Positions 1-64,000 of a stretch of 64,000 nt of DNA are shown here, piece by piece. Each line of letters opens with the position of its first letter. The first letter of the stretch is position 1. This stretch comes from Raja brachyura (Eukaryota): contig OY740821.1 of the NCBI GenBank assembly GCA_963514005.1, positions 15,438,001 to 15,502,000 on the forward strand. Reading direction: 5' to 3'. Under the pieces are notes generated by a model. It was not told the DNA's origin, did not search any database, and saw nothing but the letters and a program-made list of their open reading frames with translations. The position numbers and the translations under genes are program-made.

Positions 1-321
1 GTTTTAGTTGTCGATACTGTAATCTGTCCCGTGAATGGGAAAGAATTATTTCCCCACTGCTGGGTGTAAAGTTTCCCAGAGACTGGGTACTCTGTAGCAA
101 CTCCCTCCTTTGAAGTGCCGTCTGAGAAAAATGTATACCCAAAAAGGAATAGCATCTTTAAATATTTAAAACAAGCACTGGAAACAGTATTTTTGTCACT
201 TTTTGGGAAGATTTTGATTAACTCTGAATCTAACTAAATGTCACTTTCAACCAAAGACTAATTCCTAGATTTAATGCTTTTCCTTTTCTGTAACTGACCC
301 CGTGAAATAACTCTACCATCA

Positions 322-517
322 GATAGACACAAAAAGCTGGAGTAACTCAGCGGGTCAGACAGCATCTCTGGAGAAAAGGAATAGGTGACGTTTCAGGTCG
401 AGACCCTTCTTCAGACCCTATTCTTTTCCTCCAGAGATGCTGCCTGACTTGCTGAGTTACTCCAGCATTTTGTGTCTATCTTCGGATAAACCAGCATCTG
501 CCGTTCCTTCCTACACA
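322..517. mobile_element. Penelope-terminus fold-back element
   Basis: Inverted arms gatagacac..gctggagtaactcagc..gcagcatctctggag around a hammerhead. Confidence 0.7.
383..418 (-). ncRNA. Minimal hammerhead ribozyme (Penelope-type) inside a fold-back repeat
   Basis: Minus strand reads GGGT-CTGAAGAAGGGTCTCGACCTGAAACGTC-ACCT. Confidence 0.6.
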
Positions 518-1411
518 ACTCTACCATCAGTCTTGTTTCACCTGCTCCCCCTTCCTAGGTGTTTCATGATTTTCCCGCCTGAAAGCAAATTACTTTAATA
601 TTCATCAAGAGGTGAAGCGGCTAAGAATCACCAGCATAGTGGGCATACATGGTAGGTTGTAATCTTGCCTGCTGAGTACATGTTTGGTATACCACTGTCT
701 GAGTGACTGTAAAATGGAAAATGACCATTGGCGGCAATTACCTAAACTCCTCAGAGAAAGTTATATGGATTATGTCAAAGTGGGACCTTATCATCCTCCT
801 ATATTCAGTATTGACACTGTTCTGTAACTCGGACTCCCAGGACAATGCTCAGATGCCATTACTAAATGCACAGGGGCTCCTCCCCCTCAACCAGGCACAG
901 GGCGTCAGCACTGCCTGCTGCTATAAACGGATTAGGGTCCTTTCACTGGCTATTAGTGGAACAATCTGAGTTTCACAATTACTGTGTATGCAATATTTGC
1001 ATCTCTATCACGGATCATAGCAGAGATAAGAGTGATACTCCAAAGATCAGACATCATAAAGATTGCATTATGAACTTCGCTTCAGCAGTGCAGATTGATT
1101 TTTTGGCAAGGATAGAAAATGTTAATGTACATCTGACAAATCACTATTTTAGTTCTACTAAATTCAGGAACAAGGTCAATGATTAAAGATAGGAAACAAG
1201 CAGAACTGAACGTATCTGAGCCACTCTTTCTCTTGTGCTGTTCAATTACGTTAGTGGTCATTTGTGTGTTTGCCACCTAATTGCCATAGTTTTGTAAAAT
1301 AATTATAGGGAAGATGGAACTGTTATGGAGCATGCGTTATGGGTGGAAGGGACTGCAGTAACAGATGTGTTAGAAAAAAAAACACAGAGGGAATTAATCT
1401 GTGGAACTATT

Positions 1412-1597
1412 TGCTACAGAAGGCTGTGGAGGCCAACAATGGATATTTTTAAGGCAGAAGTAGATAGATTCGTGATTAGTATGGGTGCCAGGGGTTATGG
1501 GGAGAAAGCAGCAGAATGGGGTTAGGAGGGAGAGATAGATCAGCCATGATTGAATGGGCCGAATGGCCTAATTCTGCTCCTATCACTTATCTTATCA
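1412..1597 (+). mobile_element. CR1-like LINE 3' end
   Basis: cagaaggctgtggaggcc..ggttatggggagaa..gccgaatggcct. Confidence 0.7.
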
Positions 1598-2249
1598 CAG
1601 TGTACGATAGAGGAGGATGTGCAGACAGCTGGGGGGCATTGTTAACTAGGTTCAAAAAATGATTGATGATCTAAAAAATAACACTCTTCATCTGCACTTT
1701 CACCTGATACATTATCTTTTCTTTTAATTGGGTGTGTCAGCAGTTCATTTGAGCTTTATTTTATGGCTCATCATAATTCCTGGCTGGATAAGACTGACTC
1801 ATTGAAGGTGCACAGGATCAGGGGTTAATACTGCCATTTGTGGCACTCAAAATGCACAGCTTCATTTAAACTGTTTATGAACAGTACTAGGTGGAATGAA
1901 CCAGCACGGGATGAGGCCGTTCATCCCTTTGAGAGAACTTTCTAATGTGTCTCACATATCACTTCTTTCTCCAGAATCGCGCACTTTTCTCCGCTTCAAT
2001 TACTTTTCCAGCTCTCCTTTTGAAAGTTAAGTTGAATCTGAGATGGATCAGCCCTGCTTAGTGATCAGTTATTTGGCCCCTGAGCCAAGCTACTGCACAG
2101 CAACAGGTAGAATTGGGAAGAAAACACCCTTTTCTACATATACCAGCCAACCGCTAACAGTGGAGACACAAGGAACTGCAGATAATGGAATCTTGAGCAA
2201 TTCATAAAGTGCTGGAGCGACTCATTGGGTCAGGCAGCATCTGTGGGGA

Positions 2250-2530
2250 ATGGGAATGTCTGTGCCGAACATAATGCCAAGAGAAACTAACCTCATCTGC
2301 CTACATGTGAACCAGCATATCATGTGGCAATCTGAAAGCCTCTTAAACACCACAACCATACCTGCCTCCACCACCCCTGATAGCGCATTCCAGGCACCCA
2401 CCACCCAATGTGTTAAAAAAAAAAACCTTGTCCTGCATATCTTTAAACGTTTCTCCTCTCACATTAAAACGTTGTCCTCTAGTCATTGACATTTCCACTC
2501 TCGGGAAAAAGGTTCTGACTGTCTACCATA
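2250..2530 (-). mobile_element. CR1-like LINE 3' fragment (related copy at about 41245-41510)
   Basis: VVGAWNALSG..FKRL; aatgtctgtgccgaacat shared between the copies. Confidence 0.65.
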
Positions 2531-3017
2531 TCTGAACTGCTGAGTTCCTCCTGCATTTTGTGTTAAAACTCAGTAAAGATTCCAAGTCAGATGTAAATGT
2601 AACAATTTTGTAGGCAATTGTCTCAACCCCATCATGCTTAAATCATAACATTCCAGCCAAAATGTACTTCTCTGCTGGTTAAGGATCTTAGCCATTTACC
2701 TGACCCCAACACATCCGGTAAGAATGGGAACAACAATGGGAACCCAAATGTATGCTTGCTCTAACGCAAGACTGATTCTCAATACCCGACAGCAATTCTC
2801 TGTAGAGAGAGTGAAAGGCAATGTAGCTGACCTGAAGAATTCTAGTGGCAGCCAGAGAGAGGTGTACTTTAAAACAGAGGTGGGGACAACCACACAGGAC
2901 AAAGACTACATTCATATCTGGAGCAGTTGCCTGTGATGCAAACTATTTTATTATTTTAAATACAATTGGATGGATTCATTAATTTCATCATTTTAATTTG
3001 TTTCTCAGCAAGCAACC

Positions 3018-3143
3018 ATGATTAAGAAATCATCATACTTGGACAATGCGGTCGGGGTGGGTGACCTGGTGCTATTGGAGCCTCTCACCGATGAGTCTCT
3101 ACTTTCAAATCTCAAGGAACGATTCAGCAAAAGTGAGATCTAC
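3018..3143 (+). CDS. myo1a: myosin I coding exon 1 (ATG at 3018)
   Basis: [27 protein letters not shown]; acceptor tttctcag at 3008 implies an upstream UTR exon; donor gtaagt. Confidence 0.93.
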
Positions 3144-6100
3144 GTAAGTAAAGTGAGAGGGAAGACTCCTGTGTGATAGTTTTCACCTTCAATTGAGATG
3201 ATCTGATATAACTGGGAACAGATACACTGTTCAGATGTGACACTTATGGCTTCCCTGCAATTTCCAGATGAGACCAGTGCCTCTAAAGGTTGGCTGCTCA
3301 GTCAGTTCTCTGTGGGCCAATGAGTGTTTTGTTTGATAGTCCACTGTTGGGAAATGCAGTAGTTCACAGGGCATGCCTCATGGACTTGAGGCCCTGATAC
3401 TGCCCGTGCGTGTGCCTTGGAGAATTCGGTGGTATTTGTCCAAAATATGCGCCAACCTTGCAGTGGATGAACAGGAAATAGTCTAATGTCATCCTCCTGG
3501 TACAACTGCATACTACACGGTTGATTGCAGAGCCTGATACATGTACTTGGTGGTTTCTTCCAGTAATGTTTGCCATGTACATGTTGCGTAATGCACAGTG
3601 GATGACAGTGAGCGGGTTAGTCTCTACACAGAGACCATTTTGTGCATGTGGCCTTCTCATCAGGGTGAAGGGGCGAGCAGAGAAACCTAGAATGGTATGT
3701 GTAAGATGCTGATAGATTCTTGTCATTTCACTTATTCTCACAGACCTACATTGGGAGTGTTGTTATTTCAATCAATCCCTACAAGACGCTTCCTATCTAT
3801 GGCCAGGAGCAAATCAACAAGTACCGCAACTCTAACTTTTACGAGTTGAGTCCTCACCTGTAAGTAGAGTCAGTGAAAGCACGCCCGTTTCCCCCAAATT
3901 GAATTGAAGCAAATGCTTTCGTCCTCTGTCAATCAAACCTGGTGAGTCATTGCTGTAAGTGATTGATTGATTTTATCCCCCTAACTGGTATGTGACTATC
4001 CTTACTCACTGCATTTTTCTCTTGAAGTTATGTGGAGGTAACAATTGCAGAATGGTTTGGGAAGCATTTGGCTGCTTCATTGCAATAGGATTTCTCTGGA
4101 CAGATGAGCACAAATGGACTGAATGGCCGATGTCATCTGTACTAACCTTGTGAAATCATCTCAACACAGAATTCTAGGTTCACCTGATCGTTTGTAGTTA
4201 ATGGCTATCAGGGCCGTTGCTGTATGATCGAACTATGTTTCTATTGTGTCGATTCTGGGATCCTTCCTGGTGTTTCAAAACTATATCCATTTTTTGGGGG
4301 GAAGGTATAAACTTTGAAAGTAGACAGCTGAAAAACAAGTGCCCACAGAATGAAGAAATGTCAGCAGCAGGAAAGATTTTATGCAATATGTTTACAGCAG
4401 AAATCGAAAGGGGAAGTTCTCCTTTCACCTTTTAGTTCTTTGAACATATGAACTGATAAGATTAATAGATTGTACATAACAACATACAAGTGTAACATCT
4501 ATGGCAGACAGTTTGTAAAGTACAGGGCTAGTCAGGAGTCTCTGTACAACCGAGACTGGATAGACTCATAGAAACATAGAAACATAGAAATTAGGTGCAG
4601 GAGTAGGCCATTTGGCCCTTCCAGCCTGCACCGCCATTCAATATGATCATGGCTGATCATCCAACTCAGTATCCCGTACCTGCCTTCTCTCCATACCCTC
4701 TGATCCCCTTAGCCACAAGGGCCACATCTAACTCCCTCTTAAATATAGCCAATGAACTGGCCTCAACTACCCTCTGTGGCAGAGAGTTCCAGAGACCCAC
4801 CACTCTCTGTGTGAAAAAATTCCTTCTCATCTCGGTCCTAAAGGATTTCCCCCTTATCCTTAAGCTGTGACCCCTTGTCCTGGACCTCCCCAACATCGGG
4901 AACAATCTTCCTACATCTAGCCTGTCCAACCCCTTAAGAATCTTGTAAGTTTCTATAAGATCGCCTCTCAATCTCCTAAATTCTAGACAGTATAAACCGA
5001 GTCTATGCAGTCTTTGTTCATAAGACAGTCCTGACATCCCAGGAATCAGTCTGGTGAACCTTCGCTGCACTCCCTCTATGGCAATAATGTCCTTCCTCAG
5101 ATTTGGAGACCAGAACTGTACGCAATACTCCAGGTGTGGCCTCATCAAGACCCTATACAACTGAAGTAGAACCTCCCTGCTCCTATACTCAAATCCTCGG
5201 CTTGTACTCGCTGGAATTTAGAAGATTGAGGGGGGATCTTATAGAAACGTACAAAATTCTTAAGGGGTTGGACAGGCTAGATGCAAGAAGATTGTTCCCG
5301 ATGTTGGGGAAGTCCAGAACAAGGGCTCACAGTTTAAGGATAAGGGGGAAGTCTTTTAGGACCGAGATGAGAACAAATATTTTCACATAGAGAGTGGTGA
5401 ATCTGTGGAATTCTCTGCCACAGAAGGTAGTTGAGGCCAGTTCATTGGCTATATTTAAGAGGGAGTTAGATGTGGCCCTTGTGGCTAAAGGGATCAGGGG
5501 GTATGGAGAGAAGGCAGGTACAGGATACTGAGTTGGATGATCAGCCATGATCACATTAAATGGTGGTGCAGGCTCGAAGGGCCGAATGGCCTCTACACCT
5601 GCGCCTATTTTCTATGTTTCTATGTTATAACCTTTTCCCCTCCTTTTAGTTTAGTTTAAGGATACAGTGTGGAAACAGGCCCTTCAGCCCACCGATTCCA
5701 TGCCGACCAGCGATCACGTGTTCACTAATTCTATCTGACACTCTAGGGACAATTTACAGAAACCTAAAAACCTGCACGTCTTTGGAATGTGAGAGTAAAC
5801 CAGAGTACCGGGAGAAATTAGTTTCTGGAAATTAAACACTCTCTTTAACAAAATATTAAGCCGCAGATGACGGCAAGGAAAATGTCACAGAAATATAGCA
5901 AACTCAAAGCTTCTAATCAACTCATTTCTCCATGCAGCTATGCCATTGCTGATGAGGCATATAGATCACTCCGAGACAGAAACAAGGACCAATGTGTTCT
6001 CATCACCGGGGAGAGTGGCTCAGGAAAAACAGGTATTGTAACTTGGGTCACAGCCGATGAGGCCGGCTATTAACTAATCCTGGAGAGTATCTTCCGTAAG

Positions 6101-9100
6101 GCTTTCTCCCAGGAGCCACCTAAAATCAAATAGAATGTGCAACAATGTAATGTTTGGGTGTGATTCAAACCCTGAATGTGGAATTTCGACCGAGAGACGA
6201 CTCTGGACCAGTTGCTGAGTGATTATCAGCAGCTAAACTAAGATTGCACCAGATGGATTGTCCTGCAGGAGTAATTTAGTCTTGTTTAATGCACTGCTCT
6301 CAAGGTCGTCAGTTGCTTTGTGCAATTGGAAACTGAGAAACCAATGCACCTTTTACATTCTTGGAGAATTTAATCCTGTAATAAAAACATAAAACCATTA
6401 ACTTAGTTTGTAATATAGATTTCCTACTGATAGAAAGCAAAGGTCATTATGACAATCTGTGGTAAATGTGGCGTGAAATGGCTTAAAAGAGTAATATAGT
6501 TGGTGTAACATTGAAAAGAGAAAGCTAGTGAATTCTGAAATAGCATCAAACAGTTCTGGTAGAACACAACATGTCAGACAGCACCTGGGAAAAAAATGAC
6601 TAGTTAACCTGAAGTATCTGCCTATCCTTATCCAAATCCCAAATAACTTACTTTTTAGCTAGAATATTTATTTCCACAGTTCCCAGCCCATTAGAAGTGT
6701 GTGCATGCGTTTCTATGGCAGGAGGTGGGTGGAGTTAAAGTCTGTTCCCGTTATTTCGAATGAGACCTTAGGCAACCCCTGGTTGTGGCCGTTCAAGTTA
6801 TGGATATTCTCCCCTACAGAATTTGCAAATCCCTGCCCAAAGGTTCAAGCTATAGAATTAAATTCCCTCTCATGGAATTTATGTGGGGGATAAGAAGTAA
6901 ATACAGAAACAATATTTTCTTCAACTCGCATTTCCTGATGCATGGGCGGGCAGCGAGGCTTCACGTTATGGAAAATTGTGATGTGGCCGGTTGCCAGGTA
7001 CACAACCTCCTTGATAAGGATGGGTTGTCTGTACTAGAGAAGGCCTGCACAGAGAACGCCAATTGACCCATTGAAGTTATGTTGATTAAACAGGTTCCAC
7101 TTATTTTTATTGCTATCTCTAACGTGATATGTATTACTCAACCAACATCACTATAACCTTGTCCCTAATTCTGCTAGATTGTTATTGCATTTTTATCCTG
7201 GTTAGGGCAGCAATGGAGGCCCCATTTATCATGTGGCAGCTTCACTGCATTTGTTTCCCCGAAAGTGAATCTGTCAGAAAAGAAATCTTCCCAGTCAAAG
7301 CTGGATAAACCTTGCCTTCCATGCCATGGAATGCGCTGCTATTTATTTGATGATACCAGGAACCCCAGGTAAATCCACCTCAGGTTGAGAGGATTTAGGA
7401 GCAAAAGGAATTCCGAATTCCTCATTTCTCACTTGCCTTCATAGAAGATAGTGTGATGATAGAATGGAACTATAAACCTGGTGGAGAGAAATGCTAAGGT
7501 TTTTTCTATCTCTGTTTTTTCTACCCACAGAGGCCAGTAAACTTGTCATGTCATATATTGCTGCAGTTTGTGGCAAAGGAGATGAGGTCAATAAGGTCAA
7601 GGAGCAGCTTCTGCAATCAAATCCCATACTGGAAGGTCAGGCACACCCGCATGTATCAGCTCTTCACTGAAATGTGTTCTTTCCATGATCTGTCCTGACA
7701 TTGTTAAATCTCACCAGGGTGCGGGTTCCTTCATAATCTATAAATTAGAAATCTGAAATCACCAGAAAATGCTGGAAATACTCCACAGGTTGGGCAGTGT
7801 ATGTGGAGAGAGAAACACTTTCAACTTTAAACTCTATTTTTGTCTCCTCTGATGCTGTTTGACCTCCTGAGTATTCCCAGTTCTTTCTATTTTTATTATG
7901 GATTTTCTCCACTGCTTTCAGTTTGAACATAGTAGGCTAAGTGGCCTCCTGAATTGTAACTTGGGTGATTCTGTGATGCCTCACCCTCTCTTCATATGTA
8001 AGCCTTGATTTTGTGCCTTGACAGTGTATTCTATGATAGGGGCCCAATTACCAAGACTAATGCTGTCTTTGCCTGGCATCCTCTCCGTTTATAGGAGTGC
8101 TTGGTTAGTCATCAGGAGCAAGGATCCTGGTTGCTTTTGTTTTCTTCTCCCTTTCCCTAACCCAGGGGGTGCTGTGGCTAGTTGCAGCATCGCAGCAACA
8201 GTCAGAACTAAAGAAAGACAACACAACACGGAGCCCAGGTAGAACCTGGTATCCACCTTGTCTGAAATGAATCAAGGCACAAAGGGAAGATCAGACCTTT
8301 ATTTAAATTGACTCCATAAGTTCTAAAGAGAACACTACAAATCTAAATCGGGTCTAACTTGGGGTGAAATTGGTTTTTGGTAGTGACTCAAAACATTTGC
8401 ATGGTTAGCACAGAAGTGGCGGCCCTATTTACCTGGTGGCAGCTTCACTACATTGTTTCCCCAAAAGTGAATCTCTCCGAACATAAATCTTCCCAGTCAA
8501 AGCTGGATAAACCTTGCCTTCTTCCATGCCATGGAATTCACCACTATTTATTTGATGATACCAGGAAGCCCAGGTAAATCTACCTGAGGTTGAGAGCATT
8601 TAGAAGCAAGAGGAATCCAGGATTCCTCATTTCTCACCTGCCTTCACAGAAGATAGTGTGTAACTAGTTTTTGGTAGAGACTAAAACATTTGTCAATCAT
8701 TATATCAATGTCTGGCATGATATATGCCTGGCACTTTACTTCCCTTGCCTATGCCCAGTTTGTTACTATTAGACCTTGGACGATAAAATGATCAATCTGC
8801 ACAAATCCACGTGGCTGATTTTCAATAGTCCAATTTGAAATTCCATATGGGAAAGCAAATGGAACATGCAGCCCGCTGATCACCGACTCATTTCCACACC
8901 CTTGCCAGTGTAACTCTTTAATCTAGAGCTGCCAGCCTCCAATCAGTAACATCAACGATGTCTGGGACGCAGTGGGAGAGTGAAGACTATTGGCTGTGTC
9001 GCCTCTTGCCTTGTATTATTGTTGATCTCTTCCCGTGGAGCCAGTCCCGATTGTGCTTTGAACCCTTTTTCTTTTCACAGCTTTTGGGAACGCCAAGACC

Positions 9101-12100
9101 ATACGGAATGACAACTCCTCCAGATTTGTACGTATTATTGTGGCCCTGTTAGCTAATGTGTAAACATGAGGGAAGGGGAATGAGGCCAGTTAGGGATGCA
9201 TTTTGGGTATGGAGAGAATTAGTTGGGTCAATAAAACATTTTAAGTCTCGTATTTTGCAGTTCCACCCAAGGTCCACATATTTAGTTCTCTGTATAAAGG
9301 ACAATTTTTGGCCAGTTTGCGTCTGTCTCCCGGCACCACTGAGCAGCTGGACAGCATCTGTGAGAAGGTGACTGGATGGGGACTATAGCTGCCCTTCACA
9401 AAGAGGTCATGGCTGGGGGAGTGGGATGGGATGAACAGCAGGCATCTCGATAGACTGCATGCAGCACCCTCCCAGGCATATTGGAGGGGGACAGGTTTAG
9501 GGTAGAGGAAGCTATTATTTACATTGAGTTGTGGCTTTCTTTACATTTTTATGGGTATCAATAAAGAAATAAGTGTTTTCTTGCATTTGTATTTGTCATT
9601 AACTGAATTTCTGTGTTCAGGGAAAATACATGGACATTGAATTTGACTTCAAGGGCGATCCATTGGGTGGAGTCATCAGTAACTGTAAGTGCTGGTCTTC
9701 ATAATGGAGTCATCCCGTTTCTCAATAGTCCTGGATTTGGCGTGCTGAACATCTCCACTCAGTCCGTCTTAACCTACCTGATCATCCGGTTGCTCAGCAC
9801 TTCAACTCCCCCTCCCATTCCCAATCTGACCTTTCTGTCCTGGGCCTCCTCCATTGTCAGAGTGAGGCCCAGCCTAATTTGGAGGAACAGCGCCTCATAT
9901 TTTGCTTGGGCAGCTTACACCCCAGCGGTATGAAATTGACTTCTCTAACTTCAAATAGCCCTCTCTCTCCATCCCCTCCCTCTTCCCAGTTCTCCCACCA
10001 GTCTTACTGTCTCCGACTACATTCAATCTTTGTCCCGCCCACTCCTCTGACGCCAGTCTGAAGAAGGGTCTCGACCCGAAACATCACCCATTCCTTCTCT
10101 CCAGAGATGCTGCCTGTTCTGCTGAGTTACTCCAGCATTTTGCGTCTACCTTCGATTTAAACCAGCATCTGCAGTTCTTTCTTACACAAGCTGCCTCAGC
10201 TCCCTGTTTACCTCTGGAGCAGAGACCTGGGACAGCAACTAGCAGAGAAGAGAAGATGTTGACTAGTCATCTGGGAACATTCAGCCATTAACAGGAACCA
10301 AGCAGTGACAATAGACAAACATCTGGCAACAAAAAAGCAGTGAAAAAGCAGTCATCCAGCAGCTGGGGAACAAACTGCAAAGAGGAAACAGTCAACAGCC
10401 AACAGTCGGCCACAAACAGTCGGCAGATATCAAACAACTGGCAGTAATATTCAGCAAACAGTTGACAGCATAATAGGAAACATCTGGCAACAAACTATTG
10501 ACGGCTGCAAAGAGCCATCAAATATCAAACATCTGGCAGCATCAGTCAGCTCAGAGCCGGCAGAAAATAGTCAACAAATACCAAAGCTGGCAGCATGCAG
10601 CCAGAGAGCAACTGGAAAAATACAGTCCGCATTCGCCTGGCAGCATCGATAAACATGCAAGCAGCAGTCAGCAATGGCAAGCAGCTGGCAACAAAGTCCG
10701 CAAACAGCTGGCAATGCAGCAAATTGCCTACAGCATATATATGCAGCATGTGCAGCTGACAAGACAATCAGCAAACTGTTGGTAAAGCAACAAACAGCAG
10801 GCAAATAGGAAATAGCTGGCAATGTATTGTGCAAATTGTTGGCAAAATAGCAAACATCTGGCAGCAAACCAAAAAAAGGCCAGTAGCTGGTAGCAATTCA
10901 ACAAATGGATGGCAGGGCAGCAAACAGCTGGATACGAGCTGTTGTCAAATAGCAGAGCAATAACAAAGTCTGCAAACAGCTGGCAGCAGACTTGGTAAAC
11001 AGCAACCGGTGGGAATAGTCAGCAAACAGTTGGCTGTAAAATGTCTGCCATTAAACAACATAACATTTAACAACAATAAGGTGTACTATAACCACATTTA
11101 AAAGATATTTGGGCAGGGACAGCGATAGGAAAGGTTAAGATGGAGATGGACCATAATTGGCAACAACAACATATCTTTCTGGTCAGTGCATCGCAGAACA
11201 GGGCAGAACGGGGGCCTCTGTTATGTGGCAGAATCATTATAGTCTCACAGGAGCAAAAAATAAGATACTTCTATCTAAAATAGGTAAGATTGGCAGTATA
11301 GGTCACCTGTATTGCTACTATACCAGGTCTATGGCCGTGCAGCCCAAAATCTGAAGCGGCAGTGGGCGGTGGGAGTGCTTGCAATACAATTAGTGTTTAC
11401 AGATTCACAAAGAGAAGCATTACAACAAAGTTCACCATTGATTCCATACCAGCTTTCTGTTGATCAATCCCGTCACTCACATCCCTGCAGGGTATTCTTT
11501 CCCCACTGCCTATCCCTTTTTAAGGGGACGCAAAGGAACTGGGTTACAGAAAAAACCCACACAAAAGGCTCCAGCACTTTGTGTTTTCTTCCTTTTTAAC
11601 GGCCAGATTAACTGTTTCCACCACCTTTCAGACAGTGAGTTCCAGATCATCACCACCCTGCACAAAACAAAAGGCTTTCCCTCACAAACCTCCTGTACCC
11701 TTTGCCCATCACTTTTTTCCTTCCACACTAATCCTTAGTTTTGGAAGAAAACCCTTAGCTGCTGTTACCGTAGGAAGTCTGTGATCCAATCCTAGATTTC
11801 AAACTCTGGGAGACCACTTGTATTGCATGATTTCATCCATTTTCCCATGAAAGAAAAAGAGTGGCCTTAAAATTCCAACAAAGAGCTGCCAAGCAGCGTC
11901 AAGTGGGAGAAAGGCCTGCCTAGCCAATTATCTTGTGCATGACCTCGTGCCCCAAGTGCAAAATCTTATAACATGATGATTTTCACACTGCCTCGGAAAA
12001 GTACCCAACATACTTAAAGACTTGTCCCACCCTGGTCATTCCTCCTACTCCCTGCTCTCATCTGGCAGGAGATACAGAAGATTGAAAGCACATACCACCA

Positions 12101-15100
12101 AACTTGGGGACAGCTTCTTCCCCTCTGTTATCAGGCTTCTGAACAGTCCTTCCAAGTGCTAGGGTAGGTCCCATTCACCTCTACCCCATTGAGGACATTG
12201 GACTTTGTCTATGAAACTGGTGCGCTACAATGCTGAGAACTATATTCTGCACTCTGTATCTTCCCATTTGCTCTTTCTATTGTACTTGAGTTTGACTTGA
12301 TTGCATTCATGTATAGTAGATCTGATCTGTTTGGATAGCATGCAAAGCAAAGCTTTTCACTGTACCTCAGTACACATGACAGTAATAAACCTAAACGTAA
12401 ATCCAATTGAACTGCCTGAAGAGTAGGGAGCAACAGAGGGTTATTTAGAGTGGCAAACACTGAATGTTGTGGCACTATTAGTTTCAATTTGCATCCTCAA
12501 TGATGGTATTAAACTTGTAGAGGAAAGATGTGCAAGGCAATACAAAATTAGTTAGATTGTATACCCAGAACTGCTAGCCAGAGCTATATTAATCTCAATA
12601 TAGATATGTGTAATCTATATTGTGGAAAAACCTGGATGGTATGTTGTTTGAATCATTGGTTAATGTACATGGAGTACATCTCAAAGTCCACCAATGATCA
12701 TTAACAGGAATTACTTTGGGATTTGCAGATAAACAAGGATTGTCTCCACCCGATTTGATTCTTGGACCTCAAACTTGAGTATTAGTCTCTCTTCCCAATC
12801 TTTCCTTGACATGGCTCTGTTGTGGAAAAATGGGTTATTTCCCAGTAGGGTAAGAAGAACTATTTAGTTTCCATAACAGGAAAGATCTGAATTTATATAA
12901 TACCTTTCACAACTTTCAGATGTTGCAAACCATTTTGCAGCCACTAAAGTACTTTGCTGAGGTATAGCTACGGTTGTAATGTGTTTACAAATTATATATT
13001 ACAATATTCCTGATGTATTCTTTCTAATTATATTTATGATTTTGCAAAATGAAAAAAAGTTTGCATGAACTGATTTAAAATATAGCTTCACACGGGACCA
13101 TATCACTCCTTGATGCGGTCTCCTCTCCATAGAATGCCTATGACTCTAAGATCTTGAGCTTTGAATTGATTACCGATTGTTGTTGCTACCAGAGCTATAA
13201 AATGGTGGAATTTACAAAAAATTGAATTCATTTCATCCATGTAACCTTGATTTCACGGTTCTTGGTCATGGACCCTCACTGTTGTCGAAGCAAGATTCAT
13301 ACAGGTCAGCGATGTGAAAAGTAAAATGGGTCCTTGTATCCAAGCGTCTGTGCTCTTTATACAGCTAATAGCAACTTATATTAGCAGAGGAATTTAAAAA
13401 AAAAGACACAAGACCACATTAGAAGGCTTCATTTTGTTCCCCCAATATTATGGGACAGTGTGCAACTAGACGGTGTAGAAAAAGGTATTTCCACTCACAA
13501 AGTTTCCCAGTCAGGATTAAGGTCGGGCAGACCAACGGGAAATTATAGCTCACTAACCTTGGGTCAGTTCTCTCCTGATACAGTACCAGATAAATTGGCA
13601 TCACTATTTTTACACTCATGATCCACTCATTAGTTTCATTCATTCATTCTATGCTCCCAGCAAACTAATTATTCCAGTAATATAACAAGTGAGGGGAAAA
13701 AATATATTTAAAAGATGTTCATGAAGATAGTCTAGGATCACCAGACGACAGGAGGGAAGGACTCTAGAGTGGTAGCCGTTGTGGAGCAATTCATGAACAC
13801 TACCCAAGAGGTGGGGGGTTGTTTTGTGTTGGAATATTGTAGGAAATGATCTCCATATCTCTGAGATCAGTCCTTTAGAACTATAAACACTGAGTCTTTC
13901 TGGAGAGATGAGCTAAGACAGTCAAAATGCTTCCTCGTCTCTTTCTCTAGTGGGTCTCATTTAATTTTGAATATTGTGAATTTAAACAGTGCAAATGCAC
14001 AAGGTGAGTAAAAACAAACATGATTTGTTTTGAGTTTTGATGGCTTGCGTGTTTCAGATCTCCTGGAGAAGTCTCGTGTTGTCAAGCGTCTGAAAGGGGA
14101 GAGAAATTTCCACATCTTCTACCAGCTGTTGGCAGGGGGCTCACCTGAGCTGCTGGGTGAGTGTTACTAATCTGTCTGCTGTTCTCACAACGCACATCCT
14201 GTTTCAGGTCCTCCTCAACCTCGCCCAGATGATTTGGGGACAGGGTAATGTCCTTCCATCATGAAAGCACTAAGTCAGGCCTGTAGCCTGGGGCAACGCA
14301 AATTCCACAGGTGCCCACATCCCTCCAGTACCTCATTTACACAGCGTGTGGCCAATAAATGAGATGTCTACATCCTAAGAATGAGTACAAATAAATGTTG
14401 CCTCTTGCCTCATTGGTCTTTCTCCTCATACTCCTGCAATCATTGGTTTTGCTGGATGACTCCCTTGCCTCTATAGTTAAGATTGAAACTATGTGGGGAT
14501 TTTTGAATATTACCATACTATGTTTTTGCATTACATACATGAAGCACTTTAGTTCCAATACGCATTTTCCTTTTTTCCCCACTCATAAATGTACTATTTC
14601 ACACAAACCACAATTCTCAGTTCACATAGTTGCAGAGGGAGTCATTCACTAACCTTTCCCCCACAGAGCATCTTAATGTGCTGAGGGACTACAATCTATA
14701 CGGTTACCTGACCTCGGACAAAACGCCCCTGAATGGAGTCGACGATGCTGCCAACTTCAACACGGTGAAAGTAAGTGTTTAGAAGGGGAACAGTGGATTT
14801 AATATACCTGGGATCTTTGGATTGTATGCAAGGTCTGCACACCATATACAGACTATACACGGGTTTGCCAGATTGTTTGAGGAGTATCCAGGCCATACAC
14901 AGGATGTGTGGACCAGGAGCAGATGTCTAGCTATGAAATTGGACTTCAGACTCCTGTTCTTAGCTAAGTTAAAATGCAAAGGTGACACCCCCACCCTTTC
15001 CTATTAGTACCTATAATTCTGTCAATGATTGTTGTTTATTTGTTGCAATGACATTGAGTGAGCAGGGTGGGTAATATTCTTACTGGCCTTGGACGTTGAC

Positions 15101-18100
15101 AACTGATTTTCCTTTGGATTTTTCCATGTTCCATCTGTCTTTACCAGGGAAGAAGATGGAGTCAAAATCATAGTAAGATAGGAGATAATTGAGACAGACT
15201 AAATGTTTGATAAAGGAGAATAAGTAGAAAGCTAGCCTGAACGTAACAAATCGCCTGGTCTAGATGCACAGACAGACACAAAATGATGGAGTAACGCAGC
15301 GGGACGGGCAGCATTTCTGGAGAGAAGGAATGGGTGACGTTTCGGGTCGAGACCTTTCTGTGCTCTGAGGGAAATAGTGATCAATATTGCAGACGTTTTG
15401 GCCATAAACGTCCAGTCTTTAAATACTGGGGTGTGGAAACTTGCTCTGCGCAAATTAGCTGCCGCTTTTTGCATAAATGCAGCAAATGCAGATTAAAATG
15501 ACAAAGCTGGCTCTGAGGCACTTTCAGCTTCTCCCTGGACGCAAAAGGTGCACTTTGATTGCAAATTCTTTGTATATTCTTTGTGAATGTAAATGCGATT
15601 TGTACAATAGCTTCATGATATATGTGAATGTACATTTTTTGAATAATAAAAAACACAATAAAAAAAAGAGTGGTCTGATGCACAGTCTTAAATCTGGATT
15701 TATCAATCATCTGAACCAGATTTGGATGACCTGGGGTTGGGATGATTGACTCCAATAGCCACAACCTATCTTGATTGCAACCATTGGAGTATTTTCCCTT
15801 TGATGACAATTGCCTTCAGTTTTACTAAGGCTGTCTTTGCTATACTATCATTATGGACAGGTGCATCTGCCGCAGTAGACTGATGAGCCAACTCCAATAG
15901 ACTTATCCGTCATGTTGCTTCAACCAGTACCTGCCACAGACCAAATCTAAAGGGCGTGTCCTTCGGGACTCGGCCATTTTGTGCTACCAAGCCACTCTTG
16001 ATAATGGCTTCCATCCAGAGTTCACTCTGTGCCCATGCCAGCTTTCCTGGTTTAGATACTGGTCCTCGGAGGTTTGTGAGGAGGACCTGCGAAGTTGCCT
16101 GGGCTGGAGCGTCATTGCAGGGTCTACCTTTGATGCCTAAGTTGCTGCAGCATGACACAGCTGAGAGGTTGTACAGCTCAAAATAATGGCAGATGCTGGA
16201 CATTTAAAGTATAAAAGCAGAAGATACTGGAAACATTTAGCAAATAAGGGCGCCATCTGTGGGAAGAGAAACAGAGTTATTGCGTCAGATTGAAGACCCT
16301 GTTTGGAAGGGTATTGTGTCTGGTAAGCCATCTCAAGGAGTGTTTGAGTCAGCCACATTGCCGCAGGTTTGGAGTTGCATATAAGCCAGACCAAGCAAGG
16401 ATAGTCTCAATGAACCAGATTGGTTTTTAACTTTTCCTTTTAAGTTCCTGCATATGAACTTAAAATAAATTCCACATTTGCCATAGTTGGATTGGAACTT
16501 GGACCTCTGGATTGATAGTCCAGGCCTCGTGTTTGCTAATTGAGTGATTTTACCTCGGTGTCAGGACCGTGCTCCAAACATCCTAACATTAGAGAAAAGA
16601 GTTCATCCATATGTACTGCATTGGTTATATTACAGACTGCAATGAACATCATTGGATTCGACCAGTCTGAAATGGACTCTATATGGGAGACTGTGGCTGT
16701 CGTACTTAAACTCTGCAACATCACGCTGAAGTCGGAACCTCAGTCAAGCGGGGCAGATCATTGCTACATCGCTGATAGCAAAGGTGAGTATTTTCCAAGT
16801 GAACTAAAAAAGTAGCAGACTGATTCAAATTTAATTTGGAAACTTTGGTTTCAAACCCAGATGACAACTACAAAATGTAATAAAGAGGATATACTTTATC
16901 TCAAACACCCACTGGAATATAAGTGAGAGGCAATTATACTGTGGCTGTGTAGAGCTATGTTAAAATGGCATCTCAAGCACTATGTTCAGTTCTCTGCACT
17001 TGGTTCAGGAAAGTGCTTTTTTAGGGAATACAGCACAGATTCATTCACCAGAATAATACTGGGTTCAAACACTGGGGTATGAGCTGTGTGTTTCTCTTCT
17101 CGTCTCCAGGACTGAGAGAAGTCTGCAGTTTGATTGGCCTTGATGAGACTATTCTAGAACAAGCACTGTGCTCTCGCACTGTACAAGCCAAGAGTGAGAA
17201 AGTGAAGACAACATTGACTGCTGCTCAGGTAAAGTATAAAAGCTTTTAAAATAGATGTAGAGTTGTGACTAACAAATGGAGATATACAGTCAGCAACTGA
17301 TACCTGGGAGTAAGTTGTTCGTTGAGTTTATTGTCCCGTGTACCTAGGTACAGTGAAAAACTTTTTAGTTGCGTGCTATCCAGTCAGCAGAAAGACTGTA
17401 CATGATTACAATCGAGCTGTCCACAGTGTACAGATACATGATAAGGGAATAATGTTTAGATACAGCCAGCAAAGTCTGATCAAGGATAGTCCGAGGGTCT
17501 CATGTAGTGGGATGATGATTCAGTTAAGTTATCTTTTACCCAGGAGTGATTTGTGTACAGTATTAGATCGTCAGTAATAACTGTGAATAATTGTAGAGGT
17601 AATAAATACGAGAGTGAATCCTACATAGAGTATTTGATACCTGGATGTGGGTGGTGGAGAGTATTTGACAGTATGTTCTGCAACAAAACGCAACAAAAGC
17701 TTTTCACTGTACCTCGGTACACGTGACAATCATCTAAAGTAAAATACAACGCAATAAATGGTTGGGACTGGGTTGTACAGAGTAATGGATTGAATTGATC
17801 TGAAACAACTTTAAACTGTCTCTAACCTATTTTATGCTTTCCCCCACCCTGCCTCACCCAACCATGTACATTGTAAAGCTATCCATAGGAATTTCTTTTG
17901 ACATATCCACAGTTACTGAGCTACTTCTTGGACCGTCATGGTGATAGAATAAATAACACACAACAATGCAACAATGCAGGTTTCATCTCTTCCCACAGGG
18001 TTTCTATGCACGTGACGCTTTGGCAAAAAACCTCTATGACCGCCTGTTCAACTGGTTGGTGAACCGAATCAACGAAAGCATTCAGGTAATCCGGCACAGA

Positions 18101-21100
18101 GGGCATTCAGGTATCATATTGGGAATCAAATATTTCAAATGTCTTTGTTACTATACCACTAGATTCAATGGTATAGTTCCCTTAAGCTGCTGGCATATTA
18201 TAGAGAAAATAGATGGAACAAAGTTGAGAAAATAGAGCAAAATTATTCCAGATATCGGGATCTGTAAGAATGAATGAAGGAAATAAATTGGCTATGACAG
18301 GCTCTTGAATTGGTTCAGAGAATTCATGCATTGCCCAATCTGTTACTGGGCAATATAAACTGGAGGAACCACCAAGTAGTGATTATAGACCTCGGCAAGT
18401 GGGGTTCAGGAAGAATTGATCACGCCTGGTAGATTGTCAATGAAAACAACATCCTCCCACCCCAACACCAAACTGGAAAGCCCGTTTGTACACAGACATT
18501 AATTGAGATGTAGAAAACAGGAACTGCAGATGCTGGTTTACAAAAGAAGATACAAAGTGTTGGGGTAACTTAGCATGAGCTGCATTGCAGGAGAACATGG
18601 ATAGGCAACATTTGGGGTCAGGACCCATCTCCAGAGTCTGAAGAAGGGTCCTGACCCAAAACGTCACCTATCCATGTTCTTCTTTAATTGAGGTTGTTAT
18701 CTGGCTGTGATGCCTCTCACAGTTAATAGACTGTCACTTCATTGTCTAGCGTCACACTTGTTTTGCTGGGTATGGGAATGGTGTTGGTGCCTGTGGAACC
18801 TTGCTCCAGTGCAAGGGAGAGGAGGGGAGAAGTCTAGGTGCTGGACATCCGGACATAACAGAAGAGCCTAATAGGATGTCTCTTAAACAAGTTTATAGCA
18901 AACCAGTTTAACACAACTTGTACTTGTTCAAGGTTAAAGGCAAAGTACAGAAGAAGGTGATGGGAGTGTTGGATATTTACGGATTTGAGATTTTTGAGGT
19001 AAGTTTGCATTACAATTATTCCTATAAAAAAGGTCCCACCGTGAGGACAGGGAAGCTGTGCACGATAACAATGCATCTCATGGGAATTAAGATAGGAGGC
19101 CAACACTGCAAGGAGGAACATTGTTTTACGTCTGAAGAAGGGTTTTGACCCAAAACATAGAAACATAGACACATAGAAAAATAGGTGCAGGAGTAGGCCA
19201 TTCGACCCTTCGAGCCTGCACCGCCATTCAATGTGATCATGGCTGATCATCCAACTCAGTATCCCGTACCTTCCTTCTCTCCATACCCCCTGATCCCTTT
19301 AGCCACAAGTGCCACATCTAACGCCCTCTTAAATATAGCCAATGAACTGGCCTCAACTACCTTCTGTGGCAGAGAATTCCAGAGACTCACCACTCTCTGT
19401 GTAAAGAATGTTTTCCTCATCTCGGTCCTAAAGGAATTCCCCCTTATCCTTAGACTGTGACCCCTTGTTCTGGACTCCCCCAACATCGGGAACAATCTTC
19501 CAGCATCTAGCCTGTCCAACCCCTTAAGAATTTTGTAAGTTTCTATAAGATCCCCCCTCAATCTTCTAAATTCCAGCGAGTACAAGCCGAGTCTATCCAA
19601 TCTTTCCTCATATGAAGGTCCTGACATCCCAGGACTGACATCCCAGGACTAAAACGTCACCTATTCCTTCGCTCCATAGATGCTGCCTCACCCGCTGAGT
19701 TTCTCCAGCATTTTTGTCTACCATAGATTTACGTCACATGGGCAATTTAGCCAAACAGGTCCCAGTTGGTATTCATGCTCTGTAAAGCCACGTTGAACAC
19801 GTGTATTGTGTTATTCTGTGATATCCTGAACAGATGGGGCGATTTTCTTGAGGAAGAACAAAGCTAAGGGGTGGCAAGATAACGGTAATTCAAATTCTGC
19901 AGGCTTATGGGTCGGATGTGATGTTTCCAATTGTAGGGAATGTAGAATAAAGATCGTAAATATAGACAGCCCCCAAGAAATCTGATGGGAAATGGGGAAA
20001 AATCCTTTCCCTTGAGAGTAGCGGGAATGTGGAACTCACTCCCTCAGTGAGTGATGAAGACAAACATTGTCATACAAAAGTTGGGACGTTATGATGAGTC
20101 ATTGCTTTTTTTAATTTCACTCACACCCCTGGTGTTCCAGGAAACGGCTCAGGCTCTCTTTAGCGCTTCCCTTGCTAGTGAACCCGATACATCTCTCACC
20201 TCAGAGTCTGACAGCTGTCCCACTCCAGGGAACCGTTCCCAGATTCTAGGCTGAGGTTCCCCGTGTTGAAAGTACCATCTTCTGAATGAAACATTAAACT
20301 CAGGCCCCGACTGAAACAACATCACAGGTTGGAGATATCCTAGGATCAATACATTACAAAAACCCAGGACCTGGTTTTTGTTACATTGCTGTTTGTGGGA
20401 TATACACAATGTGCAAAACAAGGCTGGTGTTATAATGGTGACTAATTCAGTGGCTGTATAGTCTGAAACGTACTATACAAATTGAAGTATTTTCATATAT
20501 TTGAAAGTATACGAGACGCATGTTAAATCATTTGAGTTTATTTCTCCAGGACAATAGTTTTGAGCAGTTTGTTATAAACTACTGCAATGAGAAGCTGCAG
20601 CAGCTCTTCATTGAACTGACACTGAAGGAGGAACAGGAAGAGTACATACGAGAGGTAAGCAACCCCTCCATCTTTTCATCCCACTGATCACAATTCACAA
20701 ACTCTCCCAATGATTCACTATGCAGTGCAAACCGTATCATATATTCAGCTTCAATGGGATCTCAGTGTCCCTGGGTTAGGCAGAAAGACGTGGTTCTTCT
20801 GGTCAATGTAATCTCTGCATCATGAGATCATGGCTTTTAGTATGTCACGAGCTTCAACTGATCATGTCCTGTGTTGAATATTATTCTTGTTCTGTTTTCC
20901 AGGGCATCGAGTGGATACAGATCAAATATGTTGACAACGCCATTATCTGTGACCTGATTGAAAACGTACTTTTTGTTTCTTTACATTTTTGGTTTTTGCA
21001 ATTGTTACTTTTGTGTATGCGCAGGAAACGAGAGACCATGTGTGAAAATGTGTGTAGTTTAGAGTGTGAGAAGGTCTTGGTGACAACGTGAATGAGTGTG

Positions 21101-24100
21101 TGTGTGTGTGTGTATCTGAGAGAGTGTGTGTGAAAGCATTTATGCAAGTGTGTGATGGTATCATGTACAGGTGCATCTATTAGTCTTAAAACATTTAAAT
21201 GAATGAATAGCATTGCCAATTAGTGAATAAATGTTGATAATGTGTAGCACCGAGCTGTGGAAATGAGCAAGCTCCCAGGGCCACACATGTATCCTGACTG
21301 AATGAGCTTGTGTTGCTGTGCGGGGAGAGGGAAATCAGCCGTGTTCCAGTCAGTAGCAGTCGGCCAGCATGAACATTTACACGTGGACACAGGAATGGAG
21401 CCTGGCGTTTACATAACTCTGCTGCCAAGCAAAGTCATGAGGGATTTTACACATGAGGGATAGTCACTGTGCTAAAGTATCAAGAGCACCTGGTAACTGC
21501 ACCAGACCTCTAACGTGAGTCCGTGCAAAGAGGAGAGTAGTGATGCAATATTTGTGGCAGGCTGGGGGGAGAAGATGGCCTTTCATTTGACCTGTGGTGC
21601 TGTTTGTCCTTGTGCAGAATAAAGGCATCCTGGCAATGTTGGACGAAGAATGTCTCCGGCCTGGTAATGTCACTGAAAAGACCTTCCTCCAAAAGTTAAA
21701 CCAGACTTTCTCCAGCCATCAGCATTACGAGAGCAAAGAGACGCAGAGCGCCAAGTTCATCACCGATGTAACACTGCCTGCCAACTGTTTCCGCGTGCAG
21801 CACTATGCAGGAAAGGTGAGCACTTGTGTTAAAGAAGGAACTGCAGATGCTGGAGAATCGAGGGTTACACAAAAAGCTGGAGAAACTCAGCGGGTGCAGC
21901 AGCATCTAAGGAGCGAAGGAGATAGGCGACGTTTCGGGTCGAGACCCTTCTTCAGACTGGTCGGGGATCAGGGAAACGAGAGATATAGCATCTCTTGCGG
22001 TTGCAAGGGAAAGTGCCCGGGGAAGGGGTGGAGCGGGAGGGAAGGTGAGCACTTGGTTCCTTGTGATATCCACCTCTGTGGGTGCTATTCCTGATACCAA
22101 ATCCTTCCATGGTAAGTTGCTCATTTAGATAGCTGTTAGTGCTGCTGCCTCATAGCTCCAGAGAACAGCTTACCATGTGGCGAAAATGGAGTTATATCAT
22201 CGGTGACTGACCAAAATACCTTCAATGATAATCTTCACAGCATCAGCTGCCCCTTGCTTTAATGGGTGAATGTAATAGTAAGGTGCACAGAGTTCCACTT
22301 CCTGTGTTTGATGGACAAACTGATTACAGTCGGAATGCTGACATTTGGCTTCAATGCCTCGGGAACTGGAACAAAGTCTGCTTAAATCCTAACTTTTGCA
22401 CCTTTCCCACATTGCTAACATTCACTTGGCAACTGAGAAGCATGAGCCAGCATGAACGGGCAACTTCAAGGGAGAGGGCAACCTGGGAGAAAAGTGACAC
22501 ATTCTCTTTCATATGTATGTAGCCTGCTTGTGTATACTACTCTTATAACAAATGTAAAGCACTTGGGTCAATGAGAGTTGTTTTTAAAATGTGCTATATA
22601 AATAAATGCGACTTGACTTGACTCTTTCCTTGCTATTGCAGGTGACATACAACGTTGCAGACTTCATCGACAAGAACAATGACCTGCTGTACCGGGATCT
22701 ATCCCAGGCCATGTGGCAGGCCAAGCACAGGCTCATCCAGTCACTCTTTTCTGAAGGGGACCCAAGAAAGACATTGTTGAAGAGGCCACCAACAGCTGGC
22801 TCACAGTTCAAGGCCTCAGTGAATGTCCTAATGAAGAACGTCCTGGCTAAAAACCCCAACTATATCAGGTACCATTTCCCCAAGTTGCACAATTCCAGGG
22901 ATTACTCCGGGTTGTTCAGGTCCCAGTATACATATCAGGCAAATGGCGGGTTGTTTTGGGCGAGAATGTTTTTGTGTTGCAGATGTGAGCCTGTTGTCAA
23001 TCTCTCCCCTACTTGGCAAATGTGCAACTGTAATGTGGCTTTAAAATACTGCCGTGCAGTCTGTACCCATCCCACAAAAGAGCTGTTCAACTAGTTGTCG
23101 GCTCTCATTCTGAGACAGTGGCAACTCCAACTTCTCAGCACTACTAGTAGCCTCAGTGTACATCTCATTATCATTCATTCCCAGAAAGTGGGCATTGGTG
23201 GCAAGAGGAGTACGCCTTGCCCGTTCCCTCAATGTCTTGTGGTTGCACCAGAGGACCTTTCATAGTCAACCATGTAGGTATGAGACTAGATAGGCGAACA
23301 CCCTGAATGGATAATGATGGCAGTTTTGTATGCCCCTTGATTCCTGGGTAGACAAAAATGCTGGAGAAACTCAGCGGGTGTAGCAGCATCCATGGAGCGA
23401 AGGAAATAGGCAACGTTTCGGCCCGAAACGTTGCCTATTTCCTTCAGGGTTTCGGCCCGAAACATTGCCTATTTCCTTCAGGGTTTCGGCCCGAAACGTT
23501 GCCTATTTCCTTCAGGGTTTCAGCCCGAAACGTTACCTATCTCCTTCGCTCCATAGATGCTGCTGCACCCGCTGAGTTTCTCCAGCACTTTTGTCTACCT
23601 TCAATTTTCCAGCATCTGCTGTTCCTTCTTAATCCCCTTGATCCCTGCTACGCCTCGCTGTATAATCGCACCATTTCTCTCTTGACCTGTGCTGACTCTT
23701 CCACAGATGCATCAAGCCAAATGACACAAAATCACCAGCACAATTTGAAGACCGCCTGGTGCAAACACAGATCAAGTACCTGGGGCTGATGGAGAATATA
23801 CGAGTGCGGCGGGCAGGATATGCCTACCGCCACCACTACAAGCCTTGCCTGGAACGCTACAAGATGCTCTGTAAACAGACCTGGCCAAACTGGAAGGGGA
23901 ACGACCGGTAAGCAACTTTTTCCTGGCTTCAGCAGGGGAATAGGCCACAAGTTAACTTAATTCAGTTTAGTTTAGATACAGCGTGGAAACAGGCCCTTCG
24001 GCCCATCGAGTCCGTGCTGACCAGCGATCACCCATACACTGGTTCTATCCTGCACACTGGGGACAATTTACACATCTTTGGAATGTGGGAGGAAACCAGA

Positions 24101-27100
24101 GCGCCCGGAGAAAACCCAGTCACAGGGAGAACGTGCAAACTCCGTACAGTGCCCGTGGTCTGAATCGAACCCGGGTCTCTGGCTCTATAAGGCAGCAACT
24201 CTACCGCTGTGCCACCGTGCCGCTATTTACTCAGATATTTTGGATCAGAAAGCACTATATGTCCTATTGCTGGTTGCAAATCATATGTGTCCATTATTTA
24301 CTGGCTGTAGAAACTGGGAAACAATGTAAAAATATTTGATCTAATGATTATATTGAGTCTTGCTGACAAAATATGTGACCTTTCAAATCCTGTTATGAAA
24401 TATGTTACATCATGTAGCACAAACAGAATCAGAAGCAATATTTAATCCTTCATTTCTGTTCTTCTTTAAGAGATGGCGTACAGACTCTTTTGATTGAATT
24501 AAATATAGCTCCAGAGGAATACGCATTTGGACGGACAAAAATCTTTATCAGAAATCCACAGACAGTGAGTATTGACTTGGCATTAATACATTTACTCCCT
24601 CAGCCAGAGTGTTTGGAGAGAGATACTGGTGCGTTGACCAGGGAGGTGTGGCAGAATTCCTCCTTGAACAGTCTGTGGTGTACTGATTATAGTCCCTCAA
24701 GCATTTGATTGGGGAAATACCTGAACATTTACTGGAATACCCTTATATAATGCACAGCAAAAATTCACATGCATTGTTGGGAAAGGAGAGAAAAATGAAG
24801 CCAAGGCAAAAGCTATTTCTGATGACTGACGCCCCTTTTCACTTCAGACCTTTTGTCTGATGGATCTGTAATGAAAGTATGAAACTATTGCTTGCCTGTA
24901 ATTCCCTCTCCCAAGGCCCCTTCACTTATTTCTTGCTTTCCACACAGCTCTTTGACATGGAAGAGCGACGGCGGGTTCAGTTGGGATTCGTGGCCACCTT
25001 GATTCAGAAGACTTATCGCGGCTGGAAATGCCGAACCCATTTCCTCCGATTGAAGAAAAGTCAGATAATCATCGCTGCCTGGTTCAGGCGATATAACGTA
25101 AGGATGCCCGGGCTTCAGCAATATGCCAGGGTTCACATTGAAGGCTTGCAGACTTCAGTACTGTGCCAAACGTGAATTGCCAACTCGGTTCCCACTTCCT
25201 TTTTATTTAGGCTCTGGGTGTGAATTGTGGATTTGCTAATGAAGTGAGGTTGTTACTGGACGTTAGTGCAAGCAACTGGAATTTTTGTTTCTATTTCTGC
25301 ATCAAGCTCACCCAGTTCCTTGAAGAGTAACGTTCCCACTCTTGCCCAGGAAGGCACGCCACTCTGGCTAAGTAACAATCCATGCTGCAGGCACACACAG
25401 AGCAATGGCAGCGTTCACTTTTCACTTTTGATCATTTAAATTCATTTTTATAAACCTGGATAAGAAAAGGGGCATTATTTAAAGATGTTGGATGTTGCTA
25501 AAATCCCAGCTGGTTCACTGATGTCCCTTTTCCAGGCTAAAGCCATGGCAACACGTTGCATTGCCAGTGGAAGAGGTGTTAAAGTGAGCCTTCCCCTCGG
25601 CCGAATGGGAGAAGTCAGTTGCCACTATTTCCAAGAAGAGCAAGAAAAATATACTTGTGTTGGAATAATATTTACTTCACAATCAGTATCAGTGAATACA
25701 GATGTTTAAGAAAGAACTGCAGATGCTGGAAAAATCGAAGTAAACAAAATTGCTGGAGAATGTCAGCGGGTGAGGCAGCATCTATGGAGTGAAGGAATAG
25801 GTGACGTTTCTGGAAGAAGTCTCGACCTGAAACGTCACCTCTTCCTTCGCTCCATAGATGCTGCCTCACCCGCTGACATTCTCCAGCAATTTTGTCTACT
25901 TCACTGAATACAGATCATCTGATTGCTATTGCATTGCAGTTTCTGGGAGCTTCTCATGTACAGATTGACTGTGAAGGTCCCTGACTGCCCTCGCCTGGTC
26001 TGGGTGTGTATGTGTCTCTACACCCAGGAGCATGGTGAAATGGCAACCCTTGGAGCAGCCTGCCAGTTGTACTACTGTGAAGGAAGAGGCTCAGCATCAC
26101 CTTCTCAGGACAAAAGATGCTGATTACTAGTGACTCCCAAATCCCAGCAGAAAAAAAGAAGATAGCCATTGATTGCGACTCAAACATAAAGGACAGCCAT
26201 CAGGATGGGTTTGTACACAGTACATGGTCTGCACTGCAATGAGGGAGAGCAGGGGAGAGAAAGAAAGCAAAAATAATCAAAACAAACATAGCAGGAAGGT
26301 ATCCTAATGAGTGTGTTTGTTTCTGACGCTGCCTCTTTCTCATTCTCATACAGCAACAAAAGAAATATTCAAATATGAAGAAAGCTGCCATTATGCTTCA
26401 AGCCTATGTCAGGGGCTGGAAGGTGAGTTTGTTCTGAAGGATCCAATATGATAAAACCTAAGGCAAGATGTGGGTCTCACACACAGATATGTATCCTTCT
26501 GACCCTTCAAAGTTTCTGAGGTGCTTGGATAGACTAAGAATTGAACCATGTCCTGCACTCATCACAGTGGTTGGTTCACTGTTGCAAGCTGACTGGAAAC
26601 TGATTTAAAGAGGAGTGTCTTCTCAGAAATTAACATTTACCTGAGTGAATGGAAAACAAATCCAGTTAAAAGGGGCTCTGTAACAGCATGACGTAAAAAC
26701 TGTATGCCAGATCCCATTGTAAATGATCATTTTGCCCTCATTTTCTTTTTATGTTGTAAATTCAATTTCTTCTAAAGTGCTTCAATGACTAGATGGAACA
26801 AGGTTATTAAAAATGGCGATACATGGCCATCTCATGGAAGGCCTGGAGAATTCCCATCCTTGTGTTCAAGTCTTGTCGGCTTTGCCTCGCTCCTCATTCC
26901 TACTCCAACCTCTCGACACTCACCCAATTTTGGCCTCTCATTGACACCTCTCCCATCCCAAGCTCTCCACACTCCTCGCCTTTGGCTGCCATTGCCCCAA
27001 GCTCTGGAATTCCCTCCCCGAACCTTTCTGCCTTTAAGATGCACCGTTAGCCTGCCACGACAGCCAAGCTATCAGTCGCCTGGCCAACAATTTCCATTCG

Positions 27101-30100
27101 TATCCTGGTGTCAACGTTTGCCCTGGCTTACACTGCTGTGGTGTGAAGCACCTTGGGCCACTCTACTGTGTTACTGCTGTGATATTTAAAAAAAATGTTC
27201 CTGATCTTGAAATGGGAAAATTGATTCTTTATTTCCAGGTTCGCAAACTCCAGAGAGAATTGAAGAAGCAGAAACATTATGCTGCATCAGTCACCATCAT
27301 TGCAGCCGCCTGGCGAGGTTACCAGGTAACAAAGCAAAGAGCGAGTCTGCATTACAATCATTATGCTTTCACAGTGCAAACCTAATTACAACTGTATTCT
27401 CCGATGTTACCTATTGCACTTTCCGCAGCATCCTGAACTGTTAGTACAGATTCACAGGTATTCACTTTCAGCTGCAACATTAAACCAAGGCCTGCATCTG
27501 TTCTCTCCATTAATGCTTCAGGCCACAGACCCCTCAACTTGAAACACGAACTCTGTTCTTCTCAGATGCTGTCTGACCTGTTGAGTGTTTCCAACATTTC
27601 TGTTTTTGTCTCAGAATTCCAGCATCTGCAGTTTTGTTTGGATTTTCACTCATTCGCACCGCCTCTTTGCAATCTCTTGGTTTCCCCCACATTACCAATT
27701 CTTAGTTCAATTTAATGTCATCTGCAAAATTGCCTACATAGGATAGTTGAGAAGGATCACTTATCACAGACATCTTCTCAGGAGTATGAAAGAGCAGTTA
27801 TGTGTGATCACTTGTGATTGTCAGTAGCATTGATGACACTAACTATTGCTAACTAAAATGGACTAATGCAAACTCTTTTTTCTAACTTTGAATTGACGTC
27901 AACATTGACCATACACTGCATCCCAACACAAATAACCTTTGCTTGTGACCTCAGGTGCGGAAAAGGCACAGGAGATACTTCAAATCTAATGCTTCGAGGA
28001 CTGTCCGGAAATTCATGATCTCTTCAATTGTAAGTTCAGTCTGTGAGCTGCCTGCATTATATTTAACGGTCGGTGACTTTGGGTATTTGTCAATGCCAGG
28101 AAACAAAACATTTATGTTTTTGTATTGCACCTCATGCTGCATTGAACATTCCCAGCGATATAAAACTGCATTTCAGATGTTATTCTGTCCAAAAAATAAC
28201 CTTGGAGACTGTTGATCTGCTGGATCACTGAATACAAAGCTATGTGATAACTTTTTTTTTCATTCACAAAGGTACAAATATACTTCCGTGATCTGAAAAT
28301 CAACCTACCATCAATGTCTCCGCTGGATAAGAACTGGCCAGTGTTGCGTTTTCACTCCTTGAGTAAAACGGACGAGGAATTGAAGAGGATCTTTTACCTT
28401 TGGAAGGTCGGAAAGCAAGTTACTCTTGGTGTGTCAGTGTGCTTGTATGTACCTGGATTAATTTTCTACACCCATTTTACAGCATTAGCTGCACCTGACT
28501 TTCCACTATGACACTGGCTTCCAACCTTTAATTGTATCTCTGCAACCCCCAATGGCCCCTCCATCCATGCTTATCACTGCAACTACCAGTGTCCCTTACA
28601 TTCCTCTCCTACCTATCTCCAATACTTCCTCTCACCTCTGTTCCCACCCGGGTTGAATCCTCAGCCCAGCAATGGGAGTGGTGCTACTTTTGACTCTCCC
28701 TTCTCTGAAGTGGAAGAGGGGATTTTGCCAGAGTTCCTGCTCCAAACTGTATCCATTGCTTGTGTGTATCTTGGTCATTTATTCCCCATCTATGACTGCT
28801 CTTCAGAAGGCTATTTAAACAATCTTGTTTGAACTCTTTTGAATTGATTTAATGCACATAATTTATTTTATACGAACTCCATTTACTGCTTTTTTGTGAA
28901 GAAATAATTCAGTTCTATTCAGAAGACTTTCACAGCAAAGATCATCTGCGTTTGAGTCAGGATTTATGCTTAACCCACAAGGACCCAGAAGAGATAAACT
29001 GTTTGCCACTTCACATTGCAGTGCAAGAAATACAGAGAAGGAATCTCAAGCCAGAGGAAAGCAGAATTGGAAGAGAAGCAATATGCCAGTGACCTCTTCA
29101 AGGATAAGAAAGCCTCCTATGCCTCCAGGTAACGCAACTTTTCCAGCCCCTCAGGTCTCCATTGTTACTAATGAGTATCACTCAACTCTTGAATTGCTTT
29201 AATACTGCTCCTTCCAAGGCTGAGACTTATCTGATATTTGCCAATGCTTCAGAAGATGCTCGTGATGTAATGGCAACTGAGACAGACTGGCAAATTTAAC
29301 TCGTCTAGGCTGCTGTGTATAATTTGCTCACATAGGCCTGATAGGCAAGGCAGATGAACTCAGGGAATGGATAGGTAAATGGGATTGGGACAGTATAGCC
29401 ATTACAGAAACAAGGCTAAGGGAGGGACAGGACTTGCAGGTTAATGTTCCAGATGACAGGTATCATCAAAGTGGAGGAAAGAGAGGATTGCAGAGCATCA
29501 GAACAGGATGAAATTAGTGAGCGATCATCCAGTGAGACTTTATGGGTGGAGCTGGGAAATAAAAAGGGGACGTTCACCTTGTTGCGATTGTACTATAGGG
29601 TCCCAATAATAATAGGATTGCCATAGTGAGAGATTTTAATCTAGCCCGGGACTGCCATATTGTTAACGGCTTACCTAGATGGGGTGGAATATTGTTGAGC
29701 GTGTTCAGAAAGGTTTCCTCAGGCAATGTATAGAGGACCAACTAGGGAAAGGGGAAAGCATGATCGACACTTGAGTAATGGGGCAGGGCAAGTGACTGAG
29801 GTGTCAGTGCGAAGCATTTTGGGCCGAAGAGCCTGTTTCTGTGCTGTATGACATTTACCCTATTGCTGTGACCCTTTCAGTGTGCCTCAGCCTTTCAAAG
29901 GCCAATATTTGGACAATCAGAAAAAGACCAAGTATCAGAAACTCATCAAAGGCATGGAGGGCAAGTTACTAATGATGGACACAGTCATGAAAATTAACAG
30001 GACAGATGGAAAGGTAAGGACATCTGATGTCTGTGTGTTATTTATTGGTGAGCTACACCAACATTCCAAACTGATTCCATGGCGCCGATCGATCACTTTT

Positions 30101-32982
30101 ATTCACTTTCCTTGTTTCCCAACCCAATGATGTTACCAGGGCTTGATTTTTATTTCTCTCCTGATCACAAATAACTTTTCTGGAAAATGTGCAGGTCCAC
30201 TGCAGGGGAATAGATGTTTGAACTTGTGTGATAGTGTCCCTATTGACACTTGTGTGTGAAGATGGTCATTTGGTGATATATTATGGGGGGGGGGGGGGGG
30301 GGGGAGAGTGTGATTGGAGGGAAAGGGGACAGGGAAATGATTCAGCATCTGCCTTCAACAGAGAAGTGAAAATCCCCCTCCTGGCTCTTTGACCCTTAGG
30401 AATGTGATGCATGTTCTTTGACCTCATTCCAGAATTCCCCGAGGATTTTGCTGCTGACGAACAGCTCCTTTGCCCTGGCAGATGCAAAGTCCCCACAAGT
30501 GAAAACCACAATCAAAGTGAATGAGATCAAAGGCCTCTCTATGAGTGGAAATAGAGATGGACTATTTGTGCTACATCTAGTGGAGGTGAGCAGGGATGTG
30601 ATCTGTACTTATCAGAAGTACTTTTGCATGAAAGATACTGAGATCAGGAACCATTGACATCAGGGACATCATGTGTGCCGTGGTAACACACTGCAGTTTG
30701 CAAGTACAGCTGTACTGGGATTTGCCGCAGTGTTTGGTCACTTCTCCACTGCATGGAGTGGAGGTGGGAAATTTAAATAAATTCAGACAATCCCCATTTC
30801 ACCTACTTGTTAAATTAAAAAGAGAAAATGATTTGCAGCATTTTGTGTTGTTTTACATTGGCAGTATCTGCGTTTTTTAAAATGTTCATCACCTTATTAA
30901 CTAAGCAGCCGAGAACCACAATAACCATTCAACCACTTGGTACCCAATGCGTTTAGATAAAGCAGATAGAAGGATGCTGGGAATTTATGACAAAAAGATG
31001 TTTGAAGACACAAACTAACTTATTCTAGATCAACATTAAGTCGACTGGTCTGGTCTGATAGAAACCACATGCTGATTTGTTACAGTGGGTATCAATGCTG
31101 AGCATGGGCTGTGGCTGGAAGCACTGAGATGTTTGTGCCCTTTTGAATGCAGTAACTGTGTGATCTTTACTATGCCATGAAGGCAGGTTTTTGGAATAAG
31201 ATCCAAGACTACTGAGGGACTTTACCGTGTTGAACTGACTAAAAAGGCAAATTAATTTTACAGAACTCTCATGTCGGAGCGAAGGGAGACCTCCTGTTAA
31301 GCAGTAATCATCTTGTGGAGCTCACCACTAAATTGCATCGTGCCGCACATGAGGACAACCAGAGGGAGATAAATGTGAAGATACAGGATGAGTAAGTCGT
31401 TGCACACTATTTAATTTCTGCTGTTAGCATTTTTTTTCCTGAGCTTTTAGTATTGAGGAATGAAACAACTTGTGGTATTGGGTAAGTTACAAGGTAAAGC
31501 TTCCTCCATGCTGTGTTTAAGAAGGAACTGCAGATGCTGGAAAATCCATGCTGGAAGATGGGGGAAGACAAAAGTGCTGGAGAAACTCAGCGGGTGCAGC
31601 AGCATCTATGGAGTGAGAGAAATAGGCAACGTTTCGGCCCAAAACGTTGCCTATTTCCTTCGCTCCATAGATGCTGCTGCACCCGCTGAGTTTCTCCAGC
31701 ACTTTTGTCTTCCTCCATGCTGTGCTGTCACAGACATCCAGGGTAGGCCAGCAGGGGTTAATTAGCAACCTGCTTTGCTGCTTCTGCACTGTCTCATACA
31801 AGACAGGTCAAACAGAGTGATGCTCTGTCCACATAAGCCAGGGTCAGACAGAGAGTGATGCTCCCTCTGCACAGTCATATCACACAGTGAAGCTCACTCC
31901 ACGTTGCCGGGAGAACCCCTTGGATGCAGAAAAAAGCTTCTCCTACATGCCCAAGGCAGGGACTGGGAATTGATGGACGTACAGATGCTATGAAATACAA
32001 ATATAGAAACATGATTAAAGACTAGCTCAACCTTTCTGGTGTGACAGTATAACGTGCAATACAGTAAACTCTTGCTTTAATGGATCCCTTTATAACGGAT
32101 GTCAGTTATAGTAGACAGACCCCCGACTCACACCACCTCCCCGACCACAGGGCCCCGGCCCGACTCACAAGTTGCAGCAGGAGGCCCTTCTTCACCCCCG
32201 CGTGGTCCAGTTGAAGCAGCCATTGTTGCGGCTCACGTAGCTCCGGGGGACAGTGCTTCCTTCAGGCGACTGCCACCACCGACAAAGTGTCACCGTGATG
32301 CTCCCTCACCACTCACCTGCTGTTGCTTCTTCCTTCGCTTCGTCCACTCGGCCTCTCCCCTCTCCTCCTGCTCGTCTCTCCCAGACTCGCCAACATACTC
32401 CACCTTGGAAGCGGCAGCAGGTGAGAGGGGAGGGAGCCCCACGGCAACCAAGCACACACATCCTGTCATTGAGGGCGGGCTGAAGAGAGGGCTTTCGGCA
32501 GGGTTACCAGGCGTGCCACAGCAACAGCCATGTTGACCGGTGTAGAAGGGCTTGCTGGTGCTGACCAGCAGCATCGGCGCCTAGTTTTTAGGTGAAATGA
32601 CACAAAGTGCTGGAGTAACTCAGTCGACTGAATCAGTCTGACGAAGGATTCCAATGTTATCTATCCATGTTCTCCAGTGATTCTGCCTGACCTGCTGAGT
32701 TACTCCAGCACTTTGTGTCCTTTTTATGTATTAACCACCATCTGCAGTTCTTCGTGTCAACCACAAACAATGATAATACCTGAATCGGCTATAATGGACA
32801 ATCGGCAATATATGGTCCGTTATAAAAAGGGTTTACTGTGCTATTTTCTTCCCTGCAGACTTTCTGTTAGGTTCAGTAAAGACACAGTCTCTGTGAAGTT
32901 TGTGAAGGTAACTAACGGGAACGGAAATGGTCCAGTGTGCAAGAAGATAAACAGCCGCCTATTGGAGGTCCATGTTCCTTAA
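3018..32982 (+). CDS. myo1a: Unconventional class I myosin (MYO1A/MYO1B clade; brush-border myosin I-like), 28 coding exons, 3225 nt, about 1074 aa
   Basis: GT-AG exons join in frame. P-loop [55 protein letters not shown], four IQ motifs and a TH1 tail with KINR. Myosin I identity is near certain; myo1a versus myo1b is inferred from linkage to TIMELESS. Confidence 0.9.
3744..3859 (+). CDS. myo1a: myosin I coding exon 2
   Basis: [19 protein letters not shown]; ag/gt. Confidence 0.95.
4567..5198 (-). mobile_element. CR1/HER1-like LINE 3' fragment
   Basis: [44 protein letters not shown]; (catagaaa)3 tail. Confidence 0.9.
5196..5626 (+). mobile_element. CR1/HER1-like LINE 3' fragment, inverted partner of the previous copy
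   Basis: [21 protein letters not shown]..; tttctatg tail. Confidence 0.9.
5646..5816 (-). mobile_element. Partial HE1/V-SINE-like element
   Basis: tttagtttag..ggaaacaggcccttc..tttggaatgtg. Confidence 0.65.
5938..6032 (+). CDS. myo1a: myosin I coding exon 3 (P-loop)
   Basis: [19 protein letters not shown]. Confidence 0.95.
7200..7456 (+). repeat. Direct duplication, copy 1
   Basis: Aligns by eye to 8403-8660 (aaatcttcccagtcaaagctggataaaccttgcctt identical). Confidence 0.85.
7531..7635 (+). CDS. myo1a: myosin I coding exon 4
   Basis: [22 protein letters not shown]. Confidence 0.95.
8403..8660 (+). repeat. Direct duplication, copy 2
   Basis: Aligns to 7200-7456. Confidence 0.85.
9081..9127 (+). 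CDS. myo1a: myosin I coding exon 5 (switch I)
   Basis: [16 protein letters not shown]. Confidence 0.95.
9621..9684 (+). CDS. myo1a: myosin I coding exon 6
   Basis: [21 protein letters not shown]. Confidence 0.95.
9744..10187 (+). mobile_element. Penelope-like element 3' remnant: GIY-YIG endonuclease C-terminus plus terminal repeat with hammerhead motif
   Basis: [63 protein letters not shown] (then frameshift), followed by CTGAAGAAGGGTCTCGACCCGAAACATC at 10058. Confidence 0.8.
10240..11050 (+). repeat. Degenerate CAG/AAC-rich repeat (aaacagctggcagc-like units)
   Basis: Recurrent aaacatctggca / aaacagctggca / aaacagttggc. Confidence 0.7.
12025..12395 (+). mobile_element. Rex1/Babar-like LINE 3' end (related pieces at about 36575-36835 and 37650-37740)
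   Basis: [39 protein letters not shown]-type C-terminus; cttttcactgtacctc tail. Confidence 0.65.
14058..14156 (+). CDS. myo1a: myosin I coding exon 7
   Basis: [26 protein letters not shown]. Confidence 0.95.
14667..14770 (+). CDS. myo1a: myosin I coding exon 8
   Basis: [26 protein letters not shown]. Confidence 0.93.
16636..16783 (+). CDS. myo1a: myosin I coding exon 9
   Basis: [18 protein letters not shown]. Confidence 0.93.
17110..17228 (+). CDS. myo1a: myosin I coding exon 10
   Basis: [29 protein letters not shown] (TEDS-site Glu). Confidence 0.93.
17999..18085 (+). CDS. myo1a: myosin I coding exon 11
   Basis: [29 protein letters not shown]. Confidence 0.95.
18509..18682. mobile_element. 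Penelope-terminus fold-back element with mutated hammerhead (18638)
   Basis: ggaactgcagatgctgg..CTGAAGAAGGGTCCTGACCCAAAACGTC. Confidence 0.6.
18933..18998 (+). CDS. myo1a: myosin I coding exon 12 (switch II)
   Basis: [16 protein letters not shown]. Confidence 0.95.
19156..19650 (-). mobile_element. CR1/HER1-like LINE 3' fragment inserted into a hammerhead element
   Basis: ORF 19256-19627; catagaaa tail; AAAAC target duplication. Confidence 0.9.
20550..20654 (+). CDS. myo1a: myosin I coding exon 13
   Basis: [35 protein letters not shown]. Confidence 0.95.
20903..20965 (+). CDS. myo1a: myosin I coding exon 14
   Basis: [21 protein letters not shown]. Confidence 0.93.
21095..21135 (+). repeat. 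(TG)n microsatellite
   Basis: gtgtgtgtgtgtgtgtgt within a TG-rich region. Confidence 0.7.
21618..21815 (+). CDS. myo1a: myosin I coding exon 15
   Basis: [25 protein letters not shown]. Confidence 0.95.
21924..21958 (-). ncRNA. Minimal hammerhead ribozyme (Penelope-type), intact core
   Basis: Minus strand reads AGT-CTGAAGAAGGGTCTCGACCCGAAACGTC-GCCT. Confidence 0.62.
22642..22868 (+). CDS. myo1a: myosin I coding exon 16
   Basis: [34 protein letters not shown]. Confidence 0.95.
23347..23631. mobile_element. Penelope-terminus fold-back element with internal 34-nt tandem array
   Basis: Inverted arms; gtttcggcccgaaacgttgcctatttccttcagg about 4 times. Confidence 0.75.
23707..23907 (+). CDS. myo1a: myosin I coding exon 17
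   Basis: [31 protein letters not shown]. Confidence 0.95.
23960..24223 (-). mobile_element. HE1/V-SINE-like element
   Basis: Reverse complement of the same consensus. Confidence 0.78.
24471..24564 (+). CDS. myo1a: myosin I coding exon 18 (converter)
   Basis: [17 protein letters not shown]. Confidence 0.95.
24948..25097 (+). CDS. myo1a: myosin I coding exon 19 (IQ1-IQ2)
   Basis: [27 protein letters not shown]. Confidence 0.95.
25704..25901. mobile_element. Penelope-terminus fold-back element
   Basis: Inverted arms aaattgctggagaatgtcagcgggtgaggcagcatctatggag. Confidence 0.7.
26354..26422 (+). CDS. myo1a: myosin I coding exon 20 (IQ3)
   Basis: [23 protein letters not shown]. Confidence 0.93.
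27239..27325 (+). CDS. myo1a: myosin I coding exon 21 (87 nt, IQ4; possibly alternative)
   Basis: [29 protein letters not shown]; phase 0/0. Confidence 0.9.
27955..28029 (+). CDS. myo1a: myosin I coding exon 22
   Basis: [25 protein letters not shown]. Confidence 0.9.
28272..28406 (+). CDS. myo1a: myosin I coding exon 23
   Basis: [29 protein letters not shown]. Confidence 0.92.
29022..29128 (+). CDS. myo1a: myosin I coding exon 24 (TH1)
   Basis: [17 protein letters not shown]. Confidence 0.92.
29320..29850 (+). mobile_element. Degenerate CR1-like LINE (endonuclease region)
   Basis: aaggcagatgaactcagg..gccattacagaaaca..tgggtggagctg..gtactatagg. Confidence 0.6.
29881..30013 (+). CDS. myo1a: myosin I coding exon 25 (TH1/PH)
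   Basis: [20 protein letters not shown]. Confidence 0.93.
30433..30585 (+). CDS. myo1a: myosin I coding exon 26
   Basis: [19 protein letters not shown]. Confidence 0.93.
31264..31391 (+). CDS. myo1a: myosin I coding exon 27
   Basis: [20 protein letters not shown]. Confidence 0.93.
31513..31712. mobile_element. Penelope-terminus fold-back element
   Basis: About 70-bp near-perfect inverted arms centred on gtttcggcccaaaac. Confidence 0.75.
32859..32982 (+). CDS. myo1a: myosin I terminal coding exon 28
   Basis: [31 protein letters not shown]. Confidence 0.92.
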
Positions 32983-33552
32983 CTATCAAAGCCCAACCAG
33001 TCTAGTGCCTTGATAACCTACCTCCAGCCAGGGTTGTGGAAACTTTAACGCATGAGGTCTTGAAGTGACAGCAATTTTAAAACAAGTTTGAAATAATAGT
33101 TGTGATCACTGATCACAAACATGTGCATTGATTCATAAGGAAACTCAAAAGAAAAAAAATCCACGGAACACAGTTCTCCAATATATAATTCTCTTGTGAC
33201 CAGGGACTGGGGGTTGCAATACTCCTACCCTGACAGCTTCTTGCTGTAAGTTCTGATTAGCCATTTCAAACCCAGGTTAGGCAAGGACTGGTACCTTTAG
33301 CATGAAAGAGCTGCACTTTCTGGGCCCTTACTCCAGTTCATACTGCCTCGCAGAATCAGACTCAACCCAGTTTAGTTTGATGTTGGGATGTGTAAACCAA
33401 ATCAAACAAAAATGTTTCTCCCTCAAACAACGGGCTAGGAAAGAAGACAAATGAAATAATTTTTTTGACAAACATCTGGGAGGGCAGAACTGAAAATACT
33501 CTTAATTTTCCTGAACTATTTACAACATGTAAACTCCTTTGCTGAATTACAG

Positions 33553-33715
33553 ATTAAAGATTTGAACTAGCTTGGTGTTTTATTTCAGACTAATGTACGC
33601 ATCCAGCACATGACAAGTTATAATGTTTAAAACTACAGTACTCTTTATCAGGTTCACAGGACACCAGAACAACCAGTTGTGAAAAACTTTGCATGTTTCT
33701 TTTATTTTCATTAAA
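33553..33715. terminator. Interleaved candidate poly(A) signals of the convergent genes
   Basis: + strand ATTAAA at 33553 and 33710; - strand AATAAA at 33579-33584 and 33701-33706. Confidence 0.5.
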
Positions 33716-33892
33716 CAACATAATAGTGACTGCAAACAAGAATGGTTTCAGATAAAATGTGTAATTGTAACACTTCATACAAAACTTACATGAAGAACGT
33801 TAGTATCTGCTGATGACAGTGACTCCTTGGTTACAAGTTGCCTTTTGTTTGACCCAGTGTTCAAAATCATTTCAAGAGACTGACGTTCAAAG

Positions 33893-34032
33893 TTAATCAA
33901 TGTCATCATCATCATCGTCATCTTCAATTGCCCGCCGACACCTTTTGATCACCCTGTGGGCAGTTTCCGAGTCAGACGCCTCAGAGTTAGGTTCAGAGCC
34001 TTCTGTTGCCTCCACATTTGGTGCATCTTCAA
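33893..34032 (-). CDS. timeless: timeless terminal coding exon 29
   Basis: ..[20 protein letters not shown], resembling the mammalian acidic C-terminus. Confidence 0.85.
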
Positions 34033-37000
34033 CTGAAAGTTCATATTCAAAATTCATTACAACTGTGGGCTTAATAACAATTCCCCTCCACGTTTTAAAT
34101 GCATCCTCGCCAATACCAAAAGACAAAAATAACATGGATGCCTGAAATCTGAAATACAACAAGAAAACGCTGGAAATACTCAGCAGGCCATTGACCTGTA
34201 GTGTTAACTGTTTCTCCCTCCAGACGCTGCCTGACCTACCGAGTGTTTCCAGCATTTTCAGTTATGGAGGATACTAATATGCAAGCACAGCTTGAGATTA
34301 AGGAGGAGGAAGTGTTGAGGTTTTTGAAAAGCAATAAGGTGGATAAATCATCAAGATGATTGAATTTATCCTAGGTTATTGAGAGACAAGAGAGGAGATC
34401 GGAGGCGCCTTAACGAAGATCTCTCGTCTTCTCTAGCCGCAGGTGAGGTCCCGGAGGGCTGGAGAGCAGCTAACGTTGTCCCTTTATTTAAGGGAAGTAG
34501 GGAGAATCCAGGGAAATATAGCTTGGTGAGCTTCACACCAGTGGTAGGGAAGCTAATGGAGAGGATTCTTCGGGATAGGATTTATTCCCATTTGGAAGAG
34601 AATGGATTTTCTTCCAATTTTCAGCATGGCTTTGTACTTGACAGCACGTTTCACTAACTTGATCGAGTTTTTTGAGGAGGTGACAAAGGATATCGATGAG
34701 GGTGGGGGGGTGGATGTTGTCTACATGGATTTTAGTAAAGCATTTGATAAAGTCCCCCATGGTAGGCTGATCCAGAAGATTAAGATGCATGGGATTACCA
34801 GTTATCAGAACTGGCTTACTGATAGAAGACAGAGGGTTAAGGCGAAAAGGAGTGTGGGGGGTTTGCCAATGTAAGGGCTGGTCAAATGCAAGGGGAACAT
34901 ATACAATTAGTGACATGATCCTTAACAGCACTGATATACAGAGGGACCTGGGGGTCCAAGTCCATAGCTCCCTGACGCTGTCAACACAAGTAGAAAACAA
35001 AATCTTACCTCTGTCATCCACGTCATCATCACTGTCAAACACACGACTTCGCTTGAGCATTTGTTTGTGTTTGGTCTTCTCACTGCTACTGAAATAGAAA
35101 AACAAGACCTGGTTTTAATGCACAGTAGAAGCACAGATCATCAGTTGTCAGGAATGAGGGCCTGAGCTATAGGGAGAGGTTGGGCAGGCTTGGAGCACAG
35201 GAGGATGAGGGGTGGTCTTATAGAGGTGTATAAGCTATCATGAAGGGAACAGATAGGGTTTATGCGCAGCCTTTTACCTGGAGGAGGGGAATCAAGAACC
35301 AGAGGGCATTGGTTTAAGGTGAGAGTGGAAAGTTTTAATAGGAAACTGAGGGGCAACTTTTTTTATACAGTGGCTGGTGGGTGTATGGAACGAGCTGCCA
35401 GAGGAGATAGTTGAGCCAGATACTATCACAGCATTTAAAATAAATGTGGACAGGTACATGGATAGATAGGACAGGTTTAGAGGGTTATGGGCCAAACACG
35501 GGCAGATGGGACATGTTGGTCAGCGTGGGCAAGTTGGACCAAAGAGCCCATTTCTGTGCTGTTTGACTGCAGACGCCGGAATCTGGAACAAAAAACAGAA
35601 CGCTGGGAGAACTTAGTGGGACATTCCCCATGTCAAAATTGTTTTGTGGGCTTGGTGCATTAACAGTTTGTGCTACACTGCAATGCGGCCTGAAACCAAC
35701 TGATTGAAAATGTTCCCCAAAGGCCTTTGAATTCTTGAAGCGAGCAGAATGAAGAAGCTTTTCATCAGCCAGAGATGAAGGAGCTTGGAGCATGATCTAT
35801 TTTCCCCTCTCCATTCATGGTTTGTCATGAGCTAGTTGGTCATTTGCTGCCCGACTTCCCCTTCCCTCAGTAGTGTCCAGCGTGAATTCTTCCCACACCA
35901 CGGTCCACTGCCCATCAGGTTCAGAGCACTGCAGTTTACCGGCTCATCACTTGCCTTTTGGTGTCGTCGTCTGATCCAGAGGGAGATTCTGGGGCCTCTC
36001 TGCCTCTCGCTTCAGGGTTAGCATCACCACCTGCTAAATATATTTAAAAATATCAACATCACTTGGTGTTTGTATCAGTAAATGACTCCCCTCCTTTAGC
36101 TTCAACCTGCACTCTATAATCACAACCTAATGGTGTTGGAAGCAGTTCCCCAGCAGTGTAAGTGGTGAATGCACACCTACAAAACACAGCAAACTGCAGC
36201 ATGATCACAATTAACAAGATACTAAAGAGCTAGCAATGAAAGCACAGGACCACAAGCTTTGACTGCCAAGCTGTTCAGATGGATTTTGACTCGTACCTTT
36301 GGTGGCTGCAGCATGCCTCTCCCTGGCCATGACAAGAGCCCGCAAGGCCTCAGACTTGTGACCTGCACTAACGCTGACGTTGCCGTCCTGGGCCGGCCCT
36401 CCTTCCCCATCAACATCCTGTAGGGCGATAACTGAAGCAATCTTACGCAACTGCACGCCACTCAGGTTGGCAGAAATTCGCCAAAAAGATTCCTGTAAGA
36501 AATGTTCAAAACTGCAATTGTAGAAATGATTGTAGAGGAGCGAGGAACAAAAGGGAAGTCGTAAAGGAAACTAGATTGCCACCAGATCCAGGAACAGCTT
36601 CTTCCTCGGTGTTATCAGAGTACTGAACGTTCTCTCGTCAGCTAGAGGTTGGTCCTCATCTCCCAACCTACCTCATTGCAGACCTTGTACTATATTCTGC
36701 ACTCTGGTGTTCATCTCTGTTGTAACTGTGTATGGTGTGATTGTACTCACATACAGTTTGCTTCATTGATTTGATAGCACACAAACAAAAGCTTTCCACT
36801 GTACCTTGATACATTTGACAAGAATAAACCAATACCACTCTACCCCACTATTATGTTTACCCCAACCAACCTTTACAACATATTCCTTTATTCATTTGAC
36901 ATACATCTGTCCAGTCACATCTTTTTTCAATCCATGCCTTTGAATCCCCAGTCTGAAGCACTAGCCCACATCTTCATCATTCTGGGCCACTGTGTTGCCC

Positions 37001-40000
37001 ATACCTGCCAGTGCTTATTATAGTTAGACACACATCACCCAGATGAGTAGTCAGAGCCGTACAGCACGGAAACAGGTGCGTCCGTCCGCCTGCCTGCCCA
37101 TCCACGCCATCTTGGCATATTGGAACACTCCCATTTTCTCGCCATTTGGTTCATAGCCCTCTAAACCCTTCCTATTCATATATGTCTATTGAAATATCTT
37201 TTTAAAGTCATAATTGTATCTGCTTCAATAACTTCCTCAGGTGTAAGATGTTCACACTGCAGAGGTACACAAATGTCTATCCAGACACAGCCAGCCTTGT
37301 TTGGTTCATTGACCATCTTCATTTAGCTGACGTTTTCCCAATTTACCTGTTCATCAGCAGGAGGTCGGATTCCGACTTTCTTCAGAAGCTTCTGGAACAC
37401 CTCGTTGTCCATGGCATCTTCGTTTTCCTCAGAGAAGGGGACGAGCGGCACGGCGATCAAGGTCCCTGCAAGCGGTGAAACACAGGGAGACAATACAACC
37501 AGAGGCACAACATGCAACAAGTTACTGGGAAAGAGAGCACGTGCTTGCAGGCAGGCAGGCAGGCAGGCAGGTGCAAGCTCAAGTAAGAGGGCCGTTCTTA
37601 CAATTGACTGTGTGAGATGTGAGAGCTTGTGGATGATTGGATGCTGTGGGTCACTCTACTTACTTGGAAGATTGAGGAGATTTAGTGTGCCGATCAATTT
37701 CTACAAGTGTACGGTAGAGAGCATATGGACTGGTTGATTCACGGGAATTTTAAAACTGTGCTACTGTAGAAATGCAAGTTGTTCTTTGTCTCTGTGCGTG
37801 TTGGTCTGAAATCTGCCAGCATAAACACTGACGGTGCACTCGGCTGGGTTACGATGGGTGTAATAGGTATCTGCCAGGGAGTGTGAACATTTAACACCGC
37901 TTGCTTCAGCTTAGGCAGTGATCTTCGTGGGACACCTACAATTCCCTGGGAATGAAGCTACAGGCTATAAAGAATTGTAAATAAGAGAGGCACTCACCAT
38001 CATCTTCTCGTTTGTCCGCCGTTCTGTTGAGGCAATTCTGCAGCCACAAAAGAGGACCTGCCAGACCTGCATTGCAAAAGTGAAAGCGATAATTTAAAAA
38101 TAATTCAGCTCACGTTATCCACGTCACTGATATCTACACAGATTGAACGTTTCTGCTCCACATTCAAACCAGTTTCAAAACTAAATACTCTCCAACATGT
38201 GATATTGGGAAGGGAGAGAAGCAACAGGATTGGCAGGCATCAATGTGCCGAGACTTTTCCGCAATAGTGGTATCCCAATAAGCACGTAGAATTTCTTCAA
38301 TAAAAATATTGCAGATTCAGTGCCGTGTTATTCTATTAAACGGCAGACAAAGAGCAACAACAAGCTTGAGTGCCTATCAGCTGAGGTGTGCCAATGCCCA
38401 CTTGGATGAAGAATGTCCTTGCATTTAAATCAAACCCAGATTGCACTATACATGTGTTTAAGAAGGAATTGCAGATGCTGGAAAATCGAAGGTAGACATA
38501 AGTGCTGGAGAAACTCAGCGGGTGCAGCAGCATCTATGGAGCGAAGGAAATAGGCAACGTTTCGGGCCGAAACCCTTTGGGTTCCTATGGAGTGAAGGAA
38601 ATAGGCAATGTTTCGGGCCGAAACCCTTTGGGTTTCGGCCCGAAACGTTGCCTATTTCCTTAGATGCTGCTGCACCCGCTGAGTTTCTCCAGCACTTTTG
38701 TCTACCTCCCACTATACATGGTTCTACCCAATAACCCTTCCCTTACTGTCTCCATCCTTTCCACAATCCCACCCTGAGATTAGTTTTGCAAGTCAAATAA
38801 AACCACACTGCCACAAGATGACGTGAATACTTTTTTCTCCCAAACATTTGCACAAAAACAATGGACGCTTGAACTGAACCTTGCTGTTGAAGCTGGCAGC
38901 ACAGGAGTGGAATAGCTGGGTCAGGCTCCCTCATGCCAACCTGGCCTTTTGTGGCATATCTCGGTGTGGATTTGGCGCCGTGCTCTGCCCTCTCGTCCGC
39001 ACTGCCGTCATCTTCGTCCAGCTCGTCCTCGTCCTCCGACGGCCCTTGGCTGGGACCAGACCCCATGTCATCAGCGGAATCCTCGTCCTCCTGAAAGAAC
39101 AATTTACAGACAGAAACCTTTAGAACTCAGGGGGGAAGTCAGCTGCCTTTCAGATACTTTCCTGCCTCCTCTGCCCCCCCCCACCAACCACCAAGGCAAG
39201 CACAGAAGCAGCAACATTCCACCACAAACTCAATGATCTATTTAAAAAACATTTAAAGTGTTGATCTTGGACACAAACACAGAGAAAACAATCCAAGTCT
39301 GTTCAACCGCTCCCTGGAAATGAGGAGCAGAGAGTGGGTGATTTGAACCAACTCCAGCATTGGTTGTGATCATGGCGAATCAACTGGATTCAGTCCTCTC
39401 TTCCAGCATTGTCCTGGACCCCAAGATCACTTTAGCCTTTAGACCGATAGTTAACTCCTTTGAGGATACATTTAATGATTTAGCTTCAGCTGCCTTCTAT
39501 GGTGGACAATTCCACAAGTTCAACACTCTCCCTGACCTCTGCAGCACCACAGAAACACGAGAGTACCTGGCGTTCTCCTTTTGCAAGCTTCCTCCTCTTC
39601 TTGTAGAGTTCCTTTCTGTCGGAAACGAGGCCCATGCTGATCAACTTATCAATGATTCTTGCTCGGGACCGCTTGTAGGTTATTTTTTTCATGATATCAC
39701 CAAGGACATCTTAGGATCAAAAAAGATAACTTTCATCAATTGCATTGGTCCCAGGTTGCAATAGACAAACGATTGGCTGGATAATGAAGGGATCGCTTTA
39801 AAACGTAACTAAGTCATTTGGGCTTGCCACTCTGAAGATTGGTCTCTGTTTTGCATGAATTAACACCTTTCAACATTAGAATCTTATTAATTAGCCATTC
39901 GGAGAAAGATTGGTAGTGGGGAGGGGAAATGGTTCCTGCTTCTCACAAGTCAATACTTTTCAGGGAATCACAAGCAAGCAGATGGAGACACAGAAACGCT

Positions 40001-43000
40001 GGGATCTTGAGCAAAATACAGAGGAATAGGAGGAGCAACTCAGCGGGTCAGGCACCATCTACGGAGCAAATGGACCCTTCTTCAGACTGATTGGAGTTGG
40101 GGGGAGAAAGTTGGAATAGGGAGCTGGGGCAGGACAAAGTCTGGCAAGTGATAGGTGGATAAAGGTGAGGGCGGTTTGATAGGCAGATGGGCAGATAAAT
40201 GACAACGGGTAGAGGTGAAACCGAGACAAAAAGGAGTCAGATAAGGAGAGGAGTGAAATGTAAAGCTGGAGGGAGGGCTTCAGGTGGAAGTGGACAGGGA
40301 GGATAAAACTCAGGGATGGGAGATGAGTGGACGGAGGAGGGGGAAGAGCAGGGTGATTGGGAGGGGTAGGTGAGATTGAGAGGCAGTGGCAGCATGGCAA
40401 AGAGAGAGGGGGAAGGGGAGCGAGCAAATTCATTCCAGCTAACCATAGTCAAAGCAAAACAACGTACCATCAGATGCTCTGAACTCCACAAACAATGTCT
40501 CCAGCTCCATTTCCTGCTCCTCTCTCCAGAGCACGATCTTAGTTCCCTTCCTGAAAAACAACAACAGAAACAAAAACAGTAACTAGACATCACCCACAAG
40601 TTGGTTATAAATGCTTTTCCCATTATAAGCCCTAAATAGACAGACTGAAGAAACTGCTCATGGTCACAGGGGTGATAAAGTGGAGCCGCAGCATCCCTGG
40701 CCATTCACATTGCACAGTTGCAGACCCGGAGTAAATGTACTGTAACATTGCCCATGAGGATGTGATCAAGAGGTTGACGCTGCAACTTGCTGCCATTTGA
40801 CAAATCATCCAGTCTTGTCCCACATATTCCACGCCAGGAAAGGATGCAGCACCAGCAATGACGGGTGTAAACCTTCACTTCACTTCTTCATGATGCTCCA
40901 ACTAGCAAATAAACTACAAAGCCTCATACTAAAGGAAACTGAAGCAACCAAAACTCATCCCTTGACCAAATGACACCAGGTTTGCAGCTTCCATGTTACA
41001 CAAGTACTTACTTGACACGTTTGAGGTCTTTTATACTGTCCACCAGGTTCAGCTGTACAAGTTTCACAGCAATCTGCTTTCTGGTCCTTGTCTCATTTTT
41101 AATGTGTTCCATGATGTTGTCAATGACATCTTTACCTGGGAACGGGAAGAGTGCAATGCAATACACCACCAGACCTGCTTTCCCAACTTACACCAGCATC
41201 CCTCTGAAGCATCGAGAACTTGGCATTGTAAATCCCACATGAGAACATACAACAGGACAGCACAGAAGCTGGCCCTTCGGCCCACAATGTCTGTGCCGAA
41301 CATGATGCCAAGACCAACACTTATCTGCCTGCACGTGATCCATATCCCATCATTCCCTGCATATCCACGCGCCTATCCAAAAGTCCCTTAAACGCCACGA
41401 TCGTATCTTCCTCCACCACCCACCCCCCCGGCCGTACATTCCAGCCACCCACCACCCTCTGTGTAAAAATACCTGCCCCGCACATCGCCTTCAAACTTTG
41501 CCCTTCTCACCGTAAAAAGTTACTTGGAGGGGAAACATTTACAGGGAAATGGTGAAAGAGCAGGGATTGGAAATAGTTGGATTGCTATCAAAGAACTACA
41601 CAGGCAGAATGGGCCAAAATATCTCCCTTCACACACCAAGATTTCATGGCTGCAATTTGAAAGGGAGCATCAAGCTCCTCTTAGGAAGGAGATGAGAGTG
41701 GAGGGGGGGGGGGGGGGGTTGGAGAGGGGAAAGGGGCGGAGAGGGGGAGGGGGAGGGGGCGGAGAGGGGGAGGGGGCGGAGAGGGGGGAGGGGGCGGAGA
41801 GGGGGAGGGGGCGGAGAGGGGGAGGGGGCGGAGAGGGGGGGGGGGCGGAGAGGGGGGAGGGGGCGGAGAGGGGGGGAGGGGGCGGAGAGGGGGGAGGGGG
41901 CGGAGAGGGGGGAGGGGGCGGAGAGGGGGGAGGGGGCGGAGAGGGGGGAGGGGGCGGAGAGGGGGGAGGGGGCGGAGAGGGGGAAGGGGGCGGAGAGGGG
42001 GGAGGGGGCGGAGAGGGGGGAGGGGGCGGAGGGGGGGAGGGGGGGAGGGGGCGGAGAGGGGGAGGGGGCGGAGAGGGGGGAGGGGGCGGAGAGGGGGGAG
42101 GGGGCGGAGAGGGGGAGGGGGCGGAGAGGGGGAGGGGGCGGAGAGGGGGGAGGGGGCGGAGAGGGGGGGAGGGGGCGGAGAGGGGGGAGGGGGCGGAGAG
42201 GGGGAAGGGGGCGGAGAGGGGGAAGGGGGCGGAGAGGGGGAGGGGGCGGAGAGGGGGGAGGGGGCGGAGAGGGGGGAGGGGGGCGGAGAGGGGGGAGGGG
42301 CGGAGAGGGGGGAGGGGGCGGAGGGGGCGGAGAGGGGGGAGGGGGCGGAGAGGGGGGAGGGGGCGGAGAGGGGGAAGGGGGCGGAGAGGGGGGAGGGGGC
42401 GGAGAGGGGGGAGGGGGCGAGGGGGCGGAGAGGGGGAGGGGGCGGAGAGGGGGGAGGGGGCGGAGAGGGGGGAGGGGGCGGAGAGGGGGAAGGGGGGGAG
42501 GGGGCGGAGAGGGGGAGGGGGCGGAGAGGGGGGAGGGGGCGGAGAGGGGGAGGGGGCGGAGAGGGGGAGGGGGCGGAGAGGGGGGAGGGGGCGGAGAGGG
42601 GGGAGGGGGCGGAGAGGGGGGAGGGGGCGGAGAGGGGGAAGGGGGCGGAGAGGGGGGAAGGGGGCGGAGAGGGGGGAGGGGGCAGAGAGGGGGGAGGGGG
42701 CGGAGAGGGGGGAGGGGGCGGAGAGGGGGGAGGGGGCGGAGAGGGGGAAGAGAAGTGAACAGTACATTTGATTTAGGACATATTCAGAAATAACCCCAAA
42801 CAGAACACAAACCTCCGTCTTCCTCTTTGAACTGTAGGTACAATGTTTCAAGCTCCTGCTCTTCCTCTGGTGACCAACTTGGAATCCTATGATTCGGCCC
42901 ACTGCAAAAAACCCCATGAAACATTCATGACCACATACGCAAGGGACTGCTATTGTGACACCATCATCTTCCACGCTATTAGCAGAAGCTTTGCACCACT

Positions 43001-46000
43001 GGGTTGGTCAGTATGCACAAACCTGAAGCAGTGATAGTAAACAAGTAAACATTCCTTGAATGATAGATCGGGGAACTGGGGCAGAGAAGGAGATGAGATG
43101 GATCAGCCGCAATCATATTGAATAGTGGGGCAGGCTTGAGTGGACTGCTGCTGCTCCTATAGTCTTGTGTTCAAACAAGTCACATTTCAGGTCCACACAG
43201 GCTATGACAGGGTTCAGACATCCATCTAAGGATCATTATTACTATCAAAGCAGCAACAACACGCAGCATCAATGTCTTCAGAATGATTGTTTTAAAGTCC
43301 CACAATCTCCCAAGCTTCTTGTTCAAAGCACTTGCCTGTCCTCGTCTGTCCTGTAACCCTCCGTCATTTCTCGAATGTTTGCAATATTTTTCCAGAACAG
43401 CAACTCCACAAAGGCCTTGCTGTTGCTGGCAGCTAAAGTGAAGAAACGGCTTAAGACATATCTGGAGAACTTCACCAGCTCCTGTTGTGAAAACAGAACA
43501 GAGATTCAAATACTAAGCAAGCATCGAGCTGCTGCAATTGATGGAAGAACAGAATGTGCTGCAAGGCCATGATTGGGCGGCACAGTGGCACAGCTGTTAC
43601 AGCGCCAGAGACCCAGGTTCCATCCTGGCCTCGGGTGCTGTCTGTGTGGAGTTTGCACATTCTCGCTGTGACCGTGTGAGTTTCCTCATTGTGCTCCGGT
43701 TTCCTCCCACATCCCACAGACGTGCAGGTTTGTAGGTTAATTGCCTCCCTAGTGCGTAGGGAGTGGATGAGAAAGTGGGATAACATAGAACTAGTGAACG
43801 AGTGGTTGATGGTTGGTGCGGACTCGTGGGCCGAAGGGCCTGTTTCTGCGCTGTATCTCTAAACTATAATTCTGGATGAAGCTGGCAGTAATGAGAGCGG
43901 AGGCCAAGAGTCAGGTCTAAAGATGACTGGGAATTGCAGGTCTGTGGATGCCAGGTAAGTGGAGGAGCAGGCTTTGGTGGGACCTCCCTGACATGAGAAT
44001 TTAGTCAAGTGAAGAAAGGTGATGGTGGAGGCAGAAAGTGAGAATGGCACCGTTGTTCCACGTAGCTTCTCAGTGCAAGAGCCACTAAATGACAAAGCAT
44101 GCGAGACTGATGCAAGAGAAATATCATCAGCTTGGGATGATTAACAACCAAGACAAATTGATACATTTATTTCATTTCAATAAACCAGTACAGTACAGAG
44201 CACACAGAACCACAACTGAATGCCCGGAAAACAATTTCAAATGTGTTGTGAAGGACTCCCCTGACATCGAATACAAAGTTTATTTGTCTGGCAACAGACT
44301 CTCATACAAACTTACAACACTTGGTCTGTCGCTTTCCATGCCTTAGTAATTCGAGAACTCTCCTCGATAATTCTGAAATATTGATTCTCTGCCTCCACCA
44401 CCCCCTCAGGCGGTGCGTCGCAGATTCCAACCACCCTTTGGAGGGGGTCACCAAACCCTCAATTCTGTCCCAGTGTACGAGCTCATTCAAGAGCTCTTCC
44501 AAGTTTTAAAAAAATCTAACTCGTGGTAAGAACGTAGAATGTACGTAGTGGATACATCGGAGCTCGGGGACGTCTCTTAGCGGCTCGTAACGCTAATGGG
44601 AAACGCGGTAAGACTCATGAAGATTTTTCAACATGTTGAAAAATGTCCACAAGAGCCCCGAATACCTACGAGCGGCCATTACCTTAATTCTCCGAGTTCG
44701 AATCAGGGGAAACTCGGGAGAATTCTTGAATTAGCTTGTACAGTGGGACAAACCATAACTCTCCTACCTCTCACCTTAAACCTATGCCTTCTGATTATGG
44801 CCACATTGCTGAAGGGAAAGGTGTCCTACCATCCACACTATCTATGCCCCTCATATTTTTGTACACCTGTATCAGGATGCCACCAGCCTTCTCTGCACCC
44901 TCCCTAGTGAATCACATCTCTCCCAAGGTGTTGTGGCCAGACGTGTATACAGTGTGGCCCAGCCAACCTTTTATACAGCTCCACCCTGCTCCATGTTCTA
45001 TGTAGCAGCTAGCTAGCTAGCTAAGCCACTTTATCTACCTGTGCTGCTGCCTTCAGCGATCCATGGACACCTACCCCAAGCTCCGGAATATTTCCTCAGG
45101 CCCCCTCTGCTGTGTGTGTCCTAGCTTTATTAAACCCATCAAAGATGAATCTTCACAATTTTCAGGATTAAATTCCATCTGCCATTTTTCTGCCCATCTT
45201 ACCAATATCCATCTACTGTTTCTCAACAACAGTAGCAAACATTGTGTCACCTGCAAAGTTACCTGTTCCATGACCATGTTGCAACCTACCTGGTATGCAC
45301 CAGTAGCCGGGTCCTCCAGAATGTGACTGAATACGTGGAATACCGAAAGTTGATAAAGAAGGGTGTCCATTTTCAAGTCATATGCTACACGATAGAGCAT
45401 CTTCACAATGCAATGGTTGGTATGAGCATCGTTCTGCCGGTAGTCCTTTAGCAGGAGAACATAGGGCTTCACAACGCCCGCATTAGCAAACCTAAACCAA
45501 ACAGATGGAAGGATGGCGAGGAAAAGAAAAGTGAGTGAACTGGATGCAGGTTTACTATTCTTCTCAAAATTAAGCTAGCTGTAGTGAATACTCGCACTTT
45601 GGGCAGCATCTTTAGTGAGTTAATATTTCACGTTGATAACCTTTCATTAGAACTAGCCATCGACCTAAAACATCAACTCTGCTTCCCCGCCACAGATACT
45701 GCCATTCCCTGCTCAGTAGTTTTCTCATCTTCTTTTATTTCCAGTATTTATGGTGCTTTGTTTTTGAAGACTGTCCTTAAAGGTCGCCTGTGATTCCGAG
45801 CCAACTTGTCGATAGGTTTTGCGCTGTGGGTCACATCAGTCAGAAAAGTGCATTGGGACTGACAAAGCTTTAACTCTAGTTTAGAGATACAGCATGGAAA
45901 CAGGCCCTTTGGCCCATCGAGTCCATGCTGATCACACTAATTCTATGTTATTCCACTTTCTCATCCCTACACACCAGGGTGCAATTTACTGAGGGCCAAT

Positions 46001-49000
46001 TAACCTGCAAAAACCTGCACATTTTTGGGATGTGATAGGAAACCAGAGCACCCGGAGAAAACCCACACGGTCACAGGGAGAACGTGCAAACTCCACACTG
46101 ACGGTCAGGATGGAACCCAGGTCTTTGGCGCTGTGAGGCAGCGACTCTACCAGCACACAAACAGCTAATAGGTAGAGGCCTTTACTTCAAACAGTCCAAC
46201 CCAATTCACATCAGTGCCCCAAAAGTGAAGGTGTCCTCACCCTGGAACACTGCCACCTTATTATTATTTTTAATTTGCTGTACATTGACCATTGCAAATG
46301 CGTTAGGTAATTGTGCAAAAGCGACGTAAATAATCTTTACTTGGAAAACAATCATTCTTAAAACGTTTTACCTTTTCAGATAATCAAAAAGATTAAATTC
46401 GCTTTCTGTCACTCTCACAGATTCTGTTTCTTCCTCTTCTATTTCTTCATCTCCAAATTCTTCTGTCTCTTCGACTTCAACAGCCGGTTGCCCTGTGGAA
46501 TGAACCAGAGCGTTGGATTCAAATACAGCTCCAAGACAATGTTGAAAAGAGTGAAACGATGGCAGCTAAAACACTTACTTGGTAAATTTGCAAACAGTAT
46601 TTGTTTGAGCAATTCGGACTCATCTGTAAGCAATATGTTGGAAGACCCAAACACATCGTCTTCAGGCCACACTTCCCTGAGGAAATAAGCACGAGATGAA
46701 CAATCAATGTACAGTGCCTTTAAGGATCTCACCAGACATCTGAGACCCAAATCAGACGGGCAAATTAGTGAAAAATATGGGCAATTTGAATTGGGAATAA
46801 GATTGCTCAAACTCATTTTACACACATGCCACATACAGCCATCTGCCTAGAGTCCAAACAAAATCTCGTACAAGAAAGAAAGAAATAAGCCCTGCTGTAG
46901 TAACATCATCCACGCACCACCAACGCCTTTCTCTTAATGTTGTTCATATTCATATTTTAATCTAACTCTCACATACAAAGGATTTGCTCGGCACTGCAAT
47001 TAGTGCCATAATGTGGTATTCATCATATTAGACAACTTCTTTAGTCCTTAACTCTCCAACGTCTGCAATTCTCTTCCACATCTCCAGTTTAAACTCACTC
47101 CACCACTGACGGCTGTGCCTTCAGCATCTTACACTAGGCTGAGCAATTCTTTCTCCAAACCTCCTTTAAGACTTTCTTTAAAACTATCTGACTTTTGCTC
47201 ACTTGCCCCTAAAAGCTCAAGGATTGCCAGCAACAGATGATTTAAGTGCACCAAGGGTGTTATACTAGGAGCAGATCCTGCACCTATTTCCTTGGCTGGG
47301 GCATCGGGTCAGGTGATAAAAATACCCAAATGCCTCATGAGTAATCGTAAGACAAAAGAAACCACATTTGTGAGGTCAACTCAACGTCAAGCACCATTTC
47401 ATAACAAGCCAGAGCTTCAAAGGCCACAAATAGTTACCGTGCGGCTCGGAGAAGCACGAGGGCCTCTGCAGTTTTACTGGCTAGCATAGCATCCTGGATA
47501 CGAATCATCGCTTCAGCCCTCTGCTCCTCCACAGGGATTTCTGAAGCAGCATCAAATGGAACCAGATCCTCCGGTAGAAGCTCTTGACCCTGGAAAGCAA
47601 ACGTCAGCTCAGTAAGTCATGACTCAGACACAGTTGTCGATGTGGGGGGGAGGAGGAGAATAAGTACAGCTTCGGTTGTGGGGACATTTACTCCAATCAT
47701 ACAGGATCCTAACTCCATGGTCAATAACCTTTATTGTCCTTCCCCCCCCCCCCCCCCCTCCCCTGTTTCAGTGCCAGTGCAAAGGCAAATCTGTGCCGAT
47801 GCTTCCGTGCAGAATTAAGGGAGTGGGAGAATGTCGGCTTTCAGATGGGACATGAGTATAAGGAAGAAAAACAATGCCTGCAACATCATTTCCCAGTACA
47901 GATTGAGCCTTTCAGGGCAGAAAGCCAATTTAAAAAATATTTTTTTTAAATTAGAAGCATACATAATAATCACGGTATATAATATAATACATTGCATGTA
48001 AAACTTCTTTATTTTTTATTTTTGGATAGAAAAGAAAGAAAAAAGAGAAACTTGAGGATAGTAGTGATGTGTAGGGCGCAATAATTGACGGTTAGTGATT
48101 GATAATTCGATAAATAGACTGCGTCCTTAGAAGTATTTTTTAAAAAAGCCCAGAAAATAAAAGGGCCTTAAGAAAAGAAAGGAAATAAGAAGAAAATGCA
48201 AAAAAAGATAGACTAAAGAGAAAAGAAAGGGAATGTGCCTAATCCGTAACGTTACACACCCCTCACCTAGTTCTAAAACGGTTACTTTCCAGGGTTATGT
48301 TGCACCATATTACACTTGTAATAAATCAATGAAAGACGACGATATCTTAATGAATTGTTCTGATGTTCCTGCTGGACCAAGTCTCATTTCCTCGGGATGT
48401 AATATTTCCGACATATTTGTAATCCACATTTTAAACGTTGGGATAGGTGCGTTTTTCCAGAATTTAAGTATAAGTTTTTTTTGCCGTTATCAAACCATAG
48501 TTGAGGAAACATCTTTGAAATGACGTTAGCTCAGAACAGGCTTCCATTGCTCCGAAAATCATCCATTCTGTGTTTGGGTCCAGTCTTGTTTTTAATAGTT
48601 TTGAAAAGGCTTGACAAATGTCCTTCCAAAATTATTTCTGAAGTTTTACACAGGAGGCAAATGAAAGTGCTATTGCTGCTTCTTGTGTTAGACACTTATC
48701 ACAGATGGGAGAGACGTTTGGAAAGGTTTTATTTAGTTTAGTTTTCGAGTAATATAATCTACGTACAATTTTAAATTGAATCAGGGTGTGTCTGACATTA
48801 ATCGAACATTTGTGTACATATAACCTTCCCGTCTGTGCTTAGGGATTTCTATAGCCAGTTCTTGTTCCCACTCTTATCTTATACCCTCTGTAGAAGGTAT
48901 ATCTATATTTAAAATAGTATTATAGAAATATGATGTTAAATGTTCCAATTCTGTCCATTCATGCCTTGCTCTAGTGGATCCAACGTCAAGTTTTGATAAT

Positions 49001-52000
49001 CTTGTGAATATTTTTTCAGATAATCTCAGATTTGCAGATATCTAAAATATTGGTTACTTTCCAAATTGTATTTCAGCTGTAATTCTTGAAATGTTAACAT
49101 TTTTCCCATTTCATACATATCTTCCCAAGTCTTAATTCCTAATCGTTCCCAGTGAGTAAACGTTTTGTCAATAGTCGATGGCTTAAACGACGGATTATTA
49201 ACTATCGGTGAAAGAAGCGAAAAGTTTCTGAATTTAAGAGTGGATTTTATTTGTCTCCAGATTCGTATTGAGCCAATTTTAAGAAGCATTAATTTTGGAA
49301 TTATGAGTGGAGAAAGATTGCAACTCTGGACAAATGGAAAGAACTATTCTTCAGCAACACCGATCATTAGGAATACCGGTAACTATCCGAGCTTCCCCTT
49401 CTATCAGGCACGTACCTCTGCACATCTGCCAAGTTGCTCCAATGCCGTTTTCCAGATTTCCTCGAGTTCTTCCTGGGATTTTTCTGATGAGGCAGATGCA
49501 GACTGCTTTGATTTACGTTTCTTCTTTTTCAGTTTCTTTCTCTGTTTCAATAAGTGGGGAAATATTGAAACGCCGGCGGCATGAGACACCAAAGTCAATT
49601 ACTTACAATGCCTTCCCGACCTTGCCCTGATCTATCAAGTTCAAGTTGAAGTTGACATTTATTGTCACATGCACCAATTGGTACAGTGATATTTGAATAT
49701 ATATGAATATAATAAGAACACCATACACAACAGAATTTAACATAAACATCCACCTCCCCCAGTCCCCAGGTCTCTGCACTCCTCCAATTCTGACCTCTCA
49801 GTCATTCTATCACTTTGTTATTGTTCACTATACCTTCAGGACGGCGAGTTCCCTCCCTACCCCTCCCCGCTTCTCTCTCCTCATTCAGCTACAAGACCCT
49901 GTGATCTAGAAGTCCCTCCCTAAACCACCCCCCTCTCTCTCTTCCTTCAGTTGCCCGGACCCTGTGATCTAGAAATCCCTCCCTGTACCTACACACACCT
50001 CTCTCTCCTCTTTTAAGATGCTTGTCAACATCTTCTTCTTTGACCAGCCTTAATAGCTCACAAGCTGGCTGCCATATGCTTGTGCACAACCAGAACCTGA
50101 ATCTTTGGGAAAAGAACAAATACCTAGCTTGCTCGGAAGTCGAGCCTAGATTTGTTTTGTTAAACTGATGGCTGTAATATGGAAGCACAAGGTGTAACTT
50201 GGACACAAACATTACCTGCACAAAGAGGTTTGTTTTTCCTTTGCAGAATTTCTCAATCATCCGGATGAAAAGGTGAGTGGTTTCAACGAGATCTTTCAAA
50301 AATGACTTGGGCTGCTTGCTTGGATCAAACTTCCGGAATAACATCAAGAACAACTCCCGGAACTCCATAACATAGAAGATATTACCTGAAAAGGCAAAAG
50401 TAACAATGTCTAATCACAAGAAGCATGTGATGACAGACATGCACAGATCCCAGTAGCGGCGTCATTAACACTCTTCAAAGGAAGCTCTCACTACAAAGTG
50501 GAAGATGATGATAGATCAATACTGGGACTGAAGGCAGGTGGAGGAGCAGGTCTGCAACAAATGCTCATTTCAAAACCATACAAGGCCAGGGAACAAAAAC
50601 ATGATTGCTTTTTTGCAGGTTTTCAGGTCACTTGCACTTACATTTAGTTTGGTTTCTTGCTTATTTCATGAAAAATCTTACATTTGATAACTCTGGCACT
50701 CTCTCGCAGATTTCCATCTTTGGAGTGGTCTATTTCATTCAGGGTGCTGAGCAGCTCTTGATAAGCTTTCAGGGCTAGATGCATTCTGAAAGAGAAGTCT
50801 TGTTTTAGCTGCTGTACAACATGCCATTGTTTTCTTATTGGTTATTAGACAACATGCAATTACTAGAAGGTGATGATACAGTCAGGAAAAACACATACTG
50901 TCGAGCTAAAATTATAAGCCAATGCTATCCCAGTCAGTACATGGCCTGTCCAGTTCAACTGAGCTAGAGAACCAAGAAGACAATACATTCCATCACAGTG
51001 GTGCAGCGGGTAGAGCTGCTGCCTCACAGCTCCACAGACCTGGGTTCAATCCTGACCTCAGGTGCTGTCTGTACCCAGTTTTTACATTCTCCCTGAGATC
51101 GTGTGGTTTCCTCCCACATCCCAAAGACGTGCGTTGTAGGTTAAATGGCCTCTGTAGATTGCCACCAGTGTATAGGCAATGGATGCGAAAATAGGGTAAG
51201 ATAGAACTAGTGTGAATGGGTGATCAATGCTTGGCGTGGAATCAGTGGGCTGAAGGGCCTGTTTCCATGCTATATCTTTCAATCAGTCCAGTCGATGCTG
51301 AATTAAACAACTTTAGGACAATGTAGACAGAAGACACTGCAGATGCCGGTTTACAAAAAGGACACAAGGTGCTGGAGTAACTCAGTGGGTCAGGCAGCAT
51401 CTCTGAAAAACATGGATAGTTGGCGTTTCAGTCTGAAGAAGGATCCTGATCCTTCGCCTGTCCATGCTGCCTCAAGATGCTGCCTGACCCGCTGAGTTAC
51501 TCCAGCACTTCATGTCAACATCCAGATAATACTCAGAGGTCAGCAAGGCCACAGAACAATCCGAGTTTAAGAGAGAGAATCAGTGAGTGCCCACTTGGTA
51601 CTGCACTAGAGATCAGAAAGCATCTGTTGGACTGCAACTCAGGAACATTTAATGAAAGGGGAATAAAACCAGGGAAGTAAATGAAACACATATGATAAAT
51701 ACATGTCAAGTGGAATCCAAAGAGAGCATAATATATCTGAGCACATCAATCCTCAACCAAGAGCAATAGAAATAATTGGTCAACCCATGACTTCGCCCTG
51801 TGTAATTAGCTTGCCGTACCGTCTTGACCAAGAACTGGCTGCTGCCTTGTCGGTCAGCATCATCTCGTAGTAGTTGGTGACATTTCGCTCCACAAAGTGA
51901 AACACTCGAATGCTGACCGTCTCTGATACCAGCTCAGGGCGGAACCTGTACACCCTGTTGAACTTCATGAAGAAGGGCATGGCCCACAGGTAGTACGTCT

Positions 52001-55000
52001 CGTCGTGCTGCTGTGCTTTCTCACGTATCAGGTTGTCCTAGAAATGAAACGAGCACACATTTATACAGGTCTGAGGTGCAGCATGGAAACAGGCCCTTCG
52101 GCCCAACTTGCCCATGCCAACCAACATGCCCCATCTTTCAATTAGTCCCACCTGCCTGTCACAGAAGTGCCAAGATCTCACTGATAATAATGGGCAGCAC
52201 GGTGGCGCAGCGGTAGAGTCGCTGCTTTACAGTGCCTGCAGACCCGGGTTCGATCCCGACTACGGGCGCTGTCTGTATGCAGTTTGTACCTTCTCCCTGT
52301 GACCTGTGTGGGTTTTCTCTGATATCTTCAGTTTCCTCCCACACTCCAAAGACGTAGAGGTTTGTAGATTAATTGGCTTGGTAAGTTCATCCCTAGTGCG
52401 TGTAGGATAGTGTTCATGTGCGGTGATCGCTGGTCGGCGCGGACTCGGTGGGCCAAAGGGCCTGTTTCCACGCTGTGTCTCCAAACTTAACTAAATAAGG
52501 ACACCCATGTCACACTTTAAATGGATCCAAAAGGGTTTCGACCCAAAATATCACCTATGCATGTTCTTCAGAGATGCTGCCTGACCTGCTAAGTCTCTCC
52601 AGCACTTTGTGTTCCTTTACATCGAGTTAAAGTCAGTTCCTACAAGGAATGCAGCTTTGGGTCACATCACACAAGGTTCTCACGGCATTTTGTTTCATTA
52701 TTTAAAACTGGAATTAAAGCTCATTTGGTTTTCAAACAAATTGAGATACCAGCTGGTCAGGTTTTTGTTGAATTTTTCGCCAACAGGAGTAAAGAGGCGT
52801 CTACCTCACAAACGTACCTTTACCACGTACATCAATCTGTTGTAGCAGTTCTCCAAGAAATCCACACAAAATTCCTTCAGGAACAACCTCACATTGAGAG
52901 CAGAGCGTCGCTGGCTCTCCACCTCTACTGCTGCTTGATTCCTCTTTCTAACTTTGCCGACCCGCTTGCCACAATCGTGGGTGTAATTTTTAAACTGAAA
53001 AAATAATAGAAATAAAAACTAAATTGCTTTAATCGTCGGAATCTTCCGTAAAGACGTCATTTAAGTTGCTGTTGTTAACTAATGGGTTCAGCTGCTAAAT
53101 GCAATGACAGTAAAGAGCACAAATATATTGGTAACATATTTACTCACTTTGTGGACTCCCATGTGACTAACAACATCCCTATCTGCAATTGACTTCAAGC
53201 CTTGTATGAGATATGTCCCTCCAAAACGCGAGTGCCTACAATAAATAAAGCAGGCATTCAACAAAAGAAATAAAACCTGCCACTTTAAAAATAATGCAGA
53301 ATGAAGATGATAGCAAGAAACGAGAAAACAACTCAAATGCCCTCCAGTCACGTGTTGCCCCTACTCTGGGCAAGGACCTCCCCCACCGCGCTGTAACCTG
53401 TCATTTCTCACCTGCTCCCCCTTTCAAAGGTTCTTTTTTTCTTTGCAGCCAGCTCTCTCTGCATTAAGATCTCAAGCTCTCTGGACTCTTTCTCTTTCTC
53501 CTGTTTAGTTTTTATTTGCCCTGTACTGGCAAGTTGTTCGGGGTTCTGTTGGACAAATTTCAAAATGATAAATTAATTCACATTTCTCCCACTCGGTTTG
53601 TTAAAACAGAGCTGTATTTTGTTCAGCGTGTGCATCGTGACTGTTGTGTCAGTAGCCAAGGCAAGATCTGCCCAACTAATAGTGGGTACTGCCTAACTCA
53701 AGGTAGATCGGCATGGTGGTACAACGGTAGAGTTGCTGCCTCACTGCGCCAGAGACCTGGGTTTCATCCTGACCACAGGTACTGTCTGTATGGAGTTTCT
53801 ACGTTCTCCCTGGGACCGCGTGGGTTTTCTGCAGGTGCTCCCACACTCCAAAGATGTACAGGTATGTAGGTTAATTGGCTTTGGTATAAATGTAAATTGT
53901 CCTCAGTATGCAGGATAGTGCCAGTATACAGGGTGAACCTTACGGATAGAGGCAATGAAACCACAGCTCACCCGCAGCCTCCAATTCCCATCACAACACT
54001 GCACGGGGAAGGGGAGGATTAAGGGTGCAACAGCATGGGCCACCAGTTCATTGCAGATTAGTACGACGGAGCTTAACTGTTGCCTATTAGTAAACTCCTC
54101 GCCAATCCTCCCACACCCTCGCCCAGACGTGATCCAGCACAAACCTGATTTCTGAACATGAGGGAGACGATCTCCAGTATGTGCATGGCCCATTGTTGCT
54201 CTTCCTGGGAAGCAGCGAGGAACTTAATCAGATCACCCATCCCACTCATGTGCATGGCCCACAACACCTTATCGTGCACGCTGGCATCATCATCAATGTT
54301 CTGCATGAAAATAACATTGGACATGCTTAAAATTACTGACAAAAATTCAACACACAAAAGAAAACCAAATCAAGGTGGTGTGGTTTCAACAAACGTGTTT
54401 GCCAAGTTGCATGAATGGCTATTCTGGTTAAAACAATAGGTCAGCTCAGCCAACTTTGAGCGAGTTGCTCCCAATATTCGTGATCATCTTTGCATTGACC
54501 ATCCTGGGCATCACGACGCAGTATGTGTGACATCCAGGTTACGGTAGTTTGATCCTAGGACTAGGAACGAGCTGCCGGAGGAGGTGGTTGAGGCAGGGAC
54601 TATCCCAACGTTTAAGAAACAATTAAGACAGGTTAATGGATAGGACAGGTTTAGAGGAGACCAACGCGGGCAGATGGGACATGTTGGTTGGTGTGGGCAA
54701 GTTGGGTCGAAGGGCCTTTTCCACCCTGTATGACTCTATGACATGTTACACAAGGAAAATATCATAACTTCCATTTGTGTTCCTCAGACCTTTTGTTTCT
54801 GCATAATCAGATCTCTGGATTACAAGCATTCACTGCAGGTGGCAGCATAAATCAATTGAGTGTCATTTTAATACCACTGCACCCAGCAGCCTTCAAAAGA
54901 TGAGCACAAGTTAAATATCCTAAATCCTCCATGAAAGTTAAACTGAATACTTTTTCCATTAATGACAATATATACAGTACTAATGGGAGTGAACATGACA

Positions 55001-57731
55001 TTGAAAATCAAAAATAAAGCAAAGAATCTTGAAGCTATACAGGAGAACTATTTTTTTCATAACAAACCTTCTCTTCCTCAGGGTCAGAGGGCACATGTAG
55101 AATGTTCCGGAGCAGTAACAAGATCCTTTCAATCAGTAGGTTATCCTCCTCCTGCCTCTGCTCCCAGTCCTGTGACAGAAACGTCATTAAGTGAACAGTA
55201 AAAAAAAACCTTGCAAGCAAACATAATCCTTGTCCCAGTAACACAACAGCAATGCTCGATCACCGGGCACCAGGTTCAAACCGTTAAAGGAATTTTAAAT
55301 AATTTATTGTTTAAGGCAATTCTTTAAGTTAATGAACTATCATAGCATTTCTCTTTTGAATAAATCTATATTTTCACTTACTAGTTGCAGAAGATCATAG
55401 AGTTTTTCACTGAGAATTCCAAACACCTTTTCATTTGCAAAAGCCTAAAATGGAAAGACAGTTGTTTAGTGACTAATGGATATTAGCTCTGCTTAAAAAG
55501 GCACTTTTTCAAAGTACAGTCTACAAATCATTCCAGTGGACGACATTAATTTAACCAAAAATTATACTTCCTGACATTTTTTTAAACCAGAACAAAAAAA
55601 TGTTGAATTAAATTTCTAATGTTATACACTTGCCCATACTAACTCACCATCCTCTTCCAACCCAGCGCCCACACTGGCTCCCAGTCCATCTGTACTCTCC
55701 TCCCCTCCACCCTTTTAGACTGGGTGATCTAGCCATCTGCCTCATCACTTGTTGTGGTGCTAACTGCGGTCTGAAGATCAGCTTCCTTTATTCACTCGCC
55801 TCTTTGTATCCCTGCAGATATGAATCCACTTGCAGAAAGTGATGCCTGGCGGTAGGGTTGGCAGGAACTTTCCCAAAACACAGAAGTGCCGGCTGTGTTA
55901 GATTTACCAACAACCTAGATGAACAGGAGCAACATATCATGCATCAGACCACATTGCAAATGAAAAACAATGACTACAATTGTAACATATCATGAGAACC
56001 TGCATGCAGCAGCTACAAACAAACAAGGCCGTATAGACAGAAATGCCGCCTTGAAGTTGCATGAACCTTAAATTTTGATGATCTTTAGCTCACTCCATCA
56101 ATCACTGTAAGGCCACTCTGACTGATGGAGGAGGATGAAGAGACACGGAATATTTGCAACCTTATCTCCCTCCCTCTATTCCTAGTTCTCAGCCTTGATA
56201 TTAACACCCTCCTGGCGAGAGTTTATATTACTAGCTTGCCCAGACGATCTTTCACGCCACAGCTTCTACCCTCTTCCACCTGTGCCCAGCCTCTTCATCT
56301 CTCTACATTTCCTTTCATTTTTAAGGAACAATGCAGCCTATTGATTTATCAAATTCTAATTTAGAAATATATGACAAGAATTTAAGAAAATAGAAAATGT
56401 GTTTGGCCACAACAGGTTACTTGCTTATCTACCTAAAGCAAAAATTACTCTTTCAGTGAAATTCAAAAGTACTGTTGTTAACACCTTGAAACTGCAATGA
56501 AATGCTGACACTATATGAACATTGACCATGTTGTTCTTTGTGCCAGCTCCACTCTCAACATGATCTTGGACCATTATCCACTTCAGTCCCCTGTTCCTGC
56601 CATTTCCCATGTCCCTTGATCCCTTCACACCAAGAAACACATCTATATCCTTGTTGAAAATATTTTGGTACTTGGTCTGAAGAAGGGTCCCGACCCAAAA
56701 TGTCACCTATTCACGTTCTCCAGGGATGCTACCTGACCAGCTGGGTTACTCCAGCACTTTGTACCTGTCCCTGTTCTCCAGGGATGCTACCTGACCAGCT
56801 GGGTTACTCCAGCACTTTGTACCTATCCCTATTCTCCATAGATGCTGCCTGACCAGCTGAGTTACTCCAGCACTTTGTACCTGTCCCTGTTCTCCGTGGT
56901 GCTGCCTGACCCGCTGAGTTACTCCAGCACTTTGTACCTGTCCACGTTCTCCACCTTCCCAATTCATCACCATTCAGATAATAATCTGTTTTTCTGTTTA
57001 TATAATTTCTGTGTTATATAATTCCTACCTCCCCTGCTTTATAGGCACTTTACAAAAAATGCTCTATTGACCAAAACCGTTTCTAATTTGGTACAAACCT
57101 AATAACTGCTTCATAAAGCATTTTCTCCTGAGGGTACTGTGCAATAATAGGCAACAAATCTTTCTGCAGAATCTGTGTAGCTCCCAGCTGCTGCCGAATG
57201 TCTCTCGTCTCATCCTCGTGTCTTAGGTACCTGATAAGGTCCTTGATGCTTTCTGCAAAACAAAAATGAATCATTCTCACATTTATTCTCCCAGAGAATA
57301 ATCAAACCCGGGTCTCCGGCGCTGTATTCGCTGTAAGGCAGCAACTCTACTGCTGCGCCACCGTGCTACCCTGTGTTTATAGACATTGTGCTGCTGCTGT
57401 AAGTAAAGGGCCTGTCGCCCATATGGTCGTGAGAGGTCACCTATAGTCGTGAGAGGTCTCCAAAGAGTCGTTGCGTCTTTCTGGTCGCCGCTGAATTTTC
57501 AACATGTTGAACATTTTGGCGACCTATGACGGGCGCCTGTAAAGGTCGCGTAAGTGGGACAGGCCTTTAAGAATTTCATTGTTCTGTTTTGGTACATATG
57601 ACAATAAAACAATTTGGACTCTCTCTTGACTCTTACTCACCTAAACAATCAGGCTCTTTGTGATAGTTGTCTCCTTCCAAGTAGCCCATGGCACTGCATG
57701 TTGCTAACAGTTCACAGTTCATTGTGCTCAT
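33893..57731 (-). CDS. timeless: Protein timeless homolog (replication fork protection complex), 29 coding exons, about 1250 aa
   Basis: N-terminus [78 protein letters not shown]-domain PLLWLQNCL and FWRISA; all exon phases consistent. Confidence 0.96.
34270..34975 (+). mobile_element. Degenerate CR1-like LINE reverse-transcriptase fragment
   Basis: [15 protein letters not shown]; [31 protein letters not shown]. Confidence 0.85.
35009..35088 (-). CDS. timeless: timeless coding exon 28
   Basis: [15 protein letters not shown]; ag/gtaaga. Confidence 0.8.
35148..35565 (+). mobile_element. CR1-like LINE 3' fragment
   Basis: gagctataggg..accagagggcat..tggaacgagctgccagagga. Confidence 0.75.
35940..36030 (-). 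CDS. timeless: timeless coding exon 27 (alternative GC donor would end it at 35955)
   Basis: [24 protein letters not shown]; bridges phase 1 to phase 2; low sequence conservation. Confidence 0.65.
36297..36492 (-). CDS. timeless: timeless coding exon 26
   Basis: [30 protein letters not shown]. Confidence 0.88.
37347..37465 (-). CDS. timeless: timeless coding exon 25 (PAB domain)
   Basis: [36 protein letters not shown]. Confidence 0.95.
37998..38066 (-). CDS. timeless: timeless coding exon 24 (PAB domain)
   Basis: [22 protein letters not shown]. Confidence 0.93.
38454..38707. mobile_element. Penelope-terminus fold-back element with internal duplication
   Basis: Same arms; ggaaataggcaacgtttcgggccgaaaccctttggg twice. 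Confidence 0.75.
38880..39090 (-). CDS. timeless: timeless coding exon 23 (acidic linker)
   Basis: [14 protein letters not shown]; donor chosen to give the phase 1 needed by the next exon. Confidence 0.8.
39567..39709 (-). CDS. timeless: timeless coding exon 22
   Basis: [31 protein letters not shown]. Confidence 0.95.
40468..40550 (-). CDS. timeless: timeless coding exon 21
   Basis: [27 protein letters not shown]. Confidence 0.92.
41012..41135 (-). CDS. timeless: timeless coding exon 20
   Basis: [33 protein letters not shown]. Confidence 0.92.
41700..42750 (+). repeat. G-rich minisatellite, about 17-nt unit GGGGGCGGAGAGGGGGGA
   Basis: About 1 kb of nearly pure G/A with one CpG per unit. 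Confidence 0.95.
42813..42901 (-). CDS. timeless: timeless coding exon 19 (start of DNA-binding domain)
   Basis: [21 protein letters not shown]. Confidence 0.9.
43336..43481 (-). CDS. timeless: timeless coding exon 18 (GC donor)
   Basis: [28 protein letters not shown]; AG|gcaagt. Confidence 0.9.
43574..43866 (+). mobile_element. tRNA-derived HE1/V-SINE-like element
   Basis: gggcggcacagtggc..agagacccaggttc..gtctgtgtggagtttgcac..gggccgaagggcctgtttc. Confidence 0.8.
44466..44750. mobile_element. MITE with about 32-bp terminal inverted repeats
   Basis: tgtcccagtgtacgagctcattcaagagctct ... agaattcttgaattagcttgtacagtgggaca; internal palindrome tttttcaacatgttgaaaaa. Confidence 0.7.
45290..45491 (-). 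CDS. timeless: timeless coding exon 17
   Basis: [28 protein letters not shown]. Confidence 0.95.
45878..46155 (-). mobile_element. HE1/V-SINE-like element
   Basis: Reverse complement of the same consensus. Confidence 0.75.
46372..46492 (-). CDS. timeless: timeless coding exon 16
   Basis: acidic stretch then [12 protein letters not shown]. Confidence 0.92.
46579..46676 (-). CDS. timeless: timeless coding exon 15
   Basis: [21 protein letters not shown]. Confidence 0.93.
47438..47589 (-). CDS. timeless: timeless coding exon 14
   Basis: [30 protein letters not shown]. Confidence 0.95.
47940..49390 (-). mobile_element. L1/Tx1-like LINE 3' fragment (ORF2 C-terminus and 3' UTR)
   Basis: [41 protein letters not shown]; SPICDKC zinc knuckle near 48690. 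Confidence 0.75.
49416..49541 (-). CDS. timeless: timeless coding exon 13 (basic, NLS-like)
   Basis: [29 protein letters not shown]. Confidence 0.85.
50216..50385 (-). CDS. timeless: timeless coding exon 12
   Basis: [27 protein letters not shown]. Confidence 0.95.
50682..50785 (-). CDS. timeless: timeless coding exon 11
   Basis: [17 protein letters not shown]. Confidence 0.95.
50995..51282 (+). mobile_element. HE1/V-SINE-like element
   Basis: Same consensus. Confidence 0.75.
51820..52037 (-). CDS. timeless: timeless coding exon 10
   Basis: [28 protein letters not shown]. Confidence 0.95.
52192..52495 (+). mobile_element. tRNA-derived HE1/V-SINE-like element
   Basis: A box ggtggcgcagcgg, B box gggttcgatccc; LINE-like tail. 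Confidence 0.85.
52818..52994 (-). CDS. timeless: timeless coding exon 9
   Basis: [28 protein letters not shown]. Confidence 0.95.
53148..53235 (-). CDS. timeless: timeless coding exon 8
   Basis: [20 protein letters not shown]. Confidence 0.95.
53412..53545 (-). CDS. timeless: timeless coding exon 7
   Basis: [23 protein letters not shown]. Confidence 0.92.
53711..53940 (+). mobile_element. HE1/V-SINE-like element
   Basis: Same consensus. Confidence 0.7.
54145..54300 (-). CDS. timeless: timeless coding exon 6
   Basis: [26 protein letters not shown]. Confidence 0.95.
55068..55169 (-). CDS. timeless: timeless coding exon 5
   Basis: [27 protein letters not shown]. Confidence 0.95.
55382..55444 (-). 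CDS. timeless: timeless coding exon 4
   Basis: [21 protein letters not shown]. Confidence 0.93.
55800..55914 (-). CDS. timeless: timeless coding exon 3 (GC donor)
   Basis: [21 protein letters not shown]|gcgagt. Confidence 0.9.
56674..56952 (+). repeat. Degenerate hammerhead followed by about 58-nt tandem repeat x4
   Basis: ctgaagaagggtcccgacccaaaatgtc then (gttctccagggatgctacctgaccagctgggttactccagcactttgtacctgtccct) x4. Confidence 0.75.
57099..57252 (-). CDS. timeless: timeless coding exon 2
   Basis: [27 protein letters not shown]. Confidence 0.95.
57407..57567. mobile_element. PIF/Harbinger-like MITE with TAA target duplication
   Basis: TAA-agggcctgtc ... gacaggcctt-TAA; internal ttcaacatgttgaa palindrome. 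Confidence 0.7.
57641..57731 (-). CDS. timeless: timeless coding exon 1 (exon extends to 57775 as UTR)
   Basis: [30 protein letters not shown]; donor gtgagt. Confidence 0.92.
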
Positions 57732-58399
57732 ATCTACACTGTGCACTCTTCAGAGCAGCAGAGGGCAGGTGCAACCTGGAACAACTTAAAATCAGGGTGG
57801 GGGGAGAAGCGGGTGAAATTTCTTGGGGAAATTGGGGGAAGGAATGCAGAGAGAACAAAAACACGTTGTACAAAAGAGCACTGTGCAACACAGCCAGGGG
57901 AAGAGAAGGAAATGCAAGGACAAAATCTGAATGTTCTCACACTCCTGCAAATGCAACTTTTAAGTTAGCCAAAAGGTGGTTGGGTAGGGACACACACAAT
58001 ATAATGTATTCTTGGCATCGACAACACACTGTTCCTCCCCAGATATCTTTGTTCAGTCCTGACAGCATTCAGAAATGTCTTGAGGCGTTCTTAGCTGTAA
58101 TCAGCCTGTGGAGTAAACAGAGATTTAATATCCCAAAACAAAAGCAATCACTACCACAGAAGAGGGGCCAATATGCTGCCGCCATCAATCTCTGTCCACA
58201 CCCGACTTCAACCCCAGGCCAGGTTCAATTCCTTCCTTCCCCCCCATACATCTGGCAGTTGCACTGTGTGGACTCGAGCACAGTGACAGAACAAGTAGTT
58301 TTATACAAATTATCAAAAGACCCCACTTCCTCTGACATTGCGCCGGCTGTAGGGCGTGAGGGCCCCGGCTGTTCACAAGTTATACAGACGAGTTGGATG

Positions 58400-58650
58400 A
58401 AGTGGCGCAACTGGTAGAGTGGCTGCCTCATTTGGTGCCAGAGACCCAGGTACAATCTTGACCCCGTGCGCTGTCTGCGTGGAGTTTGCACGTTCTCCCC
58501 GAGACCGTGCGGGTTTGTGGGTTAATAATTGGCTTCTGTAATTTGTCCCGAGTGTGTAGGGAGTGGATGAGAAAGTGGGATAACATGGATCTAGTGTGAA
58601 CGGGTGACCATCGGCTTGGTGGGCCGAAGGGCCTCTTTCCACGCTGGATC
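58400..58650 (+). mobile_element. HE1/V-SINE-like element
   Basis: Same consensus. Confidence 0.7.
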
Positions 58651-59179
58651 TTGACCTAAAAGGTTCTTTATTTCTAAATCACCTTTGATGCTTCCAATTT
58701 TAATTACTTTTAAGAATCTTAACACCAAGATGCTGTTGGGAGTCCCATTTCAGACTGTTAACCATAATATTTCAACAAAAATGTGTTGATGTAACAAAAT
58801 AAAACTAATTATATATAAGAACAGAGAGATGAAACAGTTTCAAGAATTTTTTATTAAAATATAATTCATCTAAGACTAAACTGTCTGCATCTTTGAAAAC
58901 ATTCAAGCCGGCCTCAGCAGGAAAACTAAGCCAGCGGTTTAAGGAAAGGAAGCTAAACATATAGAATAAGATTAATATAGAATAAGAATGTATTTTAAAT
59001 AATAATTAATATTTTCCTCAGACTATTTGTGATTTATCGTGTGTGTGGTAAATAAAACAAGATGTCATGTCGCGATTTATAAACTCACCTGGTCTGTTGG
59101 TCTCAAAAGCCTTTAAATGTTTAAGTGATAAGTATCTTTTCAGTGAAGCTTTGATAAGGGTTTTATTTTAAACTTTAGA

Positions 59180-59880
59180 TGAATTCTATTTTCGCCGCGA
59201 GTCCGGGCGCCGGCGAGCGACTGCGTTTTTCCCGCCAAGTGCCGGGGCCGCCGGACGCGCGCGCGGGGGCGGAGCGGGGAGGGAAGGACTGGCTTAGACA
59301 ATGAAAACACGCACTCACACTCACAAATATCACCCGAGAAAAGCCAACCCACCCGACAATATATATTCCTCCCACCGGTTTACCGAATAACGTCCCATAT
59401 TGAGTTTAAAGGACATCAATTCATCGTCTCTCTGTCTCTTCTCCCCCCCCCCCCACGCCCGGGAGGATTAAAGCAGTCCAGCCGCGCGCTGATCCGCCGT
59501 CGATACAAAATATGATTTGTTTTTAAATAAATAAGCAATATTTCCCTCAGAGTGTTAGTGATTTACCGTGTTTGTCAAGTTTCGTGAGGTGATTTGTGTT
59601 TCGCGAGGGCGGTGAATGGCGTTTAACCCCTTCGGCCCGTCGCCTCCGCTTCCGACCATTTGCTGGCGATCATCTGCCGATAAGAAGTTGGACGTTTGAC
59701 ATTGACAAGGTTTCCATCCGAAGCGTGTTTTCATTGTCGCTTGGTTTGATATTTTGCAAAAATTGCCACCGTGAAAGCTGCTTCCGGGGACAGGAGGAGG
59801 GGAGACGCTTTTGTGAATGGAGTTGGCGGCACTGCCTCGCCGATTATCGCCGTCCTTGCACATCGCCGATGACAATAAAC
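59180..59880. promoter_or_regulatory. CpG island / TIMELESS promoter region with E2F sites and GC boxes
   Basis: CpG-dense; TTTTCCCGCCAA at about 59227, TTTTCGCCGCG at about 59189, GGGGCGGAG at about 59266; candidate minus-strand UTR-exon donors at 59088 (AG|gtgagt) and about 59320. Confidence 0.75.
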
Positions 59881-59889
59881 TCCATTTAA

Positions 59890-60075
59890 TGTTCAAGAAG
59901 GAACTGCAGATGCGGGAAAATCGAAGGTAGACACAAAAGTGCTGGAGAAACTCAGCGGGTGCAGCAGCATCTATGAAGCAAAGGAGATAGGCAAGGTTTC
60001 GGCCCGAAACGTTGCCTATTCCCTTGGCTCCATAGATGCTGCCTCACCCGCTGAGTTTCTCCGGCACTGTTTGTC
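59890..60075. mobile_element. Penelope-terminus fold-back element just upstream of the tRNA
   Basis: Same arms centred on gtttcggcccgaaac. Confidence 0.7.
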
Positions 60076-60146
60076 CATTTTAATGTTTATTTGTGCTTGC
60101 TGCTCGCTTTGTATTATTACTCTATCCCGGCAATTCTTTAATACCA

Positions 60147-60228
60147 GTCACGGTGGCCGAGTGGTTAAGGCGTTGGACTCGAAATCCAATGGGGATTCCC
60201 CGCACAGGTTCGAATCCTGTTCGTGACG
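60147..60228 (+). tRNA. trnaS-CGA: tRNA-Ser(CGA)
   Basis: 82 nt; acceptor stem GTCACGG/TCGTGAC, A box TGGCCGAGTGG, anticodon arm TTGGA-CTCGAAA-TCCAA, variable arm GGGG-ATT-CCCC, B box GGTTCGAATCC, T-run terminator near 60238. Confidence 0.97.
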
Positions 60229-60280
60229 GCGTGTTTCTTTTCGTTATTCGCAATTTTATTCAAACCCAACCAGTCAAAGA

Positions 60281-60597
60281 TCATAGAAACATAGACAACA
60301 GGTGCAGGAGTAGAGGCCATTCGGCCCTTCGAGCCTGCACTGCACCACCATTCAATGTGATCACGGCTGATCATCCAACTCAGTATCCTGTACCTGCCTT
60401 CTCTCCATACCCCCTGATCCCTTTAGCCACAAGGGCCACATCTAACTCCCTCTTAAATATAGCCAATGAACTGGCCTCAACTACCCTCTGTGGCAGAGAG
60501 TTCCAGAGACCCACCACTCTCTGTGTGAAAAAAGTCCTTCTCATCTCAGTCCTAAAAGACTTCCCCCTTACCCTTAAGCTGTGACCCCTTGTTCTGG
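60281..60597 (-). mobile_element. CR1/HER1-like LINE 3' fragment
   Basis: Near identical to 4567-4880. Confidence 0.88.
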
Positions 60598-61399
60598 AAG
60601 TTATAAATATAACTTCTCACACCCTTTCACACACTATCCTACACCGGTTTGATGTTCACAGAGTAAAATGTGTACAACATCATCAATAAAACAGATGAAT
60701 ATTATTACAAAGGTTTATTCATAATAGTTCACAATATAACACAACTTTATTCCATGGACAAAAAAAAACTTCAGTTATAAATGCTTCAGTAATTCTTTTC
60801 ACATCTACCTGTTACCTCCTCTACTTTATCCACAAATGCTGACAAACCCAGCTGTGAATCGAGCATTCTTCACTGTACGATACAATAGAACGTTATCCCA
60901 GGAGTTAAATTGATCTGCCCACAGTCATAAAACATGAGAAACATGAAATTAAATTGATGAGGGGAAAGGAGAAGAGAGTCAGTCTACCCCCATGACAGCA
61001 GGAGATATATTATTACAATAATACTCTTTTTATAAAAATAAGAGAAACTGTTGACAACATTCAGGTGTGGAGGGGAAAAACAGAGTCAACATTTTCTCCA
61101 GATCTGGAAAAAAATGACAAAATAACCTGTTTTAAGTGGGGATCGAAAGGGGAATTGACTCAAGTGACACAATTGCTTCTGGTGGCCGGTGAAATGAATG
61201 CGACTTATAGCTAAAGATAGGCACAAAATACTGGAGTAACACAGGACACGCAGTATCTCTGGAGAGACGGATAATGTTTTGCGTCAAGCAAAGATCTTTG
61301 GCGTCAAGATCCTTCTTCAGACTAATGTCAGGGGAGAGGGAGATACATAGATAAGAAGTGTAAGGTGTGAAAATAGGACAAAGAGAATAGAGATCAAGG

Positions 61400-61435
61400 A
61401 GGTCTGAAGAAGGGTCTCGACCCGAAACGTCGCCT
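61400..61435 (+). ncRNA. Minimal type I hammerhead ribozyme (Penelope-type), intact core
   Basis: AGGT-CTGAAGA-A-GGGTCTCGACCC-GAAAC-GTC-GCCT; helix I 4 bp, helix II GGGT/ACCC, palindromic ACGT helix III; predicted cut after C61431. Confidence 0.7.
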
Positions 61436-62086
61436 ATCTCCTTCGCTCCTTAGATGCTGCTGCACCCGCTGAGTTTCTCCAGCTTTTTGTGTAACCCCCA
61501 GAGATCAAGGCGAGTCTGGGTTAAAACGTGGCCCGTTGAGCGGAAGACCAGGAGGAATCACAGAGGGGGGGGGCAGCAAGAGAGGCTGGTGCTGAACTCT
61601 CGGCGGAGAGGAGAACTTCTTCAAAGTAGACATACCTTGAGATTTCACAGTGGAGCAGATGATTTTTGTGGAGTGTAAAGAAGAACATGAATAAAAGCAG
61701 AAAAGGAAAAAACTAGCCATTGGAACAGTTGAGATGCAGAATTCAACAACCGCTATAAATTAGGAACAAAGGAGGATATTGGAAATACTCAATGAAATGG
61801 ATGTCATCTGCAGCGAGAGAAACTGGAGTTAATGGAAGGACTTGCATGACAACTGGCCACTCTAACGCAAATAGGAAAGGCCGACTATTTGAAACAGTTT
61901 CATTCAGTTTCAAATCCAGAGGGCTACGATATGTCAAGATGGAAGAAGAGGTGCTGTTGCTTGTGCTTACTTTGGAACAGTGTAGGAGGTTGAAGATAAA
62001 AGTCAGAGCGGACAGTCAACTGGAAACTCACGGCCACTTACAGTCCGAATGGGGATGAGCCACAAAACTGTCAACCAAGCTAGCCC

Positions 62087-62657
62087 TAGTGAGACCACAC
62101 CGTCTCACACCGTATTGTGTGCAGTTTTGGTCCCCTAATTTGAGGAAGGACATTCTTGCTATTGAGGGAGTGCAGCGTAGGTTTACAAGGTTAATTCCCG
62201 GGAAGGCGGGACTGTCATATGCTGAGAGAATGGAGCAGCTGGGCTTGTACACTCTGGAGTTTAGAAGGATGAGAGGGGATCTTATTGAAACATATAAGAT
62301 TGTTAAGGGCTTGGACACACTAGAGGCAGGAAACATGTTCCCGATGTTGGGGGAGTCCAGAACCAGGGGCCAGTGTTTAAGAGAGTAAGGAGTAAGCCAT
62401 TTAGAACGGAGACGAGGAAACACCTTTTCTCGCAGAGAGTGGTGAGTCTGTGGAATTCTCTGCCTCAGAGGGCAGTGGAGGCAGGTTCTCTGGATGCTTT
62501 CAAGAGAGTTAGAGCTCTTAAAAATAGCAGAGTCAGGGGATATGGGGAGAAGGGAGGAACGAGGTACTGATTTGGGATGATCAGCCATGATCATATTGAA
62601 TGCTGGTGCTGGTTCGAAGGGCCAAATGGCCTACTCATGCACCTATTGTCTATTGTT
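62087..62657 (+). mobile_element. CR1/HER1-like LINE 3' fragment
   Basis: [30 protein letters not shown]; frameshifted. Confidence 0.88.
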
Positions 62658-63187
62658 TAAGCTGCATTTGATTTCTCCAACGTAAAAGACAATCACATTA
62701 TACACGCCAAACAATATACACCAAAATGGAAGAACTGCAAGTGAATCCCCGCGTCATCTGGGAGAACTATTTTGGACCCTAGCTGTTGCAAAGGGAATTG
62801 TATAGGGGAAAAATGCAGTGAAATGGGGAATGGTTGTGGACATGGGAAAAAATTGAACCAGGATGTCATATCCTTCAAAGTCTGAAAGGCAAGGAAAGAT
62901 AGTTCTGGTGGTGGAACCTTGTTAAATGACTGAGGGCAATTCATTAAACATAGAGGCCGGTGAGATTGAAGGCAAAAGTAACCTCATCACTTCTCTGGTT
63001 GAGATGATATAGTATAATAAGATCCATATAGTTAAGATAGTCCAAGCCTTGGTTAAGGGAAAGGAAATCTGAGAGCACTGGTATGGAAAGTCTCGTCAAA
63101 GCAGATTCAGAGACACTCAGTAAATGGAATGAGATTCTTGCAGGGAGAAAGATGGAAGAAGGTGGTTAAGATAGCTGTCGGACCTTA

Positions 63188-63382
63188 TGTTTAAGAAAGA
63201 CCCACAGATGCTGGAAAAATTGAAGGTAGACAAAAAATGCTGGAGAAACTCAGTGGGTGAGGCGGCATCTATGGAGCTAAGGAAATAGGCAACGTTTCGG
63301 GTCGAGACACTTGCAGGGTCTCGACCCGAAACGTCGCCTATTCCTTCGCTCCATAGATGCCGCCTCACCCGCCGAGTTCCTC
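63188..63382. mobile_element. Penelope-terminus fold-back element
   Basis: gtttcgggtcgagac..gggtctcgacccgaaacgtc inverted halves. Confidence 0.7.
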
Positions 63383-64000
63383 CTGTAGGACTTTATGGTC
63401 ATTTACCTACTCCGAGATGAAGATGGGGAAGATTCAGATGTGGACCATGTTAAAGTGAGAGCATTAAACGTGGTGAACTTTTCATCTGTGCAGTTGTAAT
63501 AAATGGTGCCAATACAGTTATCAAGAGGCTGAAGTAGAACTGAAGCAGGGACTGTACAGGAAGGAGTTGCAGATGCTGGTTTAAACCACAGATAGACACA
63601 AAAAGCAGAGACTGTTCCACATAACTTACAGCTGTAGCTTGGGAAAGTTCACAGTTATACCTTGGATATGGACCAAGCCAGTTAAAAACATTATTCAATG
63701 CCAGTACAAGCTCGGTATTTTCTGTTCTTATTTCAGATTTCTTTTTTTTTTGCATTTCAGTTGTCTCCATTGTTGCAAAACCTTTATTTCAAGTACATTT
63801 CATAAATTATCAGGAGAGTTTGGACTCTAACATTGAGTTCTATCTTTTGAATAATATTTTAACATTGCAAAATGTGATTTGAACTCAATTGTATCATTTT
63901 AGTTTAGTTCCAGCGTAAACGCCGACTCTTTGCTTGTTGCACGACAAGTTGTGTTTGCAGCCACACACCAAAGCAAATTCTCTGGGGCGAATAGTTCTTG

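Follow-up and report, generated by a model that had tools for sequence, protein, structure and literature searches.

Minimal type I hammerhead ribozymes (min-HHRs) are an established feature of Penelope-like elements (PLEs), and both the class and the dimer logic of its activity have been published (PMC4209133; PMC6765202). Helix I of PLE min-HHRs is reported as 4-5 bp, or 2 bp in a D. virilis variant, and in vitro the monomers are inactive and the dimers weak (PMC4209133). The hammerhead of PAc, a Poseidon element of Anolis carolinensis, cut only with protein, was dispensable for insertion in vitro and gave no RNA-seq ends at the cut (Frangieh et al. 2024, PMC11167929). One of nine Xenopus dimers cleaved, according to a recent preprint that also reports non-LTR retrozymes in one chondrichthyan (Li et al. 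2026, bioRxiv 10.64898/2026.07.22.740005). Roles considered for PLE hammerheads are circularisation, processing, or none.

We analysed a 64,000-nt stretch of Raja brachyura DNA (the window) in which a first-pass annotation had described a dispersed hammerhead motif. The motif proved to be a minimal type I hammerhead located in the pseudo-LTR (pLTR) of a PLE with reverse transcriptase (RT) and GIY-YIG domains. Since the class is known, the motif alone is ordinary; interest attaches to the ends of its copies and to the intact cores in introns. We assign a probability of roughly 70% to the overall reading that this is a PLE hammerhead whose scattered copies mostly begin at its first bases, were likely made from uncut RNA, and decay neutrally.

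The element and its copies

The motif combines CUGANGA, GAAA and UH with an extra base after A9, G10.1-C11.1 and a palindromic helix III without a loop; the first-pass annotation had correctly described the minimal type I motif, the extra base and the loop-less helix III. The exact 28-nt core is present at 61404-61431 (+) and 21928-21955 (-), where it had been placed, and a near-intact core at 387-414 (-) differs at a single position, C11.1 to T, which gives a G-U pair. Point-mutated copies were likewise recovered at 10058, 18638, 19132 and 56677, as were the fragments reported with them (15336, 61293 and 63291-63335, and near 25813, 40000-40093 and 51429). Analysis of the window with nhmmer gave 47 repeat pieces at E<=10, of which 32 lie at E<1e-3.

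Across the 2.70-Gb genome the exact core has 52,217 matches (26,165 + 26,052), against 0 + 0 for the reversed pattern, so its recurrence is not due to chance. Sixty arbitrarily placed 10-kb stretches (600 kb in total) contained 218 repeat pieces at E<1e-3, 17 exact cores and 30 descriptor-intact cores, with no pieces and no descriptor hits in the reversed control. The earlier estimate of one copy per 5 kb holds for degenerate pieces only (218 per 600 kb, or one per 2.75 kb); the mean spacing is about 20 kb for descriptor-intact cores and 52 kb for exact ones. By extrapolation the genome would hold ~0.98 million pieces, which make up 4.1% of the sampled DNA, and ~135,000 descriptor-intact cores (91,000-193,000). 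These totals may be high, because the 17 sampled exact cores extrapolate to 76,500 (interval 44,600-122,500) against the true count of 52,217.

A search of the Rfam hammerhead families, as the annotation had suggested, gave no family match even at E<=10 over 61150-61650; none reached the gathering threshold in the whole window, where the sole Rfam match is a tRNA. A broader descriptor applied to 885.9 kb found no hammerhead family outside this Penelope-like one. The tRNA gene at 60147-60228 (+) (Rfam tRNA, 62.5 bits; anticodon CGA, Ser) lies ~3 kb 5' of the first matched exon of TIMELESS.

The link between the motif and an ORF was traced by searching with the Cys-rich linker-coding piece of the window copy at 21827-22042. 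In a protein search, 150 of 40,483 candidates were scored and yielded at least 153 matches. Cores, where present, are found on the strand of a GIY-YIG ORF, ~100-250 nt behind its stop; of 15 ORF loci retrieved, this applies to the 12 in which a frame reaches that stop or region. Two loci are pLTR-ORF-pLTR units of ~4.0 kb: L052, with an 828-nt repeat 99.0% identical and cores 3,984 nt apart, and L056, with a 230-nt repeat 99.1% identical and cores 4,039 nt apart. The ORF link and these units bear out the membership in a PLE that had been proposed from the motif. At L055 (2888-8040), two long young copies lie head to head and are 99.6% identical over 1,262 nt.

The open ORF of L049 (1,191 aa) carries DKG at 597, YIDD at 838 and a YIGET region at 1096-1112, together with a C-x4-C-x2-C linker (CNRKRCYTC at 1058) and the CxxC and two His of a CCHH GIY-YIG domain. 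Its matches to Pfam RVT_1 and GIY-YIG are weak and below cut-off; its close homologues carry RVT_1, and some also GIY-YIG. The best homologues are ~50% identical, and the few that are named belong to molluscs and cnidarians. As in EN+ PLEs, a single ORF joins RT to a C-terminal GIY-YIG domain, partial tandems serve as pLTRs, and inverted 5'-truncated copies occur with an optional tail of 30-40 nt. A CX2-5CxxC Zn-finger-like linker between RT and EN together with the CCHH motif defines Neptune/Nematis (PMC8557442), and the L049 ORF has this linker. Since only Neptune and Poseidon are reported from vertebrates (Li et al. 2026, bioRxiv 10.64898/2026.07.22.740005), the element most likely belongs to the Neptune clade, an assignment made by linker motif and not by tree.

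The copies and genes of the window are collected in Table 1. The element sequence of the stub at 61400-61499 is identical at 96 of 96 positions to the 3' pLTR of L052, and the stub finishes at the short 3' terminus, +66 relative to a cut predicted after 61431. Its insertion site lies within a minus-strand remnant left by an older copy of this element. The AGGU/GCCU pairing that the first-pass annotation took for helix I at this copy is possible, but its outer two pairs come from junction filler (61400-61401); the 4-bp helix is an accident of the junction, and native helix I is 2 bp.

Table 1. Coordinates of element copies, their parts and the neighbouring genes in the window.
Feature	Position	Strand	Details
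5'-truncated pLTR stub, young family	61400..61499	+	100-nt insertion; 61402-61497 is element sequence
Left target-site duplication (TSD), 11 nt	61389..61399	+	identical to 61500-61510
Right TSD, 11 nt	61500..61510	+	identical to 61389-61399
Minimal type I hammerhead core	61404..61431	+	CUGANGA, extra A, GAAA, loop-less ACGU, C17
Helix II	61412-15/61420-23	+	4-nt loop
Helix I 5' strand (4 bp)	61400..61403	+	partner 61432-61435; inner 2 pairs alone element-encoded
Older degenerate pLTR, broken hammerhead	61221..61324	-	part of remnant hosting the 61400-61499 stub
Leader/ORF-start piece of the same remnant	61550..61659	-	79% identical, blastn to L052
Internally deleted young copy	21827..22042	-	intact core 21928-21955, long tail; Zn-linker ORF piece 21986-22045 joined to 3' UTR
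TSD of 21827..22042 copy, 13 nt	21814-21826 and 22043-22055		
Head-to-head inverted pair, single insertion unit	323..516	.	near-intact core 387-414 (-)
TSD of 323..516 pair, 14 nt	309-322 and 517-530		
Older 5'-truncated copy	9744..10190	+	endonuclease-coding piece 9744-9910
Core of 9744..10190 copy	10058-10085	+	G16.2 changed to A
Head-to-head pair, cores broken	18515..18711	.	G12 changed to A at 18638
Head-to-head pair with three extra 34-nt tandem pieces	23341..23632	.	truncated inside core
Head-to-head pair	31512..31717	.	truncated inside core
Older copy, broken core	56675..56936	+	followed by ~58-nt tandem pieces
Head-to-head pair	59889..60073	.	truncated inside core
Head-to-head pair	63183..63386	.	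without CUGANGA
Myosin-Ib-like gene, coding span	3018..32979	+	27 tblastn segments of P0122, in order
TIMELESS gene, matched-exon span	37326..57253	-	

The intact core at 21928-21955 is antisense inside an intron of the myosin gene, an exon of which is 92% identical to a Leucoraja protein. The copy at 61404 is on the strand opposite to TIMELESS, 4.1 kb away on the 5' side of that gene's first matched exon. No intact core among the three in the window is sense to a mappable gene, and at 10058, 18638 and 19132 the sense-oriented copies are all broken. At the 21986/21985 junction, the Zn-linker region is fused to the 3' UTR at a short AT-rich word common to both. Other repeats in the window comprise a G-rich tandem array of ~9-nt units within the TIMELESS span (~41623-42800); a family of 300-400 nt with 74-94% identity (4588-5592, 19178-19634, 60302-60601 and 62112-62506), including an inverted pair 194 nt apart, which probably represents LINE 3' ends; and a dispersed repeat with a B-box-like motif (43582, 46011, 51009, 52240, 53726 and 58415), probably a tRNA-derived SINE.

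Ends of the copies

Most copies are stubs of 95-135 nt that start at the hammerhead's first bases. We examined piece ends, which nhmmer gives approximately to a few nt, in the 600-kb sample and in a second sample of equal size (600 kb), drawn from introns of 11 genes whose strand is known. Relative to the predicted cut, 5' ends fall at -36..-26 in 123/218 pieces of the first sample and 114/301 of the intron sample (237/519 combined), and at the cut itself in 1/218 and 2/301 (3/519 combined). The 5' peak is less sharp in the intron sample because 98/301 pieces there start inside the core (32/218 in the first sample). Among 101 young-family copies chosen for a whole core, for which the native upstream sequence is known, 63 keep 0-7 native upstream bases, another 20 are broken within the 600 nt beyond, and 18 extend past these.

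TSDs of at least 9 nt flank 26 of 44 non-inverted stubs, the other 18 having none, and 21 of the 26 lie within 18 nt of the core. A control gave 7/300, none within 90 nt, so the stub ends are real junctions. The 3' ends form two peaks, at +60..69 (75/218) and +95..109 (79/218), that is, at ~+62-66 and +102. Head-to-head pairs account for 80/218 pieces, and 26 of 40 pairs consist of one long and one short arm, a known signature of the PLE tail, which in PAc corresponds to two sites of internal priming (PMC11167929). Tandem pieces number 8-10 of 218, and those in the window lack a full core. Non-inverted stubs carry short fillers at the 5' junction, several of them G-rich. An excess of an extra G at this junction, as a copied cap might leave, is weak when the young family is taken by itself (5/9, p=0.08; 6/10, p=0.05) and stronger in a mixed set that includes native-upstream copies (12/17 and 14/22, p<0.002).

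These ends suggest the following scheme. Transcription would start within the pLTR at ~-30, so that the RNA would open with the hammerhead as its first 30 nt. Reverse transcription would be primed by the element protein at an internal site, +66 or +102, as in the anole PAc. Priming in the 5' pLTR would run off the RNA 5' end after ~95 or 135 nt and leave stubs (strong-stop copies), and snap-back or a template switch at that end would generate the head-to-head pairs; priming in the 3' pLTR would give long copies, mostly 5'-truncated. Since the stubs carry a complete hammerhead, the RNAs from which they were copied would have been uncut.

The sequence at ~-30 fits an initiator consensus. An internal promoter has been described for Drosophila Penelope (PMC2377424). 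A DPE-like reading of ACGT at +27..+30 was rejected, being offset from the Drosophila motif. Contigs of four sequencing runs, guessed to be RNA but in one case probably DNA, showed loose ends at position 2906 (-31) and, in three runs, a depth step at the pLTR; these fit the genomic 5' boundary and may themselves come from DNA.

The 5' pile-up might instead mark a hot spot at which RT stalls or switches template at the structured hammerhead of a longer RNA, and not an RNA 5' end. Many inverted junctions lie on a near-palindrome at -31..-25, and the pieces that end inside the core (see above) would suit such a hot spot, as would the ability of the young-family tail end (+88..+100) to pair with the core 5' strand at -12.3 kcal/mol (L052:2910-3039). 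We nevertheless consider it unlikely, since the stop lies just past the structured part and the short, partly G-rich fillers on non-inverted stubs are typical of run-off. The core-tail duplex, moreover, barely beats shuffled sequences over 43 copies (-6.4 vs -5.0; better in 28/43), a difference so modest that we also rejected this pairing as a conserved off-switch.

It is less likely again that the stubs are a self-propagating, SINE-like family, each transcribed from an internal promoter and recopied by the element protein. Their fixed ends, TSDs and sheer number, and the presence of several subfamilies, are what such a family would display. All four named subfamilies, however, include members that reach native-like upstream sequence (10/48, 9/52, 4/17 and 2/21), the stub in the window is 100% identical to an ORF-bearing unit, and no stub-only subfamily was seen.

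Hammerhead activity in the copies

The first-pass annotation concluded that the motif forms a very large self-cleaving family that often lies inside pre-mRNAs. Copies might cut host pre-mRNAs by dimerising in cis within one transcript, for example, and several observations are in keeping with this: the estimated number of descriptor-intact cores is large; sense cores can be numerous within one gene (14 in 100 kb and 10 in 110 kb sampled), so that partners for cis dimers exist; subfamily changes leave invariant core positions untouched and preserve pairing through wobbles; and about a tenth of matches gain a helix I of at least 4 bp (9/96).

We measured decay as the share of cells departing from the commonest letter of the column, at non-CpG positions in 161 spanning copies. 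A core no better conserved than its flanks had been named in the annotation as counting against its reading, and this is what the copies show: the core departs at 9.5% and the tail at a median of 9.3% (+21..+55). In a second sample of 173 copies the figures were 8.2% (core) and 6.2% (invariant tail positions). At N7, which is free to vary, departure (12%) does not exceed that at C3, U4 or G5 (12-14%), and G12 decays as a CpG (33%). The cores decay at the neutral rate, as fast as the tail.

The 301 intronic pieces comprise 148 sense and 153 antisense. Intact cores in these introns show no depletion on the sense strand (29 sense, 21 antisense), and strand distribution does not differ between intact and broken cores (Fisher p=1.0); the 50 intact cores lie in 8 of the 11 genes, 41 of them in two genes. 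Tens of intact sense cores lie undepleted in introns of ion-channel genes, which argues that minimal hammerheads are silent outside the element's RNA-protein particle.

Of the 96 matches with any helix I, a set that includes targeted loci, 84 have the native length of 2 bp, and position 2.3-1.3 is A-C in 73/96, which fits only the short-helix I variant. The covariation that the annotation had proposed to look for in the helices is confined to one-sided changes (U-A/U-G at 10.4-11.4 and 2.1-1.1), with no two-sided change at the family level. Differences between subfamilies are restricted to loop 2, H17 and wobble-tolerant pair positions, a pattern that would fit selection on master elements. 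Much older relatives with a divergent hammerhead region lie at 27534-27634 and 34182-34272 and are a possible source of two-sided covariation. In folding calculations, whose results are weak because ViennaRNA cannot model the core, helix II has a probability of 0.00-0.03 in three contexts of the young family, in which another hairpin is preferred; the monomer never reaches the active fold, and cofolding joins the helix II strands between molecules, not helix III.

The neutral decay of the core, the 29 and 21 intact cores on the two strands and the native 2-bp helix I run counter to the annotated family of self-cleaving RNAs, as do the low helix II probabilities and the poor cleavage in vitro of min-HHR monomers and dimers, including those of Xenopus. 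We regard active cutting of host pre-mRNAs as very improbable, and the dispersed copies likely do not cut host RNAs.

Least probable among the readings of the 5' boundary is a 3' splice site, with a pyrimidine tract and CAG at -31..-29 just 5' of helix I and retained letters resembling exon ends, such that stubs would derive from spliced RNAs: there is no shared upstream exon, no GT..AG occurs among 15 of 61 joints, and TSDs lie within 18 nt of the core in 21/26, with an unexplained 34-59 nt in 2 only. The intron of D. virilis Penelope does end at the 5' end of helix I (PMC4209133). Exon trapping was ruled out by the TSD distances.

We return to the preferred reading, in which stubs are strong-stop copies of uncut element RNA. 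Given its 2-bp helix I and a helix III without a loop, the ribozyme would need dimerisation or the assistance of protein to cut, in full-length element RNA, and solitary intronic stubs would be nearly silent. With somewhat less than even confidence, we put forward that the transcript may start at the hammerhead itself, that the ribozyme may act there as a self-decapping switch, and that the near-million strong-stop stubs (~4% of the genome) may record the start site, the priming sites and the uncut state of the templates.

Relation to described systems

The skate motif has the type I core of the min-HHRs of fish Neptune, Poseidon and Xena elements (Cervera & de la Peña 2014, PMC4209133). It also has in common with min-HHRs the extra base between 9 and 10.1, G10.1-C11.1, a loop-less palindromic 15.2-16.2, a position in both pLTRs, and copies that are mostly solitary and truncated or paired on opposite strands (PMC4209133). 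It differs in having a helix II of 4 bp and a helix I of just 2 bp (as in D. virilis). The 52,217 exact cores far exceed the ~4,000 in coelacanth and ~9,000 in Xenopus (PMC4209133), although the descriptors differ and only about a tenth of matches here have a helix I of at least 4 bp. In the text examined and two supplementary files of that study we found no cartilaginous fish.

Non-LTR retrozymes (Li et al. 2026, bioRxiv 10.64898/2026.07.22.740005) are likewise PLE-derived and carry a type I hammerhead. They are described as tandem arrays with a hammerhead in each unit, whereas the skate copies are dispersed stubs or inverted pairs, and tandem units each with a complete hammerhead are not a feature of the skate family. 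A literature search that did not extend to most subscription journals turned up no account of this family from cartilaginous fishes, none of the pile-up of 5' ends, and none linking strong-stop products to a Penelope pLTR. Repbase or Dfam, which lay beyond its reach, may list the family.

The closest parallel in mechanism is PAc (Frangieh et al. 2024, PMC11167929), which also has a hammerhead in the pLTR, two 3' ends split by a 30-40-nt tail, some 60-100 nt behind the cut, and no sign of cut templates in the account given there. Unlike PAc, the skate element belongs to another clade and has a Zn linker, and its ATG lies 136 nt behind the cut site, whereas that of PAc is inside the hammerhead. 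The text examined on PAc does not describe a pile-up of 5' ends at the hammerhead (PMC11167929). The skate genome offers hundreds of thousands of insertion ends, which coincide with the first bases of the hammerhead and hardly ever with the cut site, a pattern that constrains the mechanism of the hammerhead and agrees with the in vitro result for PAc. The young skate family, with its open ORF, makes protein-assisted cleavage testable in a second PLE clade.
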